Sequence record: OZ035771.1
Origin: Phapecoctavirus DIJ07P2
DNA length: 64,000 bases
Direction: 5' to 3' (one strand)
In this document: positions 1-64,000 of the stretch, piece after piece
How positions within the stretch are numbered: position 1 is the first letter of the stretch
Layout: each line of letters begins with the position of its first letter
Position numbers and translations under genes: made by a program
The notes under the pieces: model-generated
Databases searched by the model: none
What the model was told of the DNA's origin: nothing
What the model saw: only the letters and a program-made list of their open reading frames with translations

Positions 1-49
1 TATTGCCAATAGTAGTGATCGCCGTATCAAAGAACAGAATAGCCGCAAT

Positions 50-265
50 GTGTTTACTATGAGACAAGTTCAAGTGTGGCAGTTCCCCACTGTGAAGCAG
101 TGTAAAAATTCAGAAAAGTATTGCAAAAAGGTGTTAGACACAGAAGCAGTGAGCAAATATGCTATGCCAGACGGCTACACAGAAACAGTGGAGCTATCTT
201 GTCTGGCATCAATACAAAACATTTATAAACTTTATGGTGGAATATTACAGGAGGAAACATGTTAG
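50..265 (+). CDS. hypothetical protein (weak; start unclear)
   Basis: 71-aa track ORF, no recognisable motif, overlaps next ORF. Confidence 0.3.
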   Translation: MFTMRQVQVWQFPTVKQCKNSEKYCKKVLDTEAVSKYAMPDGYTETVELSCLASIQNIYKLYGGILQEETC

Positions 266-624
266 TTGACGTTCAAATTATGCGCAACGAAAGAATGGAC
301 TTCTTTGAAGCAGTAGAGAAACATCTGATCAGATGGGACTATGAATTTGTTCCTGCTGGATGTGGACCAGTAGAGCATTTAGCGGAAGACGACGATGTAT
401 ACATGATCATTCGTCAAGTGTACCAGACAGACCAGTGTGAAGAAACTCCCGAACTGATTTTGTTTGAGTGTAAAGATCTTGCAAAATATTTTGACTATGG
501 CGGAAAAGAGGGTCATAATCTCTCCAGATACAATAAACGTCTACTTATCTTAGACTACATGCGGAACAATAAACACAAACTCATCGACGCAGACGCAGTT
601 TATGGCTACTGGTGGATGGATTAA
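259..624 (+). CDS. hypothetical protein
   Basis: 121-aa ORF; AGGAGG upstream of ATG. Confidence 0.55.
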   Translation: MLVDVQIMRNERMDFFEAVEKHLIRWDYEFVPAGCGPVEHLAEDDDVYMIIRQVYQTDQCEETPELILFECKDLAKYFDYGGKEGHNLSRYNKRLLILDYMRNNKHKLIDADAVYGYWWMD

Positions 625-637
625 CAAAGGAGAAACT

Positions 638-817
638 ATGGCACGTTTAGCAGACCATGAAATCTTTAAACCTATTCTGAACCACTATGATGAACTTAAA
701 GCAGTGTTGGATTGTTATAGAGAGGATGAAGAACGTTTGGAAGTCAATCTTAAGATAGTTCTGATGAAAGCTTTTCAAGACGGGCAAGCTAAAGTTTTAG
801 AAGGCATGAAAAAATGA
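638..817 (+). CDS. hypothetical small protein (59 aa)
   Basis: track ORF 602..817 trimmed to ATG 638 preceded by AAGGAG; stop overlaps next start. Confidence 0.5.
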   Translation: MARLADHEIFKPILNHYDELKAVLDCYREDEERLEVNLKIVLMKAFQDGQAKVLEGMKK

Positions 818-1356
818 GAATAACTGATGAATATGTATTCTTCTTTTCACATAAAGATGTGTTTAGTAATTGGTATATTGCACCCTTTACAGAAACTGAA
901 CCAGGTTACAATGAGACTTTCTGTTGTGTTGAGCAATATATGATGTGGCGTAAGGCTTTGCTGTTCAAGGATCATGCGATTGCAGCAGCTATCCTTGATC
1001 ACTCAACTATACGTGACAACGAGAGGAAACAAGCATACTACAAACGTATGGGTCGAGCGGTATCTGGTTTTAATAATGATATGTGGGAAGAGAACCGTGA
1101 GCGTATTGTTATGCGAGGTTTATGCTTGAAATATGTACAGAATCCAGATTTGTATGCAGACTTACACCTTTACCAATACAAAACGTTTGTTGAAGCAAGT
1201 CCTTACGATAAGGTTTACGGTATTGGAATGGGAATGTATGAACCAGGGGTGCTAAATCCGGTCAACTGGAAAGGGCAAAATCTTTTAGGTAAATATCATA
1301 ACAAACTGATCGAAATACTTTTCCCAGACAAAATACCGCAAAGACGATATTTGTGA
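814..1356 (+). CDS. NADAR (YbiA-like) domain protein
   Basis: N-terminal FFFSxxDxFSNWY and EQYMMWRKA motifs plus C-terminal YGIGMG...GQNLLGK resemble YbiA/NADAR proteins. Confidence 0.7.
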   Translation: MRITDEYVFFFSHKDVFSNWYIAPFTETEPGYNETFCCVEQYMMWRKALLFKDHAIAAAILDHSTIRDNERKQAYYKRMGRAVSGFNNDMWEENRERIVMRGLCLKYVQNPDLYADLHLYQYKTFVEASPYDKVYGIGMGMYEPGVLNPVNWKGQNLLGKYHNKLIEILFPDKIPQRRYL

Positions 1357-1412
1357 TATTTTAACTTTTTTCATTTTTAGAACAAAGGTGTCACTTTGTA
1401 GCACAGAAATAA

Positions 1413-1447
1413 GGCTCCTACAGCACCGTAGAGAGCCTATTATTTTG
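1413..1447 (+). terminator. rho-independent terminator after NADAR gene
   Basis: nested hairpin GGCTC-CTAC..GTAG-GAGCC followed by T-rich tract. Confidence 0.5.
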
Positions 1448-1598
1448 TCCTATACAAACCCTTGTCTTTTTCAGTTTGCATCACTAGGATTCGATCTGAG
1501 TGGGTTCCTGAAGGTCTGCCAATAAGATTAAAGGTTATCTCAAATTCCCACTACCTATTATCTCAAAAATCCCTCAAATTATTTAAACTTTTTAAGAA

Positions 1599-1784
1599 TT
1601 TACAAAAGTGAAAGTTGAAAACCAAAATTTAAAGTTTAGGAAAATTATCTTAAAATGTCAGATACAAAACAAAACTCAAAAGTCAAGGAAAATTTTAAAA
1701 ATTTTGCGCGCCCACAGTATTTAAAGTTTTTTTGCTTTTACAAAAATGAAAGTACAAAAGCAAAATTTAAAGTTTACAAAAATT
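1599..1784. repeat. two ~47-bp AT-rich direct repeats
   Basis: TTACAAAAGTGAAAGTTGAAAACCAAAATTTAAAGTTTAGGAAAATT (1599-1646) vs TTACAAAAATGAAAGTACAAAAGCAAAATTTAAAGTTTACAAAAATT (1737-1784). Confidence 0.55.
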
Positions 1785-1796
1785 TATGCAGATGGG

Positions 1797-1899
1797 AATG
1801 AGAAGAGTTCTCATATGGAAATGCAAATGATAATGATTCGCATTTAGGTTTATAAATGAGATTGATTCTTATTTGATAAGGTAAATGATAATCATTCTC
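1797..1899. promoter_or_regulatory. Fur-box-like operator cluster (two 19-mers plus a palindrome)
   Basis: GCAAATGATAATGATTCGC (1823-1841) and GTAAATGATAATCATTCTC (1881-1899) match GATAATGATAATCATTATC at 14/19 and 16/19; palindrome ATGAGAAgagTTCTCAT at ~1797-1814. Confidence 0.4.
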
Positions 1900-2161
1900 A
1901 TTTAGAGAATGACGCGCAGGGGCGGTGTTTGTCTCGCGCTCCCGTGTCCCCTCGCCATGTAATAAGAATAACAGATCCAGCCAGGAAAGCAAGCGATTAT
2001 TTTATCTTTACATTTCTTTACAAATATATAGCGCCCAGCCTACCGGCGATCAACCTTCCAACCAGCGCCCTGGTATGTTAGCCCCGCCTTTACGCCGTGG
2101 GGGTGGCGCTTCCTCTTCTGTATGTAAAACAGTATAAGCCCGATCCCTGGGCTTGTCAAGA

Positions 2162-2428
2162 TTATTTTTTGTTTTCTTGCCAGGTTAGGACACCTAGCCA
2201 AAAATGAATATCACCTTTTCCCCAATGTGGTATATTGCTTTCTTTCCCACCTTCACGCGCCCAGGTAAAACCGCCCGTGTAACTTTGTAATTGATAACTA
2301 TCCTCGACCTTATAATCTGATAGGTTGAGAACTGTTTCAACCTTTAAGCCCGTTGCGCTTGCTACCTGGTGCACCGTGCCGCCTTGCCAGCCCAATGAGT
2401 GCATAAGGTGTAATGTAGTATTTGTCAT
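2162..2428 (-). CDS. hypothetical protein in GC-rich island
   Basis: 88-aa minus ORF with AAGGG RBS-like sequence; local GC content visibly higher than surroundings. Confidence 0.35.
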   Translation of the reverse strand: MTNTTLHLMHSLGWQGGTVHQVASATGLKVETVLNLSDYKVEDSYQLQSYTGGFTWAREGGKESNIPHWGKGDIHFWLGVLTWQENKK

Positions 2429-2537
2429 GGTGTCGCCCTTTCTTTGTTGTGCGCCCTGGTTGGCGCGGTAGAAAGATGATAGCCCTTTCCTTTATATATA
2501 GCAAGCAAAAAGAAAATAAAAAAGATTGAAAAAGTGA

Positions 2538-2595
2538 TTGACGTTCGCCAGGTGGCGGCATAATATTTACCACGTAGGGCGGCAATGGTGCCGCT
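2538..2595 (+). promoter_or_regulatory. early promoter / 5' hairpin cassette 1
   Basis: -35 TTGACG 2538, 17-nt spacer, -10 TAATAT 2561, CACGTAGGGCGG box, stem GCGGC/GCCGC 2578-2595. Confidence 0.6.
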
Positions 2596-2615
2596 CATTA
2601 TTTGGAATTAAGATC

Positions 2616-2813
2616 ATGGCAACATTGCACATTGTGGCGAAAGCTGGACAAATCAACGTAGTAGTAAACGGTTTTACTGAGTTCAGTCATCCCCAGGATG
2701 ATCATGAAACGGTTTTATCTTTCATTGATTCACTGTTAGAAATGGGAGTCATTACAGAAGACCAGCACGCTACAAAATGCAAACGCGTTAATCAGATTGC
2801 AGGAATAGAATAA
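2616..2813 (+). CDS. hypothetical small protein (65 aa)
   Basis: track ORF 2538..2813 trimmed to ATG 2616 downstream of the cassette. Confidence 0.55.
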   Translation: MATLHIVAKAGQINVVVNGFTEFSHPQDDHETVLSFIDSLLEMGVITEDQHATKCKRVNQIAGIE

Positions 2814-2819
2814 AAAGTA

Positions 2820-2878
2820 TTGACAACAACCAACAACCTGATAAGATGTATCACATAAGGCGGGAAATGGTTTCCCGC
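2820..2878 (+). promoter_or_regulatory. early promoter / 5' hairpin cassette 2
   Basis: -35 TTGACA 2820, -10 TAAGAT 2842, CACATAAGGCGGG box, stem GCGGGA/TCCCGC 2860-2878. Confidence 0.6.
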
Positions 2879-2902
2879 TCACAACAGAAGAGAGAAATCA
2901 TC

Positions 2903-3175
2903 ATGGCATCATATAGCGCAACAATGATCGTAGCTGGTACCACTGGTAAACCTATGAGCGGTGGCGGATCTTTCGCTAATATTAATATTGATGGGCGTTT
3001 ATCCCTGGACGCAGCGATCACCGTGGCGCGGGAAACATTTAAGAAAGAATGTGATTTCAACAAGCAAGATTATTTAGGTTTTGCTATTGAAAAAACGGCG
3101 CGTTTTGTTGATTATAAAAGTCCGAAAATGGTTGATACTACACTAAAAGCGCAAGATGTAGCCTTTTTGCTTTAA
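2903..3175 (+). CDS. hypothetical small protein (90 aa)
   Basis: ATG 2903 after conserved ACAACAGAAGAGAGAAATCATC leader; track ORF 2846..3175 trimmed. Confidence 0.6.
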   Translation: MASYSATMIVAGTTGKPMSGGGSFANINIDGRLSLDAAITVARETFKKECDFNKQDYLGFAIEKTARFVDYKSPKMVDTTLKAQDVAFLL

Positions 3176-3178
3176 GGC

Positions 3179-3233
3179 TTGACATTAACGAATAATTTGT
3201 TAATATGTTACATAAAGCGGGAACTATTCCCGC
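3179..3233 (+). promoter_or_regulatory. early promoter / 5' hairpin cassette 3
   Basis: -35 TTGACA 3179, -10 TAATAT 3201, stem GCGGGA/TCCCGC 3217-3233. Confidence 0.55.
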
Positions 3234-3251
3234 TATTTGTAAGGTGGTAGA

Positions 3252-3509
3252 ATGTTTTACATCAAATTAAAAGGTCACGTGATCGCGTTCAAGGATAACG
3301 CTTTTTACAGATTAGCAAAATATGCGTTAATACATCCCCATTATGTTTATATAAGGGGGCGTGATGAAATAAATATCTTTGATCAAACAACATGCGAGAA
3401 CATCGAGATCCGCAAGGTTGGCGTACGTGACTATCGTACATCTTTCTACCCTTGCAAGGATTCAGCAAGTCTTTTTAAAGTATGCCAATTGTTGAAAAAA
3501 GGTGGTTAA
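3252..3509 (+). CDS. hypothetical protein (85 aa)
   Basis: track ORF; GGTGG RBS. Confidence 0.6.
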   Translation: MFYIKLKGHVIAFKDNAFYRLAKYALIHPHYVYIRGRDEINIFDQTTCENIEIRKVGVRDYRTSFYPCKDSASLFKVCQLLKKGG

Positions 3510-3510
3510 T

Positions 3511-4068
3511 ATGGGCCGCGAATATGTGATCCAGTCTTGGGTAAAACATGAAGCAGATGATCCGCGCATCATTCCTGATTATCTTGTCGATGAATCCACG
3601 GGCTATAGCGGGGAGCAAATAGGTAACAGATTAGCACGTAGTAACGGCAACGTAAAAGCGCGTTATGTGCGCCCTGGCTGGCTGGCAAATGGTAACGCTG
3701 ATTTATCCAGTGCGGAAGATGCGAGCGACGGCGCGAAAGATAATCCTTTGTACAAAGTTGATCCGGCTTTTCGTGTCCTGGATGAATACCCCAGCAAGAT
3801 AGCGGCGCTCGATCAGGCCCTGGAAAGTAAGCGCATCACCTGGACCGCTTACAACATGGCAAAAAACGTACTTGATGGTAAATTGATTCAAGCTGAAAGA
3901 AAATTAGCCAAAATTGCAGCCATAGCCCAGGAGGAAGACGAGGAGACAACGGAAGAGGAAGAGTACGAAGAGATCCCGCCGTTGTTGTGTGTTGATGCTT
4001 TTCCTGATTATCAGCCGACAGAGGAAGAAAAAAGGATCGCACTAGAAAACTTTGAAAATAGTCTTTGA
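3511..4068 (+). CDS. hypothetical protein with acidic C-terminus (185 aa)
   Basis: track ORF 3502..4068 trimmed to ATG 3511 (AAGGTGG 5 nt upstream); C-terminal EEDEETTEEEEYEE. Confidence 0.55.
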   Translation: MGREYVIQSWVKHEADDPRIIPDYLVDESTGYSGEQIGNRLARSNGNVKARYVRPGWLANGNADLSSAEDASDGAKDNPLYKVDPAFRVLDEYPSKIAALDQALESKRITWTAYNMAKNVLDGKLIQAERKLAKIAAIAQEEDEETTEEEEYEEIPPLLCVDAFPDYQPTEEEKRIALENFENSL

Positions 4069-4122
4069 CATATCGCCGCCACTGGCATAATATTTACCAC
4101 GTAGGGCGGCAATGGTGCCGCT
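4065..4122 (+). promoter_or_regulatory. early promoter / 5' hairpin cassette 4
   Basis: -35 TTGACA 4065 overlapping previous stop, -10 TAATAT 4088, stem GCGGC/GCCGC. Confidence 0.6.
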
Positions 4123-4150
4123 CATAGTGAAATTATGCAAGAGGCTTACA

Positions 4151-4246
4151 ATGATTAATAAAGGAAATAGCTTGACGGTTGGAACGATTAACGCTATCAT
4201 TCTCGCCGTTCCATTTTGGGTTGTAGTAGCGGCTATTATTTTCTAA
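4151..4246 (+). CDS. hydrophobic micro-protein (31 aa, single TM helix)
   Basis: ATG 4151 after AGAGG; MINKGNSLTVGTINAIILAVPFWVVVAAIIF; below 60-aa track cutoff. Confidence 0.45.
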   Translation: MINKGNSLTVGTINAIILAVPFWVVVAAIIF

Positions 4247-4255
4247 AAAATATTC

Positions 4256-4316
4256 TTGACAACGTTTTTTAATCTGATAAGATGTATCACATAGGGCGGC
4301 GGAATACTTCCCCGCC
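4256..4316 (+). promoter_or_regulatory. early promoter / 5' hairpin cassette 5
   Basis: -35 TTGACA 4256, -10 TAAGAT 4278, stem GGCGGCGG/CCCCGCC. Confidence 0.6.
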
Positions 4317-4337
4317 AAAACAAAAAAGGGTAACACA

Positions 4338-4700
4338 ATGAGCAAGCAAATCAATACTATCATGTTTAATCTGGTATCTTTCCGCGATGATATGAAAAAT
4401 TTACCACGTGAAACGGTTGATATTCATGTTTCAGCTTATCGCGCCCTTATTGACATGTTACCGCTAAAACGTGATCAACATGCCGCTAATATGATGCTTA
4501 ATGCTATGCTTAAAAAGATGATTCAAACGGATCTCACCCTGGCATATGAGTATCAAGGGCGCTTATATGCAAATTACAACAGAGCGGTACCTGGTCTGGG
4601 AAGTACTGAAGAGTTGCACGGCTTAAACCTGGATCAAAACACTTGGGATAGTATGCGCCGCGTTATGGTATGGGCCGAAAGCGGTAAAATTTACGAATAA
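4338..4700 (+). CDS. hypothetical protein (120 aa)
   Basis: track ORF directly downstream of cassette 5. Confidence 0.6.
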   Translation: MSKQINTIMFNLVSFRDDMKNLPRETVDIHVSAYRALIDMLPLKRDQHAANMMLNAMLKKMIQTDLTLAYEYQGRLYANYNRAVPGLGSTEELHGLNLDQNTWDSMRRVMVWAESGKIYE

Positions 4701-4706
4701 AAACGG

Positions 4707-4763
4707 TTGACACTGTTTTTTATTCTGGTATAGTTTATCACGTAGGGCGGCAATGGTGCCGCC
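4707..4763 (+). promoter_or_regulatory. early promoter / 5' hairpin cassette 6
   Basis: -35 TTGACA 4707, -10 TATAGT 4729, stem GCGGC/GCCGC. Confidence 0.6.
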
Positions 4764-4783
4764 AACAATAAAAGGTTAACATC

Positions 4784-4963
4784 ATGACCATCATTGCAAA
4801 AACTGAGATTATAGGTTTAGATTCGATCCTCCTGGCTTATGAGGAAACTTTAAAAATGTATGTAGTGACCTATGGTGATTATGTGCGTGAATACGAATAC
4901 ATTGATCTTGCTTTCGAATGTTACATTCGCCAGGTCAATAAAGCCTATAACGATTATCGTTAA
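4784..4963 (+). CDS. hypothetical micro-protein (59 aa)
   Basis: ATG 4784 after AAAGG; 60 codons; below track cutoff. Confidence 0.5.
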   Translation: MTIIAKTEIIGLDSILLAYEETLKMYVVTYGDYVREYEYIDLAFECYIRQVNKAYNDYR

Positions 4964-4982
4964 AAGTTTTAGTCTTATACTA

Positions 4983-5034
4983 TTGACAATGAGTGATAGT
5001 ATAAGCATAATAACTTTTATCGGGAATACTTCCC
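4983..5034 (+). promoter_or_regulatory. early promoter / weak hairpin cassette 7
   Basis: -35 TTGACA 4983; short stem GGGAA/TTCCC 5021-5034. Confidence 0.45.
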
Positions 5035-5059
5035 ACTAACCAAAAAAGAGAGTAATATC

Positions 5060-5425
5060 ATGGCTATTAATATCAATGTTTCCTCTTATGCTACCCTGGC
5101 TGACACGGCTAAAATTGAATTATCCAGCATTGAGGCGGTGCATATTAGCGCCCGTCGTTGGTTTCAACAGTCCTACGGTAACACATATTTTTCTTTAATG
5201 GTTGACGTTGAGATCGGCGGTAAACTGATCGAGGTGGTTAACGTTCCGTTTCAATATGGTTATGGTGATCATTTTGATACCGTCGCCCTGGAAGAATTTA
5301 GCAAGGTTATTAATATGGAAGGTAAAGAGTTTTCACGCGGCGCGTATCTTTCCCGTTTTTGCCGTGATAATGGGATCACTGTATACAGTCATGCGAGCGA
5401 TGTTAAACGTAAAAAAGATTTATAA
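5060..5425 (+). CDS. hypothetical protein (121 aa)
   Basis: track ORF; conserved leader and ATG-GCT start. Confidence 0.6.
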   Translation: MAININVSSYATLADTAKIELSSIEAVHISARRWFQQSYGNTYFSLMVDVEIGGKLIEVVNVPFQYGYGDHFDTVALEEFSKVINMEGKEFSRGAYLSRFCRDNGITVYSHASDVKRKKDL

Positions 5426-5431
5426 AAAGCA

Positions 5432-5490
5432 TTGACAGCACGAATAAAAAGAGTAAACTGTATTACATAGAGAGCGGGAACACTTCCCGC
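5432..5490 (+). promoter_or_regulatory. early promoter / 5' hairpin cassette 8
   Basis: -35 TTGACA 5432, -10 TAAACT ~5455, stem GCGGGAA/TTCCCGC. Confidence 0.55.
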
Positions 5491-5515
5491 CTCACTGAAA
5501 AAAGAGATTAACATC

Positions 5516-5755
5516 ATGGCTAAATCAAAAATGTTCTTAGGTCACAAAAATAAAACTCATTGGAATGTAAGCCTTTGGATTAATAACGATGAATCGTTAT
5601 ATCGGTTGGCGAAAGAATTTATCGCCGCTAATACTAATCGTAATGATGCTGCCCGTGATATGATGTTATTCCTGGAACAAACTGGACAAGATAAAACTCC
5701 AGACGGTTTCAAGTATAGCACTACAGCGATCCGCGCCGCGATGGTTGGAATGTAA
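5516..5755 (+). CDS. hypothetical protein (79 aa)
   Basis: track ORF. Confidence 0.6.
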   Translation: MAKSKMFLGHKNKTHWNVSLWINNDESLYRLAKEFIAANTNRNDAARDMMLFLEQTGQDKTPDGFKYSTTAIRAAMVGM

Positions 5756-5768
5756 AGGAGATATAAAA

Positions 5769-5849
5769 ATGAAACATCGTTCTACCTATCTAACAAAACG
5801 TTTTAGCTTAGATCATAAATTGGGCTATTACGGAAGAAATAGAAAATAA
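5769..5849 (+). CDS. possible micro-ORF (26 aa)
   Basis: ATG 5769 with strong AAGGAG 7 nt upstream. Confidence 0.3.
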   Translation: MKHRSTYLTKRFSLDHKLGYYGRNRK

Positions 5850-5850
5850 T

Positions 5851-5910
5851 TTGACAACGTTTAAAATTAGTGTAAGATGTATCACATAGGGCGGGAAGTG
5901 GTTTCCCGCC
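5851..5910 (+). promoter_or_regulatory. early promoter / 5' hairpin cassette 9
   Basis: -35 TTGACA 5851, -10 TAAGAT 5873, stem GCGGGAA/TTCCCGC. Confidence 0.6.
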
Positions 5911-5932
5911 AACAACAGAGAGATTAAAGATT

Positions 5933-6160
5933 ATGGCTATCAATATTGTTCGCGTATCCGGCACCGTTGGCACTTCCCAAGTTATTGCAGTTGTAACAAA
6001 CAAAAAGATTAATGATGTATGTGAAAGCTTGAATAAGTGGGCTATTGTTAATTTTGGGGAATATGCAAGCGTCGAGTACATCGAATCCTACCAGGTGCCA
6101 ACCATCAGCCTAACCGATCTCAACGTTGATCGCTTGTTGTGCCTGGATGAATTAATCTGA
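5933..6160 (+). CDS. hypothetical protein (75 aa)
   Basis: track ORF. Confidence 0.6.
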   Translation: MAINIVRVSGTVGTSQVIAVVTNKKINDVCESLNKWAIVNFGEYASVEYIESYQVPTISLTDLNVDRLLCLDELI

Positions 6161-6170
6161 AAAAAGATTG

Positions 6171-6227
6171 TTGACACCGGAAAGAAAAAGAGTAGAATAT
6201 ATTACATAGGGCGGCAATGGTGCCGCT
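6171..6227 (+). promoter_or_regulatory. early promoter / 5' hairpin cassette 10
   Basis: -35 TTGACA 6171, -10 TAGAAT 6194, stem GCGGC/GCCGC. Confidence 0.6.
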
Positions 6228-6251
6228 CACAACAGAAGAGAGATTATCACG

Positions 6252-6467
6252 ATGGCTAATATCCGCACTTTACTGAAAAATGCAAGTCAAGTTTTATTTT
6301 CAGATGATGAGTATTTCAATAAAGACATTACAGGCGTGAAAAATTTAAAAGACGTGAAGGATGTTATCGGTATTCGTGGATCTTTACGTAAAGGTGACTA
6401 CTATGGTAACAAGGTGCAATATAAACTGTCAAAGGATTACAATTTTACTTTGACAATTATTTCATAA
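6252..6467 (+). CDS. hypothetical protein (71 aa)
   Basis: track ORF. Confidence 0.6.
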   Translation: MANIRTLLKNASQVLFSDDEYFNKDITGVKNLKDVKDVIGIRGSLRKGDYYGNKVQYKLSKDYNFTLTIIS

Positions 6468-6473
6468 AACCGC

Positions 6474-6536
6474 TTGCAATACTGCAAAAATAAAGTAAAC
6501 TGTATTCATCAAGGCGGTGGAATAGCCAACCGCCTA
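6474..6536 (+). promoter_or_regulatory. early promoter / 5' hairpin cassette 11
   Basis: -35 TTGCAA 6474, -10 TAAACT ~6497, stem AGGCGGT/ACCGCCT. Confidence 0.5.
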
Positions 6537-6558
6537 ACAAAGAGAAGAGGAAAACATC

Positions 6559-6726
6559 ATGATCACTTTCGCTACCCGTGAAGCCGCTCGCAACGTTGCA
6601 CGTAAAGTTAACGCCGCCAACCTGGGCGCTACGCTTAAAGCTCCGGTAAAAGATGAATCAGGCAAATGGATCTTCCCTGGTCTGCGTCATGCTGACAAGT
6701 TAGGTACTTTAAGCCTTAAAAAATAA
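6559..6726 (+). CDS. hypothetical basic micro-protein (55 aa)
   Basis: ATG 6559 after AGAGGAAAAC leader; below track cutoff. Confidence 0.5.
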   Translation: MITFATREAARNVARKVNAANLGATLKAPVKDESGKWIFPGLRHADKLGTLSLKK

Positions 6727-6729
6727 TCG

Positions 6730-6766
6730 TTGACTTTTCGTTATAGCGCCTTACAATGGGCGCTAT
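6730..6766 (+). promoter_or_regulatory. early promoter / hairpin cassette 12 (-10 inside the loop)
   Basis: -35 TTGACT 6730, -10 TACAAT 6752 lying in the loop of stem TAGCGCC/GGCGCTA. Confidence 0.45.
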
Positions 6767-6801
6767 AGAGAAGAGAAACCACTACTAACAAGGAAACCAT
6801 T

Positions 6802-7023
6802 ATGATCACTTTCGCTATTGTCGCCGTTGTTGCTGGTCAAGTTTACGTAAATGAGACATTTACTACAGAAGACAAGGCAGCAGGAGATATAACCGCCGTT
6901 TACAATGAGTGCAAGGCAGTAGAAAGGATGTTAGCGCCTTGTATGCTAATGAGTGAACGCCAGGACGGAATAACAGTATTTACTAACATTGGAACAGGGT
7001 ACCAAATGGTAGTAACAAAATAA
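6802..7023 (+). CDS. hypothetical protein (73 aa)
   Basis: track ORF. Confidence 0.55.
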   Translation: MITFAIVAVVAGQVYVNETFTTEDKAAGDITAVYNECKAVERMLAPCMLMSERQDGITVFTNIGTGYQMVVTK

Positions 7024-7026
7024 AGC

Positions 7027-7083
7027 TTGACACCGATTTAATTTTTAGTAAACTGTTACACGTAGGGCGGGAATAGTTCCCGC
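7027..7083 (+). promoter_or_regulatory. early promoter / 5' hairpin cassette 13
   Basis: -35 TTGACA 7027, -10 TAAACT 7049, stem GCGGGA/TCCCGC 7067-7083. Confidence 0.6.
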
Positions 7084-7102
7084 TCAAAAAGAGAGAAAGA
7101 TC

Positions 7103-7456
7103 ATGAAAGCACAAAATGCAATTAAAGAGTACATCCTTGCCGCTATCGGTTTTAATGATTACGGTATTACAACAGAAAAAGAGAAGATCGCGGAATTGAT
7201 GCGCCGTTTTAATTCCGAGTACTGGTACCCTGATAACCAATCACGTTTTAATTATAGTATTGTTAAAGCACTTGCATCATGGTTACAAGGTTTGCCATCA
7301 GATATTAATATCGCTTTCGAATATTGGGAAGTGGATCGCTTGTTAACATCCTGGGGATACATTAAAGAGAATAGCAGCGATGATAAAATCCAACGAGAAA
7401 GGGAAAATTATTGGCTTTATATTGCAGGCGTGATCCTTGCTTGCTCTTATGAATGA
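7103..7456 (+). CDS. hypothetical protein (117 aa)
   Basis: track ORF. Confidence 0.6.
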   Translation: MKAQNAIKEYILAAIGFNDYGITTEKEKIAELMRRFNSEYWYPDNQSRFNYSIVKALASWLQGLPSDINIAFEYWEVDRLLTSWGYIKENSSDDKIQRERENYWLYIAGVILACSYE

Positions 7457-7462
7457 TAAACC

Positions 7463-7516
7463 TTGACAATTTTACAAAACAGTTTAAATTAACAATATAG
7501 CGGCAATGGTGCCGCT
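7463..7516 (+). promoter_or_regulatory. early promoter / 5' hairpin cassette 14
   Basis: -35 TTGACA 7463; stem AGCGGC/GCCGCT 7499-7516. Confidence 0.5.
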
Positions 7517-7535
7517 CATATAAAGAGGAAACAAA

Positions 7536-7682
7536 ATGAATACATCTAATCGCGCAGAAAAAATTCAATCTTCCAAGATCCGCAAGGCCTGGAACGAGGA
7601 AGTGATCCGCAAAGGCGACAAGCGTAATAAAACAAAGCGCGGGAAGAGTGACAAATATAATTGGATGGATTTAGAGGATTAA
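7536..7682 (+). CDS. basic micro-protein (48 aa)
   Basis: ATG 7536 after AAGAGGAAAC; lysine/arginine-rich; below track cutoff. Confidence 0.5.
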   Translation: MNTSNRAEKIQSSKIRKAWNEEVIRKGDKRNKTKRGKSDKYNWMDLED

Positions 7683-7688
7683 CATAAC

Positions 7689-7716
7689 AAGGGCGCACCA
7701 AGCGCCCTTTCTTTTT
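7689..7716 (+). terminator. rho-independent terminator (conserved hairpin type, copy 1)
   Basis: AAGGGCGCACCAAGCGCCCTT followed by TCTTTTT. Confidence 0.6.
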
Positions 7717-7737
7717 ATATGCAGAGGATAAACAAAG

Positions 7738-7923
7738 ATGACTTTAAACGAGCTTAAAACAGCCTACAACGCAACATTAAAAATAGCCGTGCGTTACCGT
7801 GATGCGTATGGTTTTATCGCGCAGGGCGTGATCCTGGGCTTTTCTGACGATGGTTTGATCTATGTTGATGCACATCACAACAAGGTTAAACCTGAAAACG
7901 TCATTAATATAAAATATCTTTAA
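7738..7923 (+). CDS. hypothetical protein (61 aa)
   Basis: track ORF; AGAGGA RBS. Confidence 0.5.
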   Translation: MTLNELKTAYNATLKIAVRYRDAYGFIAQGVILGFSDDGLIYVDAHHNKVKPENVINIKYL

Positions 7924-7929
7924 AAATGG

Positions 7930-7988
7930 TTGACACCATAACCGGACCTGTTAAACTGTATTACATCAGGCGGGGAATAGTTCCCCAC
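7930..7988 (+). promoter_or_regulatory. early promoter / 5' hairpin cassette 15
   Basis: -35 TTGACA 7930, -10 TAAACT 7952, stem GGGG/CCCC. Confidence 0.5.
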
Positions 7989-8008
7989 CATACAAAAAGG
8001 TAAATATT

Positions 8009-8215
8009 ATGATCACCGCAAAACAAGAAAAAATCATTATCGACGTTGCAGCCGTTGCCGCTATCGCTATTATTGGATCTTATTATGATACCCGTTTCCC
8101 GTCGGCTATGCATGAGGTCGCCGCCGTTGCATCAGTTGGCGTACTGTTTTACGTTGGTAAACGCTATTTATCACCAATGATTAACAAGCTGACACCGTGG
8201 AAAAATAAAGGTTGA
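8009..8215 (+). CDS. small membrane protein (68 aa)
   Basis: track ORF; hydrophobic stretches. Confidence 0.55.
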   Translation: MITAKQEKIIIDVAAVAAIAIIGSYYDTRFPSAMHEVAAVASVGVLFYVGKRYLSPMINKLTPWKNKG

Positions 8216-8266
8216 TCCTGTTTTACATTATGTTATAGTTATCGTGTAGGGCGGCAATGGTGCCGC
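8212..8266 (+). promoter_or_regulatory. early promoter / 5' hairpin cassette 16
   Basis: -35 TTGATC 8212, -10 TATAGT 8234, stem GGCGGC/GCCGC. Confidence 0.5.
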
Positions 8267-8286
8267 GCCCCTTTGAGGATGCAATC

Positions 8287-8571
8287 ATGAGTAAAGCTAA
8301 CACCGTGCTAATGTTTTCCCTGATTAATGATCTCGCTTACTTGTCCAACATGACGCAGGAGGGTAACACATTAACGGCAACATTCACCAATAAGCTTGAC
8401 CGAGTGATCATCGTCTCACTGAAAACAGTTAGTAAAGGCTTTTACTTGTTAGCTTATCATTGTATCACTGATACCGATGAGACAAGCCAGGACTATAGCG
8501 CCCCTTTCCCTGAATCAATGGCACGGGAGATCATCGCCGCCGTTGTAAATGATGGTTTGTTTACTGCATAA
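8287..8571 (+). CDS. hypothetical protein (94 aa)
   Basis: track ORF 8257..8571 trimmed to ATG 8287. Confidence 0.55.
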   Translation: MSKANTVLMFSLINDLAYLSNMTQEGNTLTATFTNKLDRVIIVSLKTVSKGFYLLAYHCITDTDETSQDYSAPFPESMAREIIAAVVNDGLFTA

Positions 8572-8589
8572 AATAATTTAGAAAAAGGC

Positions 8590-8646
8590 TTGCAATCATT
8601 TTGAGATAGTGTATATTTAATTCATAGGGCGGCGGGAATAGTTCCC
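8590..8646 (+). promoter_or_regulatory. early promoter / 5' hairpin cassette 17
   Basis: -35 TTGCAA 8590, -10 TATATT 8612, stem GGGAA/TTCCC. Confidence 0.45.
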
Positions 8647-8669
8647 AAAGCAAACGAGAGGATTACACG

Positions 8670-8789
8670 ATGAGCAAGTACACAGTAGAATACACGGTAG
8701 AGAATCCGGCAGTATCCGAAGGTAAAAAGATGACATTTACCATCAGTATAATCGCTTTCGTTGTCACTATCTTATCAATCATCTTATAA
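8670..8789 (+). CDS. hydrophobic micro-protein (39 aa)
   Basis: ATG 8670 after GAGAGG; C-terminal TM segment; below track cutoff. Confidence 0.45.
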   Translation: MSKYTVEYTVENPAVSEGKKMTFTISIIAFVVTILSIIL

Positions 8790-8799
8790 GGTGCACACC

Positions 8800-8961
8800 A
8801 TGAAAACAACAGATATTATCAAAGAGATCGCCCTTGCCGCTGGCGTTGAGATCGAGGAAGTGATCGCGCTCAATCTTACAGAAAACGATCTGCGCAACTA
8901 TGAAGCGGAAAGCGTGAAAGCAAGTGGCGCGGTCCTGGCATATAATCCGGCTAACAAATAG
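8800..8961 (+). CDS. hypothetical micro-protein (53 aa)
   Basis: track ORF 8761..8961 trimmed to ATG 8800. Confidence 0.45.
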   Translation: MKTTDIIKEIALAAGVEIEEVIALNLTENDLRNYEAESVKASGAVLAYNPANK

Positions 8962-8962
8962 T

Positions 8963-9017
8963 TTGACAAGCTGAATCAACCTGATAAGATGTATCACATA
9001 GGGGCGACAAGCGCCCC
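8963..9017 (+). promoter_or_regulatory. early promoter / 5' hairpin cassette 18
   Basis: -35 TTGACA 8963, -10 TAAGAT 8985, stem GGGGCG/CGCCCC. Confidence 0.6.
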
Positions 9018-9038
9018 GCCTAACAGAGAGATAGAATC

Positions 9039-9317
9039 ATGACCATCGCCAAATTATCCGCCGAAGAAATCGAACAAGTGCTAACTACTAACCTGGAACA
9101 ATGGAAACGTGAGGCAGATATACAATCAGCACAATGGCTTAACGAGAAGTTAACACCGGATGATCTGAGTAAGATTATAGATCCTCAATTCTACGAAGAT
9201 ATTCACGACACCGTTTTAAGCGTCGAGGATGTACTTGATAAGCATTATATTGCTACTGATTTGCAGGTTTACGGGCGTAAAAACTTTATTACTATTCACG
9301 ACATTTACAATAACTAA
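9039..9317 (+). CDS. hypothetical protein (92 aa)
   Basis: track ORF. Confidence 0.6.
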   Translation: MTIAKLSAEEIEQVLTTNLEQWKREADIQSAQWLNEKLTPDDLSKIIDPQFYEDIHDTVLSVEDVLDKHYIATDLQVYGRKNFITIHDIYNN

Positions 9318-9325
9318 GGGATAAC

Positions 9326-9454
9326 ATGAATCCGAAAGATATGCAAGCATGGAAAGGGTACGACGATCTAAGCGCCTTGCGCAATAAGTCAAGCCGTAAC
9401 CTTAGACGGTTAGAAGCAAAGAAAAAGAAAAAACAGTTTGACAAGTCCGCTTAA
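9326..9454 (+). CDS. basic micro-protein (42 aa)
   Basis: ATG 9326 after TAAGGGATAAC; end overlaps next promoter; below track cutoff. Confidence 0.4.
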   Translation: MNPKDMQAWKGYDDLSALRNKSSRNLRRLEAKKKKKQFDKSA

Positions 9455-9494
9455 TCTGGTAAAGTGTATCTCGTAGGGCGGCAATGATGCCGCT
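9438..9494 (+). promoter_or_regulatory. early promoter / 5' hairpin cassette 19
   Basis: -35 TTGACA 9438, -10 TAAAGT 9460, stem GGCGGC/GCCGC (loop AATGAT). Confidence 0.55.
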
Positions 9495-9514
9495 CACAAG
9501 AAGAGAGAAAAATC

Positions 9515-9799
9515 ATGAAGATCACAAAAAGCCTAACTAATTATGCAGCACGTCGCGGATTATGCTTAACCGTTGAAAACTCAGGGAAAGAAGACTTTTT
9601 GTGTTTTTGGGAGCTTGAAAATGATTGCGAGTGGATGTTTTCTTATTCTATCTGCGAAGATCAAAACGGTTGTTTGTTAACCTGGCGCGGTAATATCTAT
9701 TTACCGGAAGAAATTAAAGAAGAGTTACCAGGTACGATCATGACAGAGAGACAGCTTAAGGAAGTGATCAATTTTGTAGGGCAAAACATTAAAAAATAA
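9515..9799 (+). CDS. hypothetical protein (94 aa)
   Basis: track ORF. Confidence 0.6.
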   Translation: MKITKSLTNYAARRGLCLTVENSGKEDFLCFWELENDCEWMFSYSICEDQNGCLLTWRGNIYLPEEIKEELPGTIMTERQLKEVINFVGQNIKK

Positions 9800-9800
9800 T

Positions 9801-9862
9801 TTGACAGCACGCAAACAACGTAGTAAAGTTTACCACATAGGGCGGCGGAATGGTCCACCGCT
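9801..9862 (+). promoter_or_regulatory. early promoter / 5' hairpin cassette 20
   Basis: -35 TTGACA 9801; CACATAGGGCGG box; GC stem ~9841-9862. Confidence 0.55.
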
Positions 9863-9884
9863 CACAACAGAAGAGAAACAAATC

Positions 9885-10055
9885 ATGATCCCGACTATGT
9901 TTTATGTATCGCGCAAAGGTCACAATATTTTTTGGTCTGAAGATTTAAATGAAGCCATGACGTTTGCCCGTGATCGTGTTGCTATCGGTGGCGTTAACAT
10001 CACCGTAACCGATGAAAATGGCATTGAATACTATAACGGCGACGATGAAGAGTAA
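9885..10055 (+). CDS. hypothetical micro-protein (56 aa)
   Basis: track ORF 9801..10055 trimmed to ATG 9885. Confidence 0.5.
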   Translation: MIPTMFYVSRKGHNIFWSEDLNEAMTFARDRVAIGGVNITVTDENGIEYYNGDDEE

Positions 10056-10062
10056 TTAATAA

Positions 10063-10082
10063 GGCGGGGAATACTTCCCGCC
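10063..10082 (+). other. orphan GC hairpin of the cassette type, no promoter
   Basis: GGCGGGGAATACTTCCCGCC directly after a stop codon with no -35/-10 upstream. Confidence 0.5.
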
Positions 10083-10121
10083 ACGCAGTGAATTTTCCGT
10101 TTGGGAAGTAAAAAATAAATC

Positions 10122-10182
10122 TTGACGATAATTTGTTATCTGATAGAATGTATTTCGTAGGGCGGGGCAATAAGGCAAGCCC
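10122..10182 (+). promoter_or_regulatory. early promoter / 5' hairpin cassette 21
   Basis: -35 TTGACG 10122, -10 TAGAAT 10144, TCGTAGGGCGG box. Confidence 0.55.
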
Positions 10183-10199
10183 ACAAAGAGGAAAATAAA

Positions 10200-10568
10200 A
10201 TGAGCAAATCAGCAATTAAAGCACTTGAAAAAGCACAAGAAGTGATCGCAACGTCAACCACTGGCGCAAAGGTTAATCTCGTTTGTTATCTGACAGATGA
10301 AACTATCCGTAAAAATTGGCGTAATGCTGATTTACTGGCTTGCTTATTGATTAATAGTGTCGCTAATGCTTTCCAGTGTGAAACAGCCGAGAGCCTGGAG
10401 GAAAACTTGTTTGATAATATGGATCAAGCCATTGAAACCTATATACAATCAAACCTGGATAGCTGGAACAGTAAAACATGGCCCGACAATTTACGCGATA
10501 CAACTGATCAACTGATCCGCCTTGCCCTGATGGTTGAACGCGATAACGTTTACAACAGCACAAAGTAA
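10200..10568 (+). CDS. hypothetical protein (122 aa)
   Basis: track ORF. Confidence 0.6.
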   Translation: MSKSAIKALEKAQEVIATSTTGAKVNLVCYLTDETIRKNWRNADLLACLLINSVANAFQCETAESLEENLFDNMDQAIETYIQSNLDSWNSKTWPDNLRDTTDQLIRLALMVERDNVYNSTK

Positions 10569-10576
10569 GATTATAC

Positions 10577-10598
10577 AAGGGCGCACTAAGCGCCCTTT
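10577..10598 (+). terminator. terminator-like hairpin (conserved type, copy 2)
   Basis: AAGGGCGCACTAAGCGCCCTT; weak T-tract. Confidence 0.4.
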
Positions 10599-10632
10599 AA
10601 CGTAAAGAAATGTAAATAATGCGCTATCCCTA

Positions 10633-10668
10633 TTGACAGGGGATCGGCGTTATATTATATTTAACTTA
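10633..10668 (+). promoter_or_regulatory. sigma70-like promoter without hairpin
   Basis: TTGACA 10633, 17-nt spacer, TATATT. Confidence 0.45.
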
Positions 10669-10706
10669 CTGGCAGCAAACAACGAAACGAAACAAAGGAC
10701 AACATC

Positions 10707-11126
10707 ATGAACATTAAATCAAATAATCCAGCTTACTCCTTCGATAACGCTTTTTGTCACGGTAGCGCCGCCAAAGGCTTCGAAATCGATGGTAAATTGG
10801 TTATCGTGAACGTTGACGGGGAAGAGGTTGCAGTGTATCCGGTAAACGATGTTAAAAGCCGTTTACAATGCCGCATGGATGTTACCGCATATCAGCTTGA
10901 TCCGGTCCGTGTAGTTGCCCTGGTATTAGAGGAAGAGATCAAAGCAATGCATCACAGTAATAAGTTTATTGGTGACGCGCAGGATAATATGAACGTTTGC
11001 CGCCATAAAGTTAATGAAGCATTGAAAGAATGCGGTTTTAAGGATCTGATGATTAAACGTGATGAAAAATTCCGCTTTCGTAATGACCTGGCAAACCGGA
11101 TCTACTCAATCTATGAAGCTTTATAA
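10707..11126 (+). CDS. hypothetical protein (139 aa)
   Basis: track ORF. Confidence 0.6.
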   Translation: MNIKSNNPAYSFDNAFCHGSAAKGFEIDGKLVIVNVDGEEVAVYPVNDVKSRLQCRMDVTAYQLDPVRVVALVLEEEIKAMHHSNKFIGDAQDNMNVCRHKVNEALKECGFKDLMIKRDEKFRFRNDLANRIYSIYEAL

Positions 11127-11139
11127 TCGACAACAAAAC

Positions 11140-11169
11140 AAGGGGCGCACAAAGCGCCCTTTCTTTTTG
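11140..11169 (+). terminator. rho-independent terminator (conserved type, copy 3)
   Basis: AAGGGGCGCACAAAGCGCCCTT followed by TCTTTTTG. Confidence 0.6.
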
Positions 11170-11199
11170 CCCGAACAATGTTGATAGCTTTCGCCTATG

Positions 11200-11680
11200 A
11201 AAAACCGACACAGAACAAAACTGAATAAATCGCGGTATCGAGCTAATCAACCAGCAAACGAATAACCATACCTCCCAGGGTTACAGGCTGTTAGAGAGCC
11301 ATTTAGAGCGGTTAAAATCGATCAACAACCAACAACAAACCATCAAAAACACCCTTTTACCTCCTTTCTAGTGCAATGATAACCATTATCATCTACCCAT
11401 GATTATCTATGCAATATAAGCGCATAATTATAATGTTGATAATAGTTCGCAACAACTAACCAACAAACAACATAAAACAATAAGCAAACTAATCATAATC
11501 AAAGGAATAATAGCAAGATGATTGATAACGACAAACAATCGAACCATGATGAATACTAAGCAAGATAACGATAACACGACAAAACAACCAACTAACGAAC
11601 AATAACAAACGAAACCATTAAAATAATAACTATTAGCAAAATAGTGCCTGAATGAAATCATTACAAAACGAATCATTCAC
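11200..11680. repeat. A+C-rich, strand-asymmetric low-complexity tract
   Basis: plus strand dominated by CAA/ACA/AAC repeats with very few G; no credible ORF. Confidence 0.5.
11372..11390. promoter_or_regulatory. Fur-box-like 19-mer
   Basis: TGCAATGATAACCATTATC; 3' 15 nt match Fur consensus at 14/15. Confidence 0.35.
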
Positions 11681-11699
11681 AGAGTCATCATTAGCACGC

Positions 11700-12060
11700 T
11701 ATGCCGGACACATAGCGAGCTAATAATAAGCCAACTACACCCCAACAATCATAACCATCGGTGACGGTTATTTCTTGTTACTGCGTAGCTTGCAATAATT
11801 GCAAGCGTAATGACGCTTACACTTATTGCGCTGGCTTATTATTAGCATTATATGTAATTACCAAGATCATAACATTAGCGCAATAACAATAGTCATTGTA
11901 ATAATTACATGAGTTATCACTATCGTTCAGTGTGATCATCATTAGCACAGTGAATAATTGCACGTAGCAACATGAGCGAATAGCGACAGGTTGCATAGTG
12001 TGCACATAGTGTATAAACATACAAGAAAATAAAGGCTAATCTTTTGGGGGCGAATACTAT
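11700..12060. repeat. cluster of palindromes and inverted repeats
   Basis: GCTAATAATAAGCC (11718) / GGCTTATTATTAGC (11838); CTTGCAAT-A-ATTGCAAG; AGCGT-AATG-ACGCT; ACAAT-AGTC-ATTGT; ATAGTGT direct repeat. Confidence 0.5.
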
Positions 12061-12150
12061 CGCGTAGCGATATGTTGAGCACCTTCTCTTAAACGTAAAT
12101 AAAATCAGAAAATTCTTGATTTATTTTAGTTTTTATGTTAATAAACGTTT

Positions 12151-12169
12151 AAATAATAATCATTCTCAT
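12151..12169. promoter_or_regulatory. Fur-box-like 19-mer
   Basis: AAATAATAATCATTCTCAT, 14/19 to Fur consensus. Confidence 0.3.
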
Positions 12170-12328
12170 ATAAATAATAGTCTGCTTGTCATGAGCGGGA
12201 TTAGTTGACAATGTTCCGTCATATGATGAAGTTGCCAAGCCATTGATAAATAAGTGTTTGTGTGATTTATAATCAGGTGGCCCACCTTGTCGCTATGTTG
12301 GCATGAGCCTTGCATAAGTCATTGAATA

Positions 12329-12350
12329 CGAATGATAATTATTCTCATTC
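12329..12350. promoter_or_regulatory. Fur-box-like palindrome
   Basis: CGAATGATAATTATTCTCATTC, near-perfect palindrome, 14/19 to Fur consensus. Confidence 0.35.
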
Positions 12351-12690
12351 GCATGATATTTGGGAATTGTCGCTGCGTGGACCTGACGGCCCGAAAATTC
12401 GCGTTAAGCACTTCTTACGTATACGCCATGATTTTTGCCATATGATATTGATTCTATTAGATATTCTTGCCATTATTGCCATGAAACATGGTGTCCCGAA
12501 ATAATCTCTCCCCGTAGATATTTTGGGTTACTTTTTATACAAGAGTGGGGTGTCAAAAATAATCAGTATATATGGGATAATTGATAGGAATCCCCTATGA
12601 TAATTCGATTGTAATTCCCTAAGATTGATCGTATGATGTTGGTGATTGATGATTGCCATGAAAGATGGCTAACGATGAGAGGAGATTGTC

Positions 12691-13065
12691 ATGCAAGAGA
12701 GTAAAAATGTTCCGTTGAGTAGTGCAACATTGCTTCGCTTCTATAAAGCATGGATTGCCAACTATCCTGCAATGAATCGCACAACGAGTGGCTTATGTGG
12801 TTGTCTGGTAGATTATGTAAATGATTTTGTTGGTGAGACAACTAGAGAAGAAGATAGAAGATGGCGGGATAGTTTGTTGGACCGTTTGAAATATGAAATG
12901 AGGAAACAATTTACATGTGCAGGGCTGGACTATAATCTTCCGTTCAATGCAGATTGCATGGATTACCTTTCAGAGTGTATAAACTTGGCGTGTCATACCA
13001 ACACGTTACGTCTTCAGTGGGTGAAAGACAGAATTGAAGATGCAAATAATGCTTGCATTGAATAA
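12691..13065 (+). CDS. hypothetical protein, paralog family A
   Basis: motifs GLCGCL and LRLQWVKDRIEDA shared with 13796, 16543 and 17800 genes. Confidence 0.55.
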   Translation: MQESKNVPLSSATLLRFYKAWIANYPAMNRTTSGLCGCLVDYVNDFVGETTREEDRRWRDSLLDRLKYEMRKQFTCAGLDYNLPFNADCMDYLSECINLACHTNTLRLQWVKDRIEDANNACIE

Positions 13066-13114
13066 AGATGTTTGTATAATGGATGACATAACAGATAGCC
13101 AATGAGGAGATGAA

Positions 13115-13324
13115 ATGAAGAATTTGAAAACTGTCACAATGTTCTTGACTAATCCTACACGTGTGCAAGCACTGGCTAAAGCCAGCCGTGTAGCTGTAGA
13201 ATTCCAAAACTTTAAGCCGTCCGTTGTGACAGGCAGTGAAACGTGTGTTATCGATTTCATTAACGAATACTTCCGAGGGAATCCGGTTGGTCGTTACTTT
13301 ATTAAGGGTCTGAAGGATGCATAA
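13115..13324 (+). CDS. hypothetical protein (69 aa)
   Basis: track ORF; GAGGAG RBS. Confidence 0.5.
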   Translation: MKNLKTVTMFLTNPTRVQALAKASRVAVEFQNFKPSVVTGSETCVIDFINEYFRGNPVGRYFIKGLKDA

Positions 13325-13547
13325 CATGAAACGCATGAAAATTCGTATTGAGAATGATGGTGGTTATAAAGGATTGGCACATGCAAAATTTCCACTTGTG
13401 TTGGAAGCTACGGTGGAATACAGTGGGCTTGCTCATGTGCGATTCTCGAAGATGATGGAAGTGCAGGAATGGTTTTGGGACGAGATAGATGCACGAGAAG
13501 GAGAAGATTATGTTTTCTTTCCTCACGAATATAACATTGTCTATTAA
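13317..13547 (+). CDS. hypothetical protein (76 aa)
   Basis: track ORF, overlapping start/stop. Confidence 0.5.
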   Translation: MHNMKRMKIRIENDGGYKGLAHAKFPLVLEATVEYSGLAHVRFSKMMEVQEWFWDEIDAREGEDYVFFPHEYNIVY

Positions 13548-13550
13548 AGG

Positions 13551-13799
13551 TTGTGTGCAATGATCACACCACAACAGAATGAAGCAGCAATGGATCTTCT
13601 TGATAGTTTGTATTTCGATAATTGGTACTCTGAATGTGAATGGATGAATATGCAAACTCTGAAAGAGAAGACAAAAGCGTTGATTACAGTAGATCAATTT
13701 CTTGCAGAGACGGAAAGAATGAATTATGATATGGCATCTCGCGCACGACGCGTTTCCATTTTCAATAAAATGTTAGCATTATGGGGAGGTAGAAAATGA
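13551..13799 (+). CDS. hypothetical protein (82 aa)
   Basis: track ORF. Confidence 0.5.
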   Translation: MCAMITPQQNEAAMDLLDSLYFDNWYSECEWMNMQTLKEKTKALITVDQFLAETERMNYDMASRARRVSIFNKMLALWGGRK

Positions 13800-14023
13800 G
13801 ACAATTCACTATACTGGAAGCACATGTGCAATGTGTTGCAGATTATGTCAAAGAACATTCAAGTTTGTTGGATGTAACCTGTGCAGTGCAAAATGATGTA
13901 GGTATTGTCTGTGTGCAACATATCCTATCTGAAACTCGTTACGAAGTATTCCGTGCTACCTTGTTTGGATGTGATCGTGTGAACTGGGTAAAAGAACGTG
14001 TAGCAGAAGAAATAATTGGTTGA
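13796..14023 (+). CDS. hypothetical protein, paralog family A (short form)
   Basis: C-terminal CDRVNWVKERVAEE motif. Confidence 0.5.
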   Translation: MRQFTILEAHVQCVADYVKEHSSLLDVTCAVQNDVGIVCVQHILSETRYEVFRATLFGCDRVNWVKERVAEEIIG

Positions 14024-14077
14024 CAGAAGGATCTGTCTTTGTCATAATCATCTCATCGAAACAGAGAGGAGAAAATC

Positions 14078-14491
14078 ATGAAAAAGTTTATTTGCACCCG
14101 TTCCACTAACAGTGATATCCTTGTAGGTAAGGTTATCAAAGGAGAACTCTTCCATGCAAACGGTAAGAAATATATTCTGCTGAAAGATTCTTTCAACGGG
14201 GAATATCCGCGCTGCACTTTCTTCAATTACAACACTCCATTTGCTTTAGAAGGAGATGCTTGGGAATGGGCTGAACTCAATCCTTGTTGTGAGGAAGAAG
14301 AATCTATGTTCTTAGGTTTAAACGTTTACCGTGTAGATTACACCATGTGCGGAGCGGAACATTCTGTTCGCGTAGAAGCCGAATCCAAACTACAAGCACC
14401 TTTCAAGGCAGGATTGACTTTGGGTCATTGTTTGGCAAACATTGAAGATGTTGTGATCCAAAGAGTTGTTTTAGAGAAAGAGGCTATTTGA
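14078..14491 (+). CDS. hypothetical protein (137 aa)
   Basis: track ORF; GAGAGGAG RBS. Confidence 0.55.
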   Translation: MKKFICTRSTNSDILVGKVIKGELFHANGKKYILLKDSFNGEYPRCTFFNYNTPFALEGDAWEWAELNPCCEEEESMFLGLNVYRVDYTMCGAEHSVRVEAESKLQAPFKAGLTLGHCLANIEDVVIQRVVLEKEAI

Positions 14492-14545
14492 CAGAAGACG
14501 GTACAATATTTAAAATATAAAGATTAACCACAAAAGGAGAGAAAC

Positions 14546-14845
14546 ATGCAAGTTGAAGACCTGATCAAGATTCTGAATAAAGCCAAAGAGAAGGGTGCTA
14601 TCAAAGACTGGAAACGTGAAACAAGTGAAGATTTATCTCATTGTTGTCGAGAATTTTACATTGAAGGTATTGCTAACGATCATTATACTATTGAATGGTA
14701 TATTAACTTAATGACTCTTAAACACGGTTCATTTGAGGTTTGGTTTGATGACATTGATGTAAATGGTTTTCATCCTGGCTATAAAATCGCTATGCAGTTA
14801 TCTTATCGTAGAGAAGTTGTAGCACATTTGGGTTTACATAACTAA
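14546..14845 (+). CDS. hypothetical protein (99 aa)
   Basis: track ORF; AAAGGAGAG RBS. Confidence 0.55.
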   Translation: MQVEDLIKILNKAKEKGAIKDWKRETSEDLSHCCREFYIEGIANDHYTIEWYINLMTLKHGSFEVWFDDIDVNGFHPGYKIAMQLSYRREVVAHLGLHN

Positions 14846-14855
14846 GGAGAAAAGA

Positions 14856-15179
14856 ATGCAAGCAGTTGTTAACGAAGCTATTATGAACTTATCCTTCTTG
14901 TTAGCTGGTTTAGGAGGTGTTCTCATAGGTTTGGCTCTTATCTGGTGTATTCGTCGATTAATCGGGTACCGACAAAAAGGTGTTTCATGTTTTGTATCTT
15001 ACAATTTTACAACTGCTTACAGCAATGAGGTTGGATCTGGTAATGCTCAAGCATTTTTACCAACATATCCTCCTACGGTGGAGGATATTCGAAACTTGGA
15101 AGTAGAACTTATGGGACTAAGTGATAACTATACATCTCTCGTTATTCAAAATATTTTTCGACTAAAACAGGAGGCGTGA
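14856..15179 (+). CDS. membrane protein (107 aa)
   Basis: TM helix LSFLLAGLGGVLIGLALIWCI. Confidence 0.5.
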   Translation: MQAVVNEAIMNLSFLLAGLGGVLIGLALIWCIRRLIGYRQKGVSCFVSYNFTTAYSNEVGSGNAQAFLPTYPPTVEDIRNLEVELMGLSDNYTSLVIQNIFRLKQEA

Positions 15180-15392
15180 ATGAAGGCACATTACCCTCAT
15201 CCCTTTGATCCTAAAAACAAAGCCGTAATTCTTCGTCAGTGGCAACGGGTTTGTCGTACTAAATGTCCAATTAATAGCCAACACAATGTGGACAAGGATT
15301 ATCTTGGGACATTTGTTGAATACACTTACATAGACAAAAACAAGCGTAAACAACATGTCGAGGAATACTGCTTAAAAGTAGAATGGCTGTAA
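15180..15392 (+). CDS. hypothetical protein (70 aa)
   Basis: track ORF, ATGA overlap with previous gene. Confidence 0.45.
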   Translation: MKAHYPHPFDPKNKAVILRQWQRVCRTKCPINSQHNVDKDYLGTFVEYTYIDKNKRKQHVEEYCLKVEWL

Positions 15393-15404
15393 ATAATAAA
15401 TACC

Positions 15405-15433
15405 TTGACAAGTGTTTATTCGTTTTGTAAAGT
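15405..15433 (+). promoter_or_regulatory. sigma70-like promoter upstream of recombinase
   Basis: TTGACA 15405, 17-nt spacer, TAAAGT. Confidence 0.4.
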
Positions 15434-15462
15434 GAGAATACAGCAATGGTTTAGGAGTGGTT

Positions 15463-16134
15463 ATGAAAAAGTTTGTTGTTTACAGTCGTCTTTCTAAACA
15501 GAAAAAAGGTGAGGCACAATATGGTATGGAGAGCCAAGAGAACGATATCCGTTACTTCTTAGACTCTGTGCCTGATGCTGAAGTTATTGGTCAATTTTCT
15601 GAATACTATTCGGGTAAGGGCGATTGGAAGCAACGTAAGGAACTGGTTAAAGCGGTTGAAATGTGTAAAGCTACCGGAGCAACTTTATTGGTAGCTAAAG
15701 TTGACCGCTTGGGTCGTAACAACGCATCCGTAGCAACTCTTCTAGAAATGATTGATGTTAAGATAGCCATCATGCCAGACGCAGATAAAATGGTTATACA
15801 GCTTCTGTCTGTTCTGGCTGAACAAGAAGTTAGAGGTATTGCTGATCGTATTAAAAAGGGTCTTGCTGTAGCAAAAAGCAAAGGTGTTTTATTAGGCAGT
15901 GCTAATCCTAAAACTGCTGCTGCACGTAGAAAAGGAAAAATGGAATACAATTCTGTTAAAGCAGACGCTTTTGCAGAGACATTTCGTGAACGCTTGGAGA
16001 TCCTTAGAGATTTAAATACACCTTACAAAACTATTGCTGAAAAATTCAATAGTAAGAAAATAGCAACAGCACGTGGTGGTAAATGGGATGCTAAAACTGT
16101 TTCTCGTTTGTGTGCCAGACTTAACATTAAATAG
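15463..16134 (+). CDS. serine recombinase (resolvase/invertase family)
   Basis: YSRLSK nucleophile context, VDRLGRN motif, VLAEQEVRGIADRIKKG helix; track ORF 15457 trimmed to ATG 15463 after AGGAG. Confidence 0.65.
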   Translation: MKKFVVYSRLSKQKKGEAQYGMESQENDIRYFLDSVPDAEVIGQFSEYYSGKGDWKQRKELVKAVEMCKATGATLLVAKVDRLGRNNASVATLLEMIDVKIAIMPDADKMVIQLLSVLAEQEVRGIADRIKKGLAVAKSKGVLLGSANPKTAAARRKGKMEYNSVKADAFAETFRERLEILRDLNTPYKTIAEKFNSKKIATARGGKWDAKTVSRLCARLNIK

Positions 16135-16142
16135 GAGAGGAT

Positions 16143-16565
16143 ATGAAACAAGAAAATGAATCTGTAGATCACTTAATCATGCTGTCAGCCCTTTTTGCCG
16201 GATGGGACGTATTTTTTGAAAATTTATTCAATTCTGCTACAGATGGTTCCGATTTTATGCGGCAGTTTAAACGACGAACTGTTGAGGACTATGCTTTCTA
16301 TTCAGGTCGGATTGAAAAAGGTTACGAAGATACAAATACAACACTCACCATTAAAGTTTTAGATGTGATGTTTAGTGTTATAGATGCTATCGACGAAAGT
16401 CTTCCGATCCTAGACAATTGTAATACGAAAGCCTATGTTTACAAAATAGCTCGTGCTTATGTGTCTGCAAACAGTTGTCTTCTTTCCACCCAGATTGCCG
16501 TGAACAATCTTGCCAACTTGTTTGACGAAGGAGAAACTTTTTATGACAATCGATTTGAAGTGTAA
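16143..16565 (+). CDS. hypothetical protein (140 aa)
   Basis: track ORF. Confidence 0.5.
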   Translation: MKQENESVDHLIMLSALFAGWDVFFENLFNSATDGSDFMRQFKRRTVEDYAFYSGRIEKGYEDTNTTLTIKVLDVMFSVIDAIDESLPILDNCNTKAYVYKIARAYVSANSCLLSTQIAVNNLANLFDEGETFYDNRFEV

Positions 16566-16908
16566 GAGGATTCTTTTAGATTTCTATAATAATTGGTTAG
16601 AACACCTCCGTCTCTTTCCAAGAGAAAGTGGTTACGCTGATGTTGGCTTATGCCGAGGTCTGCGTATGTATATAAGTGATGAATTTCGGGCCGAGCATTC
16701 TTTAGCATATTCTGTTTATGGTATGCAATTAGCCAGTTTTGAAAACGCTGGCTTAGATACAACTTTCCCATTTAACACAGCAAAATCTTTTGAGCAAGAG
16801 TGTAAGGAAAAACGTTGCATGTTTAATGAAAAACGTGTACAGTGGGTTAAGGATCGAGTTAAACAACTGGAACAAGAGTTGGATTTCTTTTATGACGAGG
16901 CAGAATAA
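16543..16908 (+). CDS. hypothetical protein, paralog family A
   Basis: GLCRGL and EKRVQWVKDRVKQLEQ motifs; track ORF 16510 trimmed to ATG 16543 (GAAGGAG RBS). Confidence 0.5.
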   Translation: MTIDLKCKRILLDFYNNWLEHLRLFPRESGYADVGLCRGLRMYISDEFRAEHSLAYSVYGMQLASFENAGLDTTFPFNTAKSFEQECKEKRCMFNEKRVQWVKDRVKQLEQELDFFYDEAE

Positions 16909-17180
16909 TGGATAGACAAACCTTAAAAACAATGGCAGATGCTACTAATTCCCCGTACTTTGAAAAAGTAAGTAAATTGGTAGTTCAAGCCGCAGAGGAA
17001 GGATATTATAACATAAACATCCACAACCCAAATCTTATACTAGAAATGCCAAGTGATAAGAAGATACAAGAGAGTATCTGTGAAGGTATTGTTAGTTACT
17101 GGCGCGAGCGTGGGTGTGGTGCAAACATGGCTTTAGACAGTGCAAACATTGTAAGATATATAAATATTTCTTGGGGATGA
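16908..17180 (+). CDS. hypothetical protein (90 aa)
   Basis: track ORF. Confidence 0.5.
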   Translation: MDRQTLKTMADATNSPYFEKVSKLVVQAAEEGYYNINIHNPNLILEMPSDKKIQESICEGIVSYWRERGCGANMALDSANIVRYINISWG

Positions 17181-17184
17181 TTTT

Positions 17185-17796
17185 ATGATTCAATGCACTC
17201 ATATCCAAATTACTTGGAGAGATGAACTTTACCATTTGGGACAATTTACTGTAGGGGAAACATACCTTGTCATTAAACATAATCCTAACATCGCAAACTT
17301 TGACAGGATGGTTCTTGTTGAGGACGATCTAGGTCAAACTTATTCTTTAGATCTAAAATATCCGTTTTCTTACGGCTACGATTGGATCGTTACTTTTGAA
17401 GACGTGGAGGAAAATAAAACAATGAACGAAAAAAATTCTTGGTATTATCGTTGTGAACTGCCGCCAGTAGGTGAAAAGGTTATCTTTGTTCCTGATTTGG
17501 AAAGATATTCTTGGGACAGTTCTTATTCTGTTCCTAAAGAAGGCACCGAAGTTGAAGTTATTGCACATCGCACAACTTCGCATGGTAACGATGTAGCAGT
17601 TGTTTTCTGGGATGATGAAGGCGCTGCTTGTGCAGGTGGCTTTGTTGCAGGTAATTTTGAACCGCTGCCAGATCCTTTGAAGGAGGCAATTTTAGGCGTA
17701 GCTTCTTTTGGACTCTCTTACACATCTGCACAAGAGATCGTAGAAGGTATTTTAAACGGTACCGTTCCAAACGAAATTTTTAAACAGATTAAATAA
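17185..17796 (+). CDS. hypothetical protein (203 aa)
   Basis: track ORF. Confidence 0.55.
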   Translation: MIQCTHIQITWRDELYHLGQFTVGETYLVIKHNPNIANFDRMVLVEDDLGQTYSLDLKYPFSYGYDWIVTFEDVEENKTMNEKNSWYYRCELPPVGEKVIFVPDLERYSWDSSYSVPKEGTEVEVIAHRTTSHGNDVAVVFWDDEGAACAGGFVAGNFEPLPDPLKEAILGVASFGLSYTSAQEIVEGILNGTVPNEIFKQIK

Positions 17797-17799
17797 TAG

Positions 17800-18208
17800 T
17801 TGCACCCCGTTCTGCGGGGTGTTATTGTATACGTAAAGGAGGCGCTAATGTATTACACTGAAGACTACATATTGTATAACTTTTTTAAAGGCTGGTTGAA
17901 ATGGGCTGAACAAGCTCCTGTCGGAGATTGTGTTTTTCCTTGGGATTCTCGTCAAGGTTTGTGTCGTTGTTTGGAAGATTGGCTTATAACCACAAACTAC
18001 AACTCAGAAACTAAGAAATCTACATCACAGAGACTAAAAAATGTTATTTGAAGAAGATGGTTTAGATCCGATTTATCCTTTCGGTGAGGAAAGTTTCCAC
18101 AATGGTCTTTTCCTTGGCACTCAACATTATGATAAAGATCGTGTAGATTGGGTAAAAGAAAAGGTAGCACAGTATGAATGGGGGTTAAGAATTATCACCG
18201 CTGGTTAG
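17800..18208 (+). pseudogene. paralog family A member split by a frameshift in an A6 run (or sequencing indel)
   Basis: GLCRCL motif in ORF 17800..18051, LDPIYPFGEE and DRVDWVKEKV motifs in the next frame (18041..18208); junction at CTAAAAAATG 18034-18043. Confidence 0.45.
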
Positions 18209-18378
18209 AAAGCTATCTTAAGAAATGCGAACTTGGTGTTCCAGGTTATACTTACGACACGGACGAGATTCTTGATGAAATGGAAGTTTGGTTTAAAGAG
18301 CCTCGTGAACTATTGGCAAATATTCTAATGGCTTGGGATGGTACGGCACAAAGCATCGAAGGAGGTAGAAATGAGTAA
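18178..18378 (+). CDS. hypothetical protein (66 aa; weak)
   Basis: track ORF overlapping the end of the frameshifted gene. Confidence 0.3.
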   Translation: MGVKNYHRWLESYLKKCELGVPGYTYDTDEILDEMEVWFKEPRELLANILMAWDGTAQSIEGGRNE

Positions 18379-18504
18379 GAAATTGTTTAATATTCGTGAG
18401 AATCGTGATGGATCGTTCTCTGTAGTCAATGAATTTAACGTTTCGGTTGGGACTTTTATTACTAAACGTCAAGCAGAACAAGTAAGAGATACTTTAAACA
18501 AGTA
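18370..18504 (+). CDS. hypothetical micro-protein (44 aa)
   Basis: ATG after GGAGGTAGAA; below track cutoff. Confidence 0.4.
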
Positions 18505-18522
18505 AGTTTTTAAGGGGGACTT

Positions 18523-18942
18523 ATGTTAGGTAAGATCAAAGCTTTTTTCAAACGTGTTATTGAAGGAAGTCCAACAGAAGGTGCATTAGGAAGATCCCTA
18601 ACAGGAGAACCACTTGCCATAATTTCTATCAGTCGGCATGGTGGATATTCCATTCGACAAACACCTTTAGGTATAAAAGGTAGTATGCTTTCTTGGACAA
18701 TATCTCAAGTTGGTGATAACAGGCTTGCAGCTATAGCATTGCTTCGTGGGGAGTATGACTATTGTTTATCAGCATCTTGTAAAAAGCACCTTATAGAGCA
18801 CATTAGAGACAGAGTAGAAAGAGAAGGCGGATACTTCTTCGAAACTAAGAGAAACCAACAAGGGACTCTTGACTTCACTAAGGTTTACTGGGACAATCAT
18901 ACTCGTCAAACTGTTGAACAAATTCTGGAGGAAAGATGTTAA
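18523..18942 (+). CDS. hypothetical protein (139 aa)
   Basis: track ORF; AAGGGGGA RBS. Confidence 0.55.
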   Translation: MLGKIKAFFKRVIEGSPTEGALGRSLTGEPLAIISISRHGGYSIRQTPLGIKGSMLSWTISQVGDNRLAAIALLRGEYDYCLSASCKKHLIEHIRDRVEREGGYFFETKRNQQGTLDFTKVYWDNHTRQTVEQILEERC

Positions 18943-19145
18943 AAGCTTTTGCTATATACTCTACTGTAGGATTCTTTTATTGGATTATAGTTATTGTTGG
19001 ATGTTGGTTAGGTTCTTGTGTTGTAATGGGAGAATGGTTAACATACAATGTATTTGAATGGGATGTAGTTTGTAGATCATTACTTGTTATATGGACTGTT
19101 ATTGTTTGTTGGATAACTGTTAGTCTAACATTGGATCTATACTGA
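18936..19145 (+). CDS. small membrane protein (69 aa)
   Basis: two hydrophobic helices, Cys/Trp-rich. Confidence 0.45.
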   Translation: MLKAFAIYSTVGFFYWIIVIVGCWLGSCVVMGEWLTYNVFEWDVVCRSLLVIWTVIVCWITVSLTLDLY

Positions 19146-19438
19146 TTAATAGATGGTAGATAGATGATCATAGTTTATCTACCTTCACTTACGTTTCATA
19201 CCTCACTATCGTGAGTAACATGAAACATTATTATATAGAAATCTACTACTCGCTATCGCTCGTAAACATATGTTTAGGGTACCATATTTTTTTGAAAAAG
19301 TCAATGCTGATTCACCTATCAATTATCTGTTTAAGATAAGTCTTACCTATCAATCTAAGTCTTAACTAGTATTGCACCTATAGTAAGACTATTCCTATAG
19401 TTATTAACCCTCTTCTTCTGTAGAATGTAATTAGATCC
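19146..19438. repeat. hairpins and iteron-like short repeats upstream of the 19506 operon
   Basis: GGTAGATA..TATCTACC hairpin; GTTTCAT..CCTCAC-tatc-GTGAG..ATGAAAC nested hairpin; ACCTAT(C)AAT x2, CCTATAG x2, AAGTCTTA/TAAGACT inverted. Confidence 0.45.
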
Positions 19439-19467
19439 TTGACAAACTCACAAAACTTGTGTTACAT
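19439..19467 (+). promoter_or_regulatory. sigma70-like promoter
   Basis: TTGACA 19439, 17-nt spacer, TTACAT. Confidence 0.45.
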
Positions 19468-19505
19468 TGTGTCTCACAGGTGAATAATACCGAACAGGAG
19501 GAAGA

Positions 19506-19721
19506 ATGAGTTCCAATTTTCTATACAAAGCAAAAGATTCACGAGATGGAGAGAACCATTGGTGGTTGATCACAGAAGATGGTGTTATCATCCTACCGTG
19601 GGACGGAGAGACGAAAGTTCAAATATTAGAGAAAGTAAAAGGTGTTAGTTTTAATGTTAGTCATGACATAACAACTTTCAAAGCTTTTGCTATGAATCCT
19701 AGTCTTGTTGCTGAATGGTAA
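19506..19721 (+). CDS. hypothetical protein (71 aa)
   Basis: track ORF; AGGAGGAAGA RBS. Confidence 0.55.
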   Translation: MSSNFLYKAKDSRDGENHWWLITEDGVIILPWDGETKVQILEKVKGVSFNVSHDITTFKAFAMNPSLVAEW

Positions 19722-19953
19722 TCCAGGAGAAAATATGACTAAAATGTATGCAGCCGTTGATAAGCTGGATGGGTCTGATTCTGTTTTTATTTTGAATAAA
19801 ATGGGTGTCTTAGTTTATGCCCGAACTTCTCAAAACATAGAACACCAAGTGGAAGCAGCACAAATTTTAGAGCAAATAACCCCTCCATACCTATACTCAA
19901 ATGTTGAGCGTTTTAACGATGCACTTGGTTTGACGTTAATAGCGGAATGGTAA
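19705..19953 (+). CDS. hypothetical protein (82 aa)
   Basis: track ORF. Confidence 0.5.
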   Translation: MLLNGNPGENMTKMYAAVDKLDGSDSVFILNKMGVLVYARTSQNIEHQVEAAQILEQITPPYLYSNVERFNDALGLTLIAEW

Positions 19954-20153
19954 TAATGGCGAAAATGTTGGAAATTGATAATGTCGTAACAATCACTACG
20001 TCCATACCTTGTCCTCCTATGCCTTGCCCCTATTGTGGTGGTGCAGGATATGTTATGGCGGATGTAGGTCAAATTTACGAGTGTAACCCGTGCAAAACCA
20101 CAGGCTATATCGAAATAGAATCAGAGGAGAAACACTATGAGCCAAAACGCTAA
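19947..20153 (+). CDS. zinc-finger micro-protein (68 aa)
   Basis: CPYCGGAGY...CNPCKTTGY, CxxCxGxG-type repeats. Confidence 0.5.
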   Translation: MVIMAKMLEIDNVVTITTSIPCPPMPCPYCGGAGYVMADVGQIYECNPCKTTGYIEIESEEKHYEPKR

Positions 20154-20586
20154 AGAAAAAGAAGTAATCACGGTAATCCGTCAGATGGAAGGTGCCGAAA
20201 ACAATGCTTTTGTTACTAAGATTCTTCTTAATATCTTTGAAGATATTATTTTAAACAATCCTGGTCATAAAGATTATCAGTATGATGTTATGATGGGTGC
20301 TTTGCTTGAGATTAACAAAAACACTTTTGCTGAATATGAGCAACACATGCTTTTACCAGAGGAAGATCAGGATTATTTGTTATCTGGTGCTTTAAGTGCA
20401 CAAGAAAATTTCTACCACGTTCTTAATATGGCTTATGCAGATGAACTTGCTGTTTCCCTTGAAGAGCGTATTCAAATGGTTCGTGATGTGATGAATGAAC
20501 AAATCCAAGAAGTTGAAGACTTGGTAGCAGAACCTTTAGCAGAAATTCGTGCAGCTATTGAAAAACAAAAAGGAACTCAATCATGA
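20137..20586 (+). CDS. hypothetical protein (149 aa)
   Basis: track ORF. Confidence 0.5.
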   Translation: MSQNAKEKEVITVIRQMEGAENNAFVTKILLNIFEDIILNNPGHKDYQYDVMMGALLEINKNTFAEYEQHMLLPEEDQDYLLSGALSAQENFYHVLNMAYADELAVSLEERIQMVRDVMNEQIQEVEDLVAEPLAEIRAAIEKQKGTQS

Positions 20587-20750
20587 TGCAAGTAGGTGAT
20601 GTGGTTTGCCTTAAAGGTGCAAACAAACAAATGACAGTAATAGAAAGTTATGGTGAATCTTGTAAAGTAACTTGGTTCGATGAAAACGGGGAATTGCAAC
20701 ACGCCATATTCGATCAAAAAGCTTTGAGGAAGGTTGAAGAAAAAGAATGA
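20583..20750 (+). CDS. small conserved-type protein (55 aa)
   Basis: ATGA-overlapped ORF MMQVGDVVCLKGANKQMTV...WFDENGELQ; below track cutoff. Confidence 0.45.
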   Translation: MMQVGDVVCLKGANKQMTVIESYGESCKVTWFDENGELQHAIFDQKALRKVEEKE

Positions 20751-21010
20751 GCCATCCGTCAATATTTTTCTGTTTTGTAGATCTTGAAAACGAGTCTTTA
20801 ATCGTTGATAGTGAGGGTTACTTCACTTATTGGGAATCCGAGCACGAAACTATAAGCGTAGTGAAAGAAATTATGCAAACTAATCCAAACCTACCAGCAC
20901 ATAAGTACGGTATTGCAAAAGTGTTTGTTACTAAAACAGAGTACACAAAAGAGCGAAGCACTTTGTATCATAATATTGAAGTGATTCACTATTTCAAAGA
21001 TGTTATTTAG
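20747..21010 (+). CDS. hypothetical protein (87 aa)
   Basis: track ORF. Confidence 0.5.
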   Translation: MSHPSIFFCFVDLENESLIVDSEGYFTYWESEHETISVVKEIMQTNPNLPAHKYGIAKVFVTKTEYTKERSTLYHNIEVIHYFKDVI

Positions 21011-21018
21011 GAGGTTAT

Positions 21019-21627
21019 ATGGAAGAGAAGATTTGGGATGGTAAAGATCCTTTAGAAGTGGGACATGTAGCACGTGTCAAAAAATCTACTACAGGCCCTG
21101 GTTTTTCTGGTTCGTATCATATACCAGAAGAGGGTCAGCACGTTACAATTTTGGCTCGTGACAAACAAAACGGAGCAACGCCTGTGTGGATTGTTCGTTG
21201 GTATGACAAAGATCTTAACATTTGCTTGTCACCTATTATGGCTCATTTGCTGGAAGCCCCTTGCTCTGAAGAAGCTCTCATTTTTGTTTCGGCTTTTCAG
21301 AAAGCCACAGGTTTAACATTAGATGCAAAAGATGTGCAAAAAGCATTTGACATTATTCAGGAAGACAACGATACTACATCTAACGACGAACTGGTTGAAG
21401 TTACAATCTTATCTTCAGCAGATATTCGAGAGATTGATAATTGTGATTTTCCAATCACATTTAAAATGTCACAGAAAGACGTGCAGTCATCTGGAAGTTG
21501 TTTTGGTATACCTCGTTGGTTTTTTGATTCTATCAAAAATTCTACTACAGAGGGATCAGATTATGATCAAGATGACATGCTTTGGTTCTTAAAAAACCGA
21601 GAGATTGTTCTCTCACCACTTAAGTAA
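21019..21627 (+). CDS. hypothetical protein (202 aa)
   Basis: track ORF; GGAGG RBS. Confidence 0.55.
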   Translation: MEEKIWDGKDPLEVGHVARVKKSTTGPGFSGSYHIPEEGQHVTILARDKQNGATPVWIVRWYDKDLNICLSPIMAHLLEAPCSEEALIFVSAFQKATGLTLDAKDVQKAFDIIQEDNDTTSNDELVEVTILSSADIREIDNCDFPITFKMSQKDVQSSGSCFGIPRWFFDSIKNSTTEGSDYDQDDMLWFLKNREIVLSPLK

Positions 21628-21636
21628 GGAGAAATA

Positions 21637-21738
21637 ATGGTTTCATTTATCGTAGGTGTAGTTGTAGGCTATCTTATTAACAAATATCAAGACGTTATCA
21701 CGGCAAAAGTAAAAGACATTTTAGACTCATCTAAATAA
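21637..21738 (+). CDS. hydrophobic micro-protein (33 aa)
   Basis: ATG 21637 after TAAGGAGAAATA; MVSFIVGVVVGYLINKYQ... Confidence 0.4.
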   Translation: MVSFIVGVVVGYLINKYQDVITAKVKDILDSSK

Positions 21739-21747
21739 TCTATCAAA

Positions 21748-21775
21748 GCTGCATCTTCAATAGGTGCAGCCTTTT
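21748..21775 (+). terminator. terminator-like hairpin
   Basis: GCTGCA..TGCAGC stem followed by CTTTT. Confidence 0.4.
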
Positions 21776-21790
21776 AAAAGGAGATACGGC

Positions 21791-21964
21791 ATGACTAAAC
21801 GCACTGATTTTAAATGTATGCATTGTGGGAAATCTTTTGGGGATCATCAAGCTCGCACATTCAATTGTCCACGTAAAGGTCGCGGAAATTTTAAAGGTTT
21901 TAATACCGCACATGTTTATTCTCCAGATTACGATAAACCAGAAGAAGAAAAATTTGTTATTTAA
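21791..21964 (+). CDS. zinc-ribbon micro-protein (57 aa)
   Basis: track ORF 21764 trimmed to ATG 21791 (AAAGGAG RBS); CMHCGK...FNCPRKG. Confidence 0.5.
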   Translation: MTKRTDFKCMHCGKSFGDHQARTFNCPRKGRGNFKGFNTAHVYSPDYDKPEEEKFVI

Positions 21965-21976
21965 TAAGGAGGTAAT

Positions 21977-22258
21977 ATGGAACTCGTTCAAGAACTGTAT
22001 AATGCTTTAGGAGCAAAAGGAAAAGATTGGCCCGAACATGCGCTTATTGCTATAAGAGACTCCGATGGTGAGATTAAGTTTTCAAGCGTAAGTAAAGAGC
22101 ACATTGTACAAACAAAACTGGGTATTTATATGCGTGGAACTTATTGCTTATTCAACACCAGAATGGTAGAAGCCCCTGTTATCGAGGATGGAACAAAAGG
22201 TTGCCCCACAATCGTAACAAAAGCTGAATATGAGAAGTTTTTCTACGCTAAGGCTTGA
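21977..22258 (+). CDS. hypothetical protein (93 aa)
   Basis: track ORF; AAGGAGG RBS. Confidence 0.55.
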   Translation: MELVQELYNALGAKGKDWPEHALIAIRDSDGEIKFSSVSKEHIVQTKLGIYMRGTYCLFNTRMVEAPVIEDGTKGCPTIVTKAEYEKFFYAKA

Positions 22259-22302
22259 CACAGAAACAATACTATAGGATAGTGATTCTATCGTAGCAAT
22301 AG

Positions 22303-22325
22303 AACCCGCTTCGGCGGGTTTTTTC
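22303..22325 (+). terminator. rho-independent terminator
   Basis: AACCCGC-ttcg-GCGGGTT followed by TTTTT. Confidence 0.7.
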
Positions 22326-22349
22326 ATATCTGTAGCAATAGGAGGTCGT

Positions 22350-22580
22350 GTGTTAAATAAAATCGAAGAAGGTTGTATGGCATTTTTGGTAGATAACCCG
22401 TTTCCGTTTATGGTTAAGATCCACATAGGAGAGTATTTAGGTAATGACGAATGGGATTGTAGTATCAATAGTGAAATGCACCACTACCAACCAACAATCC
22501 TTAAGACGGATCAAATGGCGCGTATTACAGTAGAGGATGAATTGATTATTGAGTTATACGAGAGAGCACTACACAAGTAA
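22350..22580 (+). CDS. hypothetical protein (76 aa; GTG start)
   Basis: track ORF; AGGAGG 4 nt upstream of GTG. Confidence 0.4.
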   Translation: MLNKIEEGCMAFLVDNPFPFMVKIHIGEYLGNDEWDCSINSEMHHYQPTILKTDQMARITVEDELIIELYERALHK

Positions 22581-22623
22581 GCTAGAACCCACCTAAATCA
22601 AACAGAGACGCTCTAAAATAGGA

Positions 22624-22650
22624 AAGGCACCCAAGTGGGTGCCTTTATTT
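22624..22650. terminator. bidirectional terminator between convergent modules
   Basis: AAGGCACCC-aagt-GGGTGCCTT with A-tract upstream and T-tract downstream. Confidence 0.65.
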
Positions 22651-22922
22651 TATTCTTCGTTAGATTGCGTTTCAGACGCGTTAAATTCGGTTTCAGTACA
22701 ACTTGCTAGGTAACTTATGTTTTGCATCACTACAACTACAGGTGTTTTAAGTTTATCTTCTAGCCCAGCAGCCACTTGAGCCAAGGCATTATCAATATTT
22801 GATTTCCTAACACCTGTTCCATGCCCTGTTGCCAAGTAAAGATTACCTTCCCCTTTTTGTGTAGCATTAGCAAAGTAGTAAACGTAATGTGCAAGGTAGT
22901 AATCACGGATTTCTTCAGTCAT
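22650..22922 (-). CDS. hypothetical protein (90 aa)
   Basis: track ORF. Confidence 0.45.
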   Translation of the reverse strand: MTEEIRDYYLAHYVYYFANATQKGEGNLYLATGHGTGVRKSNIDNALAQVAAGLEDKLKTPVVVVMQNISYLASCTETEFNASETQSNEE

Positions 22923-22965
22923 TTTATTCTCCTAATAAGAAAGGGGCCGAAGCCCCTTGAGTGGT

Positions 22966-23766
22966 TTATTTGTTTAAATGGTCTTCAACCATTTTGATAA
23001 AGCCTTCATCACTGAAGACTGTTCCTGCTTTCTCTCGGTAGACAAGCACTCCACGTTCTTCGTAGAGAGTTTGTTCTACAAAATTCAAACCTGGGTTAAC
23101 TACAACCATCTTAACCCCAATATTCAGGGCAGGGAAGAGTTCCCAGTTGAAGTTGATTACTTGGTTAGAGCAGCCTACAACGATAACCATATCTTGTGAT
23201 GTTAGTTGATCCAGTTTGTGATACATGTCTGTGTAGAGCGGTGCATTCTCACCAAAAAACACCACATTAGGCTTCACATATTTGTAATCGTCTACATCAA
23301 TAGCTGCGTAACCCACATCTTTGATAATTTTGTTATCAACAACAACTTCTGGCAAGAAACCATGAACGTGCAATATTTCTTCTCTATCGATTCCAGCGCG
23401 TTCTAATAGATCGTCAACGTTAGTAGTGATGTTAATAATCCTTTCTGCACCGTATTTTTCGAACCATTCTCCAATCTGAAGATGTGCTGGATTCGGGTCA
23501 ACTTTCTCTAATTCCACGCGACGTTTATTGTAGAAGTCGTGAGTTTTACGGTAGAGGTTATATCCTTCCACATCTAAGCCACCCATAGCATCAGGAATAC
23601 CCTGTTCTTGCTGATAACCGGCACGGAAGTTGAAAATGTCACAAACCTCAGAAAGATCATAAGAAGACCATAACGCCTCCCCTGAAGAAGTATCTGTTCT
23701 AAAAGCTGGGATACCGCTATCCACAGATAGTCCTGCGCCAGTTATGAATATGACTCTACGCGGCAT
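22966..23766 (-). CDS. Sir2-family protein (no zinc ribbon)
   Basis: GAGLSVDSGIPAFR, TTNVDDL, HG, VVFFGE motifs; no CxxC...CxxC module. Confidence 0.7.
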   Translation of the reverse strand: MPRRVIFITGAGLSVDSGIPAFRTDTSSGEALWSSYDLSEVCDIFNFRAGYQQEQGIPDAMGGLDVEGYNLYRKTHDFYNKRRVELEKVDPNPAHLQIGEWFEKYGAERIINITTNVDDLLERAGIDREEILHVHGFLPEVVVDNKIIKDVGYAAIDVDDYKYVKPNVVFFGENAPLYTDMYHKLDQLTSQDMVIVVGCSNQVINFNWELFPALNIGVKMVVVNPGLNFVEQTLYEERGVLVYREKAGTVFSDEGFIKMVEDHLNK

Positions 23767-24496
23767 AAATCTCCTCCTTATATTTTTCGCAAATGCTTTT
23801 ATTTGCAGGTTTATATTTTTCTTTCATCACCTTCAATCTTAGCTTCTCCAGAGCTATAGCACATCTCTCTGGATCGTTGAAACCATATTTGCAATACGTG
23901 GTCTTGTCAAACACAAACTTGAAAAAGAATGTTCTCTCTCTTGTTGCCACAAACACACAACTTAATCCTGAAGTGTTATCTATACGCTTCTTTTCTTTTT
24001 TGATATAAGATCCTTTCAAAATTTCTTGTTTTGCTAAAGCTCTAGCTACAATAGCTTCCTCTTTAGTTTTGAAACCTGAAACAGAGAAAGTTTCTTGGTT
24101 GTAGTTTATAACCCAAAGAAAAACACCATCCTTTTCATAAATACCTTCTAACCCATCCACATGTCTATTATTATTATTTAATAAATAGTTACTATCTAAT
24201 AAATTACTTTCCGCATTATTAAGTTTATTGCCGTCGTCATGGTCTATAACATCTGGACAGTAATTATGGTACATTTTAAAACAAACTCTGTGCTCCAAGT
24301 ATACAATACCATCTATTTTGACATGAGAGTAACCAACTTTATCAATAGTCCCTGCAATCTTCCCTGCGTATCTGCTATTCCACCTTTTGTTCTCTTTTGT
24401 TGTAGAAGGTTTAGGTTTCCAAACAAGACGACCATTCTCCACACTAAACCTTGATAACAAGTAATCTCTATCTGGTAAGGGTTTTCGTTCTATCAT
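23756..24496 (-). CDS. HNH homing endonuclease with AP2-like DNA-binding domain
   Basis: YLEHRVCFKMYHNYCPDVIDHDDGNKLNNAESNL HNH motif; GFKTKEEAIVARA AP2-like segment. Confidence 0.75.
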   Translation of the reverse strand: MIERKPLPDRDYLLSRFSVENGRLVWKPKPSTTKENKRWNSRYAGKIAGTIDKVGYSHVKIDGIVYLEHRVCFKMYHNYCPDVIDHDDGNKLNNAESNLLDSNYLLNNNNRHVDGLEGIYEKDGVFLWVINYNQETFSVSGFKTKEEAIVARALAKQEILKGSYIKKEKKRIDNTSGLSCVFVATRERTFFFKFVFDKTTYCKYGFNDPERCAIALEKLRLKVMKEKYKPANKSICEKYKEEIYAA

Positions 24497-24981
24497 TCAC
24501 CCTCGTCCTCCTCAAATGGATCATAAGAATCATATTCGTAAGTATCATCTTCTGAAAATTCTACTTCAAAGTAAATATCAAACTCTGCAAACAAACGTAG
24601 AATGTTGGACATGCTGTAATAGTTATCATAAGCTTCCTCTGCTTCATAGTAGAGGCGTAGCAAACGTTCAGCTTCTTCATCTTCTACCCATTTATGATCG
24701 ACATAGACAGAAGCAGCGTAGGTATTGTAGGCTTGTTCCCGAATATCGACAAGATTTCGGCTCAACAGTTCAGGGAAGTCCTTATAATTTACATTCAGTC
24801 TTCCGCATAACCACAAAGCAATATCATGCCAATCTGCATCCATACCACTAAAGCAACTTGCTTCTTCTCCAAAAGAAGCTTCTCCTAAATCACCACTAAT
24901 ACGAACAACATTAGATGAATTATAGCCACACGTTTCACAATCAGAGTAACTATTATGCACATTGATATTTACTTGAAACAT
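24493..24981 (-). CDS. highly acidic hypothetical protein (162 aa)
   Basis: Asp/Glu-rich throughout, C-terminus DDTYEYDSYDPFEEDEGE. Confidence 0.5.
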   Translation of the reverse strand: MFQVNINVHNSYSDCETCGYNSSNVVRISGDLGEASFGEEASCFSGMDADWHDIALWLCGRLNVNYKDFPELLSRNLVDIREQAYNTYAASVYVDHKWVEDEEAERLLRLYYEAEEAYDNYYSMSNILRLFAEFDIYFEVEFSEDDTYEYDSYDPFEEDEGE

Positions 24982-25039
24982 ATTCCCTCCTATAAAAGAA
25001 AAGCCCCCTGAAACAGGAGGCTTTGTTCAGATGTTGGCA

Positions 25040-25690
25040 CTATACCAGACTTTGTAGGTATTTGTCAAGGGCTTCTTGATCACCTTGGCAAACATAGCAA
25101 CGAAAGTCTTTAACAGATGGTACTTTATTCTCATCCCAGTCCCACATTATATTACCTTTGTAACGTGAACTAGGGAAGTCGAAAAATGCTGTATGGGTGA
25201 TGTGGTGTGGACCGCCCCAAACCTCTGTAAAGGTGAACTGCGGATACGCTACCTTCACCGCCTCCATAAACCAAGCTTTACGAATCAAAGCATTGTTGAT
25301 AAAATGCGCGTGACGTTCCATTTCTTCCCAGTTCTTCCACACACTTTTCTCGTCAAGGGAGAATACAAGATCCTCTTCAATATACAAGCCATCTTCGCAT
25401 TCATCAAAATCTGCCTCAAGACCTCCTACAGGTTCGTCGAGTCTAACACCATCAAAAGCAGAATATACCCACCAACCATCTTCCAGTAAGGCTTTGATAG
25501 GGACGAAGCCTTTATCAGCATATTGATCGAATTGTTTGACACGGTGGCTTGTGCAGTCTTCAAACTCACATTCTAAACGATATGCACCTTTTCGACGAGC
25601 CTCAAGACCGTGTGTACTGAAAATAACAACACTTCCTTCACCATCATTACGATCTACTTGATAAGCAACCACTGGTTTTGAATTTGACAT
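25040..25690 (-). CDS. hypothetical protein (216 aa) abutting MTase-like gene
   Basis: track ORF; start overlaps stop of 25690..26373. Confidence 0.5.
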   Translation of the reverse strand: MSNSKPVVAYQVDRNDGEGSVVIFSTHGLEARRKGAYRLECEFEDCTSHRVKQFDQYADKGFVPIKALLEDGWWVYSAFDGVRLDEPVGGLEADFDECEDGLYIEEDLVFSLDEKSVWKNWEEMERHAHFINNALIRKAWFMEAVKVAYPQFTFTEVWGGPHHITHTAFFDFPSSRYKGNIMWDWDENKVPSVKDFRCYVCQGDQEALDKYLQSLV

Positions 25691-26373
25691 TATTTCTCCT
25701 TATCTAGAAGATTGTTAGACAAAAACACTGCACGAGCAAAACCACGTGCGGTTAGTGATCTAAGTTGTTTTGTTTTTGCACTAGCTCCACCTAAGCTTTT
25801 CCAACCCCAGAAGCAGCCTATATGATCTACTGGTTTCTTCACTGGTTGAACAAAACCATTGCCGTGCCAAATACAAGTTTTCTTTGTATACCCATCACGG
25901 GTAGGCATTTTAGGATGAAAGCTTCCTTCCTCTTCAAACAAATACCCACCATACTCATAAGGATCAAAGTAAAAATCTGGTTTACGCCATAAGGTTGAAA
26001 GTTTACCTACTGGGTTCTCAATCATCCAAGGAACATTATATTTGTTACCCAAAGCTTCCACTACACGAATATTAGCTAAAGCTTCATCTAATTCCTCTGT
26101 GCTACGTTCGTGTTTGCTACCACTACCTGCTAACATAGTGCAAGGTGGAAATCCAAAAATAATATCGGGTTTAGGTATTCCATGATCTTCAGGGTTGAAT
26201 GTAGAATCTATCCAAGCATTCACATAGGTTATGTTTGGGTGCTCCATCCTAACCTCGTATTTACCGTGATCCCCTTCATCAGCGTTTACACAAAAACACT
26301 TGTGACCTGCTTCGGCATAACGTAACACCATGATCCCAGATCCGTCAAACATAGACAAAACTGTTTTACTCAT
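25690..26373 (-). CDS. compact C5-cytosine methyltransferase-like protein
   Basis: motif I-like LSMFDGSG, motif IV-like FGFPPC, motif VI-like ENPVG; track ORF trimmed to ATG 26373. Confidence 0.45.
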   Translation of the reverse strand: MSKTVLSMFDGSGIMVLRYAEAGHKCFCVNADEGDHGKYEVRMEHPNITYVNAWIDSTFNPEDHGIPKPDIIFGFPPCTMLAGSGSKHERSTEELDEALANIRVVEALGNKYNVPWMIENPVGKLSTLWRKPDFYFDPYEYGGYLFEEEGSFHPKMPTRDGYTKKTCIWHGNGFVQPVKKPVDHIGCFWGWKSLGGASAKTKQLRSLTARGFARAVFLSNNLLDKEK

Positions 26374-26764
26374 TACCCCTCCATTCAAGACAAGCCATAA
26401 CTTTACGCCAATCACTTTCTGTTAGGAAGATCTGTTCTGAACTGATCCACAAATCTAAATCTTCTACATCTGGAAGGCGGTAGCGTAACTCCAAGAGATC
26501 ATGTTCTTCAGGAGAAATGTATCCCAAATGTTCTGCCATATCGTGGAACCAAGCCCAACCGTGCATATTTTTAACTACATGCTCTCGTTGCGTCATGACT
26601 TTACGTTTCAGTCCAAACCAAGAAGTGATTACCACTTTACTCTCTCGGAGACGTTTGTCAATAGCCACTGTTTCTTTTTCGATACTCAACAACTTCACTC
26701 TTGCTTTGTTGAGATCCGCATGTGTTACTTTGAAGTAACTTTGTGACTGATCACACCAACCCAT
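26366..26764 (-). CDS. hypothetical protein (132 aa)
   Basis: track ORF. Confidence 0.45.
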   Translation of the reverse strand: MGWCDQSQSYFKVTHADLNKARVKLLSIEKETVAIDKRLRESKVVITSWFGLKRKVMTQREHVVKNMHGWAWFHDMAEHLGYISPEEHDLLELRYRLPDVEDLDLWISSEQIFLTESDWRKVMACLEWRGNE

Positions 26765-26765
26765 A

Positions 26766-27437
26766 TCAATAACCTCCTTCGTAAGGTTTCACCTTAGCCC
26801 TATCATAATATAACATCTCTGCCTCCTTCCGTTTACGAATAGCTTCTTCTTTACTGTTACCATAGTATAAACTAATATGCTCTCCATTGACTCGGATGTA
26901 TGCAATCCATTTGCCCCTATCTTTTCTGTATTTTACCCCACAAATACCGGATAGATTATCTTTCCTTAGTTTTTGATCATAAGATTGCATTGCGAGTGAA
27001 GCCCACTCACAGGTTTCTTTGCTATAAACATCAGCAGAATTAATTCTGTTTAAGGTTGTGTTTTGTGGTCTACTACCCATATCCTCAACGAAATTCAAAA
27101 AACCTAAGTCCCCCTTCTCTAACCATCTACAGCATACAGAAACTCCACTACCTCCATACTTAGGATAATTCGGTGAGTTCTCATTGGTGCACCTGTCTAT
27201 CATGGCATTGTAGGAATTATATGTATATCTATCCTCAATGAACTTGTAATGGTAACGCTCACAACCACAAGATTTAGTTTTACCAGATTTTAATCTTTCG
27301 GCTGTAGTAACAAACTTCTCACCGCAATGACAAATACAATTCCATTTTGTAGATCGTCCAGTCTCCTTAATTGCTACATCAAGAACTGTTATACCATTGA
27401 ATACCATTCCAGACAGGTTTTCTAATTTCCTCCCCAT
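26766..27437 (-). CDS. homing-endonuclease-like protein with AP2 domains
   Basis: Cys cluster WNCICHCG..KSCGC, VSVCCRW segment, GVKYRKDRGKWIAYIRVNGEHISLYYGNSKEEA AP2 module; start trimmed to ATG 27437. Confidence 0.55.
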   Translation of the reverse strand: MGRKLENLSGMVFNGITVLDVAIKETGRSTKWNCICHCGEKFVTTAERLKSGKTKSCGCERYHYKFIEDRYTYNSYNAMIDRCTNENSPNYPKYGGSGVSVCCRWLEKGDLGFLNFVEDMGSRPQNTTLNRINSADVYSKETCEWASLAMQSYDQKLRKDNLSGICGVKYRKDRGKWIAYIRVNGEHISLYYGNSKEEAIRKRKEAEMLYYDRAKVKPYEGGY

Positions 27438-27438
27438 A

Positions 27439-28374
27439 CTATTCCTCAAAAGGTTTAAGTAAGTGTTTATTAGCGTGGAATCTTTTGATGTAATCATCTT
27501 CTCCCATACTTTCATAAAGCTTCATCACGACATGGAAGGATTCATAGGCATATTCACGAAACCAACCACTAGTGATAGATGTGCAAACTTTAGATAAAGC
27601 CATCATAAAACTTTGCTTAGGTGTTGGACCTCCGATCTCTTCACCGAAAGGAATTTGTGAACGTTCCAAAGCCAAAACACACGCTTCTTCATAAACACCT
27701 AACAGGCGCACATGTTTTGGTTGAGCAAAAAACTTTTCTTTGCTGGTCATAACTTCACTTCCATCTTTCATATAAGATTTATATGCTGGAGCATCCATTA
27801 CCGCGATTGCTTCATGGATAGAATCATGATCATAAACATACGGAACCTCATCACCTTTAAAGAAGTCTTTACTTTTTACGTTTAAGTTCGGATGAGAGTA
27901 AGTGTATGTTTCTTTCTCACGCAACTCATAAATACTCTTAAGATTTTCTGGGATCTTTGCGCCCAGTGACCGCATGAAATGAATATCTTTCATAGTTTTA
28001 AAGAAGTGAGGACTATCCTTTTTAAAACGATGACTCATTTTAAGAAGGTAGAGCACATCTAAAGGAGCAACAACATGTCCAGCGTAAGTTCGACGAACAT
28101 CATCAGAATCTTCACAATAACTAATCAAAGCTTCTGTGCTATCTCCTTGAGAAGCAATATCGTATTCCAAATGTGCACCAGCTATCATTTTGACGTGGCC
28201 TTTGTTCCCTTTACGTTCTACAAGTTCAACAAACTCGTCTTGAGAGAACATTTTTGATAATTCTTCCCACTCTTGTTCTGTACAGAGATAATCTAAATCT
28301 ACACAAGGGCGATACAAGTCTTTTCCCATGTCCATAGCATGAATTTGTAATGCACGGCTACCAATTAACACCAT
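27439..28374 (-). CDS. hypothetical protein with possible nucleotidyltransferase-like motif
   Basis: N-terminal LIGSRAL...VDLDY resembles hG[GS]...DxD of Pol-beta-type NTases but spacing is atypical. Confidence 0.4.
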   Translation of the reverse strand: MVLIGSRALQIHAMDMGKDLYRPCVDLDYLCTEQEWEELSKMFSQDEFVELVERKGNKGHVKMIAGAHLEYDIASQGDSTEALISYCEDSDDVRRTYAGHVVAPLDVLYLLKMSHRFKKDSPHFFKTMKDIHFMRSLGAKIPENLKSIYELREKETYTYSHPNLNVKSKDFFKGDEVPYVYDHDSIHEAIAVMDAPAYKSYMKDGSEVMTSKEKFFAQPKHVRLLGVYEEACVLALERSQIPFGEEIGGPTPKQSFMMALSKVCTSITSGWFREYAYESFHVVMKLYESMGEDDYIKRFHANKHLLKPFEE

Positions 28375-28464
28375 AATATTTCTCCTCTATTGGTTGATAG
28401 GTTAAGTTTATCAAGCTTCCAGATTTCTGTCAATAAAAAACCCGCCGAAGCGGGTTATTATTTA

Positions 28465-28737
28465 CTAACACATTGAGGAAGAAGAGATCCAAACACCTCT
28501 TGTGGTTAAACCATTTTCATCCAACTCTACACCATAATCTTCACAAATGAAATCAATATAGTGATCTGCGGCTGGCGTTCCTGTAGGGTAATAAGTTTCT
28601 CCGTTACCGTAGTCACCTATCCAAGCTTGTTCCTGAAACTGTTCACAAAGTTCTTCGATTTCCTTACGAAACTTTCTTTGTGCTTGTTCCATCTCTTTAA
28701 CTTTCTTTTTTATCAGCAGTTCGCCTTCAGACTCCAC
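28465..28737 (-). CDS. small acidic protein, paralog family B
   Basis: C-terminus RGVWISSSSMC. Confidence 0.5.
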   Translation of the reverse strand: MESEGELLIKKKVKEMEQAQRKFRKEIEELCEQFQEQAWIGDYGNGETYYPTGTPAADHYIDFICEDYGVELDENGLTTRGVWISSSSMC

Positions 28738-28746
28738 AATCTCTCC

Positions 28747-29007
28747 TTAACAGCTACTACTGTGCCAAACGCCTTGAGAATTAACGACGAAACCATCATC
28801 ACCTTCACCATAACAAGAAGAGGATTGCCAATCTTCAAAACAGATTGCGTTATCTTCTAAACTAAGACCAAAACCAGCATCTTCAGCTTCTTTTGTAAGT
28901 TCGTCCACTAAAGCCATAATAGCTTGGGCTTTTTCAGTTAATTCTTCAACATTACGATCACTCATTAGTATTTCTCCTCCGGTTGGAAAACTGAACGACA
29001 AGCCCAC
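28747..29007 (-). CDS. small acidic protein, paralog family B (two motif copies)
   Basis: internal EDWQSSSC and C-terminal QGVWHSSSC. Confidence 0.5.
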   Translation of the reverse strand: MGLSFSFPTGGEILMSDRNVEELTEKAQAIMALVDELTKEAEDAGFGLSLEDNAICFEDWQSSSCYGEGDDGFVVNSQGVWHSSSC

Positions 29008-29279
29008 ATACTAGCTTCTTTTAAATGTTTAATAGCACAACGGATTTGATCAATACGCTCGTATGCAACATCTAATTCTTTTTCTGTGCCGTCAAAAGAC
29101 CCATGATATGCTTCACAATACTCTTCCTCTAAAGCTTTGAAGATTAAACCTAAACGCTCTTCTGCATCTTTAATAGCGTTAACCTTGCCAATCTTATCGT
29201 CAGTATGCGCCTTATAACCTTTGATATCTTCGATTCCCACTTTACCTCCTATTAACAACTTAAAGAAGATGGATGCCAA
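28965..29279 (-). CDS. hypothetical protein (104 aa)
   Basis: track ORF. Confidence 0.4.
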   Translation of the reverse strand: MASIFFKLLIGGKVGIEDIKGYKAHTDDKIGKVNAIKDAEERLGLIFKALEEEYCEAYHGSFDGTEKELDVAYERIDQIRCAIKHLKEASMWACRSVFQPEEKY

Positions 29280-29449
29280 TTTGTCCCAGTATTCTCATTT
29301 TCATCTTCTGGATCATAATAACCACCCATCCCATATTCAGGGGAGAAACGGAAACCTTCTCCAGTCTCGTCTGCTAACTGCTCTGCTTCCGCTAAAGCAT
29401 CATAAGCTGCTTTTACGGCTTCTTCTACTGTTTTAAACTTGGTCGTCAT
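29252..29449 (-). CDS. small acidic protein, paralog family B
   Basis: C-terminus TNWHPSSLSC. Confidence 0.5.
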   Translation of the reverse strand: MTTKFKTVEEAVKAAYDALAEAEQLADETGEGFRFSPEYGMGGYYDPEDENENTGTNWHPSSLSC

Positions 29450-29723
29450 AAAATTTCTCCTCTCCTAAAGACATGGTGACATGAAATGCACGATATGTAA
29501 ATTCGTTGTCCGTTGTATTTGAATAAAACTCAAATTGAACAACACCGTCTTGAGAAGACAAATACATGCCAATTTGAACTGTACCTTCTGGTACTAGGTA
29601 AGCATACTCTGGGCGTAGTGTTACATTGTAAAAATAAAGTTCACCAACACCCATTTCATCCCAAGCTTCCCAAGCGGTAACGAAGTTACTTTCAAAACTT
29701 GTTACTGATCCGAACTCTGCCAT
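29433..29723 (-). CDS. hypothetical protein (96 aa)
   Basis: track ORF. Confidence 0.45.
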   Translation of the reverse strand: MAEFGSVTSFESNFVTAWEAWDEMGVGELYFYNVTLRPEYAYLVPEGTVQIGMYLSSQDGVVQFEFYSNTTDNEFTYRAFHVTMSLGEEKFYDDQV

Positions 29724-30214
29724 AAAACCTCCTCAATTTTGTAGTTTGACTCCATCTCCAACACATTTCCACGAACGTCTCTCCGAAGAAAGGCATAAGC
29801 TTTATTAGGTATTGTAGACTCATATTTAACCATATCTGGCACAGCAAAAGATACTACTACTCCTGCTGGGCTTCTGTCAAGAGCCTTATTAATATTTCTA
29901 AGGATATCGTTAGCCAAGATTTCTGCCAATTCTCCAAGAACAGTTTCTGTTATATCTTTATATCCCATTAAGTATTTGTTGATATCTTTCATCTCCGTAT
30001 TGTTCAGAGTATAGTCCAAAGGATAGAAATTCAAAGCGGAGTCACTTTTATGTGTCCACATGAAATGCACCCGATCCGAGCAGAATCGTAACCCTCTTTG
30101 AAGAATATCTTCTACAACAGGCAGAATTTCTTTTGTCACATCATTAACCATGTTGTAATCTAAGATTTCTGCCAAGTTTGTTCTTTGTTCACCACGTTTA
30201 CGTTTAGGAATCAC
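29702..30214 (-). CDS. hypothetical protein (170 aa)
   Basis: track ORF. Confidence 0.5.
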   Translation of the reverse strand: MIPKRKRGEQRTNLAEILDYNMVNDVTKEILPVVEDILQRGLRFCSDRVHFMWTHKSDSALNFYPLDYTLNNTEMKDINKYLMGYKDITETVLGELAEILANDILRNINKALDRSPAGVVVSFAVPDMVKYESTIPNKAYAFLRRDVRGNVLEMESNYKIEEVLWQSSDQ

Positions 30215-30809
30215 TTGTTATTGCCCTCATTACCAAAGGTCGTAGAAAATCGTAAATCTCTTGTTTTGTTTTCCCACGAATGTTTAAACAAGGAACATTA
30301 TTGGCTTTAGCTATCTTCCAAGCCGTAGCTGTTCCACCTTTTGCATCTCCATGTTTATCAGTATTAGCACAAGCCAACAAGAAACATGATGGAGCAGGAT
30401 TCTCCAAATCTCTACCTAACACTTGATGCACATTACGTTGGTGCAATTTTCTAGCACCCTGCTTAAGCTTTTCATAGGCTGGGTGAACATCTTTGATCCA
30501 TTGCACAGAGATAGCATAGTTCATTGTATCTGGTTTTGCAAGAACAATAACATCCCCTGGAATCTGATTACCTTTGAAATTTTCCCAAGGAACATAAATC
30601 TCCTTGTTAGTAGGATTTTCAGACTCTTGGACACCTGTTTCAAAAGCAGAATCACTACCCTCTGCCTTCCCAGACCTTAATTTAAACCCAAGGTTTGAAA
30701 GCCATTTCCCTATGCCTACCATCAAAGCCCACTCTTCTTCGGATATGTCTCTACTTCCAACTCCCGTATAGAACAGTTCTGCCATAATCACCTCAACAAG
30801 TAATTTCAA
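30204..30809 (-). CDS. Rossmann-like (DprA/SLOG-type) nucleotide-binding protein
   Basis: GVGSRDIS ... RSGKAEGSDSAFETG pattern resembling the GxGxR / SGxAxGxD signature. Confidence 0.4.
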   Translation of the reverse strand: MKLLVEVIMAELFYTGVGSRDISEEEWALMVGIGKWLSNLGFKLRSGKAEGSDSAFETGVQESENPTNKEIYVPWENFKGNQIPGDVIVLAKPDTMNYAISVQWIKDVHPAYEKLKQGARKLHQRNVHQVLGRDLENPAPSCFLLACANTDKHGDAKGGTATAWKIAKANNVPCLNIRGKTKQEIYDFLRPLVMRAITSDS

Positions 30810-31101
30810 AAGGTGTATAGGGTTCCGTATTTCTCATGATCCAAGGACTGCTAGGATTGCTCGGATCATAAGGACCAAAAGGTTTTATGGTAGGTTGTGT
30901 TTCTTTCTTCTGAATCTCTTCAAAAATACGACGAAGTTCAGAATATTCTTGATCCACCATAAGATTCGGTGCATCTGATTCTACAGCTTGCAGATTATCT
31001 TCCTTAAAAAGAATCTCACGAACAAGATTAACATCTTCTGTTTCTAAGATAACTTCTTTACGGATATTGCCTACACTTTGAATAATTGTAATCTTATACA
31101 T
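30793..31101 (-). CDS. hypothetical protein (102 aa)
   Basis: track ORF. Confidence 0.45.
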   Translation of the reverse strand: MYKITIIQSVGNIRKEVILETEDVNLVREILFKEDNLQAVESDAPNLMVDQEYSELRRIFEEIQKKETQPTIKPFGPYDPSNPSSPWIMRNTEPYTPFEITC

Positions 31102-31844
31102 TAATCCTCCTCAAGAGTTGAATAAAATTGAAGACCACCGTCCATATCGAAATAAGCAAATGTTAAGTTATTATTGAACACAGATCCAGTATCCATATAA
31201 ACACGATTCGCATTGATAATAGGTGTTTTTACATAAGAGTGTCCATGAAACACATAGTCCACACCCATCACAACAGGAAGTTTCATTCCCTCTTTAGCAC
31301 AGTCCACCATATCTCTGTCCCACATAAGTGCTTCAGCAAAACGGTTTTCCTGTGTTTTTGTCATCTTCAAAGTGTATTCTGGAATATCTGTTACAGGGAG
31401 ATATTCCAAAGAAGATGGATACCCACCATGAATAAACGCAAGTTTCATGCCTCTGTAGTTAACAATGAGAACAACAGGTAAATCTTCTGTCATCATTGCT
31501 AAGGCTGTAGCTCCTTCTTCACCACATTCTTCAAGGACTGTATATCCTCCATTTTGATACCAACACTCGAAGTAGCTACGATCTCCTTCCAGCATAGCTT
31601 TAATCATCATGTCTTCATGATTTCCACGAATAGCATAGCGATTGTGTTTACGAGTAAATTCTAAAACACAACGAAAGTTTTGCTTTCCACGGTCAGTAAG
31701 ATCTCCTAAAGATACAACTACATCTGTATCTCGGATACCTAACTTTGCCTTTCCTTTTTCATACAAATTATAACAACCGTGCAGATCTCCAATTATAAAA
31801 AGATCTTGATCGCTTTTAACAGTAATTTCTCTATGTATGATCAC
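31101..31844 (-). CDS. Ser/Thr protein phosphatase (PPP / lambda-phosphatase family)
   Basis: GDLHG, GDLTDRG, GNHE metallophosphatase motifs. Confidence 0.8.
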   Translation of the reverse strand: MIIHREITVKSDQDLFIIGDLHGCYNLYEKGKAKLGIRDTDVVVSLGDLTDRGKQNFRCVLEFTRKHNRYAIRGNHEDMMIKAMLEGDRSYFECWYQNGGYTVLEECGEEGATALAMMTEDLPVVLIVNYRGMKLAFIHGGYPSSLEYLPVTDIPEYTLKMTKTQENRFAEALMWDRDMVDCAKEGMKLPVVMGVDYVFHGHSYVKTPIINANRVYMDTGSVFNNNLTFAYFDMDGGLQFYSTLEED

Positions 31845-32170
31845 TTATCCTCCTCAAAATCTAAGAAAATAAAAATATTCACCTTTCCTTCAATCTTTTG
31901 TTCTAAAACAAGATCGGCAAATTCTGCATAAGCTTTCTCTTCAACTTTTTCAATATGCTCTGCGGCATCTTTAAAAGGTGTATCCCCATCCACCTTTACT
32001 AATAAGAAAAGAGATCGCATTTCGACGCTTTTACTGTTACGAGGAAGGAAATCTACAGCTTCAACAATTCTCCAACCCAAATAGCCAGGAGTTTTATGAA
32101 TCTCCCCTAAATGCTTTTCTAAGATTTTACGACCCTCGTCGATAAGGGCTTGTTCTGTAGTAATTTCCAT
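31841..32170 (-). CDS. hypothetical protein (109 aa)
   Basis: track ORF. Confidence 0.5.
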   Translation of the reverse strand: MEITTEQALIDEGRKILEKHLGEIHKTPGYLGWRIVEAVDFLPRNSKSVEMRSLFLLVKVDGDTPFKDAAEHIEKVEEKAYAEFADLVLEQKIEGKVNIFIFLDFEEDK

Positions 32171-32180
32171 TCCTTCCTCC

Positions 32181-32771
32181 TCAAATTATTAACGAAACCG
32201 CATGACTAAATTTTGGTTCAGATATAACCTCTGCTACAGTCACATATGTATCGTGCAGCCAAAAAGATTCTACTCTACAAACACAAATACCGTTGATAAT
32301 GAAATCTACACAGGCTTTATTATTTTCGCACACTTGTTGTCTATAAACAACCCCTAAAGAGTCATAAAGTGATCTCACTGTTGCTACCATTTCATCTGTT
32401 TCATCTTCGTGCGAAACAAAGAAAACGAATACAGACAAGTTGTTAGCGAAAGTACTGCTATTCTCTACTTCAACCGACTTACAAGGTAAAAAGGAGTAAT
32501 ATTTACCGTTAGGTATCAATTTCGCCTCAACCTGGTTAAGTATGCTTTGAGATGGTTTTGTTACATAAAAAAGATTTTCTGTTGGGTTTTCAACATTACT
32601 CCTTACTATGCAACGAGTGGGGTTCGAAGGATCAAAAACATGATCGAAATCGACACACACAGGTAAGTTAACAACTTTAAACTTTTTGCTAAGAATGCTT
32701 ACTGCGGTAAAAATCAAACCAGCGTTTATTTTGCCAGTGAAAGTTGAACGCATAACTACTCCTCGGATCAT
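32181..32771 (-). CDS. hypothetical protein (196 aa)
   Basis: track ORF. Confidence 0.45.
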   Translation of the reverse strand: MIRGVVMRSTFTGKINAGLIFTAVSILSKKFKVVNLPVCVDFDHVFDPSNPTRCIVRSNVENPTENLFYVTKPSQSILNQVEAKLIPNGKYYSFLPCKSVEVENSSTFANNLSVFVFFVSHEDETDEMVATVRSLYDSLGVVYRQQVCENNKACVDFIINGICVCRVESFWLHDTYVTVAEVISEPKFSHAVSLII

Positions 32772-32962
32772 TCTACCAAAGAGAATTCCGCCTCTTCCAG
32801 GTAGATTACAGACCTTGTTGCATGATATTTAACGCTCCAGAAATTACCTTCGCGCCGTAAAAGTATCTCATTCACATCAAGATTACTTAGAAAAACCATA
32901 TAACTTAAAGCTTGTTGACGCGTTGAGAATTGTTTCTCTAAAAGTTCTTCTCCGCTCTGCAT
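32768..32962 (-). CDS. hypothetical protein (64 aa)
   Basis: track ORF. Confidence 0.4.
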   Translation of the reverse strand: MQSGEELLEKQFSTRQQALSYMVFLSNLDVNEILLRREGNFWSVKYHATRSVIYLEEAEFSLVE

Positions 32963-33210
32963 AATCCCTCCTTAAAAATACTCCCTCCGAGAAGGGAGTA
33001 TAAGTATATCACGTAGTTGTTATGTTGTCTTCTTGGATACCAGAATCCACTTCTGCAAACATATCTTCTGCACTGTAATTATTTCCAGTCCAGCGTGATA
33101 GAAGGATAGCACCAATCTCTTTTGCATGAGATTCAGACTCCGCATAAACGTTAGTCCCAGTGTCACCTTTTTCTTTTCATGTGCATAAATGCAGTAATAA
33201 TTGTAAGCCA

Positions 33211-33447
33211 TTAGTCTTCCCAGTCATTGTTCTCGGTAGAGTGAACCAAAGCTCGCACGATGCCGCCATAGTCTACTGCTTGGTTTGCAGCATGTTCGGC
33301 ATAAACTTCAATAGCTTTTTTGAAGAAAAGAGCAGTAGCTGCTTCAATATTATCCATTTCACCCTCTACATCAGTAGAAAGTGAAAGGTTGAGGCTTTCA
33401 TCTACTTCATCAAAATCAATAGCCACTGTCATAATTAGTTTACCCAT
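33211..33447 (-). CDS. hypothetical acidic protein (78 aa)
   Basis: track ORF. Confidence 0.4.
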   Translation of the reverse strand: MGKLIMTVAIDFDEVDESLNLSLSTDVEGEMDNIEAATALFFKKAIEVYAEHAANQAVDYGGIVRALVHSTENNDWED

Positions 33448-33459
33448 AGTTCACACTCC

Positions 33460-33969
33460 TTAAACAAAATAAAATGGTTGAGAGAGGCCCAAACGATTCT
33501 TTGGGTCGTATACATACCAAGCGTATGCTGTCTTATCTGTTCCACCTGCAACAAACGAAGGCCGTTCTGAAAGAACTATAAGGTTTGTCGGTGGATTCTT
33601 TTGATGGAACTCTCGTCGTTTCTTTGACTCCAAGAAGCCCAACCGAAGAAGATAAATACAAACATCCGCCTCTTTTAAGCTCTTTTCCAAGAACTCCATT
33701 GCTAACTTAAATGGAGGGTTTGTGATTATAATGTCGGGACGATTTTCCCACTCGTGACTAAAATAATCCTTACCTTCTTCAAGTTCACAATATTCTGAAC
33801 CTTCAGGAAAATGGCGATAAATCGCTTCAGCTTCACCTCTGCAAGGTTCTGCAAAAACCCAACCTTCTTCCTTTAGATTTTTGAAATCTATAACACTAAA
33901 CAAACTATTGATTGCTTTTTGCGGTGTAGGATAATAATCGCTCGTTGGGCGATCATAATCTAATGCCAT
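33460..33969 (-). CDS. small methyltransferase-like protein (NPPF motif)
   Basis: DIIITNPPF catalytic-type tetrapeptide as in N6-adenine / amino-MTases. Confidence 0.5.
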   Translation of the reverse strand: MALDYDRPTSDYYPTPQKAINSLFSVIDFKNLKEEGWVFAEPCRGEAEAIYRHFPEGSEYCELEEGKDYFSHEWENRPDIIITNPPFKLAMEFLEKSLKEADVCIYLLRLGFLESKKRREFHQKNPPTNLIVLSERPSFVAGGTDKTAYAWYVYDPKNRLGLSQPFYFV

Positions 33970-34387
33970 CTAAAATCTCCTCTTTTGTAATATTATCCAA
34001 CTCTTTAAAAGATGAAATCTCGTTTAATAATCCTATTTGATCAGCCTCTAGAGGATAAGTGTTTTTATCTGTTTTTCTAGACAAAATATCCTCAACAAAC
34101 TTATCAATAGCCAAAGAAGAATCATAAAATTTTAAAAGTTGGTAATCCATAGGAGATATTTTGTCATCTCTTAGAAATATTTCTAACATGTTTTCAGGAG
34201 TATCGTGGTTTAGTTTATGTTCACCAAAAATATTAACTTCGTAAACATCTTTGCCAAACCAACGTTTCTTCTTTTCAACAGTATAGGTTTTTGCCACCAG
34301 ACCATCTAAACAGTTTCTTGCCCTCTTACATGTTTGACGGTAAGAGTGGATAGCGCCTTCAACAAACTTAGCAGGAACTTGTAACAT
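33953..34387 (-). CDS. hypothetical protein (144 aa)
   Basis: track ORF. Confidence 0.45.
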   Translation of the reverse strand: MLQVPAKFVEGAIHSYRQTCKRARNCLDGLVAKTYTVEKKKRWFGKDVYEVNIFGEHKLNHDTPENMLEIFLRDDKISPMDYQLLKFYDSSLAIDKFVEDILSRKTDKNTYPLEADQIGLLNEISSFKELDNITKEEILDGIRL

Positions 34388-34432
34388 TATTAATCTCCTA
34401 TGTTTAAGAAATGCCCCCGAAGGGGCAGTTTG

Positions 34433-35125
34433 TTAAATAGCGGTTCCTTCGAAATCCGCCACATTTACGAGATTAATATTTTCAGATTTAGAAGTCAAGT
34501 TGTTTTCTGCAACAGATTTTTCTTCAGTATCCGCCTCGTTACCTGCCACGTTACGAGGTTCTTCTTCACCGTAGGGATTACCGAATTTCAAAAGATTGAT
34601 TAATTCTTCTTTGGAGAAGTTTTCTAAATCATCGTCTGTTAATTCAATAATCTCGTCTTGTTCTTCAATAAATGTTTCACCACCAGAAAAAGCATCTCGC
34701 TTTTTAGCTACTTCCATAGCTTGTTCTGGTGTTGCCCCTGCATCAAGAGCAGCTAAAGCAAAGTCTGACCCACTTCCTACTGCATAATATTCTTCATCAA
34801 TCGGATATGCACGTGTTGGATTGTTACCTTCGTGCAGGAAAATACGTCCGTCTGGATGAACAACAAGCGCAATAAACTCTTCATCTTCTTTATCTGGATC
34901 AGAATGAATCATCAAACCAGGGACAGCATCACGTGCTGCTTCGCACTGTAGGTTTTGTTCAAACCATTGAAAGAAAGAAAGCACGGAGGTCAGACGACCA
35001 GCACCACCTACAAGGTAATCTCCAATTTTTCGGACCTTTTTGAAATTAATAGAATCTACACGTCCGCCAAAAGTTACCTTACCATCACTCAAAATCTTAT
35101 TCTTGGTTGCAATAATTGTCGTCAC
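34433..35125 (-). CDS. HslV-like (proteasome beta-type) peptidase with long acidic C-terminal tail
   Basis: N-terminus MTTIIATKN (Thr right after Met), GGAG and GSGSDFALAA motifs; ~70-aa Glu/Asp-rich extension. Confidence 0.65.
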   Translation of the reverse strand: MTTIIATKNKILSDGKVTFGGRVDSINFKKVRKIGDYLVGGAGRLTSVLSFFQWFEQNLQCEAARDAVPGLMIHSDPDKEDEEFIALVVHPDGRIFLHEGNNPTRAYPIDEEYYAVGSGSDFALAALDAGATPEQAMEVAKKRDAFSGGETFIEEQDEIIELTDDDLENFSKEELINLLKFGNPYGEEEPRNVAGNEADTEEKSVAENNLTSKSENINLVNVADFEGTAI

Positions 35126-35628
35126 TATTCTTCCTCCTCTGTTAATGTTTTAAGAACCGCTTTCCCGCCATTCACATATTTGCAGATGTATTCTATCGCA
35201 CGTAGTGTCTCTTTGTCAACAAAAATTTGATCAGACGTTGCGAGCGGGTTATTAAGAAGATCACTGCAATCACGAACAAGCAGTGCTTTCTTATTAAACA
35301 AATTACTTAAGAACAGTAACTTCGCCTCTTCTTCTGTTATGTGCAGAAGGCTAGGATCGGAGCCAGCTATTCCTATTATACAATCAAACAAGCTTTCTTT
35401 ACTATCAGAAAGTTCTTGAAAATGGTTTAAAAGCCAATCTTCTCCTAGACACCAACATTTAAACATTTCCAGTTTATCTCGGAGGGTCATATTCTCTAAA
35501 GTAAGAGCAATCTCTTTTTCAATATGGTTTACACAAATTTGACGAAATTCGTTAGGTTTTACGAGTCCCGTTTGATAGCACTCATCTATACCACTTCTTC
35601 CGATAGCTATTGTTGCTACACCCATCAA
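35125..35628 (-). CDS. hypothetical protein (167 aa)
   Basis: track ORF. Confidence 0.45.
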   Translation of the reverse strand: MMGVATIAIGRSGIDECYQTGLVKPNEFRQICVNHIEKEIALTLENMTLRDKLEMFKCWCLGEDWLLNHFQELSDSKESLFDCIIGIAGSDPSLLHITEEEAKLLFLSNLFNKKALLVRDCSDLLNNPLATSDQIFVDKETLRAIEYICKYVNGGKAVLKTLTEEEE

Positions 35629-35660
35629 TCCTCCTTATAAATGGCTTCCCTGCCACGTTA

Positions 35661-36470
35661 TTAAATAAACACTTCAGTAATCAGTTTAGACAAACGTCCA
35701 CGTTTATTATCGTCCGTTGTCAGTTCAACATATCCAATAAAATCTACAATTGGCTCACGAACACCTTCTTCATTTTCTGGATATAAAAGTTCCAAAATTT
35801 GATGCAGACCATTGCTACGTTTTTTAATTGCATATGTCTGGCGAACATCGCCTAATACAATAACATGCGTATTAATACCTGCACGTTCAATAAGAAGTTT
35901 AAGTGTTTCTGTTGACATAAGTTGTGCTTCGTCAATAATGACAATTGTATTATCCAGGGTAGCTCCCAACAAATAGTTAGGAATATTCAATTCGATCTTA
36001 CCTGATCCAATATCATTTTCCAATTTATTGGCTGTCATGAATTGCTGGAAAATACGTTTTGTAGATTCGTAGTGTGCTGCTAGTTTATCTGTTTTATCCC
36101 CAGACAAGAAACCAATCTGGTCATCTCCGACTTCAGTAGGGTTCTTGATAAAAAGTAGTTTACGGAAGTCTCCTGAACGAAGCATCTGCAAAGCTTTCCA
36201 TAAAGCAACAGAGGTTTTACCAGTCCCTGCCGGAGCATTTACAACAGTCAGATCATTCCAAATCATGCTTTGAACAATCTTATTTTGGTCCCCTTCAGGC
36301 ATAAATTCATCTAAACGGTAATCGTCATTACCTACCGCTTTTGCTGCATAACGGCTTTCAATCTTTGCTGAATTAGCCAGTTTCTGCCGTTGTGTTTTAG
36401 CTGCGGTTTTATTTCCCATAGTAGCACTCCTTTTAGAAGGGGCCGAAGCCCCTTTATTAGTTGTAAGCAT
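35661..36470 (-). CDS. phoH: PhoH-like ATPase
   Basis: Walker A NAPAGTGKTS, Walker B IIDEAQ. Confidence 0.8.
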   Translation of the reverse strand: MLTTNKGASAPSKRSATMGNKTAAKTQRQKLANSAKIESRYAAKAVGNDDYRLDEFMPEGDQNKIVQSMIWNDLTVVNAPAGTGKTSVALWKALQMLRSGDFRKLLFIKNPTEVGDDQIGFLSGDKTDKLAAHYESTKRIFQQFMTANKLENDIGSGKIELNIPNYLLGATLDNTIVIIDEAQLMSTETLKLLIERAGINTHVIVLGDVRQTYAIKKRSNGLHQILELLYPENEEGVREPIVDFIGYVELTTDDNKRGRLSKLITEVFI

Positions 36471-36957
36471 CTAAAGTTCCAGAAGTCAGAACTTTAATTA
36501 CTCGTTCAGCACGGTTTGGCGTCTGGCTATACCATCGGCTTTTACGCATGTTTTTACCTGCTTGAGTATAATATGCATTGCTGATTAAAGTCAAGCTATT
36601 TTTAAACCCTTCAGCACCTTTTAACCCCAACTGGAAAACCATGTTGATTATTCCCAATTTACGAGTATCACTCACCTTATCATAGATTGGTGATAAGATA
36701 GCACTGTTTTTTATGTCTCTCTTCACTTTTGCAACATCGTCAGCAAAGATTTGACGGGCTTCTTTTTCTGTGATAACTCCATTGGTCTTACGACCAAGGA
36801 GATTATCTAAGATTTGAATAGCCTTTGCTTTATCTTTTATTTTAGTCAGAAGGTGTCCTATGCCGACTGTCCAATAACCAAGATGGTCTTGATAAACAGT
36901 AAGCTTCAGTCCTTCATCGACTCGTAGCATATCAAACTCATCTACTACTTTAGCCAT
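36457..36957 (-). CDS. T4-type lysozyme (endolysin)
   Basis: LRVDEGLKLTVYQDHLGYWTVGIGHLL and KSRWYSQTPNRAERVI closely resemble T4 gene e lysozyme. Confidence 0.85.
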   Translation of the reverse strand: MAKVVDEFDMLRVDEGLKLTVYQDHLGYWTVGIGHLLTKIKDKAKAIQILDNLLGRKTNGVITEKEARQIFADDVAKVKRDIKNSAILSPIYDKVSDTRKLGIINMVFQLGLKGAEGFKNSLTLISNAYYTQAGKNMRKSRWYSQTPNRAERVIKVLTSGTLDAYN

Positions 36958-36964
36958 TTACTTC

Positions 36965-37114
36965 CTATTCGTCATCTCCTACTCCGTGATCCAACTCGTT
37001 AAACAACAGGTGTTCTGGAGAAGTTTCACGTTTTGGTTTCGTTTTCTTTATGTTGGACTTCAGCTCATTTGCCAAAGCACGAGAAAAGATCTTACGTTTC
37101 TGTTTACTTTTCAT
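36965..37114 (-). CDS. basic micro-protein (49 aa)
   Basis: ATG 5 nt after glutaredoxin stop, GGAG RBS; MKSKQKRKIFSRALANELK... Confidence 0.4.
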   Translation of the reverse strand: MKSKQKRKIFSRALANELKSNIKKTKPKRETSPEHLLFNELDHGVGDDE

Positions 37115-37119
37115 AATTG

Positions 37120-37380
37120 TTACTCCGCAATTTGAGCCATGAGATCACGCAGTTCGGTAAAACCGCCTACGTATGTTACCTCCCCGTTCACTTCAGACAG
37201 AATTTGTGGAAATGTGCGTGGAGGAACTCCGGTAAGATCAACAACTGTTTTAGTCATTGATTCTAAATCGTAGTCTTGGTCAAGACTTAAATATTCAAAC
37301 TGTTTATTGCGCATGGTTAATAGTTGTTTTGACATTTCGCAAAATTGACAGTTAGGTTTACCAAAAATTACAAATTCCAT
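37120..37380 (-). CDS. glutaredoxin (NrdH/NrdC-like)
   Basis: CQFC active site in an 86-aa thioredoxin-fold-sized protein next to RNR genes. Confidence 0.7.
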   Translation of the reverse strand: MEFVIFGKPNCQFCEMSKQLLTMRNKQFEYLSLDQDYDLESMTKTVVDLTGVPPRTFPQILSEVNGEVTYVGGFTELRDLMAQIAE

Positions 37381-38222
37381 TACCTCTCCTTATTAAGTAA
37401 TACTGCTAAAGACCGTTCAATACCTTTATTTAAATCTGATTTTGTAAGATAGTGACTGGTTACTAATTGTGACTTCACCGGACGTGCTGCTGGAGCATTA
37501 TAGGTTGAAGCTGATACCGCCGATATCTTAACAGGTTCTGGCATCTGTGTCAAGATCTTTTCCGCAAACTCCGCCCAAGAAATAAGATGGCTTCCTGCAA
37601 AATGGTAAGTCTTTACAGATCTTGACCAACCTGTTTTTAATACTTCAAAAATAGCTTCTGCTAAATCTGGGGCATATGTTGGACAAGAGAACTGATCAGC
37701 AACAATAATAAAATCACGTTGTCCATCATTATAGCGAGACAACATGGTTTTTAGAAAGTTATTTCCAAATTCACTATATACAGACGCTGTTCGAATAATA
37801 TATGCGTTTGGGTTAACTCCTCGCACCATTTTTTCACCGAGTTCTTTCGTATACCCATAATTGTTTATCGGGTTAGGTGTAGTGTCTTCAAAAATAGGAT
37901 GAGAATAATTAAAAATATAGTCTGTAGAAATATGCACAAAATCAATTTTAAGTTTGCTGCACACTGCCGCAATATTTGCAGGGCCATAGGCATTAACAGC
38001 CAAAGCAGTAGCAAAATCCTGTTCTGCTTTATCTACAGCCGTATAAGCAGCGCAATTAATAACACCATCTACATAATCTTCAACAATAGCGTTTCGCACA
38101 GCTTCAAAATTTGTAATATCTACACGTTCTTTAGGATAAATTAAAGACACATTTGAAGGAGCCACTTTACGTAAAGCTTGTCCCAGTTGTCCATTACCAC
38201 CCAATACCAGATATGTTAGCAT
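37380..38222 (-). CDS. rmlD: dTDP-4-dehydrorhamnose reductase-like
   Basis: N-terminal LVLGGNGQLG Rossmann motif, 280 aa, translationally coupled to the RmlC-like gene. Confidence 0.7.
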   Translation of the reverse strand: MLTYLVLGGNGQLGQALRKVAPSNVSLIYPKERVDITNFEAVRNAIVEDYVDGVINCAAYTAVDKAEQDFATALAVNAYGPANIAAVCSKLKIDFVHISTDYIFNYSHPIFEDTTPNPINNYGYTKELGEKMVRGVNPNAYIIRTASVYSEFGNNFLKTMLSRYNDGQRDFIIVADQFSCPTYAPDLAEAIFEVLKTGWSRSVKTYHFAGSHLISWAEFAEKILTQMPEPVKISAVSASTYNAPAARPVKSQLVTSHYLTKSDLNKGIERSLAVLLNKER

Positions 38223-38782
38223 ACACCCTCGCTACGTAGCTGTTGAAAAGACTTAGCCATTGCATCTTTTGTTGATAAGATAGGTTTAAAATCTTCGTCA
38301 AAAATCATATCGAAGCCCCAATCAATCCCTATATCAGGATCATCCCAACGTAAACTTTGTTCGCTGGAAGGGTCGTATGGAGTTGTGCATTTGTATTCGA
38401 AGATAGCATCCATACTCAACACTATAAAACCATGCGCCAAACCAGGTGGAAGCCAGAACTGTGTATGGTGTCGTGCACGAAGAACAACACCGTCCCAAGC
38501 ACCGTAAGTAGGACTATCTTTACGTAGGTCTACAGCGAAATCCAATACTTCCCCACTTACACAACGAACAAGCTTACCTTGCGGATTATTTGTTTGAAAG
38601 TGCATTCCTCGCAAAACACCGAAGTTTGATTTAGACATGTTATCTTGAACGAAAGTTTGTCTACCGATGATATCTTCGTATTTTTGTTCATTATATGTTT
38701 CTAAAAAGAAACCACGATCATCTTTATAAACGTCTGGTTTGATAATTACCGCACCTTCAATTTTTGTTTTTTCTACTTTCAT
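38216..38782 (-). CDS. rmlC: dTDP-4-dehydrorhamnose 3,5-epimerase-like
   Basis: RGFFLETY ... VLRGMHFQ ... GKLVRCVSGEVLDFAVDLR ... WLPPGLAHGF; start trimmed to ATG 38782 (GGAGAG RBS). Confidence 0.8.
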   Translation of the reverse strand: MKVEKTKIEGAVIIKPDVYKDDRGFFLETYNEQKYEDIIGRQTFVQDNMSKSNFGVLRGMHFQTNNPQGKLVRCVSGEVLDFAVDLRKDSPTYGAWDGVVLRARHHTQFWLPPGLAHGFIVLSMDAIFEYKCTTPYDPSSEQSLRWDDPDIGIDWGFDMIFDEDFKPILSTKDAMAKSFQQLRSEGVC

Positions 38783-38926
38783 TTTCTCTCCGCTAATTTG
38801 AGTAGGTATTGCCCGTACTCTGTTTTCTTCAGTGAGTTTCCATGATATACCAAAGTCTCTAAAGAAATCCACCCTTTTTTGAAAGCAATTTCTTCCAGGC
38901 ACGCAATCTTCAACCCTTGACGGTTC

Positions 38927-39847
38927 TCAATAGTTTGCACTCCAACCCAGTTCAGACTCTATCTTAGAAGGATTGATTTCATAACGCAAGTCATGCCCTT
39001 TACGATCTTCAACAAAAGTTATCAAGTTGGAAGAAGGGTAGGTTCCTGCTTCTGGATGTACAGCATCCATGTAGTCACAAACCATATAGATGATCTCCAT
39101 ATTGGTTTTGGGATTACGTGTTCCCACATTATACGTTTTACCTGGTTCTCCACCTGTTGCCACTTGAAGAATAGCTCGCGCATGATCCTCAACAAAAAGC
39201 CAGTCTCGCACCTGATCGCCTTTACCATACACCGGAATCTCTTTATTCGTCAAGATACTTGTGATGATTTTTGGGATCAGCTTTTCTGGATGTTGATAGG
39301 GTCCAAAGTTATTGGAGCAGTTGGTTATCACAACAGGCAAATCGTAGGTACGGTGCCAAGCTTTCACAAGATGGTCAGATGCTGCCTTAGACGCACTGTA
39401 TGGGCTTGAAGGGGCATAAGCTGTCTCTTCGGTAAAGGGAACGCCAGAGTCTGCCATATCGCCGTACACTTCGTCTGTGGAGACGTGTACGAACATCTTC
39501 AGTTTATTCTTTGGGAGGAGCCTTGCAGCTTCCAATAAATTGTATGTACCAATAATATTGGAGTCGATGAAAACTCGTGGATTCTTGATAGAATTATCCA
39601 CATGACTCTCTGCCGCTAAGTGAATGATGAAATCGGGATTGCACTCTACTACTAAACTTTTTACTTGGGCTTCGTTTGCCAAATCTGTCATGCTTAGTTT
39701 AACGTGAGTGATATCGCCTACATTCTCAATATCTGCTGCATAGCTCATCTTATCAACGACAAAAACTTCGTTATTAGGATCTTGACAAAGAGAGCGCACC
39801 ACGGCACTCCCAATAAAACCAAGACCACCTGTTACCAGATAGCGCAT
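38927..39847 (-). CDS. rmlB: dTDP-glucose 4,6-dehydratase
   Basis: MRYLVTGGLGFIGSAVV, HLAAESHVD, YAPSSPYSASKAASDHL, YGKGDQVRDWLFVEDHA match RmlB/RffG-type enzymes. Confidence 0.85.
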   Translation of the reverse strand: MRYLVTGGLGFIGSAVVRSLCQDPNNEVFVVDKMSYAADIENVGDITHVKLSMTDLANEAQVKSLVVECNPDFIIHLAAESHVDNSIKNPRVFIDSNIIGTYNLLEAARLLPKNKLKMFVHVSTDEVYGDMADSGVPFTEETAYAPSSPYSASKAASDHLVKAWHRTYDLPVVITNCSNNFGPYQHPEKLIPKIITSILTNKEIPVYGKGDQVRDWLFVEDHARAILQVATGGEPGKTYNVGTRNPKTNMEIIYMVCDYMDAVHPEAGTYPSSNLITFVEDRKGHDLRYEINPSKIESELGWSANY

Positions 39848-39856
39848 CAGTTCTCC

Positions 39857-40183
39857 TTACCAGACGTTTTGTGATACTAATGTTTCAGTTTCAATATTAT
39901 ACTTATTAAGCAGTTCAAAATAGATCTCATTCGCTTTTTTATTTAAGCTTGTGAGGTCTATGGCACAAGCACCACAGCCGCTACACAGCTTGACACCGAA
40001 GACACAATCTTCAGGATCTGCATCGTACCACGGGGAAATGTTTTCCAAGCCCAAACCTTCGCAGAGAAACCAATTAAAGTCCCCATCGAACTGGTCTTCA
40101 ACTTGTGGGTCGTCTCCAAATATTTCTTTCCATTTATCATATGGTGCACCCTGTAACATACGCCATTCGATATCAATACCCAT
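39857..40183 (-). CDS. hypothetical protein (108 aa)
   Basis: track ORF. Confidence 0.45.
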   Translation of the reverse strand: MGIDIEWRMLQGAPYDKWKEIFGDDPQVEDQFDGDFNWFLCEGLGLENISPWYDADPEDCVFGVKLCSGCGACAIDLTSLNKKANEIYFELLNKYNIETETLVSQNVW

Positions 40184-40337
40184 TATTCATCTCCTCCTCT
40201 TCTTGAGCAGCTTTAATAATTGCTTCATAAATATCGTAAGCAATACCTCCACAACATCTAGCTTCGAAAGCTATTGCTTCTGCAATGTGATCTGTTAATT
40301 CTCGTGGAATGCGGACATACTCTTTTTCACTCTCCAT
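40173..40337 (-). CDS. possible micro-protein (54 aa)
   Basis: ATG overlapping neighbours; acidic C-terminus; below track cutoff. Confidence 0.3.
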   Translation of the reverse strand: MESEKEYVRIPRELTDHIAEAIAFEARCCGGIAYDIYEAIIKAAQEEEEMNNGY

Positions 40338-40479
40338 CTTCTACCTCCAACCCTTCTTTTTCAAAGACTACTACTCGCCCCTCACCATGACAATTCAGGC
40401 AAGGAAATGTTACCATAATTTCCACTTCCATTTGTCCAGTCCCACCACACACAGGACAAAAAATAAGTTTTTCAGCCAT
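40327..40479 (-). CDS. zinc-ribbon micro-protein (50 aa)
   Basis: CPVCGG...CLNCHG; TAATG overlap with upstream stop. Confidence 0.4.
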   Translation of the reverse strand: MAEKLIFCPVCGGTGQMEVEIMVTFPCLNCHGEGRVVVFEKEGLEVEDGE

Positions 40480-40688
40480 TATTCCTCCTTAATTATTTCA
40501 AACTTGGCAACACCATTTACAATAATATGACCACAAGACATAACTCCTAGCCAAGGATCGCCGTTTTTCTTCAGGCGTTTACCGAATACATCACAAAAAC
40601 CATTCTTCATTTCAGAGGCTTCATAAGAAGCCCCTTTATCAAAAACGTCTTTGAATGTGTCGATTATACCAACACATTTCAAAATCAT
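40479..40688 (-). CDS. hypothetical protein (69 aa)
   Basis: track ORF. Confidence 0.45.
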   Translation of the reverse strand: MILKCVGIIDTFKDVFDKGASYEASEMKNGFCDVFGKRLKKNGDPWLGVMSCGHIIVNGVAKFEIIKEE

Positions 40689-41773
40689 TCGAAGTCAAGC
40701 TCCTCATCATCAGAGAGATCTTTGTTAGCTGAATTTAATTTGTAGTTAGTTAACTGAATCTCTTGGGCTGCTGACTGAATCAAATCAGGATTCAACCATT
40801 TTTCCATCCAAGCTAAAGGACTATGTTTAGGTGCTTTAAACTTGGCTTTCATTTTCAATCGACGATAAATAGGAGCAGCATTGAAATAAACCCATTGTTT
40901 AGACAATTCGGCGTTAAGACCTACAATAAAACGCCCTTCACTAAACAGGTAGTCACACCACTGTTCCTCTTGTTCAACAACAGTGTCGAGAATCAAAGTC
41001 AACTCTTCGATATTGTCTTCGTAAATTTTACGCCAAATTGGGTCATGCATCAATGCATCAATTACAGCATAATCCATCTTAACATGCAAGATTTCATCTA
41101 GCATAATTTTCTGGATCAGTTTACAAGCTCCAACAAACAGTTGTTGTTCTGCCATAGCAAAAGTAGCAGAGAAGGAAGATATAAACTGAATACCTTCTAA
41201 CCCAATCAGGGCTACCATCCCTTTAAGAATCAGCAGTCGAAGTTCATCGTTAGCTTCAATCAATCCTAGAGCATACTTATGACCAGCTTCTTCCAACTGA
41301 CCCATGATATCAGCAATGATACCCATACGATTGAAAATTTTATCATTAATCATAATCTGATTGATGACTTCGATTGGATCTGGAGTACATTGACGGATTA
41401 TTTCAGAATACGTTAACGCATGGAGAACTTCCATTTCACTCTGCTTCATCATCATAGCACAGGCTTCATTGTTACTCAAGAATGGAGAGAACAAAGTGAT
41501 GATTGATTTTGCAAGAGAATCATTTTCCCATTGGAACGATAAGTTTTTAATCATAACATCATAGTTGTTTTTAGAACAAGCTACGAAATCTTTACGTGTC
41601 TGATCCAAGTTAACTTCGTTTTCATCCCAATCTTGTGCTTTTTGAAGTTTGTAGAGTTTGTGCATTTCTGGATAAGTCACGTTAACAGAATCAAAGATCC
41701 CTAATTGTTCCCCTAAAAATACTGGATATTTTCCTGTTTTGTAAACTTCATTGTGTAAATTAATTGCTGCCAT
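40685..41773 (-). CDS. nrdB: ribonucleotide reductase small (beta) subunit, class I
   Basis: 362 aa, ferritin-like helices with E/H clusters, ATGA-coupled to next gene. Confidence 0.85.
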   Translation of the reverse strand: MAAINLHNEVYKTGKYPVFLGEQLGIFDSVNVTYPEMHKLYKLQKAQDWDENEVNLDQTRKDFVACSKNNYDVMIKNLSFQWENDSLAKSIITLFSPFLSNNEACAMMMKQSEMEVLHALTYSEIIRQCTPDPIEVINQIMINDKIFNRMGIIADIMGQLEEAGHKYALGLIEANDELRLLILKGMVALIGLEGIQFISSFSATFAMAEQQLFVGACKLIQKIMLDEILHVKMDYAVIDALMHDPIWRKIYEDNIEELTLILDTVVEQEEQWCDYLFSEGRFIVGLNAELSKQWVYFNAAPIYRRLKMKAKFKAPKHSPLAWMEKWLNPDLIQSAAQEIQLTNYKLNSANKDLSDDEELDFE

Positions 41774-41818
41774 TTAAAATTCTCCTCGATAAAAAAGGGG
41801 GCCGAAGCCCCTTTATAT

Positions 41819-42475
41819 TTAGCCTCGAAACACTGTTTTTGTTTCAGCCAGATGCCAATAGAAATCCGCCTTGTTTACAAGAGTGTTGTACACCTCTTGA
41901 TAAAAATGTTCTTCCTCTTTGTAACGATCCGCTGTTTCCCTGATTGACTTAGCTTTATCCTTTAGCCAAGCGAAGTGTGCCTCTTCCTCTGTAGCGAAGT
42001 AACCTAAATGCTTACCTTTGCTCCCAGAAGCTTTGGCATAAATCTTACCATCTTTCCTAACATGTGCTCCTAGTAAGTATTTTCTTTCATACCTCTTAGC
42101 ATAACTTAAGAGTGTATTTATGTAAGGAGGAACAAACCTACAATATTCAGGACAGTAAACAGTATTTCCTTCAAGAACAAGATCTTTATCTAAAACAAAG
42201 CCTTCCACGTTATGTTCTTGATACCAGTTATCAAAGTTTGAAAAGGTGAACCAAGCATCACACACGGTAACATCTTTATAACCTGGTCTAATGTTTTCCA
42301 TACGATATGCGCGATTAAACATGCCTTTCCAAGCTGCATAGGAAGGATCTATGAATGTATTAACCCTTTTTCCATTGATAACACCACCTTCCCACAATCT
42401 ACGTTCAACATCCACAATCAAGGGGATTTCTCCCCTCTCTGTGAGAACGGTAACTTTACGTTTACCCTTCTTCAT
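41819..42475 (-). CDS. homing-endonuclease-like protein between nrdA and nrdB
   Basis: VTVCDAWFTFSNFDNWY and LGYFATEEEAHFAW segments shared with the 26766 protein. Confidence 0.5.
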   Translation of the reverse strand: MKKGKRKVTVLTERGEIPLIVDVERRLWEGGVINGKRVNTFIDPSYAAWKGMFNRAYRMENIRPGYKDVTVCDAWFTFSNFDNWYQEHNVEGFVLDKDLVLEGNTVYCPEYCRFVPPYINTLLSYAKRYERKYLLGAHVRKDGKIYAKASGSKGKHLGYFATEEEAHFAWLKDKAKSIRETADRYKEEEHFYQEVYNTLVNKADFYWHLAETKTVFRG

Positions 42476-42486
42476 CTGTTCTCCTA

Positions 42487-44730
42487 CTACATTTTACAGG
42501 CACTACACCCTTCGTCTTCAGAATCTTCTTGTGCTAAAGAATCTGCTGATTTTGTTCTACTGTTAAGATAATACAACGACTTGCCACCCAATCTAGCAAA
42601 ATTCAGAATAAACTGCATCTCGGCTTTCACTGATAAACGTCCACCTACCAATTTAGAATAATCTAGCCAAGAATCACAAGAAATTCCTTGGTCTGTAAAC
42701 TTGGTAAAGATACCATACATTTCTGCAAGGTCTTTAGCCGGAGTATCCCAGGCGGATTGGTAGAACATTTTCAGTTTTTCGTAGTCTGGAACAATAAATA
42801 ATACACTACCTTTCTGACTTTGTTTATACATAATAGTATCACGAACAGGGTACAGAGAGTTAGTAGTATTGCTTACCAAACTGCTGGACTCATTAGGTGC
42901 AATAGCAGCCAAGACACTATTACGGATACCACCTTGTTCAATGATTTCAGCACGTAAACCTTCCCAGTCCATTTTAAGATCAAAGTTACCGACACTATCT
43001 ACTGCTTTAGCATAGGTGTCAATCGGTAGCCAACCTTGAGGCCATTTGGTCTTATCGATCCATTCTGCATTACCTTTTTCCTTAGCCAGACGCAAAGAGG
43101 CTTTTGCCAACCAAAAGTAATGACGTTCTGCAAGTTCATGCATTAATTTTTTAGCATAATCATCTGAATAATTTACAAAATTACTTGCCAAGTAATGTGC
43201 TAAGTTTGTAATGCCTACACCAATAGATCTACGTGCTTTAGCAGTTATTTCGTTATGTTTAAATGGATAATCCATTGTTTCAATAACGTTGTCAATTGTC
43301 AATACAGTGTAGTATGCAACATCCTCATATTCTTCAGGTAATACACGACCAGCAACAATAGAAGATAAGAAACATAAAGCCAATTCTTGATCTTCTGTAT
43401 TTTCACCAGTAAAGAGATCCGGCATACTGTGAAAAGCTTTAGTTGGTAAGAAGATCTCTTGACACAGGTTTGATTGATACACCGTATCCAAGAAAGGTGT
43501 ATGGTTGTTAACGTTGTCAGCAAAGAACATGTAAATACGTCCTGTTTCTGCACGTTGAACAATAATCTCTGTCAGAAGATCACGAGCCTTAACAAATTTT
43601 TTCTTAATGCGACGTCGGCTTACTTTGTCATAAACTGCATCAAACTCTTCTTCACTTTTATACAAAGCTTCATAAAGTTCAGGAGCATCATCACAACTAA
43701 CTAACATCCAGTCTTCGTTTTTTGCTGCTCGACGCAAGAACGAACGGTTAACAACAATAGAATAATCCAGTTTGTCTACTCGTTTATCTATAGGTGTTGT
43801 TGGATTCTTCAGTCGAATCAGATCGTCGAAGTCTGGTTCAAGTATGGTAAAGGTAACTGTAGCACTACCTCCACGGCTTGCTTGCTTCGAAGCTCCAACA
43901 CTATCTTCCATCCATTTCAGATACGGAAGAAGACCACCGTGAATAATACGATTATTCTTAACACCTTGACCTGTGGCACGAGTTTGAAGATTAACACCAA
44001 TACCTGCGTTATTCAATGTATACTCATGAGCTAAGTAATTAGCAATGGCTAAAGATTCTGCCGTATCGTCTGCACGGAATAAACAACAAGACGCACTTCC
44101 TTTGATTGGAGTTCGTAGAGTCGTCAGATACGGCGATGGCAGATTAATCTTAAGATCGCTAACATAAGTATAAAGTTTTTTAATATCTTCTATACGGCGT
44201 TCTTTTGGTTGGATCTCCATAACCTTCATTGCGATACCAATGAAAAGAAACTGTGGAGACTCATGCACCACATCGTTTACTGCATCTCGAATAAGATATT
44301 TATCTACCATCTGACGTAAAACAGAATAACCATAAGTTAGATTTTTATTATGCTTTACAATCTTACCGATTTCTTTGATCTCTTCGTCAGTATAATCCAT
44401 TTTAGCCCAATGTCCACGTTCTACCATATCATGATAAAAGGTATTCAGTGAAGGGATACTGTGGTATCCCCCATGAGCCTGTTTGTAAATCATACCCAGA
44501 AGAAGTCTTCCTGCCATATCACTGTAAGCTTGTGTTTTCTTGTCAATACACGCTGCAATCATTGCTTTATGCAGATCACGTGTAGACACACCGTCATAAC
44601 ACCGCTTCACAGCTTCTAATTCAATTTCAGACCAGTTTAGTTTACCTGCTGCAAATTCAGACCACTTGCGAAGTTTTTCTGGATTAAACTCCTCTGTCTT
44701 ACCGTTAGATTTAGTTACAAAACGAATCAA
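42487..44730 (-). CDS. nrdA: ribonucleotide reductase large (alpha) subunit, class I
   Basis: 747 aa, NLCQEI catalytic region, C-terminal CSAC pair. Confidence 0.9.
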   Translation of the reverse strand: MIRFVTKSNGKTEEFNPEKLRKWSEFAAGKLNWSEIELEAVKRCYDGVSTRDLHKAMIAACIDKKTQAYSDMAGRLLLGMIYKQAHGGYHSIPSLNTFYHDMVERGHWAKMDYTDEEIKEIGKIVKHNKNLTYGYSVLRQMVDKYLIRDAVNDVVHESPQFLFIGIAMKVMEIQPKERRIEDIKKLYTYVSDLKINLPSPYLTTLRTPIKGSASCCLFRADDTAESLAIANYLAHEYTLNNAGIGVNLQTRATGQGVKNNRIIHGGLLPYLKWMEDSVGASKQASRGGSATVTFTILEPDFDDLIRLKNPTTPIDKRVDKLDYSIVVNRSFLRRAAKNEDWMLVSCDDAPELYEALYKSEEEFDAVYDKVSRRRIKKKFVKARDLLTEIIVQRAETGRIYMFFADNVNNHTPFLDTVYQSNLCQEIFLPTKAFHSMPDLFTGENTEDQELALCFLSSIVAGRVLPEEYEDVAYYTVLTIDNVIETMDYPFKHNEITAKARRSIGVGITNLAHYLASNFVNYSDDYAKKLMHELAERHYFWLAKASLRLAKEKGNAEWIDKTKWPQGWLPIDTYAKAVDSVGNFDLKMDWEGLRAEIIEQGGIRNSVLAAIAPNESSSLVSNTTNSLYPVRDTIMYKQSQKGSVLFIVPDYEKLKMFYQSAWDTPAKDLAEMYGIFTKFTDQGISCDSWLDYSKLVGGRLSVKAEMQFILNFARLGGKSLYYLNSRTKSADSLAQEDSEDEGCSACKM

Positions 44731-44746
44731 CTTCTCCTCCCTATTA

Positions 44747-45001
44747 TTAATGCATATTCAAAACATCTACATCATAACCGAACTTCATTTCATTAAAAAG
44801 TCCATTAGCATATAGAAAACCTTCAAAATGAGTTATGTCATCAAACCCTTTTGCTTTTGCTCGACGGTCTGCTTCTTGTCTTTTAGGAGATAAACGTTTT
44901 GAAGTGTCTAGAATTACAGTTACATTACAACCAACAGTTTCATCAAAATAGACTTCGATTTCACAGCCTTCATATTTATTATCAGTCATTGTCCCTCTCA
45001 T
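44747..45001 (-). CDS. hypothetical protein (84 aa)
   Basis: track ORF. Confidence 0.45.
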   Translation of the reverse strand: MRGTMTDNKYEGCEIEVYFDETVGCNVTVILDTSKRLSPKRQEADRRAKAKGFDDITHFEGFLYANGLFNEMKFGYDVDVLNMH

Positions 45002-45408
45002 TGATTAGCATCATCTGCTTTCGCAGGATCATAAGAGTTACCGAAATCATCCATCTTAATATGTGACGCACCCCAACCTGTAAATTCTTCATCACCAAAA
45101 TGAAAAATATCATTTTCTTGATAGATTCGTTTAAAACCACAATTAGGTGAAACAGGGAAAGTGAAAAGCGTTGTATTTGCAAACACTACTCGCTTATCGT
45201 TATTGCTTCGGATATTCACATTACGCTCAACAGAATAGTGTGAATCTTCAGCCATACCCAGCATTACAAGCGACGCTCTAATAATAGCATTTTGTTTCTC
45301 GTGTGGGATATTGCCATTGTGTTTATTTGATTCTAGTTTCCAGATAGGGGTAGACATTACAGTAGACATGCTTACGGTAGCCCAAGTTGTAGTATTTACT
45401 AATGACAT
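44998..45408 (-). CDS. hypothetical protein (136 aa)
   Basis: track ORF 44998..45441 trimmed to second ATG with AAGGAG RBS. Confidence 0.45.
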   Translation of the reverse strand: MSLVNTTTWATVSMSTVMSTPIWKLESNKHNGNIPHEKQNAIIRASLVMLGMAEDSHYSVERNVNIRSNNDKRVVFANTTLFTFPVSPNCGFKRIYQENDIFHFGDEEFTGWGASHIKMDDFGNSYDPAKADDANQ

Positions 45409-45507
45409 ATTTTCTCCTTCATTTTGAATGGGAGGACTCACCTCCTCCCAGTATTGTGCTATATTATACTAAAACTAATACTAAAGTCAATAACTATTTA
45501 AAACAGA

Positions 45508-46506
45508 TCACCATTTAGTATGATTTGTTAAAAGTTGACGATGTTGAATCCAGCCTTTGAAATTGCCAGACCAAAACTTACCATTACGATCTACATGGGT
45601 AATACCTGGCTCCCAAGAGTTAAAATCCCAGGGAGCATTGATAAACCAATCTTCAAAACAATTCTCTCCGTATTGTTCGCATGTTTCTTGCATTGGGGTG
45701 GCTTGATGTTCAAACGGAGAAGCATGAACCTTGCGCCCAGTCAGCAAACGACCATAGATATCTAAAGCTTTATCTTTAGTTGCATTTAAACGACGATAGC
45801 TAACCTGTGCACAACACGACGCTGAAATAGCTTTAGCTTCTTCCAAAGTAAGCATAACAACTTCTCCAGATTCGTCTTGAACACAGTATCCACCAAAAAC
45901 AAAATGATCATCACCTTCTGTGCCAATATTATCGTAGAAATGATCTACATAAGGTGTATGCCATTGTCCTGGTTCCAGCACTTCTGGTGTAGATTCTTCA
46001 TACTCTTTGTGCATCTCTTTAGCCAAAGCTTCGATAGTAGGATCAGCTTCTTTGTCATCACGTAGCCACCAGAAATTTTCATACTCTGTTGCTGTCAGAA
46101 CTGTTTTAATTCGTTGGAAAGGTTCCAGAAGACGGTTTGCAACTTGTTTGTGGTACCCTGCCAAAGAGAATTCTTCTGCGAAACGTGCTGCACTAAGCGC
46201 GGCAAGATCCCACCACTCTTGAGCAGTATAACCTGCATCAATAAGAGCGTCATGATCAACACCTTTATCCTGCATACCAGGTTGGTTAGCCCCAAAACGA
46301 TAAGGACGAGCAGGTTGATTTCGCACCATTTCAATCAGTGTTTTAACAGGTATAGCACGGCTAGAAGCAGCATTACGACTGAACAGGCGGTGAGTCATCA
46401 ATTCTGAATGAATAATACGTGGATATTCCAGTTCAAAAGTTACAATCTCTTTTCCGTCTTCAGTGATGGAATGCGCAATAATACTAGCCGAAATCTGTTT
46501 TGTCAT
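45508..46506 (-). CDS. thyX: flavin-dependent thymidylate synthase
   Basis: ELMTHRLFSRNAASSRAIP carries the RHRxxxxxS ThyX signature. Confidence 0.75.
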   Translation of the reverse strand: MTKQISASIIAHSITEDGKEIVTFELEYPRIIHSELMTHRLFSRNAASSRAIPVKTLIEMVRNQPARPYRFGANQPGMQDKGVDHDALIDAGYTAQEWWDLAALSAARFAEEFSLAGYHKQVANRLLEPFQRIKTVLTATEYENFWWLRDDKEADPTIEALAKEMHKEYEESTPEVLEPGQWHTPYVDHFYDNIGTEGDDHFVFGGYCVQDESGEVVMLTLEEAKAISASCCAQVSYRRLNATKDKALDIYGRLLTGRKVHASPFEHQATPMQETCEQYGENCFEDWFINAPWDFNSWEPGITHVDRNGKFWSGNFKGWIQHRQLLTNHTKW

Positions 46507-46515
46507 TTTTTCTCC

Positions 46516-47124
46516 TTAGTTTTTAAAATTGTTCAAAGTGTTAAAAACGTCCAAACATGTTAGCCACTGATCTTCTAAACCTGTGATCACAACATTTGGT
46601 TTTTTCTTTAGTTCTTCTAGATGGTTATCTTTATAAGGTGTATTAAAATATATTTTAACCACTTCATCTGGAAAATATAGTAGGTTATCAGCCCTGTCAT
46701 CTATTGCTATATCACAAGGCAATAAATATTTTTCTTTTGTAGCAAAAAAGCCGTTACCAGATCCTTTGCTAAAATCAATCGTATCTAATGTTCTTAAAAC
46801 ATGTTTATGCTTGGAACTCAAGTGACCACCTTTTGTCACACTTGCGATCAAAATATTGCTGCCTTTCCTTGAAACACACTTTAAGAAATCTGGCATACCT
46901 GTAACAAAACCCATTGTATCATAGAGATGAGGATTATCCAGGAATCCGTAAGGATCTATATTGAACTCCTCCCTGAAACCAGGGAAGTAGTTGGTAAGAT
47001 CGTAGTCTGCATTTTTTGTGAATGTGTCTATCTTAACACCAAGTCCACTAATCTTATTCAACCATTCTAACCAAGCAACATCTAATGGAGCCACAACTAA
47101 ATCCCAATCACATACGATCTGCAT
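46516..47124 (-). CDS. HAD-family hydrolase, putative 5'-deoxyribonucleotidase
   Basis: DxDxV motif (CDWDLV) near N-terminus and DD motif (IAIDDRADN). Confidence 0.5.
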   Translation of the reverse strand: MQIVCDWDLVVAPLDVAWLEWLNKISGLGVKIDTFTKNADYDLTNYFPGFREEFNIDPYGFLDNPHLYDTMGFVTGMPDFLKCVSRKGSNILIASVTKGGHLSSKHKHVLRTLDTIDFSKGSGNGFFATKEKYLLPCDIAIDDRADNLLYFPDEVVKIYFNTPYKDNHLEELKKKPNVVITGLEDQWLTCLDVFNTLNNFKN

Positions 47125-47160
47125 AAAACCTCCTCTCTCTTTTAGTATAGTTATCTTATA

Positions 47161-47736
47161 CTAACTTTCAATTTCCTGCAATAGGATTTTGACTATTTGT
47201 TTACGGCGTTTCGCTACTGTGCTTTCAGGTTCTATTTTACGCTTCTTCAACCAAGCTTTATCTTTCTTAGCTCTACACAAAGCTATCGCTTCTTTTTCAG
47301 CTTTCGCTTCTTCAAAAGATATACCTTGTTTGTCTGCATAAGCAAGAATAGAGTTGCACAATTTACAAACCATGCGCAAATCTTCTTCTTTCACATAGAT
47401 TAAACGGAAAACAAAAAGAGGAATATCATCAAAACATTGAAGTTGTTTTGCTGCGTGAATATGATCCACTTGGAAGTCTTTCATTCCTCCTCTATGTCCA
47501 CATATTTCGCACTCACAATTCCAAACTTGTTTTGGTTTTCCAGTTTTCTTGTCTATCATCACATTGCCGTCTTTATCTACTCGATCAACTTTAAAACGCC
47601 TTGCATTGATAACCTTAATTTTATTAGGGTGTCTCATCCATGCTTTTCTAAAACATCCCCTAAGATAAGTATAAAATTCAGCTTGTGTTTTCCAAGGTGT
47701 TCCTTCACCCCACATTATTTTTGGTTCACCTGCCAA
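47161..47736 (-). CDS. HNH endonuclease
   Basis: CECEICGHRGG...QVDHIHA...CKLCN. Confidence 0.7.
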   Translation of the reverse strand: MAGEPKIMWGEGTPWKTQAEFYTYLRGCFRKAWMRHPNKIKVINARRFKVDRVDKDGNVMIDKKTGKPKQVWNCECEICGHRGGMKDFQVDHIHAAKQLQCFDDIPLFVFRLIYVKEEDLRMVCKLCNSILAYADKQGISFEEAKAEKEAIALCRAKKDKAWLKKRKIEPESTVAKRRKQIVKILLQEIES

Positions 47737-47903
47737 TATTGCTCACCTTTTTAGCTGTATATTCCCCTGGTGGGATATTGTGTTTAAAAAACAAAAGGCG
47801 GTCTAACCCCGCCTTGCACATTGTTTCTGGAATAGTCAAAGTTAGTAAAAGTTTATCACCTTTTCGGTTGAATATTTTATAAACTTCTCCTGCTCCATAT
47901 TGT

Positions 47904-48305
47904 TTAGTATTGCTCGCCACTAATACGTTCCTTAAGTTGTTTAATAGCTTCAACTGCATCTACATAAGAAGAGTTATACATGTGTTTCAGTGCCACTCGG
48001 ATTAAAGGATCTTTTGTGAAGAAATCAATAAGAAGCATAGCTTGATCATGTTTAGCTGCATTTGTCATAGATGGATAATTTTCACGAACCATATACGTGC
48101 TATTTTGCATAAGGGTTCTTTCCAGTTCAATACAATGAATAGCTTTATCTAGGTTAATCTGACGTTCACCTTTAATACGTGTTGCGTATTTTGCCAATTT
48201 GCAAAAACAAGGTGTGCCACCAACCAAATAAGCTAGTTCAATAGGTTGCATTGCCATTTTTGTGTAGTGATCACCGTCAACCTGATTATCAAAAGCATTA
48301 GACAT
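47904..48305 (-). CDS. hypothetical protein (133 aa)
   Basis: track ORF. Confidence 0.45.
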   Translation of the reverse strand: MSNAFDNQVDGDHYTKMAMQPIELAYLVGGTPCFCKLAKYATRIKGERQINLDKAIHCIELERTLMQNSTYMVRENYPSMTNAAKHDQAMLLIDFFTKDPLIRVALKHMYNSSYVDAVEAIKQLKERISGEQY

Positions 48306-48570
48306 AATTTTCCTCCTGAATTCCTACTGCACCTTCTTCTGGGTAGTCTGCATAATAAGCTACCCTACCTTGATAGATAATATCACCATCGTCATTATAA
48401 ATTGCTGTATCTTCTTGGATTGTTATTTCAACGTCAAGAAGATCTGGATCTTTATTGATGGTATAGTTCAAACCTAACATTTCAAACAGTTCGAAAATTT
48501 CGTTACCTGTTAATGTAATGCTCATATTTCCTCCTTTTATTGTGGTTAGCAGAGTATACACTAATATCAA
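48298..48570 (-). CDS. hypothetical protein (90 aa)
   Basis: track ORF. Confidence 0.45.
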   Translation of the reverse strand: MILVYTLLTTIKGGNMSITLTGNEIFELFEMLGLNYTINKDPDLLDVEITIQEDTAIYNDDGDIIYQGRVAYYADYPEEGAVGIQEENYV

Positions 48571-48611
48571 ATTTTTGTCAATAAAAAAGGGAGCAAGAAG
48601 CTCCCTTATTA

Positions 48612-49571
48612 TTAGATTCCGATGATAGTTGCTGCTCGTTTATCCTTGGATCTGGTGTTTGCTCTACTACGTGACAAACCTCCGCAAGATTCACAACGAA
48701 TGATATCGAAAGAACTTACCGCAGTGTGGTATTGCTTACCAGTAACAACGTGAACGTGATCACTGCCACAACGAGAACAACGGACCTTCTCATCTGGATA
48801 ATAAGCGGATAAGTTAGGATGTTGTGGAATCCACGGAAGGATTTTCATATACAAATCACGGAGTGAAACAACATCACCATCATTGTAAATCTGCATACGT
48901 TCAAAAGCATCACGATCACCTTCACAACATGCTTTCCATAAAGGGAACCCCTCGTTATCCAGTTTTTCACTTTCTGTTTCGAAATATGCTCCCATTTCTT
49001 TAAGGGAGTTGGAAGGAAGTGCAAATTGTTTCTTAGCTGCCTTCAATGTATCAACAACTACATAGTTAGAAGGAGGAGCCATATCATGATATGCAAATCG
49101 TTGGTTAATATATGCACGGTCAAACTTGTATCCGTTGTGTGCCACAACTACATCTGCCTCATTTAGAAGGTTCCAAAGATCTTGGCAAAGCTCCCAATCA
49201 TCTGTATGATCAATATCAAAAAGAGGATAAGAAGATAAGTTCTTACCTTCCACTTCACCAGTATACAGGTCAGCAGAAGAGTAAGATAACAAATAACCCC
49301 TACGAATTACTTGATCTGGAGAAATGAAGGCTTTGAATCGACGGAAAGTATATGCAATCTCTGGTGCAGTTTCAACATCAATAATTTTAATAACTGGTTG
49401 TTTCTTTTTAACTGGCTCTTGTTTACTTGCTCCGAATCGTGCAAGGAAATCGTTCACTGTGCTTTTTCTTGTTGGACTACCTAAAACAATTGCTGCAATA
49501 TTGCGAGAAGACATACCCTCTGCACTCATACTAAGGATATCTGCTTTCTGCTCTTCTGTTAATCTGCTCAC
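48612..49571 (-). CDS. DnaQ-like 3'-5' exonuclease (DEDDy) with N-terminal HTH and C-terminal zinc ribbon
   Basis: Exo I IIDVETAP, Exo II VAHNGYKFD, Exo III YNDGD; CSRCGSD...CESCGG. Confidence 0.5.
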   Translation of the reverse strand: MSRLTEEQKADILSMSAEGMSSRNIAAIVLGSPTRKSTVNDFLARFGASKQEPVKKKQPVIKIIDVETAPEIAYTFRRFKAFISPDQVIRRGYLLSYSSADLYTGEVEGKNLSSYPLFDIDHTDDWELCQDLWNLLNEADVVVAHNGYKFDRAYINQRFAYHDMAPPSNYVVVDTLKAAKKQFALPSNSLKEMGAYFETESEKLDNEGFPLWKACCEGDRDAFERMQIYNDGDVVSLRDLYMKILPWIPQHPNLSAYYPDEKVRCSRCGSDHVHVVTGKQYHTAVSSFDIIRCESCGGLSRSRANTRSKDKRAATIIGI

Positions 49572-50257
49572 TCTTCCTCCTGTTGCGAGATGTATGACTG
49601 AAGCATACTCTCAAATGTTGTATCGTCATTATCCCAGCGTTTCATGTATACCAACTGGAAAATTGTTTCTATCCATTCGTCTGTTGTCATATGGACTTCT
49701 TCTCCATCCCAAGAAGTAAAATTAACACCATCTGGGAACCATGAGTAGTAAGTATCTTTAACTGTTTGGAAAAGCTCTGCTTGAGTTTTACAAGCTGAAA
49801 GAAGATTAAAACAAGTAATATCTCCAAACTTAATATCAAAATCTTGATAAGGTCGGATACTATCTGTTTTATCTCCCATTAGCATCTGATATGCTAACCA
49901 GTAACTGCCCCAACCTTTAACTTCTTTCTTTTTACCTTTATCTACGATCCATATATCGCCAATAGACTCGTCAATAAGAATTATATCTGGATTTTTAAAT
50001 ACTCCATCCTCTTTGTAGAAATTAAAAAGGATACTAGGAGTATGTAAACTATCTTTATCTATAGACACTACGATATAAGAAAATTTACCCGTCCTTTTAT
50101 AATCTTTATAACCTTGGAAACCATACTTCTCTAACTCATCATCAGCTTCTATTACAGTAACAACATCACCATTGTGGAACTCCACAAGATAATCTTTGGT
50201 TTCTGAAAGCTGAAGTGGTTTGATATCTAATCGTTCAGATTTATATTCTACAGGCAT
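49568..50257 (-). CDS. C-terminal part of an RNase H / 5'-3' exonuclease-like gene
   Basis: in-frame stop-free extension to ~50690 contains TIAAIDYDQIAFQAAS and GVIGVGKTF (H3TH-like); no canonical start in extension. Confidence 0.4.
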   Translation of the reverse strand: MPVEYKSERLDIKPLQLSETKDYLVEFHNGDVVTVIEADDELEKYGFQGYKDYKRTGKFSYIVVSIDKDSLHTPSILFNFYKEDGVFKNPDIILIDESIGDIWIVDKGKKKEVKGWGSYWLAYQMLMGDKTDSIRPYQDFDIKFGDITCFNLLSACKTQAELFQTVKDTYYSWFPDGVNFTSWDGEEVHMTTDEWIETIFQLVYMKRWDNDDTTFESMLQSYISQQEEE

Positions 50258-50698
50258 TTTGAAGGCGTGTCTGAAAGTTTTTCCTACGCCAATAACTCCG
50301 CAATATTTTTCTAAACGTAGATGTTTTAGAATACCTAAGACTTTTGTTTTAGCTGCTTGGAAGGTGTGTCCGATATCTTCTGGCGGGTATTGCTTATCAA
50401 TGATTTCGAACTCTTCCTTTGTGAAGGGACGTTTGTTTTTGGAGGCTCTTTCTGCATTTGTATCTCCTAGCCAACCTCCAATTTTAGTCTTGCTTTTACC
50501 CCAAAACTCTGTCTTATTTTTAAATTCCTTTTGAGCACCTGAAGGGATGTGCTTCGCAATGATTGTTCTTTTCTCTAATGCAGATGCTGCTTGGAAAGCG
50601 ATCTGATCATAATCAATTGCAGCTATTGTTTCTTCGTTGACATATAAATGAAGATCTTCAGGTTTAATTAAAATATAACCGCTAATATTTCCCCCTAA

Positions 50699-50908
50699 TT
50701 ATTCATCGTCATCCTCTGTTGAGAATGTTTTAGTATACGGACATTGACGACTTTTCGGGATTGCTATAACTTCATCTTGGTTAGCGTTAGAATAGTAGCA
50801 ATATTTTGTGTTGCCATTAACTTCAGAATCAGACAAGATTAAAGTAATTTGACCTGCTGCTACTGTGAAACTAAAAGCTAAAAGAACGACTGTCAGAATC
50901 TTTTTCAT
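50699..50908 (-). CDS. small secreted protein (signal peptide, two Cys)
   Basis: MKKILTVVLLAFSFTVAAGQ signal-peptide-like N-terminus; acidic C-terminus. Confidence 0.5.
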   Translation of the reverse strand: MKKILTVVLLAFSFTVAAGQITLILSDSEVNGNTKYCYYSNANQDEVIAIPKSRQCPYTKTFSTEDDDE

Positions 50909-50980
50909 AACGCCTCCTAAAAAGCCTACCTCATTAAGTAGGTAGGCATAATATCATAACTAATCCCGCAAGTCAAGAAC

Positions 50981-51859
50981 TTATTTAAGGATTGTTGCTT
51001 TGGTTAAATCTTCCATCAGACCTCGAATCTCATTGAAGCACAGAAGGACTGAAGCTTCAATACTACCTTCTTCGTCTGCAAAATATTTCGGAAAACGTAG
51101 TTTAGAAAGTTTAAACTCTTTATCCACTACAAAATCTACAACACCGTCATATTCAAGACCGATTGCAACAACATCTTTACCATCTTCTTTTAGTTCGACA
51201 GCTTTAGACTCGTATAGGGATTCTTTACTCCAAACAACAACGCCCTCGCTATCCTCCATTTTGATATAATTTCCGAGAGTAATACGATCTGCTTCGTGAT
51301 TCTCCAGCAATTCACCAAAACCTTTTACAATAGCTTCTTCGTGCACACTAAAACCTACCGAAGGGAAAGTCCCCAGAACGGAACGGAGGAAAGAAGTAAT
51401 CTCTTCTGCAACCTTTTTACTTCCATTAAGAACATAAAGAAGATTCGTAGTTTTATCCAAGACAACATAGTTAAAGAAATCTTCAGGTTCTGTTTCAGGC
51501 AATAGTGCAAATTCAATATCTTCCTTCATTGCTTTGACTACTTCTTTATCGACATAAAACTCTTTACCTTCGCTCTCCATGTCCTGACGCATTTCTTCTA
51601 GCCGTTCATTCAGAATACGTTTAACTTTCTTTTTATCTACCTTCTTCACAGATTGACCTACATTAAGCAGTTCAAGATCTGAGAACTCTTTTACAAATTT
51701 AGAGTCATCTTCGAAACGAACAAGACCGATAGTGTGTGACTGGGAGCCTTCTGCTGTTACAAATTCCAGAGGAATATCTGTAATGCTGTTAAGGGATGCT
51801 ACAGAAGCATTGTCACCAACAACCATAGGCAGAGCGGATTTAAAAGATTTTACAAACAT
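50981..51859 (-). CDS. hypothetical protein (292 aa)
   Basis: track ORF. Confidence 0.5.
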   Translation of the reverse strand: MFVKSFKSALPMVVGDNASVASLNSITDIPLEFVTAEGSQSHTIGLVRFEDDSKFVKEFSDLELLNVGQSVKKVDKKKVKRILNERLEEMRQDMESEGKEFYVDKEVVKAMKEDIEFALLPETEPEDFFNYVVLDKTTNLLYVLNGSKKVAEEITSFLRSVLGTFPSVGFSVHEEAIVKGFGELLENHEADRITLGNYIKMEDSEGVVVWSKESLYESKAVELKEDGKDVVAIGLEYDGVVDFVVDKEFKLSKLRFPKYFADEEGSIEASVLLCFNEIRGLMEDLTKATILK

Positions 51860-51915
51860 GTTTCCTCCTATTTAATACATCTCACATTACCGCCCGTAAA
51901 GGGCGGCTTACAACA

Positions 51916-52641
51916 TTACTTGTTAATAATACCTGCAATATTAGGTTTGACAAAGGTCGATGGTTTCATAATCTTACCTTTATCATCAAAGAACACATAC
52001 ACTTTCTGTTTTTCATTATAAACAGCATGAACACCAGTGTATGCCCCTTCTGGACGATTGGCATTTCGTTCTTCAATTGCAGCGCATTCTTGTGCAATGG
52101 CTGAATTGATATCCGAAGTTTTCCAAGTTTTCAGCAACTGTTGTTTAGTTGGATACTTGGAATCATTACTTTTCAATACCTCTTTAATAACTTTCTTTTC
52201 TGGATATTTTGAACGGATTAGAGTGTCACGAGACATACGCATAATACCAGCAGCCATTAGTGCCATTTGAACTGGCTCTGTAAATGTTTGTTCCAAAGCA
52301 TCGAAATCGGTATACACAGTTGGAGTAAAAACATCGCCTACAGCATAGTCCAAGAAATTCATCGTATGTTCTTCACCAAAGAACATGTAAGTCAGATAAC
52401 TGGATACTACAAAAATATCCGCTGCTGCATCCAAGAGTTCTACATGATCGTTTACTTTCGCGGCTGTTTCATACTCTTTAAGCTCTTCACGAACGAACCC
52501 GATTTGGGACATAAATAGCTCTTGAGTGAATTCAGGTTGTTCACCACCTCGTGCTTTGGCATTCCAATCAATTACGTGCTTTGCTGCATTTTTGAAAAAT
52601 TCAGTATCGAATTTAATATCTTTAAAAAAATTCTCGATCAT
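51916..52641 (-). CDS. hypothetical protein, possibly MazG-like NTP pyrophosphohydrolase
   Basis: REELKEYETAAKVNDHVELLDAAADI loosely resembles MazG acidic helix motifs. Confidence 0.35.
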   Translation of the reverse strand: MIENFFKDIKFDTEFFKNAAKHVIDWNAKARGGEQPEFTQELFMSQIGFVREELKEYETAAKVNDHVELLDAAADIFVVSSYLTYMFFGEEHTMNFLDYAVGDVFTPTVYTDFDALEQTFTEPVQMALMAAGIMRMSRDTLIRSKYPEKKVIKEVLKSNDSKYPTKQQLLKTWKTSDINSAIAQECAAIEERNANRPEGAYTGVHAVYNEKQKVYVFFDDKGKIMKPSTFVKPNIAGIINK

Positions 52642-52650
52642 TATAACTCC

Positions 52651-52911
52651 TTATTTAAAATAGCTTTCTAGAAAGTTGCTAATATTTACTACAGTCTCAC
52701 CCATGTAAATTCCTGCGAAACCGAAAACAAGCATACGTGGAATATTGAAATACCATTTATCCGCCGGAAAATATGCCAGAATTACAATAGCAATTGCTAT
52801 CAACATCATAAGAATTGTTGCTAAAATTATCATAAAAATGCCTCCAGGTATTTTGCACAATGATAAGCTAAGAAACAAGAAACTACCGCATACCCAACTC
52901 CAGACATACAT
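52651..52911 (-). CDS. small membrane protein (86 aa)
   Basis: three hydrophobic segments. Confidence 0.45.
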   Translation of the reverse strand: MYVWSWVCGSFLFLSLSLCKIPGGIFMIILATILMMLIAIAIVILAYFPADKWYFNIPRMLVFGFAGIYMGETVVNISNFLESYFK

Positions 52912-53033
52912 GAATCAATCGCAACACATATGGTTCTTTTCTTTGAATTCTTAGGAAAGTTTTCAGAAGCATTCATACAATAAAAAGAAAGCACACTGAA
53001 AACGATTAAAATGGCTAAGAACATTTTTCCTCC

Positions 53034-54161
53034 TTATTCTGCTGGTTCCCAAGTGCCTGGGATCATTTCTCGAATACGAACACCAACAGGTTTTGTTGGA
53101 ATACCTTCATCTGAAAATTCTTCATACTCTATTTCAACGAACTGATTAATCAAGGTAGAAGCATTCTCTGCTTTACGATAATTGATAGTCTCATGAGCAT
53201 CTTTACGCATTAAGAATTCGACTACTTTACCATTTTCCATCTCACCTGTCAACACTCCATCACCATTTTTATCACTTTTTGAATTTGTTACTTTAACTTC
53301 AAGGGTGTGGCGAGGCTTACGTTTAATAACGTCATAAGAACGTTTATCAAATTCGTAAACTCCGTGAGCATTACGATATACTACACCTTCAGCTTTCTCA
53401 AGTAAAGCTTTTTCATAGAAAGCATCAAACTGTTCTTGGTTTTCAATATACTCTGTATGAACTACGCAAATAAGCTCGTCAAGACCATAATCTTCAACTA
53501 CTGCCTTAAGAGCAGCAAGAACATCAACACGTTTTTCAAACGGTAGATCTGGAACTGGAATATCATATACGTAATAATTCAGCAAAGGTGTATTTGCATT
53601 ATGCTTCTTCCAGGCACTGTTAATTTGTTGCAGACTAAGGACACCTAACCCAGCAAACACTTCACCATCAAGAGGATGACCAACAACTTCACTAATAAAG
53701 TTTGGAATACCTTTCCAATGAGGTGGCAGGTTATACACTTCCCCAGCTTTTGATAAACACTCCCCTTTCATGTTAATCATAGAACGTAACCCGTTCAGTT
53801 TGTATTGTGCATAACCAGGGAACACAACCCTTTCAGGATAATCTTTATAATCCTGGCATTTCATTGGTGTAGAAGGAACATGGTTTTCAGCTTCTTCTTT
53901 TGTTTTATAATAGCCATTCTTTAACTGTTTTGTCCATTTGGCAAAAGCTTCAAGTTCAGCTTGTTCTTCTGGTGTTGTTTCATTGGAACGACCGATGTTT
54001 TTTGCTTCTGCTGTATAAGATTTTTCTGTGATTTTTCCACCTACCCTTCCATGAGCTACAGTAACAACTGCACCATCTGTATACACTGTCCACTGTTTAA
54101 GTTTTCCTTTTGAATCTTTACCATACAGTGTTTGATTTGTTTGTTGCATTAGTCCTCCCAT
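53034..54161 (-). CDS. ATP-dependent DNA ligase
   Basis: motif I KLNGLR, motif III DGEVFA, motif IV EGVVYR, motif V VIKRK. Confidence 0.7.
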   Translation of the reverse strand: MGGLMQQTNQTLYGKDSKGKLKQWTVYTDGAVVTVAHGRVGGKITEKSYTAEAKNIGRSNETTPEEQAELEAFAKWTKQLKNGYYKTKEEAENHVPSTPMKCQDYKDYPERVVFPGYAQYKLNGLRSMINMKGECLSKAGEVYNLPPHWKGIPNFISEVVGHPLDGEVFAGLGVLSLQQINSAWKKHNANTPLLNYYVYDIPVPDLPFEKRVDVLAALKAVVEDYGLDELICVVHTEYIENQEQFDAFYEKALLEKAEGVVYRNAHGVYEFDKRSYDVIKRKPRHTLEVKVTNSKSDKNGDGVLTGEMENGKVVEFLMRKDAHETINYRKAENASTLINQFVEIEYEEFSDEGIPTKPVGVRIREMIPGTWEPAE

Positions 54162-54370
54162 TTAAAAACTGAAATTTTCAATCTGTTACACACTTCATCC
54201 AAATCTGCGTCGAGTAACGTTGTAGATGTTGCCAACATATAATCAATGCTTGTGAAACCTTGCCCTTTGGCATAGTCAAGCATATCTTCATACATATCTT
54301 CAAGATCACCGTCATCAAAAGTAGCTAGAAAATCCTCGTCCCCGCTACGAACATAAAATGCAGTACTCAT
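54149..54370 (-). CDS. hypothetical acidic protein (73 aa)
   Basis: track ORF. Confidence 0.4.
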   Translation of the reverse strand: MSTAFYVRSGDEDFLATFDDGDLEDMYEDMLDYAKGQGFTSIDYMLATSTTLLDADLDEVCNRLKISVFKWED

Positions 54371-54558
54371 TCATCTTCATCCCAAGATTCAAAAGCACAA
54401 CAATCATCGGTTTCTATAATACCGACACGTCCACAGGTATTGCAAGTGATTTTATCCCCGTAGAATAAATAATTTTTATCACCCTCTGTGTTTACAGTTA
54501 TGTCATTACTACCACAAGGGCAAGTCAGCCAACCAACAACAACGATATCTTTTTTCAT
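54367..54558 (-). CDS. zinc-ribbon protein (63 aa)
   Basis: CPCGSND...CNTCGRVG. Confidence 0.45.
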   Translation of the reverse strand: MKKDIVVVGWLTCPCGSNDITVNTEGDKNYLFYGDKITCNTCGRVGIIETDDCCAFESWDEDE

Positions 54559-54567
54559 AATCCCTCC

Positions 54568-54894
54568 TTAAGCATTCAGTTCGTTGTTGAGTTCGTAAAT
54601 CTCTTCTTGAAGAGAATCGATCTCTTCCTCCAAACGGGAGATCTCTTCTTTTAGATATACCATTTCAGATTCTTTCTCTTCTAACTCATTTTCAAATTTT
54701 ACTTTATTCGCCTCATTTTCATAATGGAGTTCAGCGTAATCATCGCGCATTTGTTCAATAAGATGAATCAGAGACAAGATGTAATTATCTCCCGTTTCAT
54801 CACGCCACTCTTCACCGTGGCGGAGAACGGTAATTCGTCCAGTATCTTCATCTAAAATTGTCTCATATTTACGATCATCTGTATAAATCTGCAT
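54568..54894 (-). CDS. coiled-coil protein (108 aa)
   Basis: heptad-like EELEEKESEMVYLKEEISRLEEEIDSLQEEIYEL. Confidence 0.45.
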   Translation of the reverse strand: MQIYTDDRKYETILDEDTGRITVLRHGEEWRDETGDNYILSLIHLIEQMRDDYAELHYENEANKVKFENELEEKESEMVYLKEEISRLEEEIDSLQEEIYELNNELNA

Positions 54895-54903
54895 TATTAC
54901 TCC

Positions 54904-55308
54904 TTATTGAAGTTTAAGTGAACCACGAAGACGTTTCTCTTGCTGATCACGAATATATTGTGGAACCTCGTGAATTGAATCATTACCGTGCCTATTTTCA
55001 ACAACTAAAGAGATAACTTGATAACCAAACTCTTCAGCAAGAGTTAGATAAGGTTTAAGTTCTTTCTCTGTGGTTGAAGTGTTAGAAACAATAATCTTGT
55101 TAAGATTAGATGCCATAGCATCACGAACAATATTCTGACACCATGCGTGTGCTTTACCTACATTTTCTGGCTTCCAATCGTAAACACCACTTTCTGTGTA
55201 ATGATATTGATCTGCCTCACAGATAGGCCAATAACCTTCAGAAATAATTTCTGCTACCGTAGATTTACCAGCACCTGAAACGCCACGTAAAATGATAAGT
55301 TGTTTCAT
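54904..55308 (-). CDS. P-loop kinase (polynucleotide-kinase-like)
   Basis: Walker A GVSGAGKST at N-terminus, 134 aa, adjacent to ligase and phosphoesterase. Confidence 0.55.
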   Translation of the reverse strand: MKQLIILRGVSGAGKSTVAEIISEGYWPICEADQYHYTESGVYDWKPENVGKAHAWCQNIVRDAMASNLNKIIVSNTSTTEKELKPYLTLAEEFGYQVISLVVENRHGNDSIHEVPQYIRDQQEKRLRGSLKLQ

Positions 55309-56241
55309 TTATCCTCCAAAGAAGTTTTCGATTTTTTCACGTCGCTCCTGCTGATTTAAAGCAGCCCATTGAGTCTTCGTAAAATTATTTCGAATCCATT
55401 CTAACAAAGCGTAATATTCTTCGTCAACAATTTGTTTGGCATTTTTTGGATTATCCCAAATCAGATCCCACTTTTTATCTCCACCACGCATAAGAAACTT
55501 CTTAGTAAGATAGTGTGGTGATTTAATTTTTAAAAGTAAGTTGAACGGATAGTTTGTTTCACGAACTACAAACCCTTCGTGTTTACAATGTTTAGACATT
55601 TCAACAACATCTGAAAACTTAACCATTGGATGAACTTCAGGACGCTTAAATTTGGTGACAGAAGCAATTCCATCAAGAGCACCTTCAGGTAACATAAAAC
55701 TTGTCCCATCAGGATTTTGAATTCTGGCACCAATTAAGTATGCACCTGGTTCTTCTTCGACAATATGCGGATCAGAAGGATCACAGATTTCAAACAGGAA
55801 AGTTGCTTTTGCACTCTCTGCCCATTTGATGAAATGTTCTATGTCATCGCACTCTGAAACAATATGATTCTTTGCAATACTTGCAAAATCTGATTCAAGG
55901 CTTCCTGTTGTCGATACAATAAGTTGACCTTTATATACACCTACAGAGGCCATAAAACCATTTACTTTACGAACCACATCTACAAGTTCATCCGCTGGTA
56001 GATCTGTGCCATTCTCAAAACGATTAAAAATCTTAGTGAAAGGCCAAATAACAACATTGTCATCAGCATCAACAACGATTCCGCGACATTCTAGAAGACG
56101 AGAATCAATGTTCCATAGGTTATCCCAGAAAACTTTGTTCTTATACTTAAGAACAGATAGACCAGAATACTCTCCTTCTTTATATGTTTTCTTATGAACT
56201 AAACCTTTTTCAACCAAATCGTCGCAATTAAATTTAGTCAC
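55309..56241 (-). CDS. RNA-ligase-like nucleotidyltransferase
   Basis: motif I KVNG, motif IV EGFVVR, motif V LKIK; second ligase in region, beside kinase and phosphoesterase. Confidence 0.55.
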   Translation of the reverse strand: MTKFNCDDLVEKGLVHKKTYKEGEYSGLSVLKYKNKVFWDNLWNIDSRLLECRGIVVDADDNVVIWPFTKIFNRFENGTDLPADELVDVVRKVNGFMASVGVYKGQLIVSTTGSLESDFASIAKNHIVSECDDIEHFIKWAESAKATFLFEICDPSDPHIVEEEPGAYLIGARIQNPDGTSFMLPEGALDGIASVTKFKRPEVHPMVKFSDVVEMSKHCKHEGFVVRETNYPFNLLLKIKSPHYLTKKFLMRGGDKKWDLIWDNPKNAKQIVDEEYYALLEWIRNNFTKTQWAALNQQERREKIENFFGG

Positions 56242-56242
56242 A

Positions 56243-56794
56243 TTACTCTCCTTTGATTATTTTGTGATGGTCTACAGTTACGATATCTCGTTTACTCATC
56301 ATAGAAATTATCTCATCAAAATGTAAGATTTTTCCGTGTGCATCCCAACCCACATCTAACATTTTACCATAAGCTTCATCAGGGAAAGATCCGTGGGAAT
56401 GCCCGTGTAGCATGATTGATCCACGACCTTGTTTATTCCAGGAGGCTATAGGGTAATGGCTTAAGACGAAGAACAGCTTCTGATATTTCACTTCGTCATA
56501 ATACACCACTTCTCCATACTCTGCAAGCACTTCTCGGTGTTTGCTGTAATCATGGTTCCCAACACAATAAGTGATATCCCCTTGGAGGCGGGAAGCAATC
56601 TTACGGGTATCTTCTTCAGTCCCGAAACAGAAGTCACCCAAATGCCACATCTTGACACCTGGACTCGTAGCGCATTTATTCCATGCTTCGATCAGTGCTT
56701 CTGTCATGTGGTCCATATCTTCCCACGGTCGATATTCAGGAGCAAACTCTCGTATACGTTTGTGCATAAAATGCAAATCACTTGTAATAAACAT
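56243..56794 (-). CDS. calcineurin-like metallophosphoesterase
   Basis: DLHFMH, GDFCFG, GNHD, GHSHG motifs. Confidence 0.75.
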   Translation of the reverse strand: MFITSDLHFMHKRIREFAPEYRPWEDMDHMTEALIEAWNKCATSPGVKMWHLGDFCFGTEEDTRKIASRLQGDITYCVGNHDYSKHREVLAEYGEVVYYDEVKYQKLFFVLSHYPIASWNKQGRGSIMLHGHSHGSFPDEAYGKMLDVGWDAHGKILHFDEIISMMSKRDIVTVDHHKIIKGE

Positions 56795-57150
56795 TAGTAT
56801 AATCCCTCGCTAAATAGGTCACGATCATGACCATTACGTTCGTAGTCAATCTGGTCTGCGTGTTTTGCAATAATGTATGCATCTTCACGACTCCACCAAT
56901 TGTAGTATTGATCAATAAAACCTTGATTGTTTGGAAGACAATGCACTTTATCAAGTACACCTGCTTCTTTCAATACATTCAATTGTGCAGATAATACAGG
57001 ATTTGCATGTCGAACACAAGGAATAATTAACTCTTCACCATTATTCAAAATATACTTATTTGCAGCACAGACGATAACACGTTGCGCATAATGACCCTCA
57101 CCCATCCAGGTAAGAGGTTGGTAACAAATGTTGTTTTCAATACCACTCAT
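56794..57150 (-). CDS. hypothetical protein (118 aa)
   Basis: track ORF. Confidence 0.45.
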   Translation of the reverse strand: MSGIENNICYQPLTWMGEGHYAQRVIVCAANKYILNNGEELIIPCVRHANPVLSAQLNVLKEAGVLDKVHCLPNNQGFIDQYYNWWSREDAYIIAKHADQIDYERNGHDRDLFSEGLY

Positions 57151-57309
57151 TGTTTCCTAATCCTCCTCTCTTAAGTTATCCTCGAAAAAACTAGTATCTG
57201 GAAGTAAAAGATCATTACTTGTGTCGGGCCAATCCTCTTCTTCTCGGTAGATAAAGTAACCTTCGTCCTCTTCTTGTTCCGACCAAACCGAATGATGCAT
57301 GTTCTCTCC

Positions 57310-57666
57310 TTAATAGTGCACACGAATCATTTTAATACCATAACGCAGCATGGATTCTTTTGCAAGCATGAATTTATCCCCAGCGGCGGGATTAGAAGTA
57401 TGCACGAAAATGGTAGGTGAACCAAAGCAAGGTTTACCAAATGCCAGAAGTTCTTCCAGGCACAGGAAAACATCATACCCATCTTGGTCAGAATCTTCAC
57501 CCAAATCGTTGTCAAAATGCCACTCGTCTACAAAACGATAACCCTTCTGCACCTCATTCATGTAGCGAGAGGCAAGAAGTTCCTGTGATGTTTTAAACCA
57601 GATTGCATCTGGACAACCATAATCTTTTGGATCACGTAAATCATCAAGCCAAATAATAGTACCCAT
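57310..57666 (-). CDS. hypothetical protein (118 aa)
   Basis: track ORF. Confidence 0.45.
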   Translation of the reverse strand: MGTIIWLDDLRDPKDYGCPDAIWFKTSQELLASRYMNEVQKGYRFVDEWHFDNDLGEDSDQDGYDVFLCLEELLAFGKPCFGSPTIFVHTSNPAAGDKFMLAKESMLRYGIKMIRVHY

Positions 57667-57676
57667 ATAACCTCCT

Positions 57677-58147
57677 CTAAGCTGGCATGATTAAAAAAGA
57701 ACTCTCCACTTCAAAATGCCAATCATCTACAAGCCCTGATTCCCAATCCTTCTCTTCATGGAAAGAGCAAATCCAACGGTACATACCTGGCGGTGTATTC
57801 TCAACATCTTCTGGCAACCCGTAGTCCAAAGCTGTCAAACCGTTCTCTGTAAAACTAGGATGGAGATTAGGAGCTTTCAATACAGAAACCCTGCCTCCAA
57901 CATCTACAGCCACAATCCACTCTGTCATGTATGGGCTGTCATATTGAGGTTCATCAGAACCTACCTCAACAGCCTCTGTGCGTAAGATGATAATAGCCTG
58001 CTCTGTGATTGGGGCTTTGACAATATACCCGTGATCCTCAAAAAGATCGATAACCTCGAACTCATCGCCGTTTTCGACACCATAACTCTTATTCAAAGAG
58101 ATAAACTTCGGGTTATCATCGTAAGCTTTAGTTACTTTAATTCTCAT
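57677..58147 (-). CDS. hypothetical protein (156 aa)
   Basis: track ORF. Confidence 0.5.
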   Translation of the reverse strand: MRIKVTKAYDDNPKFISLNKSYGVENGDEFEVIDLFEDHGYIVKAPITEQAIIILRTEAVEVGSDEPQYDSPYMTEWIVAVDVGGRVSVLKAPNLHPSFTENGLTALDYGLPEDVENTPPGMYRWICSFHEEKDWESGLVDDWHFEVESSFLIMPA

Positions 58148-58368
58148 TTTTCCTCCTTCACTTTAACCTCAAATTCTACAGGCTTACCCTCAATGTAAAA
58201 ACAATGATACTCTGCCTTATCATCCTCATCACGAGGCCAAGTTACCAAGGAGTTATAGCAATCTTCTGGTGCTTTGAAGATGGTTTTAGTCTCCACAGTA
58301 ACATTCCCATTAAGTGTTGCCAATACCACCCACCCAGCTACAGGGATCATAGTGCCTCCACTTTCCAC
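58144..58368 (-). CDS. hypothetical protein (74 aa)
   Basis: track ORF. Confidence 0.45.
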   Translation of the reverse strand: MESGGTMIPVAGWVVLATLNGNVTVETKTIFKAPEDCYNSLVTWPRDEDDKAEYHCFYIEGKPVEFEVKVKEEK

Positions 58369-58529
58369 GTTTTACCCTTATCAACCAAGGTCTTTGCTAC
58401 AGCATACTCCTTCCCATTAACAAGGAAATAATAAACGATAAAAGATTTCCCGATTGTTACTGTCTTAGTAACCTCTACACGTTTAACACCTTGCATGTAT
58501 TTTGCCTTACCGGAATAGAGTAAAATCAT
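58347..58529 (-). CDS. hypothetical protein (60 aa)
   Basis: track ORF. Confidence 0.4.
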   Translation of the reverse strand: MILLYSGKAKYMQGVKRVEVTKTVTIGKSFIVYYFLVNGKEYAVAKTLVDKGKTWKVEAL

Positions 58530-58807
58530 TTTGCATTCCTCTTGTTGTTGATAACATCCATAGTAGTATATGGTTTATTAGTGCCATGATACTCCAGAAT
58601 CATTGGAGATCCTTCTTGCACTACTTCAAAGATACCATAAACAGAACTTTCAGCAAATACCATTTGCTTCGTACCTTCATCGTTTACAACGAGAGAAAAC
58701 TTCTTGCCTGTTCCGTTGAGGATCTCATATTTCTTTCCAACAGTAAATAATCCAGAGTACCACTCACTATCTGTTGCTTTTACACACTTCAGGAAAGTCT
58801 TGATCAT
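58526..58807 (-). CDS. hypothetical protein (93 aa)
   Basis: track ORF. Confidence 0.45.
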   Translation of the reverse strand: MIKTFLKCVKATDSEWYSGLFTVGKKYEILNGTGKKFSLVVNDEGTKQMVFAESSVYGIFEVVQEGSPMILEYHGTNKPYTTMDVINNKRNAK

Positions 58808-59157
58808 TTCTTTTTGCTCCTCTTTTTAGATTTCTCATACAAACCTAACACAGCAGCTTCTTTTGCACAAGTAGGAACTGAAGTCATTCCTCTTCGTTTT
58901 GCTTCTGGTAGTTGCAAAGTCCATATTCCCCACCAATAAATTTGGTCTGCCGTGAGTGGTTCAGCCATTGGATCTGCCTCCTGCTCCTCAAGACGTTGCA
59001 ACGCTTCTTCAATCTTCTCGATTGGTGTGTCAAAGACGAATGCCTCCGTATCAAATTTATCTTTCTTAGGAACTGATTTGGCTACTTTGAGAACCTCGTT
59101 TTTCGGTTTCTTAGTAACGTTCTTTGGCTTTGATAACTTCTTCGGTGTTTTCGCCAC
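58804..59157 (-). CDS. lysine-rich protein, possibly nucleic-acid-binding
   Basis: N- and C-terminal KK-rich tails (MAKTPKKLSKPKNVTKKPK ... KSKKRSKKK). Confidence 0.45.
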   Translation of the reverse strand: MAKTPKKLSKPKNVTKKPKNEVLKVAKSVPKKDKFDTEAFVFDTPIEKIEEALQRLEEQEADPMAEPLTADQIYWWGIWTLQLPEAKRRGMTSVPTCAKEAAVLGLYEKSKKRSKKK

Positions 59158-59350
59158 TTACTACCTCCATACGATCTAAAAAGTCATTCACAAATCTCCA
59201 GTAACGTTGACCTGTTCTAAGATCTTCATAGATAACCACAGGATCAAACACTTTAGATATTCCGGCAGGTTTTGGAAATTCCACTACCGTATATAAACCA
59301 CCTTTTGCTACACAAGAATAGGTTACGCCTGTAATTGGATAGTTGCTCAT
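59111..59350 (-). CDS. hypothetical protein (79 aa)
   Basis: track ORF. Confidence 0.4.
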   Translation of the reverse strand: MSNYPITGVTYSCVAKGGLYTVVEFPKPAGISKVFDPVVIYEDLRTGQRYWRFVNDFLDRMEVVSGENTEEVIKAKERY

Positions 59351-59541
59351 TTCTTTACGTACTCCATGATTGGGGTATGGTCGCCAGTAAGCGTAACACG
59401 GCTGTAGGACACATCTTGTGTCTTCAATGTATCAATCCACTCTAAGAAGTGTTCTTTCGCTTCTGTGTAGTTCTGTGTGCCTTTAACAACGTGTATACCA
59501 TCTAGCGTTACACGGAATACCATTTGAATAACGTCTTTCAT
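59347..59541 (-). CDS. hypothetical protein (64 aa)
   Basis: track ORF. Confidence 0.45.
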   Translation of the reverse strand: MKDVIQMVFRVTLDGIHVVKGTQNYTEAKEHFLEWIDTLKTQDVSYSRVTLTGDHTPIMEYVKK

Positions 59542-59637
59542 TTCTTACCTCCTTTGTTGTCAAAGTAGCTTACCAGAACATCGTGAACCACACACATGGC
59601 AAAAATCAGAACAATTGTTGCCAGGATTGGGTTCTCA

Positions 59638-59961
59638 CTAATTAGTGCTATCATCTTTAACCACCTCCAATTGCCTTTCGAGTTTAACTTTGTTTGAGAA
59701 CTGATAATGACACAACTTACATTGCATGTCAACAATCTGATCGTGATTTAACCCTACAATTTTAACTTCCTTTGCACCATCCCACTCCAAATACTCAAAA
59801 CCATCCAAATGATTACTCTTGTCCAACAGGAATGCTATCTGCTGCCATTCAATCTGAATATCATTTAAATGATATGCTGCACAGAAGATATCCTCGTAGT
59901 AAAAGACGATCATTGTCATTGCTTCGTCCAGCACAACTACCTCTTGTCTTGTAAATCTCAT
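59638..59961 (-). CDS. hypothetical protein (107 aa), first gene of minus-strand module
   Basis: AGGAGG RBS upstream of ATG 59961. Confidence 0.55.
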   Translation of the reverse strand: MRFTRQEVVVLDEAMTMIVFYYEDIFCAAYHLNDIQIEWQQIAFLLDKSNHLDGFEYLEWDGAKEVKIVGLNHDQIVDMQCKLCHYQFSNKVKLERQLEVVKDDSTN

Positions 59962-60215
59962 TCTAGCCTCCTAAACGCGTCTCTGACGCACTTTTTATAT
60001 ATAAGATGATAAATCACCTTACCTAGTAAGTGAACTTGCTCTACGAGCCTCTTATGAAGCTTATGTTATAGGCTATACTATTGCTACCTATTTAAGCAAG
60101 GTTTTTTGCACAAAGAAAATAATTTTTAATAAAACTCTTGACTTTTGTGTTCGAAGTATGCTACCCTAGAAATCTATTAACGAGCGCAGCGAGTTAAGGT
60201 TTTAGGTTGTTGATG

Positions 60216-60250
60216 TAGTACTCTGTACTCAAGTACTGTACTCCGTACTA
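60216..60250. repeat. GTACT iteron array (5 copies in 35 bp)
   Basis: tAGTACTctGTACTcaAGTACTGTACTccGTACTag. Confidence 0.6.
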
Positions 60251-60297
60251 GATTAATAATTATTAAATATTAATAATAAATAATTATTAGATCTAAC
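60249..60297. repeat. AT-only near-palindrome (~48 bp)
   Basis: TAGATTAATAATTATTAAATATTAATAATAAATAATTATTAGATCTA. Confidence 0.55.
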
Positions 60298-60443
60298 AAA
60301 CAGGTACAGTGTATCAGAACTGGTACGTACAGATCAACTTCTATCAATTAAAAATAAAATAATAAATTATTATAAATAATACTTGATCTATAGATTAGTA
60401 TGAAGTACAGTACGGAACATCTTAACAAGAATGGAGGTGTGCA

Positions 60444-60629
60444 ATGATTAGTGAGAATCCGTGCAAATGGCATCATGTGCCTATTAAAGATTGTATGTCT
60501 TGTAATCCACGTTCTATTTATAACATTGCATCTTATGATGATGACAATGTGTTAGACGATGATGAAGGCTGGGAGGATTTAGATTGGACTGGTTATGAAA
60601 CCAAAAAGGATAAAATTATTCCTAGTTGA
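60444..60629 (+). CDS. hypothetical protein (61 aa)
   Basis: track ORF; GGAGG RBS. Confidence 0.5.
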   Translation: MISENPCKWHHVPIKDCMSCNPRSIYNIASYDDDNVLDDDEGWEDLDWTGYETKKDKIIPS

Positions 60630-60658
60630 CTTAAGATATCCTTCGTGCTAAACTAGAA

Positions 60659-60919
60659 GTGAGGAGATGCCGATCACTCCCCATTTGGGGGTTCGAAGGA
60701 TATATGCAAAATAGCTTTTATTTTAGGTGCCGTGCTTGTAATAGGCATTTGACAAACCACTCCAGACGTGATAAAAATGGAGTCATCAAGGAATCAGACC
60801 TCTGTTCTATTTGCACAGGTTTGGCTTTTGATGATAGTCCCGAAAGGGTTTATCAGCATCAATATATAACAGACGTTCTCGTATCAAACTTGGTAGAGGA
60901 CGAACAACTAACAGATTAG
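60659..60919 (+). CDS. hypothetical Cys-rich protein (86 aa)
   Basis: track ORF; CRACNRH...CSICTG. Confidence 0.45.
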   Translation: MRRCRSLPIWGFEGYMQNSFYFRCRACNRHLTNHSRRDKNGVIKESDLCSICTGLAFDDSPERVYQHQYITDVLVSNLVEDEQLTD

Positions 60920-60927
60920 GAGGAACA

Positions 60928-61176
60928 ATGTCTCTATTAGAAAAACACGTGTTTGAAGATGGTAACGGCAATGCAGTTTTTCTTTTCCATCCAGAAAAAT
61001 ACACATCTGAAAACAATGGTACAACTTCTATTGTAATCACTAAAGATGTTAAAGTTATTGATTTCTTGGCTCTGATGCGAGAGATGGATCTTGAAATTAA
61101 TACTTTTAACGCAGAAGCTTTGGTTGTTGCTCTTCTGGAAAAGAAAGATAGTGAAGAAGTAGCAGAATACGCTTAA
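60928..61176 (+). CDS. hypothetical protein (82 aa)
   Basis: track ORF; AGGAGGAACA RBS. Confidence 0.55.
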   Translation: MSLLEKHVFEDGNGNAVFLFHPEKYTSENNGTTSIVITKDVKVIDFLALMREMDLEINTFNAEALVVALLEKKDSEEVAEYA

Positions 61177-61183
61177 ATAACTA

Positions 61184-61220
61184 TTGACAAACGTATCCTT
61201 CATATGTTAGGATACGTTCA
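61184..61220 (+). promoter_or_regulatory. promoter overlapped by a 9-bp inverted-repeat operator
   Basis: TTGACA 61184 followed by ACGTATCCT-tcatatgtt-AGGATACGT. Confidence 0.45.
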
Positions 61221-61226
61221 TCAAGT

Positions 61227-61417
61227 GTGGTAACAGGGTCGTTGACTTTTGTTAAGAGGGGCTTGCACTGCGGATAGTGTTAGAGACTACTTCTTCAGAG
61301 GTTAGCTACCAAAGAGGAAAAGGAATAGTCTCGGCTCAAGAACTTTTACGCTGAAAGTTGGGCTTGGTCTTAGAGAATGTAGCGGTTCTCTACAATCGTC
61401 AGCGTCTCTGTTACCAC
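61227..61417 (+). ncRNA. candidate structured leader / ncRNA upstream of first tRNA
   Basis: perfect 10-bp terminal inverted repeat GTGGTAACAG (61227) / CTGTTACCAC (61408) enclosing ~170 nt with internal inverted repeats; no ORF. Confidence 0.3.
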
Positions 61418-61423
61418 ATTTAT

Positions 61424-61498
61424 GGCCCTGTAGCTCAATGGGAGAGCTGTCGGCTCATAACCGATAGGTAGCTGGATCGAAACCAGCCAGGGCCACCA
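61424..61498 (+). tRNA. tRNA-Met (CAT) or Ile2
   Basis: acceptor GGCCCTG/CAGGGCC, anticodon loop CTCATAA, T-arm GCTGG-ATCGAAA-CCAGC, A73, CCA encoded. Confidence 0.75.
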
Positions 61499-61500
61499 AC

Positions 61501-61575
61501 GTCTTTATGGTGTAATGGATAGCACAGGAGTCTTCTAAACTCTTAGTCAAGGTTCGATTCCTTGTAAAGACACCA
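61501..61575 (+). tRNA. tRNA-Arg (TCT)
   Basis: acceptor GTCTTTA/TAAAGAC, anticodon loop CTTCTAA, T-loop TTCGATT. Confidence 0.75.
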
Positions 61576-61771
61576 GAACATTTTAACATGAATTAGCTCA
61601 AGTGATTTGAACCCACTACTGATCATGGTGGCAGAGAATGAGGCAAGTATGTCAGACATTATAAACAAAGGCCACGGTTATATTAGAAGACATAAATGCT
61701 CGAAGAGCACTGTTCGTGGAGAACGGGGGTTGGTGGAGTCACCATTCATGGTAAAATGTTTTAAAAAACTA

Positions 61772-61800
61772 TTGACAACAAGCATTATTTTATGTTAGAT
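61772..61800 (+). promoter_or_regulatory. sigma70-like promoter for downstream tRNAs
   Basis: TTGACA 61772, 17-nt spacer, TTAGAT. Confidence 0.45.
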
Positions 61801-61809
61801 TATAAGTAT

Positions 61810-61900
61810 GGAAGGGCAAATCGACGTGGCGACGAAAACGGTCTTGAAAACCGCCGAGCTTGAAAGAGCCTTGGGAGTTCGACTCTCCCTCCTTCCGCCA
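61810..61900 (+). tRNA. tRNA-Ser (TGA)
   Basis: anticodon arm CGGTCTTGAAAACCG identical to enterobacterial tRNA-Ser(UGA); long variable arm; T-arm GGGAG-TTCGACT-CTCCC. Confidence 0.75.
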
Positions 61901-61905
61901 GATTA

Positions 61906-61991
61906 GGTAGATTGGTGAAATGGTAGCCACGACAGTTTGCTAAACTGTAGTCGGAAACGGCGTGTAGGTTCGAGTCCTACATCTACCGCCA
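61906..61991 (+). tRNA. tRNA-Ser (GCT)
   Basis: acceptor GGTAGAT/ATCTACC, anticodon loop TTGCTAA, long variable arm. Confidence 0.7.
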
Positions 61992-62121
61992 AGTTCTTTT
62001 TAATGTAGCTTACTTTAGCAGAGTAAATCTTCGGCAAGTGGCGGTAACCACTTTACCGATAACTCATAGTTAGTGGTGTGAACACTGGCTATTTTAAAAA
62101 GAATTTAAATATTAGTATTTA

Positions 62122-62209
62122 GGTGAGTTAATTCCGTAGGGGTAGCGGGGCAGACTGTAAATCTGTTATCATTGCGATTCGGGTGGTTCGACTCCATCAC
62201 TCACCACCA
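62122..62209 (+). tRNA. tRNA-Tyr (GTA)
   Basis: acceptor GGTGAGT/ACTCACC, anticodon arm GCAGA-CTGTAAA-TCTGT, long variable arm, A73. Confidence 0.7.
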
Positions 62210-62215
62210 AATTAA

Positions 62216-62301
62216 GATGAGTTGGCTGAATGGTTTAAGCGGCGGACTGTTAATCCGTGTTCGAAAGAACAATATAGGTTCGAATCCTATACTCATCGCC
62301 A
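62216..62301 (+). tRNA. type-II tRNA with Asn anticodon GTT
   Basis: acceptor GATGAGT/ACTCATC, anticodon arm GCGGA-CTGTTAA-TCCGT, 15-nt variable region, G73. Confidence 0.55.
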
Positions 62302-62308
62302 GAATTAT

Positions 62309-62385
62309 GGACTTGTAGAGTTAAGGTAAACCCCCAGTCGCCAATAGGCTTCTGGAATTGCAGGTATCGAATCCTGCCGAGTCCC
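62309..62385 (+). ncRNA. tRNA-like element without canonical anticodon arm
   Basis: acceptor-like GGACTTG/CGAGTCC and T-arm GCAGG-TATCGAAT-CCTGC, but no 5-7-5 anticodon stem-loop and no encoded CCA. Confidence 0.3.
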
Positions 62386-62391
62386 AGCATT

Positions 62392-62466
62392 GCTCCTATA
62401 GTATAATGGCTATTACAACGGTTTTGTAATCCGTGGATCTCTGTTCGATTCAGTGTGGGAGCACCA
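62392..62466 (+). tRNA. tRNA-Thr (TGT)
   Basis: acceptor GCTCCTA/TGGGAGC, anticodon loop TTTGTAA, T-loop TTCGATT, A73. Confidence 0.7.
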
Positions 62467-62741
62467 ACACAACATTAAGAGCACTGTGATTGATCGTCGT
62501 ATCCTGTGCACAAGGTCTGCTCGAAAGACAGTGTTCTTAGTATTGTGTTGATCACAAAAAGAGTCACCCGAAACTTGACCGGAGTAGGGTTGGATGGGGC
62601 AAAATGAGAAGCGGCTCTCCCATCGACAGCAACGAAGAATAATATTTGACTTTGGTTTTGTATTATTTTAAGTTAGCTTACCGAACGTAGGGCTAGTCAC
62701 CCAAAGGGATACTCGTCACTGTCCCACCTATTAAATAACTA

Positions 62742-62771
62742 TTGACATTCGATAGTAAAATGTAGTATAGT
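62742..62771 (+). promoter_or_regulatory. sigma70-like promoter for downstream tRNAs
   Basis: TTGACA 62742, 18-nt spacer, TATAGT. Confidence 0.45.
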
Positions 62772-62788
62772 AAATATATATATACAAA

Positions 62789-62865
62789 GCGTTATTAGTG
62801 TTAGCGGTTCAGCATCCCGTCCTTCCAAGTCGGTGGCATCGGTTCGAATCCGATATAACGCTCCA
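62789..62865 (+). tRNA. tRNA-Gly (TCC)
   Basis: acceptor GCGTTAT/ATAACGC, anticodon loop CTTCCAA, T-arm ATCGG-TTCGAAT-CCGAT, U73. Confidence 0.7.
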
Positions 62866-62963
62866 AATTATTTAATAAAGGGTTGCCAGAAAACTTTCTC
62901 TTTTACTAATGGTTTTCTCTTTCTCTCACACCTCTTCTGGTTGCCCTTCATTAAATGATTTAT

Positions 62964-63039
62964 TGGTTTGTAGTGTAGTCCGGTAGCACACGACACTTTG
63001 ACTGTCGTAGGTTTGGTTCAAATCCAGACAGACCAGCCA
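62964..63039 (+). tRNA. tRNA-Gln (TTG)
   Basis: anticodon arm CGACA-CTTTGAC-TGTCG, T-loop TTCAAAT, G73. Confidence 0.7.
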
Positions 63040-63083
63040 TATAACAAAGGTGAGTCACTACCTTAAGTGCGAAGTTAAAATAT

Positions 63084-63160
63084 ACAGCCTTTAGCTCAAC
63101 CTGGTAGAGTGCATCGTTTGGGGCGATGAAGTTAAAAGTTCGAATCTTTTAAGGCTGACC
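63084..63160 (+). tRNA. tRNA-Pro (TGG)
   Basis: C1:G72 acceptor CAGCCTT/AAGGCTG, anticodon arm CATCG-TTTGGGG-CGATG, T-loop TTCGAAT, A73. Confidence 0.75.
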
Positions 63161-63235
63161 AAATTACAATTCCATGCGTCTGACAAAAGGTTAGTCGGTA
63201 TAAGACGTGGGATTTAATACTTATAAGGAGGACTT

Positions 63236-63577
63236 ATGTATAAATGTAGCCATTGTGGTGAAGAAGATCCGCAAAAGTTCTACGGTCATAAGAAATCTAT
63301 TTGTGGTTATTGTCATAATAAGTATACAATAGACTTAGGACAACAGAAAAAGAAGTATGCTCGTGATAAGTTAGGTGGTAAGTGTGTTTCCTGCGGTTAC
63401 GATAAATATCAGGAAGCTTTAGATATACACCATCTTGATCCGACAATAAAAGACCGGAGTTTCGCATCCATGCGTGGGTGGTCGCTTAAGAGGATTGATA
63501 AAGAGATAGAGAACTGCATCTTACTATGTAAGAACTGTCATTCAGCTTTCCATTCTGGTCATGATATTACTTGGTAG
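63236..63577 (+). CDS. HNH endonuclease within tRNA cluster
   Basis: CSHCG...CGYCH...DIHHLDP...CKNCH; AAGGAGG RBS. Confidence 0.75.
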   Translation: MYKCSHCGEEDPQKFYGHKKSICGYCHNKYTIDLGQQKKKYARDKLGGKCVSCGYDKYQEALDIHHLDPTIKDRSFASMRGWSLKRIDKEIENCILLCKNCHSAFHSGHDITW

Positions 63578-63591
63578 TAATACTAATTAAA

Positions 63592-63665
63592 TGTTTCGTA
63601 GTTCAATGGTAGAACCCACGACTGATAATCGTGAGACACAAGTTCGATTCTTGTCGAAACAACCA
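63592..63665 (+). tRNA. tRNA-Ile (GAT)
   Basis: acceptor TGTTTCG/CGAAACA, anticodon arm CACGA-CTGATAA-TCGTG, T-loop TTCGATT, A73. Confidence 0.7.
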
Positions 63666-63667
63666 GT

Positions 63668-63737
63668 TTCCCGTTAGACTTACAGGATAAGAGATCCACA
63701 ATTTATTGTGACGCTGGTTCGAATCCAGCACGGGATA
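63668..63737 (+). ncRNA. tRNA-like element with degenerate anticodon arm
   Basis: T-arm GCTGG-TTCGAAT-CCAGC and acceptor-like TTCCCGT/ACGGGAT (1-72 mismatch), middle forms CACAA-ttta-TTGTG instead of an anticodon arm. Confidence 0.3.
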
Positions 63738-63742
63738 CATAA

Positions 63743-63821
63743 TAGCGGGATAGAGGAGTCTGGTCGTCCTCGCCAGTTTCATATGCTGGAGATCATTGGT
63801 TCAAATCCAATTCCCGCCTCC
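63743..63821 (+). tRNA. tRNA with CAT anticodon (second Met/Ile2-type)
   Basis: anticodon arm CCAGT-TTCATAT-GCTGG, T-arm ATTGG-TTCAAAT-CCAAT, A1-C72 mismatch, U73. Confidence 0.6.
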
Positions 63822-63936
63822 AAATATCGCTTGCCAGCGGTATCTTTGAAGACCTTGCCTGGTTCCTTCTAAGATGGAGGGGTGCGACTCCTTAACGCAC
63901 AATCATAATAAAACATTTCAAATTAACAGTATTTAT

Positions 63937-63960
63937 TGGCCTCCTTATTGGAGGCTTTTT
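63937..63960 (+). terminator. rho-independent terminator
   Basis: GGCCTCC-ttatt-GGAGGC followed by TTTTT. Confidence 0.7.
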
Positions 63961-64000
63961 GCTATCTATTGAATAAAACTTGACTTATTATTTTTTATAT

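What the first reader, a model, noticed from the sequence alone, without database searches (positions are those of the whole stretch)
1450..1790. AT-rich desert with two ~47-bp direct repeats next to the Fur-like boxes
TTACAAAAGTGAAAGTTGAAAACCAAAATTTAAAGTTTAGGAAAATT (1599-1646) recurs as TTACAAAAATGAAAGTACAAAAGCAAAATTTAAAGTTTACAAAAATT (1737-1784), with AAAATTTAAAGTTTA fully conserved. The 1.2-kb interval 1357-2537 has no convincing plus-strand gene. Repeats of this size in an AT-rich gap are typical of iteron or host-factor (IHF/DnaA-type) binding arrays.
Basis: seen in the sequence. Interest (0 to 1): 0.4.

Follow-up and report, generated by a model that had tools for sequence, protein, structure and literature searches.

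The report
Conserved repeat array in phage gap
The two AT-rich repeats are real and form a conserved, non-coding array of likely protein-binding sites in phAPEC8-like and rV5-like coliphages, most plausibly part of a replication origin or a T5-like boundary element, though its function has not been shown.

Summary
The repeat is 67-72 nt long (1575-1646 and 1713-1784), 82% identical, and far above chance. It lies in the most AT-rich stretch of a ~150-kb Phapecoctavirus genome.

It is not an ORF, a known RNA family, a general promoter, a DnaA or IHF array, or the genome terminus.

Comparison shows it is functional DNA:
- Both copies are better conserved than their surroundings in a lineage ~20% diverged.
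- Each unit has two invariant boxes at a fixed ~46-bp distance, separated by a variable spacer.
- About 20 loci from Stephanstirmvirinae and Vequintavirinae carry 2-4 such units (period 63-76 bp) at the same position, though the unit sequence differs between lineages.
- The order is always direct repeats, then Fur-like palindromes, then a conserved GC-rich element, then a conserved promoter pointing back at them.

The locus sits 10.3-10.9 kb inside the inferred right genome end, at the start of the early-promoter block. T5-like phages have the same order, direct repeats then Fur-like palindromes, ~10 kb from their left end, in the candidate injection-stop region.

My best reading is an iteron-like protein-binding array at a transcription-activated origin (about 0.3). 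A T5-like boundary element is the main rival. No function has been tested.

The parts
1413..1447 (.). GC-rich hairpin that ends the upstream plus-strand gene block. It also has a T-rich tail on the minus strand, so it may work as a bidirectional terminator.
   Evidence: Sequence. Annotated as a terminator in phAPEC8 and ASO2A. Conserved in the divergent lineage.
1535..1567 (+). Two copies of TTATCTCAAA (1535-1544 and 1558-1567). A variant, TTATCTTAAA, lies at 1645-1654.
   Evidence: Found only here in a ~149-kb relative genome. TRF reports a 24-bp period. The core TATCTCAAA recurs, always on the plus strand and 440-580 nt left of the anchor, in Seunavirus, Henunavirus and other loci: 26 copies against 0.43 expected.
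1575..1646 (+). Direct repeat unit R1, holding Box A (TATTTAAACTTTTT, 1580-1593) and Box B (AAAATTTAAAGTTTA, 1624-1638).
1647..1712 (+). Segment between the repeats, probably a decayed middle unit. It retains AAAACTCAAAAGTCAAGGAAAATT and a conserved GCGCGC at 1706-1711.
   Evidence: Repeat family D4 is 79% identical to the Box B region. Relatives have three units of 66-75 bp, and 138 = 2 x 69. Only 61-64% identical between lineages, with a 1-nt indel.
1713..1784 (+). Direct repeat unit R2, holding Box A (TATTTAAAGTTTTT, 1718-1731) and Box B (AAAATTTAAAGTTTA, 1762-1776).
1797..1902 (.). Four Fur-like palindromes, starting at 1797, 1826, 1855 and 1884, with strict 29-bp spacing. This is a neighbouring module, not the finding itself.
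   Evidence: The best box matches the 19-mer Fur consensus at 16/19 positions.
1906..2124 (-). Conserved GC-rich non-coding element, presumably transcribed leftward. It includes the tandem CTTTACA pair (2006-2022) and a hairpin with compensatory changes.
   Evidence: 346 phage records match it. Alignments show frame-breaking indels, so it is not coding.
2131..2159 (-). Sigma-70-type promoter TTGACA-17-TATACT pointing leftward at the GC element, the Fur-like boxes and the repeats.
   Evidence: Scores 11/12, the best match in the region. A minus-strand promoter lies 112-124 nt from the anchor in 21 of the 26 loci scanned, with scores of 9-12/12; 5 loci lack one in that range.

Best explanation
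The two repeats are DNA-level binding units for a sequence-specific protein, in the manner of iterons. Each unit is bipartite, with Box A (TATTTAAAsTTTTT) and Box B (AAAAnnAAAAtTTnAAAgTTT) a fixed ~46 bp apart, and relatives carry 2-4 units in tandem. The units form the repeat module of a conserved composite non-coding locus: TATCTCAAA motifs, direct repeats, Fur-like palindromes, a GC-rich element, and an inward-pointing sigma-70 promoter. The most likely process served is initiation of phage DNA replication. A phage or host protein would bind the boxes cooperatively. Leftward transcription from the conserved promoter at 2159-2131 would run through the GC-rich element towards the array. Opening, and perhaps RNA priming, would occur in the exceptionally AT-rich repeat DNA, as at the T7 primary origin, T4 oriF/oriG, lambda ori and ColE1. 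Shown here: the repeats, their conservation, the unit architecture, uniqueness in the genome, extreme AT content, and the conserved promoter pointing at them. Inferred: protein binding, transcription through the locus, and all replication function. I put the DNA-level protein-binding array at about 0.65 and origin function specifically at about 0.3; the confidence given is for the full statement including origin function.
For: 1. Statistics: repeat score 34 against 9.9 +/- 1.3 in shuffles.
2. Constraint: in the phiWec/PsgM04F lineage, R1 and R2 are 78-82% identical to the window copies. The adjacent non-repeat DNA is 46-50% (1448-1531) and 61-64% (inter-repeat) identical. Within Phapecoctavirus, 1440-1800 is at least 95% identical in 63 of 70 matching records.
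3. Parallel change: AAAATTTAAAG became AAATTCTAAAG in both copies of the other lineage.
4. Unit architecture: ten units from four lineages share invariant boxes at fixed spacing with a variable spacer.
5. Positional conservation with sequence turnover: Justusliebigvirus, KP2025, Seunavirus, Vequintavirus, Henunavirus, W70 and phiTE all have 3-4 units of 63-76-bp period at the same place. Vequintavirinae use a different motif, GGTACTyGAtcg...TTTTTC.
6. The motifs occur only at this locus in a ~149-kb relative genome.
7. It is the most AT-rich 200-300 bp of the genome.
8. A strong promoter at a fixed distance points at the array, with no conserved ORF downstream.
9. The units do not themselves hold conserved sigma-70 promoters, which favours binding sites over a promoter array.
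Against: No initiator-type protein was recognised among the flanking genes. Those scanned are a NADAR protein, a CapR/T5orf172 homing endonuclease, small unknown proteins, and a generic AAA ATPase ~2.3 kb upstream. Cumulative GC skew turns where transcription changes direction, not at this locus. There are no DnaA or IHF consensus sites. Units of 65-75 bp are much longer than classical 17-22-bp iterons. In Vequintavirinae the repeat region is only moderately AT-rich, 33-37% GC. The architecturally similar T5 region is stated not to be T5's origin (Davison preprint 10.1101/866236). No transcript, binding or replication data exist for this phage group in the searched literature.
Confidence: 0.3

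Rival explanations
1. The locus is the counterpart of T5 Repeat Region 3. The repeats and the Fur-like palindromes would assemble a nucleoprotein or structural barrier at the inner boundary of a ~10.5-kb terminal early segment. That barrier would pause DNA entry, giving a first-step-transfer-like delivery, and/or insulate the early segment transcriptionally.
For: The DTR of the close relative Schickermooser maps to window 12078-12406, so the repeats lie 10.3-10.9 kb (~7%) inside the right end. In Vequintavirus LL12 the PhageTerm DTR lies ~11.8-12.3 kb from the homologous locus, on the same side. The intervening 2.5-12 kb holds 20 strong plus-strand sigma-70 promoter matches and only small ORFs. 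The T5-like phage 3sent1 has the same inward order ~9.6-10.6 kb from its left end: early genes, DnaA boxes, 7 Fur-like palindromes, 8 direct repeats. This lies inside Davison's Repeat Region 3, the candidate injection stop signal, and its palindrome array gives BLAST matches to window 1792-1904.
Against: The iss function is not mapped or proven even in T5. The paired DnaA boxes of T5 are absent here. The DTR here is 329 bp, not ~10 kb. No ORF longer than 188 aa exists in the terminal segment, so no A1-sized protein. Genes of the segment run away from the locus, whereas in 3sent1 they run towards it. Two-step injection has never been reported for these myoviruses. The Fur-like similarity could be convergence on the same host factor. 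The physical ends of this particular phage are inferred by homology, not measured.
Confidence: 0.2
2. The repeats act as RNA. They would be the AU-rich 3' part of a ~0.7-kb leftward non-coding transcript that starts near 2124 and ends at the 1447-1413 hairpin, serving for example as a protein sponge or decoy.
For: The leftward promoter is conserved and followed by a conserved element with a covarying hairpin (pairs AU9/GC5, CG12/GC2, AU5/CG4). There is no conserved ORF before the hairpin at 1447-1413.
Against: Strand composition is not conserved by inspection: the window's plus strand is A-rich (AT skew about +0.2), while the Vequintavirinae units read T-rich on the same strand. A hairpin with a U-rich tail at 1913-1891 may stop the transcript before it reaches the repeats. 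There are no Rfam hits on either strand. Overall covariation in the GC element is weak. Known repeat antitoxin RNAs of the ToxI type are, from memory, near-identical 34-45-nt tandem units next to a toxin gene. Here the units are 65-75 nt, 82% alike and separated by a decayed spacer, and I saw no ToxI-like sequence by eye in the homologous phiTE locus.
Confidence: 0.12
3. The locus is a transcriptional control or insulator region. The repeats would be sites for a regulator or nucleoid protein, or UP-like elements, that control the neighbouring promoters or separate the upstream operon from the early block.
For: The locus sits exactly between the terminator of the upstream plus-strand block and the first early promoter at 2538. 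Weak promoter-like matches occur in both units: plus-strand TTTACA-18-CAAAAT in both by the scan, and minus-strand TTGTAA-16-AATAAT in R1 by the scan with AATACT in R2 seen by eye. AT-rich tracts favour binding of nucleoid-associated proteins.
Against: The promoter-like matches are weak (9/12) and absent from the units of KP2025, 4MG, GAP31 and JES2013. The nearest promoters are more than 340 bp away. The motifs are unique to this locus, so no regulon is visible.
Confidence: 0.15
4. The locus is a packaging or terminus-related recognition site. The direct repeats would bind the small terminase, as at lambda cosB, P1 pac, or the repeat arrays flanking the T7 terminal repeats.
For: Fur-like boxes occur only in this locus and in or near the DTR (11375, 12152, 12331), apart from one weak 4-mismatch hit at 59902. 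They also occur in the DTRs of LL12 and KPP-1. Two records break inside the locus: phiWec189 has a 148-bp end overlap there, and ETEC-TG starts at about window 1528.
Against: Experimentally supported DTRs in two subfamilies lie 10-12 kb away. The phiWec189 overlap is best read as the overlap of a circular assembly. Neither the repeat motifs nor the TATCTCAAA motif recur near the DTR.
Confidence: 0.06
5. The repeats are a functionless local duplication in junk DNA.
For: There are only two good copies, and the segment between them is decaying.
Against: The repeats are conserved above their flanks, have fixed box spacing, and have positional equivalents in about 20 loci from two subfamilies.
Confidence: 0.03

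Closest known systems
Iteron-type origins (lambda ori with O-protein iterons; plasmid Rep iterons such as pSC101, P1 and R6K)
   Same: Several direct repeats lie in or beside the most AT-rich DNA of the replicon. The repeat sequence is lineage-specific while the organisation is conserved. The motifs are unique in the genome.
   Different: Units are 65-75 bp and bipartite rather than 17-22 bp. Only two intact units are present in this phage. No Rep/O-type initiator, DnaA box or IHF site was found, and no origin activity is known.
Transcription-activated or transcription-primed origins (T7 primary origin: promoters phi1.1A/B plus an AT-rich region; T4 oriF/oriG; ColE1 RNA II). Comparison from established knowledge.
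   Same: A strong conserved promoter fires into a non-coding stretch that ends in very AT-rich DNA. The promoter-to-AT-rich distance of ~340-550 nt is similar to ColE1 RNA II.
   Different: The promoter is of host sigma-70 type. Four Fur-like palindromes sit between the promoter and the AT-rich DNA. R-loop or primer formation is untested.
Phage T5 Repeat Region 3 (candidate injection stop signal, iss; Davison, bioRxiv 10.1101/866236)
   Same: A ~1-kb untranslated region lies ~10 kb (7-8%) from a genome end, bordering a block of early genes. Reading inward from the terminus, both have a palindrome array that looks like Fur boxes and then direct repeats. The palindrome arrays are similar enough to give BLAST hits.
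   Different: T5 has paired DnaA boxes, 14-nt DRD repeats in 8-9 copies and a 10-kb terminal repeat. Here there is a GC-rich transcribed element, 72-nt AT-rich units and a 329-bp DTR. No A1-sized gene is present, and two-step transfer is not known for this group.
Terminase recognition regions (lambda cosB R sites with IHF; P1 pac hexamers; T7 repeat arrays beside the terminal repeat). Comparison from established knowledge.
   Same: Arrays of direct repeats lie beside sites for a host DNA-binding protein.
   Different: The locus is 10-12 kb from the DTR mapped in relatives.

Membership tests
Iteron-type replication origin | Multiple direct repeats that could bind an initiator | tested here: met
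   Two 72-nt units, giving four boxes, and 3-4 units in relatives. Binding itself was not tested.
Iteron-type replication origin | Adjacent AT-rich DNA-unwinding region | tested here: met
   Lowest GC of any 200- or 300-bp stretch in the window and in a ~149-kb relative genome. This is less extreme in Vequintavirinae.
Iteron-type replication origin | Cognate initiator gene at or near the repeats | tested here: inconclusive
   Pfam and PHROGs scans of flanking genes found NADAR, a homing endonuclease, unknown proteins and a generic AAA ATPase. No Rep, O or DnaA-like family appeared. The 88-aa neighbour does not co-vary with repeat type.
Iteron-type replication origin | Host-factor sites (DnaA boxes, IHF) | tested here: not met
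   No TTWTNCACA match and no WATCAANNNNTTR match without mismatch in 1357-2537.
Iteron-type replication origin | Strand-composition (GC skew) switch at the origin | tested here: not met
   Cumulative skew extremes lie at ~133 kb and ~16 kb of the relative genome and follow gene orientation. The locus is at 140.0-140.7 kb.
Iteron-type replication origin | Demonstrated origin activity | not testable with these tools
   Needs marker-frequency sequencing, 2D gels or plasmid replication assays.
T7-type origin or tandem promoter array | Each repeat carries a promoter | tested here: not met
   Only 9/12 sigma-70 matches in the window units, and none in the KP2025, 4MG, GAP31 or JES2013 units. The motif is absent elsewhere in the genome, so it is not a phage-specific promoter class.
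T5 Repeat Region 3 / injection stop signal | Large untranslated repeat region about 8% from a genome end, next to early genes | tested here: met
   805 bp of non-coding DNA lies 10.3-10.9 kb from the right end inferred from Schickermooser. The equivalent distance in LL12 is 11.8-12.3 kb. The early-promoter block occupies 2.5-12 kb. The ends are inferred by homology.
T5 Repeat Region 3 / injection stop signal | Conserved order of palindromes and direct repeats | tested here: met
   Reading inward from the terminus, both have Fur-like palindromes and then direct repeats.
T5 Repeat Region 3 / injection stop signal | Paired DnaA boxes (IRD'-spacer-IRC') | tested here: not met
   None in the window locus. 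They are present in 3sent1.
T5 Repeat Region 3 / injection stop signal | Lies within a ~10-kb terminal repeat that carries A1/A2 | tested here: not met
   The DTR is 329 bp. The largest ORF in 2538-12100 is 188 aa, and all eight ORFs of at least 95 aa belong to PHROG families of unknown function.
T5 Repeat Region 3 / injection stop signal | Two-step DNA transfer | not testable with these tools
   Needs interrupted-infection experiments.
Terminase recognition (pac/cos) site | Located at the physical genome ends | tested here: not met
   The DTR homologue is at 12078-12406. The LL12 DTR is ~12 kb from the locus.
Known RNA families (Rfam 15) | Covariance-model match | tested here: not met
   Only chance-level hits far below the gathering scores in 1200-2700, on both strands. 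No tRNA or tmRNA in the region.
Type III antitoxin-like RNA repeats (ToxI/pseudo-ToxI) | Near-identical 34-45-nt tandem repeats, usually beside an endoribonuclease toxin gene (feature recalled from memory) | tested here: not met
   Units are 65-75 nt, 82% alike and separated by a decayed spacer. I saw no ToxI-like sequence by eye at the homologous phiTE locus.

The most novel reading that the evidence does not exclude
phAPEC8-like and rV5-like myoviruses may carry a functional equivalent of the T5 injection-stop region. The AT-rich direct repeats plus the Fur-like palindromes would mark the inner edge of a ~10-12-kb terminal segment of sigma-70-driven early genes that enters or acts first. Two-step DNA delivery, or a Fur-dependent checkpoint on it, would then not be unique to T5-like siphoviruses. 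This reading also implies that the long-unexplained palindromes of the T5 iss region are Fur boxes.
Probability: 0.15. Interest if true: 0.8.

Novelty: new variant of a known kind. Interest (0 to 1): 0.5.

Why it matters
These phages are common coliphages and frequent therapy candidates, covering Phapecoctavirus, Justusliebigvirus and the rV5-like Vequintavirinae. No origin, control region or DNA-entry signal has been defined for them. In the papers I read, the rV5 genome paper marks a box in its genetic map only as non-coding, and no other paper I read describes this locus. This work defines a conserved, modular non-coding locus with precise, testable parts, and it gives experimenters exact targets for deletion, footprinting and origin mapping. 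It also links the locus to the unresolved T5 injection-stop region through a shared array of Fur-like palindromes. If Fur binds these arrays, phage replication or DNA entry would be tied to host iron status.

Tried and rejected
- Coding potential: the small ORFs at 1608-1724 and 1655-1801 are not conserved. The start codon is lost and there is a 1-nt indel in the phiWec lineage.
- Known RNA families: Rfam at E <= 10 gave nothing credible.
- 46-bp tandem periodicity: only 42% self-identity, so weak. The 138-bp repeat dominates, and TRF does not report it.
- General or late-type phage promoter: the motif is absent from the rest of the window and from a relative genome.
- Sigma-70 promoters inside the units: not conserved across lineages.
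- DnaA and IHF sites: none.
- GC skew: no signal at the locus.
- The 88-aa minus-strand neighbour as the repeat-binding protein: rejected. It is replaced by unrelated small ORFs in 4MG, GAP31 and KP2025, no equivalent ORF is evident in pEp01, and it is shared by W70, which has the other repeat type.
- Genome terminus at the locus: the phiWec189 record ends overlap by 148 bp here, but PhageTerm data for LL12 and the Schickermooser DTR place the ends 10-12 kb away.
- Pseudo-ToxI link through phiTE: I saw no ToxI-like sequence by eye at the locus.
- RNA structure of the GC element: weak on both strands, with one hairpin showing covariation.
- Literature: searches for origin, transcriptome or termini data on these genera returned nothing specific to this locus.

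Full report
**Identity and context**

The window comes from a phAPEC8-like myovirus (Phapecoctavirus, Stephanstirmvirinae). Region 1350-2550 is 99% identical to phages iGC_PHA_EC001 and SKA64, and 66 records cover at least 80% of it. The finding lies in a gap between two blocks.

On the left, a plus-strand gene block ends with a NADAR-domain gene at 814-1356, followed by a hairpin terminator at 1413-1447.

On the right lie a conserved minus-strand 88-aa ORF (2162-2428, phrog_19316) and, from 2538, a dense run of sigma-70-type promoters each followed by a small plus-strand gene.

**Checking the observation**

Both quoted strings are present, starting at 1600 and 1738, one base later than stated. 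They are 41/47 identical, and the 15-mer core is exact in both.

- The repeat is longer than reported: 1575-1646 and 1713-1784, 72 nt, 82% identical, 138 bp apart.
- Its ungapped score of 34 compares with 9.9 +/- 1.3 (maximum 16) in 200 dinucleotide-preserving shuffles.
- Each copy contains two related boxes 46 bp apart: TATTTAAAsTTTTT and AAAATTTAAAGTTTA.
- A global 46-bp periodicity is weak.
- The AT-richness is exceptional. 1581-1880 has the lowest GC of any 200- or 300-bp stretch in the window, and its homologue has the lowest in a ~149-kb relative genome.

**What it is not**

- It is not coding. The small ORFs lose their start codon and their frame in a diverged lineage.
- It is not a known RNA family or a tRNA.
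- It is not a general promoter class. The core motifs and TTATCTCAAA occur nowhere else in the window or in a whole relative genome.
- It is not a DnaA or IHF array.
- It is not marked by a GC-skew switch. The switches follow gene orientation, as was also found for rV5 (PMC3606486).
- It is not the genome terminus (see below).

**Comparative evidence for function**

Within Phapecoctavirus, 1440-1800 is at least 95% identical in 63 of 70 matching records.

In a lineage about 20% diverged (phiWec179, phiWec188, PsgM04F), both units persist at 78-82% identity. The neighbouring non-repeat DNA drops to 46-50% and 61-64%. Two adjacent positions of Box B changed identically in both copies, AAAATTTAAAG to AAATTCTAAAG. 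That fits gene conversion or co-evolution with a binding protein. The statistical support is modest: four parallel changes are seen, and my rough hand estimate (not a tool result) expects about 0.8.

Aligning ten units from the window, phiWec188, Justusliebigvirus alia and Klebsiella phage KP2025 shows two invariant boxes at a fixed distance, separated by a variable spacer. This is the signature of a bipartite protein-binding site.

Alia and KP2025 have three units with 66-75-bp periods. The window's 138-bp spacing is therefore best read as three units with a decayed middle one.

Vequintavirinae carry 3-4 units of the same period at the same position, but with a different sequence (GGTACTyGAtcg...TTTTTC). 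This holds for Seunavirus 4MG and GAP31, Vequintavirus JES2013, Henunavirus pEp_SNUABM_01, W70 and Certrevirus phiTE.

A scan of IMG/VR with a conserved anchor, added to the GenBank loci, gave 26 loci. About 20 of them show the same fixed layout:
- direct repeats 240-475 nt left of the anchor;
- Fur-like palindromes 146-250 nt left of it;
- a minus-strand sigma-70 promoter 112-124 nt right of it.

A second motif, TATCTCAAA, recurs distal to the repeats, always on the same strand, in both subfamilies. Sigma-70-like promoters are not consistently present inside the units.

**The neighbouring modules**

Four Fur-like palindromes (1797, 1826, 1855, 1884) are spaced exactly 29 bp apart.

Next comes a ~220-bp GC-rich element that matches 346 phage records and is almost never annotated as anything meaningful. 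Frame-breaking indels exclude coding. One hairpin shows compensatory changes, but the overall structure signal is weak.

The promoter TTGACA-17-TATACT at 2159-2131 is the best match in the region. An equivalent promoter lies at the same distance from the anchor in 21 of the 26 loci scanned. It points leftward through the GC element towards the palindromes and the repeats. That it is used, and how far transcription runs, are inferences.

**Genome ends and the T5 parallel**

Korf et al. reported a 328-bp terminal repeat for Schickermooser (PMC6563267). Its record ends share 329 bp, which map to window 12078-12406. The repeats therefore lie 10.3-10.9 kb, about 7% of the genome, inside the inferred right end.

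In Vequintavirus LL12, PhageTerm placed a 459-bp repeat (PMC6658697) about 12 kb from the homologous locus, on the same side.

The 148-bp end overlap of phiWec189 inside the locus is best explained as an assembly overlap.

Fur-like boxes occur in the genome only in this locus and in or near the DTR, apart from one weak hit at 59902. They also occur in the DTRs of LL12 and KPP-1.

T5-like phages match the palindrome array by BLAST. In 3sent1 the order reading inward from the left end is early genes, DnaA boxes, seven Fur-like palindromes, then eight direct repeats, at 9.6-10.6 kb. This lies inside Davison's Repeat Region 3, the candidate injection stop signal (10.1101/866236). That preprint never mentions Fur.

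**Interpretation**

That the repeats are a DNA-level, sequence-specific protein-binding array is well supported, at about 0.65. Which process the array serves is open.

I rank a transcription-activated replication origin first, at about 0.3. The supporting features are iteron-like units, the most AT-rich DNA of the genome, uniqueness of the motifs, and a conserved promoter firing into the array.

The alternatives are:
- a T5 Repeat-Region-3-like boundary or entry element, about 0.2;
- a transcriptional control or insulator region, about 0.15;
- an RNA-level role, about 0.12;
- a packaging-related site, about 0.06;
- functionless DNA, about 0.03.

Against the origin reading: no initiator was recognised nearby, there is no skew signal, there are no DnaA or IHF sites, and the T5 counterpart is said not to be T5's origin.

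**Novelty**

I found no description of this locus in the searchable literature. The rV5 paper's genetic map marks a box with no ORFs only as "non-coding", and I did not confirm that this box is the same locus. Some GenBank records annotate a bare repeat_region. The element is a new variant of known kinds, either iteron arrays or T5-type untranslated repeat regions, rather than a new category.

Noticed in passing
window 1797-1902; also 11375, 12152-12170 and 12331-12349: Fur-like palindromes (consensus AATGAGAATCATTCTCATT) occur as four boxes at exact 29-bp spacing beside the repeats. Otherwise they occur only in or near the inferred terminal repeat, apart from one weak hit at 59902. A whole relative genome shows the same restricted distribution.
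   Followed up: partly
window 1906-2159, minus strand: A conserved leftward sigma-70 promoter (2159-2131) is followed by a ~220-nt GC-rich non-coding element with one covarying hairpin. The element matches 346 phage records from Stephanstirmvirinae, Vequintavirinae and relatives. It is unannotated or mis-annotated as hypothetical proteins, and may be a new non-coding RNA or leader.
   Followed up: partly
window 12078-12406: This is the homologue of the 329-bp direct terminal repeat of phage Schickermooser, so the physical genome ends probably lie here. Its first 100 bp are the most AT-rich 100-bp stretch of the window.
   Followed up: partly
L013 (Salmonella phage 3sent1, T5-like) 833-1819: The palindromes and DRE/DRC repeats of T5 Repeat Region 3, the candidate injection stop signal, are Fur-box-like. 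Seven boxes lie between the eight DRD repeats and the DnaA boxes. The Davison preprint on this region does not mention Fur.
   Followed up: partly
L045 (phage LL12, MH491969.1) 736-763, minus strand: The PhageTerm-defined terminal repeat of Vequintavirus LL12 contains a dif-like site, GGTGCGCATAAT-GGGTAT-TATGTTAAAT. Both 11-nt XerC and XerD arms are identical to E. coli dif as I recall it. The site is absent from this window.
   Followed up: no
window 1535-1567 and 1645-1654: The motif TTATCTCAAA occurs twice, plus one variant. Its core TATCTCAAA is conserved in position and orientation in Seunavirus, Henunavirus and other Vequintavirinae, even though their main repeats differ.
   Followed up: partly
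window 2538-2567 and 2131-2159: Several early-type promoters carry a GC-rich hairpin inside the -35/-10 spacer. At 2159-2131 the hairpin also serves as the apparent terminator of the 88-aa gene. The hairpin sequence varies between lineages, and by eye its pairing seems to be kept in some of them.
   Followed up: no
window 2500-12000: Twenty strong plus-strand sigma-70 promoter matches and only small ORFs (188 aa at most). All eight ORFs of at least 95 aa belong to PHROG families of unknown function. This is a probable host-takeover early block ending at the genome terminus.
   Followed up: partly
window 60233-60413: The second most AT-rich stretch of the window has a 56-nt imperfect inverted repeat and short AT repeats, about 1 kb upstream of the tRNA cluster (61424-63822).
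   Followed up: no
L041/L042 (phiWec189) and L007 (ETEC-TG): Two GenBank records break inside this locus. The phiWec189 ends overlap by 148 bp, running from one Fur-like box to the next. ETEC-TG starts at about window 1528. These are probably assembly artefacts, but they could hint at nicks or coverage anomalies here.
   Followed up: partly
window 814-1356 and the gene upstream of position 266: The last gene before the gap encodes a NADAR-domain protein. Some records name a gene in this interval GTP cyclohydrolase II, which may be this one. The gene before the small ORFs is a CapR/T5orf172-type homing-endonuclease-like protein that varies in length between relatives.
   Followed up: partly

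Follow-up and report, generated by a model that had tools for sequence, protein, structure and literature searches.

The two gene deserts of a virulent phAPEC8-like E. coli myophage (Phapecoctavirus) carry conserved clusters of Fur-box-like sites. We consider it somewhat probable (about 55%) that these are operators for the Fe2+-loaded Fur protein of the host, with an occupancy that would follow host iron and would gate transcription in the control regions. The scan covered a window of 64 kb (the whole stretch of DNA that was analysed) from the ~150-kb genome. An earlier sequence-only reading had pointed out five such sites. Their Fur-box-like and non-random character is confirmed, as they score at or above the level of real E. 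coli operators and one of them is identical in sequence to the mntH box. New are the genome ends in desert 2, the phylogenetic footprints, and the occurrence of the same units in rV5-like phages and in the injection-stop region of T5.

Number and strength of the Fur-like boxes

All five sites are present in the sequence (Table 1). In order of position, they match the 19-bp classical consensus GATAATGATAATCATTATC at 14/19, 16/19, 15/19, 14/19, and 14-15/19 positions, within the range originally given (14-16/19), and the 7-1-7 form TGATAATnATTATCA at 12-13/14. The fourth site exists but had been placed 2 nt off (12151-12169 rather than 12149-12167), while the near-palindrome described for the fifth site is indeed found at 12328-12352 (14-15/19 in two registers). 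The sites had also been described as occurring only in non-coding regions. At ≥14/19 this is not the case, since five additional matches are located in coding DNA (4946, 5929, 20266, 24519, 48131); desert 2 contains a further match (11834). With stricter thresholds the description is correct: the 7-1-7 form at ≥13/14 is found three times in the deserts and not elsewhere in the window, and at ≥12/14 there are six matches in 2.8 kb of desert versus two in the other 61 kb.

AT-richness had been named as a possible source of partial matches. This can be dismissed, as the deserts have 37.6% GC compared to 38.6% for the rest of the window, and none of 300 dinucleotide-shuffled versions of the deserts reached the observed six matches at ≥12/14 (mean 0.03). 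The scoring against composition controls that had been proposed was carried out across the window with a Fur matrix built from ten E. coli K-12 iron promoters, and the enrichment in the deserts is far beyond chance. At ≥15 bits, seven sites were found in the deserts (2.8 kb) and none in the remaining 61 kb, these being the seven top scores in 64 kb; the test is partly circular because the classical consensus used before also served to seed the matrix. First-order Markov simulation of the deserts gave an expectation of 0.2 sites at ≥14 bits and of 0.013 at ≥16.5 bits, where five are observed. Two units (1795-1817 and 1853-1875) and the weaker desert 2 boxes at 11619, 11834, and 11933 had not been listed previously.

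With this host-trained matrix, the five phage sites score 16.7-22.0 bits and the host operators 11.2-20.9 bits (9.2-17.7 bits in a leave-one-out analysis). Site 2 is the strongest box in the window and outscores all host sites of the training set. Its core 19-mer, TGATAATCATTCTCATTTA, is exactly the mntH Fur box (17.8 bits) of ~950 E. coli genomes, which is located 45 bp upstream of mntH and adjoins the MntR box; the box upstream of sitA (23.7 bits) is nearly identical to it. The sequence ATAATAATCATTCTC is common to site 4 and the fhuA and ryhB operators. At positions not used for selection, the same preferences are seen in 12 host sites and in 24 phage boxes, namely AA at -9/-8, a central C/G, and T/G as the alternative at position 4 of both halves. 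Compared to typical host boxes, the phage consensus AAATGAGAATnATTCTCATTT shows greater uniformity and a longer reach, and site 5 contains an array of three or more in-register hexamers of the NAT(A/T)AT type. The phage sites thus share the 7-1-7 or hexamer-array sequence with the mntH, sitA, fhuA, and ryhB operators and have equal or higher scores. They differ from these operators in residing on a virulent phage, in not preceding iron or manganese genes, in several cases lacking a recognisable promoter, and in being organized as a 29-bp tandem array or located inside a terminal repeat.

Arrangement and conservation of the boxes

Desert 1 contains four units at an exact spacing of 29 bp (1795-1905), with two degenerate units completing the array. 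One of these, unit 2, has an orthologue in phage Schickermooser which scores 18.6 bits; units 2 and 3 together constitute an inverted repeat. Among 10 phages from Vequintavirinae and Stephanstirmvirinae, no other stretch of the module is as conserved as the unit 3 box (site 2).

Table 1. Boxes, promoters and other elements in the two gene deserts (matches refer to the classical consensus, x/19, and to the 7-1-7 form, x/14; scores are from the Fur matrix)
Feature	Position	Strand	Sequence	Matches	Score (bits)	Remarks
Unit 0	1795-1817		7-3-7 palindrome ATGAGAA-GAG-TTCTCAT		10.6	spacing wrong for Fur 7-1-7
Unit 1 (site 1)	1823-1847 (19-mer 1823-1841)		AAATGATAATGATTCGCATTT	14/19, 12/14	17.3
Unit 2	1853-1875		AAATGAGATTGATTCTTATTT		10.2	degenerate in this phage
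Unit 3 (site 2)	1881-1905 (19-mer 1881-1899)		AAATGATAATCATTCTCATTT	16/19, 13/14	22.0
Hexamer	1905-1910	+	GAGAAT			directly after unit 3; -10-like hexamer or further Fur hexamer
Element A	1917-1958					GC-rich, conserved; between box array and leftward promoter; no Rfam family
P_A', predicted	1996-2023	-	TTGTAA-16-AATAAT			sigma-70-like promoter; overlaps double CTTTACA repeat (2006-2024)
Element B	2040-2121	-				conserved; probable small leftward transcript
P_B', predicted	2131-2159	-	TTGACA-17-TATACT	11/12 (promoter)		sigma-70 promoter
Site 3	11372-11396 (19-mer 11372-11390)		TGCAATGATAACCATTATCATC	15/19, 13/14	16.8
Weaker Fur-like box	11619-11637				15.3	17.0 bits in Schickermooser
Weaker Fur-like box	11834-11852			14/19	15.1
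Direct terminal repeat equivalent (328/329 bp)	12078-12406					physical genome ends, from mapping of MK373788 ends
Site 4	12149-12169		AATAATAATCATTCTCAT	14/19	16.7	~72 bp from left genome end
Site 5	12323-12352		TTGAAT-ACGAAT-GATAAT-T-ATTCTC-ATTCG hexamer array	13/14	18.2	~55-60 bp from right genome end

In the relatives, the site 2 box occupies the spacer of a promoter-like element, TTGAAT-18 nt-(C/T)AGAAT. Only in Av-05 (TTGAAT-18-TAGAAT) does this rightward element exceed the threshold of the promoter scan. In the phage analysed here, its -35 hexamer is GTAAAT and GAGAAT might serve as the -10 hexamer, so that a promoter at this place would be weak by consensus.

On the other side of the array, element A is 84-95% conserved in rV5-like phages, Seunavirus, Henunavirus, and Klebsiella phages. 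In seven of the 10 phages compared, a leftward promoter is predicted at one common position of the alignment, ~90 nt upstream of the box; none was found in FFH2 or Av-05, and the P_A' detected in the window is located ~30 nt further upstream than in the seven. The sequence of P_A' varies between genera with its promoter features being kept. P_B' has a counterpart at a comparable place in all 10 phages, ~48 nt upstream of element B wherever the latter is recognisable. RNAalifold predicts 18 pairs for element B, two of them with compensatory changes, which is weak support for a structure. A search of the deserts with the Rfam 15 covariance models returned only chance-level matches (E > 0.5, far under the gathering scores).

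Desert 2 contains the physical genome ends. For the phage MK373788, a terminal repeat of 328 bp has been reported (Korf et al., 2019; PMC6563267). The first 329 nt of this record are identical to its last 329 nt, and both copies map to the repeat equivalent listed in Table 1, within which the records of many relatives begin or end. Sites 4 and 5 are inside this repeat and sites 1-3 are outside. As packaged DNA has two copies of the repeat, sites 4 and 5 occur twice, each copy within ~55-75 bp of an end. In a BLAST alignment of the terminal repeat with ~69% identity, both sites stand out as conserved islands. Site 4 is invariant across clades even though it is a poor palindrome. The divergent clade retains site 5 and has one extra in-register GATAAT, which raises the score to 23.5 bits (17/19); this is consistent with binding of Fur to hexamer arrays. 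Conserved blocks are also found at the boundaries of the repeat, with sequences other than those of the boxes, and no conserved promoter could be assigned at the boxes from the alignment of the repeat. Site 3 is identical in the divergent phiWec/PsgM04F clade, which is little informative because the whole region 11127-11900 is ~95% conserved there.

Conservation of the boxes is maintained even where the adjoining sequence has diverged. The site 2 module is retained in both Vequintavirinae and Stephanstirmvirinae, and a query consisting of the box array and element A matches 404 records. In rV5-like phages, Seunavirus, and Henunavirus, the copies are located in an internal promoter module.

The same units are found in T5-like phages. 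The stretch 1819-1873 shows 82-85% similarity over 55 nt to terminal-repeat DNA of T5-like phages, and the T5-like phage Spc35 has an exact copy of the 21-mer AAATGATAATCATTCTCATTT. In T5 itself, copies 1-4 of direct repeat C and palindromes E-I correspond to these units (AAATGAGAATCATTATCATTT-like), and the Fur matrix gives 19.3 bits for the site at 9580-9598 and 18.5 bits for that at 9615-9633. The T5 units (9468-9637; repeat region 3, a candidate injection-stop region) are located at the 7.9% boundary of first-step transfer, in the part of the long terminal repeat to which the shear point of this step (~9618) and also major nick 1 (9661-9668) have been mapped. In both systems the units reside in untranslated DNA, that of the terminal repeat in T5 and that of a control desert or the terminal repeat in the present phage. 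However, the units of T5, about five or six in number, adjoin paired DnaA boxes (IRD'-spacer-IRC'), whereas TTWTNCACA boxes are absent from both deserts, all 10 in the window being elsewhere. Also, T5 has a 10-kb repeat that is involved in its two-step injection, whereas for the present phage, with its repeat of 329 bp, two-step transfer is not known. The proteins A1 and A2, on which the two-step process depends, have no homologue in the window. No conserved promoter could be assigned by eye at the T5 cluster. The T5 literature gives the function of these repeats as unknown and never mentions Fur.

Ligand and role of the boxes

Judged from their sequence, the sites would very probably be bound by E. 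coli Fur in vitro, and Fur is probably also the ligand for which they have been selected in vivo. That gating of transcription is their main role is a more tentative proposal. Fe2+-loaded Fur dimers are predicted on the four units of the array, on the box at 11372-11390 together with its weaker neighbours, and on both boxes in the terminal repeat. The site 2 box fills the spacer of the weak rightward promoter-like element and is ~90-110 bp downstream of the predicted leftward sigma-70 promoters which would transcribe the two conserved GC-rich elements. With this placement, bound Fur would prevent rightward initiation and at the same time obstruct leftward transcription, and iron scarcity would release both. 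As a side effect, each replicated genome would bring at least five strong predicted Fur sites, by which the Fur pool should be drained late in infection.

Three explanations had initially been considered: control of a phage transcript by iron, titration of host Fur, and an unknown phage regulator with similar specificity. Host Fur is favored over a phage regulator, while transcript control and titration are not separable by sequence. We regard it as rather improbable that the boxes are operators of a phage-encoded DNA-binding protein other than Fur, with a likeness to Fur boxes by coincidence or mimicry. Such a protein could hide among the early proteins, most of which have no known function, or be encoded in the part of the ~150 kb genome beyond the 64 kb examined, and the uniformity and extended reach of the phage consensus would fit it. 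However, the motif is shared by T5-like siphoviruses and rV5/phAPEC8-like myoviruses, and no candidate binding protein common to these lineages was found: the 16 proteins annotated in the initial 11 kb of Spc35, including A1 and A2, have no match in the window better than E = 0.08. The only gene in desert 1 (88 aa, phrog_19316) is found in 151 records, mainly from Stephanstirmvirinae and a few other phages, with no T5-like or rV5-like phage among the matches listed, compared to 404 records for the site 2 query. Host Fur is also favored because no Fur homologue occurs in any related phage, and because host and phage motifs agree at unselected positions. The identity with the mntH operator and the invariance of the poorly palindromic site 4 likewise argue against a phage regulator. 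It is even less probable that the boxes are cis-elements of the genome ends (in packaging, end protection, or DNA entry and pausing, by phage or host machinery) rather than transcriptional operators. The proximity of sites 4 and 5 to the physical ends would fit, as would the position of the T5 equivalents at the shear point and major nick 1 within the long terminal repeat. Yet sites 1 and 2 are ~10 kb and site 3 is ~0.7 kb away from the repeat, other genera have their copies in an internal module, the DnaA boxes of the T5 cluster have no counterpart here, and the repeat boundaries are marked by other sequences. To chance matches in AT-rich DNA, or to hairpins (terminators, cruciforms) devoid of a sequence-specific ligand, we assign hardly any probability. 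The palindromic units are flanked by AAA and TTT, and a folding energy of -6.3 kcal/mol (z = -2.9) was obtained for site 5. However, energies range from 0 to -6.3 kcal/mol, three of the five boxes, among them sites 1 and 2, fold no better than shuffled sequences, invariant site 4 has 0 kcal/mol, and what is conserved is sequence and not pairing. Shuffles, matrix scores, the terminal-repeat alignment, and folding all contradict this explanation, and a terminator or structural hairpin was rejected.

Titration of host Fur as the selected role of the predicted sites is the most probable of the alternatives, though still unlikely. Hundreds of genome copies, each with at least five strong sites, would switch on the iron-starvation regulon (iron uptake, RyhB, and the Mn-dependent NrdHIEF) to the benefit of phage nucleotide synthesis. 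Consistent with this, the sites are clustered, in tandem, unusually strong, in many cases without a recognisable promoter, and duplicated by their location in the terminal repeat, and the phage has a class I ribonucleotide reductase of its own. Promoter control cannot explain every site because no conserved promoter is assignable at the terminal-repeat boxes or the T5 cluster. The Fur titration assay (FURTA) makes use of Fur boxes on multicopy plasmids, where a large number of strong copies per cell leads to derepression of the Fur regulon. Replication of phage DNA would mimic this, although the assay is a laboratory artefact of plasmids and a natural use by phages is only proposed here. Fur is present at ~5,000-10,000 molecules per cell, so that several hundred phage genomes would matter stoichiometrically. 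Titration, however, explains neither the exact, deeply conserved placement of the boxes relative to the promoters and element A nor the fixed 29-bp spacing, and in a short lytic cycle the Fur regulon may be derepressed too late to be of use.

For control by host Fur, the motive of a virulent phage to link its control regions to iron is not obvious. The class I ribonucleotide reductase, for which family matches include the small subunit, is a plausible reason to track iron, as the cofactor of this subunit is typically di-iron. A phage-borne Fur box which ties transcription to host iron has a precedent in the Fur-repressed stx1 promoter of Shiga-toxin prophages. That case differs in that a single box controls a toxin gene which a temperate phage carries as cargo, whereas here multiple conserved boxes are found in core non-coding regions and at the genome ends of virulent phages.

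Fur-box-like sites in the gene-poor stretches

The two gene-poor stretches of the window (deserts 1 and 2, 2.8 kb together) carry five Fur-box-like sites which had been reported in a sequence-only reading. All five are present in the sequence, one coordinate having been 2 nt off (see the table for positions). Six sites in the deserts, versus two in the remaining 61 kb, match the 7-1-7 Fur box TGATAATnATTATCA at 12 or more of 14 positions. The claim that such sites occur only in non-coding regions holds for this form at 13/14 (three sites, every one in the deserts) and fails at 14/19, where coding DNA contributes five further matches. After dinucleotide shuffling, the deserts yielded 0.03 of the 7-1-7 sites on average, and the observed number of six was reached in none of 300 shuffles. 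AT-richness, which had been considered as a cause of partial matches, does not account for the sites because the deserts are not AT-enriched (37.6% GC vs. 38.6% elsewhere).

The whole window was also scored with a palindromic Fur matrix of 19 columns, refined from the intergenic regions of ten Fur-regulated promoters of strain K-12 (fepA-fes, fepD-entS, fepB-entC, fhuA, cirA, fiu, fecI, ryhB, tonB, and exbB). As the classical consensus served as the seed, the matrix is not entirely independent of it. The seven best matches in the 64 kb are all located in the deserts, led by the five reported sites (22.0, 18.2, 17.3, 16.8, and 16.7 bits); at a threshold of at least 15 bits, there are seven sites in the deserts and none elsewhere in the window. 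With the same matrix, the host training sites scored 11.2-20.9 bits (9.2-17.7 bits upon leave-one-out). In Markov simulations, 0.2 sites were expected in the deserts at a threshold of 14 bits.

Fur boxes are well known from bacterial iron genes, and one of the phage boxes proved to be identical over 19 nt to a host operator. The exact 19-mer of site 2, TGATAATCATTCTCATTTA, was found in about 950 complete Escherichia coli genomes with a 32-nt query around this site. The E. coli copy is located 45 bp upstream of mntH, adjoining the MntR box AAACATAGCAAAGGCTATGTTT, and a box nearly identical to site 2 is present upstream of sitA. Repression of mntH and sitABCD by Fur and MntR is established. Site 4 has ATAATAATCATTCTC in common with the fhuA and ryhB operators. 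When 12 host sites were compared with 24 distinct phage boxes, the two sets concurred at three kinds of positions which had not been used for selection. Both have AA at -9/-8 and TT at +8/+9, the center is C or G, and position 4 on either side of it, the least informative of the core in both sets, is T with G as the alternative.

Positions of features in the window
Feature	Position	Strand or direction	Remarks
NADAR-domain protein gene	814-1356		just left of desert 1; GTP cyclohydrolase II in some records
Desert 1	1357-2620	gene leftward	holds one small gene, 2165-2428
AT-rich repeats	1575-1790		directly left of Fur-box array; 82% identity between the two copies of a 72-nt direct repeat, 138 nt apart; also 29-nt sub-repeats
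Site 1 (unit 1)	1823-1841		Fur-box-like
Site 2 (unit 3)	1881-1899		Fur-box-like
Element A	1917-1958	minus	GC-rich, conserved, downstream of conserved leftward sigma-70 promoter
Element B	2040-2121	minus	GC-rich, conserved, downstream of conserved leftward sigma-70 promoter
Leftward promoter	2159-2131	minus	TTGACA-17-TATACT
Early-promoter module	2538-2598		sigma-70 promoter TTGACG-17-TAATAT, then GC stem-loop
Early-promoter module	2820-2885		sigma-70 promoter TTGACA-16-TAAGAT, then GC stem-loop
Desert 2	11127-12690		
CAAC-type repeats	11333, 11461, 11589		128-bp spacing
Site 3	11372-11390		Fur-box-like
Left repeat-boundary block	12040-12095		ATGTTGAGCACnTTCTCTTAAACGTAAATAAAATCAGAA; kept in divergent clade
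Site 4	12149-12167		Fur-box-like
Site 5	12328-12352		Fur-box-like
Right repeat-boundary block	12385-12410		AAAATTCGCGTTAAGCA; kept in divergent clade

The desert 1 module and the genome ends in desert 2

Both deserts match the genomes of Phapecoctavirus (phAPEC8-like E. coli myophages, Stephanstirmvirinae). Identity reaches up to about 99% for desert 1 (query 1300-2600; SKA64 and iGC_PHA_EC001), and the best full-length value for desert 2 (query 11100-12700) is about 97.6% (nieznany). An ORF which is annotated across desert 1 in phAPEC8 is frameshifted in the related phage Schickermooser (MK373788), and this stretch was thus treated as non-coding. Elsewhere, the minus strand of the window codes at about 23-60 kb for both subunits of class I ribonucleotide reductase, ThyX, PhoH, Sir2, RdgC, DNA ligase, and enzymes of the dTDP-rhamnose pathway.

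Desert 1 carries an array of four palindromic units (units 0-3) which start at 1797, 1826, 1855, and 1884 and are thus spaced by exactly 29 bp. Unit 0 has 7-3-7 spacing; unit 2 is degenerate in DIJ07P2 and scores 18.6 bits in Schickermooser. Rightward of unit 3 follow element A, a double CTTTACA repeat, element B, and a strong leftward promoter. This whole module is common to rV5-like Vequintavirus, Seunavirus (PVP-SE1, a Cronobacter phage), Henunavirus (Erwinia), Av-05, and Klebsiella phages. Across ten aligned genomes (mean column identity 60%), no nearly invariant stretch is longer than the Fur box together with its flanks (CATTCnnnAAAnGAGAATGATTnTCATTnA, minus strand). All ten genomes have a leftward sigma-70-like promoter at a comparable place; in those with a recognizable element B, it precedes this element by about 48 nt. 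A second leftward promoter precedes the box by about 90 nt in seven of the ten, at a shared alignment position; a systematic scan of these genomes detected none there in FFH2 or Av-05, and in the window the detected promoter is located about 30 nt further upstream. Promoter sequences vary between genera while promoter features are retained. As the promoters are kept at comparable places, two conserved leftward transcripts are predicted to head towards the box array.

On the opposite strand, TTGAAT-18 nt-(C/T)AGAAT is seen in the relatives, its spacer being filled by the box, and a box within a promoter spacer is the classical geometry of Fur repression. The corresponding -35 position in DIJ07P2 reads GTAAAT. 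We infer a weak, putative rightward promoter at site 2, nAGAAT being equally possible as a further Fur hexamer.

The RNA structure of element B shows weak covariation, with compensatory changes in 2 of 18 pairs. Rfam searches of both deserts at a permissive threshold returned chance matches only and assigned no family to elements A and B. These are probably small non-coding RNAs, or form an origin-like transcription module that faces the AT-rich repeats to the left of the array, which look like iterons or a DNA-unwinding element. The early-promoter module recurs across the small-gene block at 2.6-11 kb and is annotated as PHIRE promoters in phAPEC8.

The Schickermooser record begins and ends with the same 329 nt, which correspond to window positions 12078-12406; a terminal repeat of 328 bp was reported for this phage (Korf et al., PMC6563267). 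The records of many relatives begin or end at this position as well, and we thus conclude that desert 2 holds the physical genome ends. Boxes 4 and 5 are within the repeat, about 72 bp from its left end and about 55-60 bp from its right end, respectively. In the divergent clade of phiWec179, phiWec188, and PsgM04F, the terminal-repeat region is only about 69% identical (BLAST). Despite this, box 4 (AATAATAATCATTCTCAT) does not vary. Box 5 persists and has gained one in-register GATAAT, resulting in GATAATGATAATTATTCTC (17/19, 23.5 bits), which by its sequence is the variation expected of a hexamer-array Fur site. Site 3 is also kept, but its conservation is uninformative for the box itself because conservation of about 95% in this clade extends over the entire CA-rich stretch 11127-11900. 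Since the adjacent terminal repeat is so much less conserved, we regard the stretch as a non-coding element under strong constraint, located directly inward of the right genome end. It is strand-asymmetric (AT skew +0.23, GC skew -0.15) and devoid of a convincing ORF. Promoter candidates in the terminal repeat (e.g., TTGCAT-18-GATAAT in DIJ07P2) were dropped as they are not kept in the divergent clade. The blocks at the repeat boundaries are probably terminase recognition or cutting sites.

Three Phapecoctavirus genomes are labeled as phages of Campylobacter (MG065650), Pseudomonas (OR584014, PsgM04F), and Acinetobacter (OP562383). In the regions compared, identity to the window is about 94-97% for MG065650 and OP562383; OR584014, which groups with the phiWec clade, shows only about 70% identity over the terminal repeat. 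Probably, these host labels are wrong or the samples were contaminated.

Candidate ligands and predicted role of the boxes

When 50,697 phage records were searched by tblastn for relatives of E. coli Fur, no homologue emerged in Phapecoctavirus, Vequintavirinae, or Tequintavirus; the 31 matching records include many short unannotated fragments, possibly from host contamination. Among the families listed for 66 window proteins (25 of 37 for Pfam, 25 of 98 for PHROG) is no Fur-family protein or obvious regulator; the large and small subunits of class I ribonucleotide reductase are listed. A phage protein that is encoded outside the 64 kb is a possible ligand. The 88-aa desert 1 gene, which carries no functional assignment, was rejected as a shared binder: it occurs mainly in Stephanstirmvirinae and a few other phages (151 records), and the matches listed include neither T5-like nor rV5-like phages. 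A site 2 query comprising the box array and element A matched 404 records. The neighbors of the 88-aa gene lack a Pfam family and belong only to PHROGs of unknown function. When the 16 proteins annotated within the leading 11 kb of Spc35, a T5-like phage, were searched against the window (A1 and A2 among them), no match had an E value below 0.08. A hairpin or terminator function was rejected, the box RNA hairpins being weak and the invariant box 4 unfolded. ArgR, TyrR, Zur, and MntR, which also bind AT-rich palindromes, were set aside as their half-site spacing presumably differs. Literature searches for Fur together with these phages returned nothing relevant. Taken together, the ligand searches and the weak hairpins point to host Fur as the simplest ligand.

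The boxes would thus be operators for host Fe2+-Fur. From their sequence, we confidently predict Fur binding in vitro, and we consider it likely (probability about 0.7) that Fur is the ligand on which selection acts. As the most likely consequence, though held at somewhat less than even odds, transcription of the control regions would be gated by iron through Fur occupancy. At site 2, Fur is predicted to occlude the rightward start and to halt both leftward transcripts as a roadblock. A plausible though less likely role, be it in parallel or instead, is the titration of Fur by phage DNA as it replicates; an involvement in DNA entry or at the genome ends is an improbable minority reading. If Fur does bind, these phages would read or manipulate the iron status of the host, with a bearing on infection in the iron-starved gut and on phage therapy with rV5-, phAPEC8-, and T5-like phages.

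Related arrays in T5-like and other phages

Many T5-like genomes match window positions 1819-1873 at 82-85%; the matching DNA belongs to the untranslated portion of their left terminal repeat. An exact AAATGATAATCATTCTCATTT is present in Spc35, along with a box cluster of 17-20 bits just right of paired DnaA boxes. In T5 (AY587007.1), the units correspond to the annotated "direct repeat C copies 1-4" and "palindromes E-I" (9468-9637), with matrix scores of 19.3 bits (9580-9598), 18.5 bits (9615-9633), and 13.3 bits (9476-9494). The same record places major nick 1 (7.9%) at 9661-9668. The shear point of first-step transfer, the initial partial DNA injection of T5, was calculated at about 9618 (Davison, bioRxiv 10.1101/866236). 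This most recent analysis of T5 considered the function of the repeats impossible to guess, and Fur and iron are unmentioned in its text. The systems differ in that the DIJ07P2 deserts, unlike T5 repeat region 3, lack DnaA boxes and that the window lacks A1 and A2 homologues.

A stretch of about 24 nt, tctttacatttctttacaaatata, which contains the double CTTTACA repeat (window 2005-2028), is identical in Spc35 (4767-4794), within the T5-like left terminal repeat (repeat region 1). The short GC-rich motifs gtagggcggcaatg and ccaggtggcggca of the early-promoter modules are also common to DIJ07P2 and T5-like phages. The Fur boxes are thus not the only cis-elements which these unrelated phages share.

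The element type as such is already known. The Shiga-toxin (stx1) promoter of temperate prophages is Fur-regulated and thus represents another phage-borne Fur box, but there it serves a prophage promoter while the boxes described here reside in non-coding control regions and the terminal repeat of virulent phages, where no other sequences are as strongly conserved, and are common to distinct phage families. What appears to be new is the conserved array at such places and its apparent identity with the unexplained T5 repeats; neither was found in the literature searched. It is doubtful, yet conceivable from the sequences, that strong Fur operators are a cis-element of unrelated virulent enterobacterial lineages (T5-, rV5-, and phAPEC8-like), which place it at their genome ends and in the control regions used first, so that the iron sensor of the host is recruited, with T5 repeat C and palindromes E-I at the 7.9% boundary as predicted Fur sites. 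If true, host Fur would be a candidate host factor for the in vivo pause of T5 injection; alternatively, Fur would be a deliberate titration target, with host iron metabolism being rewired. Fur binding would also provide a concrete handle on the repeats in the T5 injection-stop region.

An IMG/VR scan for the box plus a -10 pattern mostly returned chance matches in unrelated contigs, and the ORFs around the triple boxes of contig L091 proved uninformative. Fur-box arrays may occur in more phage lineages than those studied. Tandem double or triple perfect AAATGAGAATCATTCTCATTT palindromes are present in non-coding DNA of unrelated viral contigs (L034, 13560-13660; L091, about 5170-5260).
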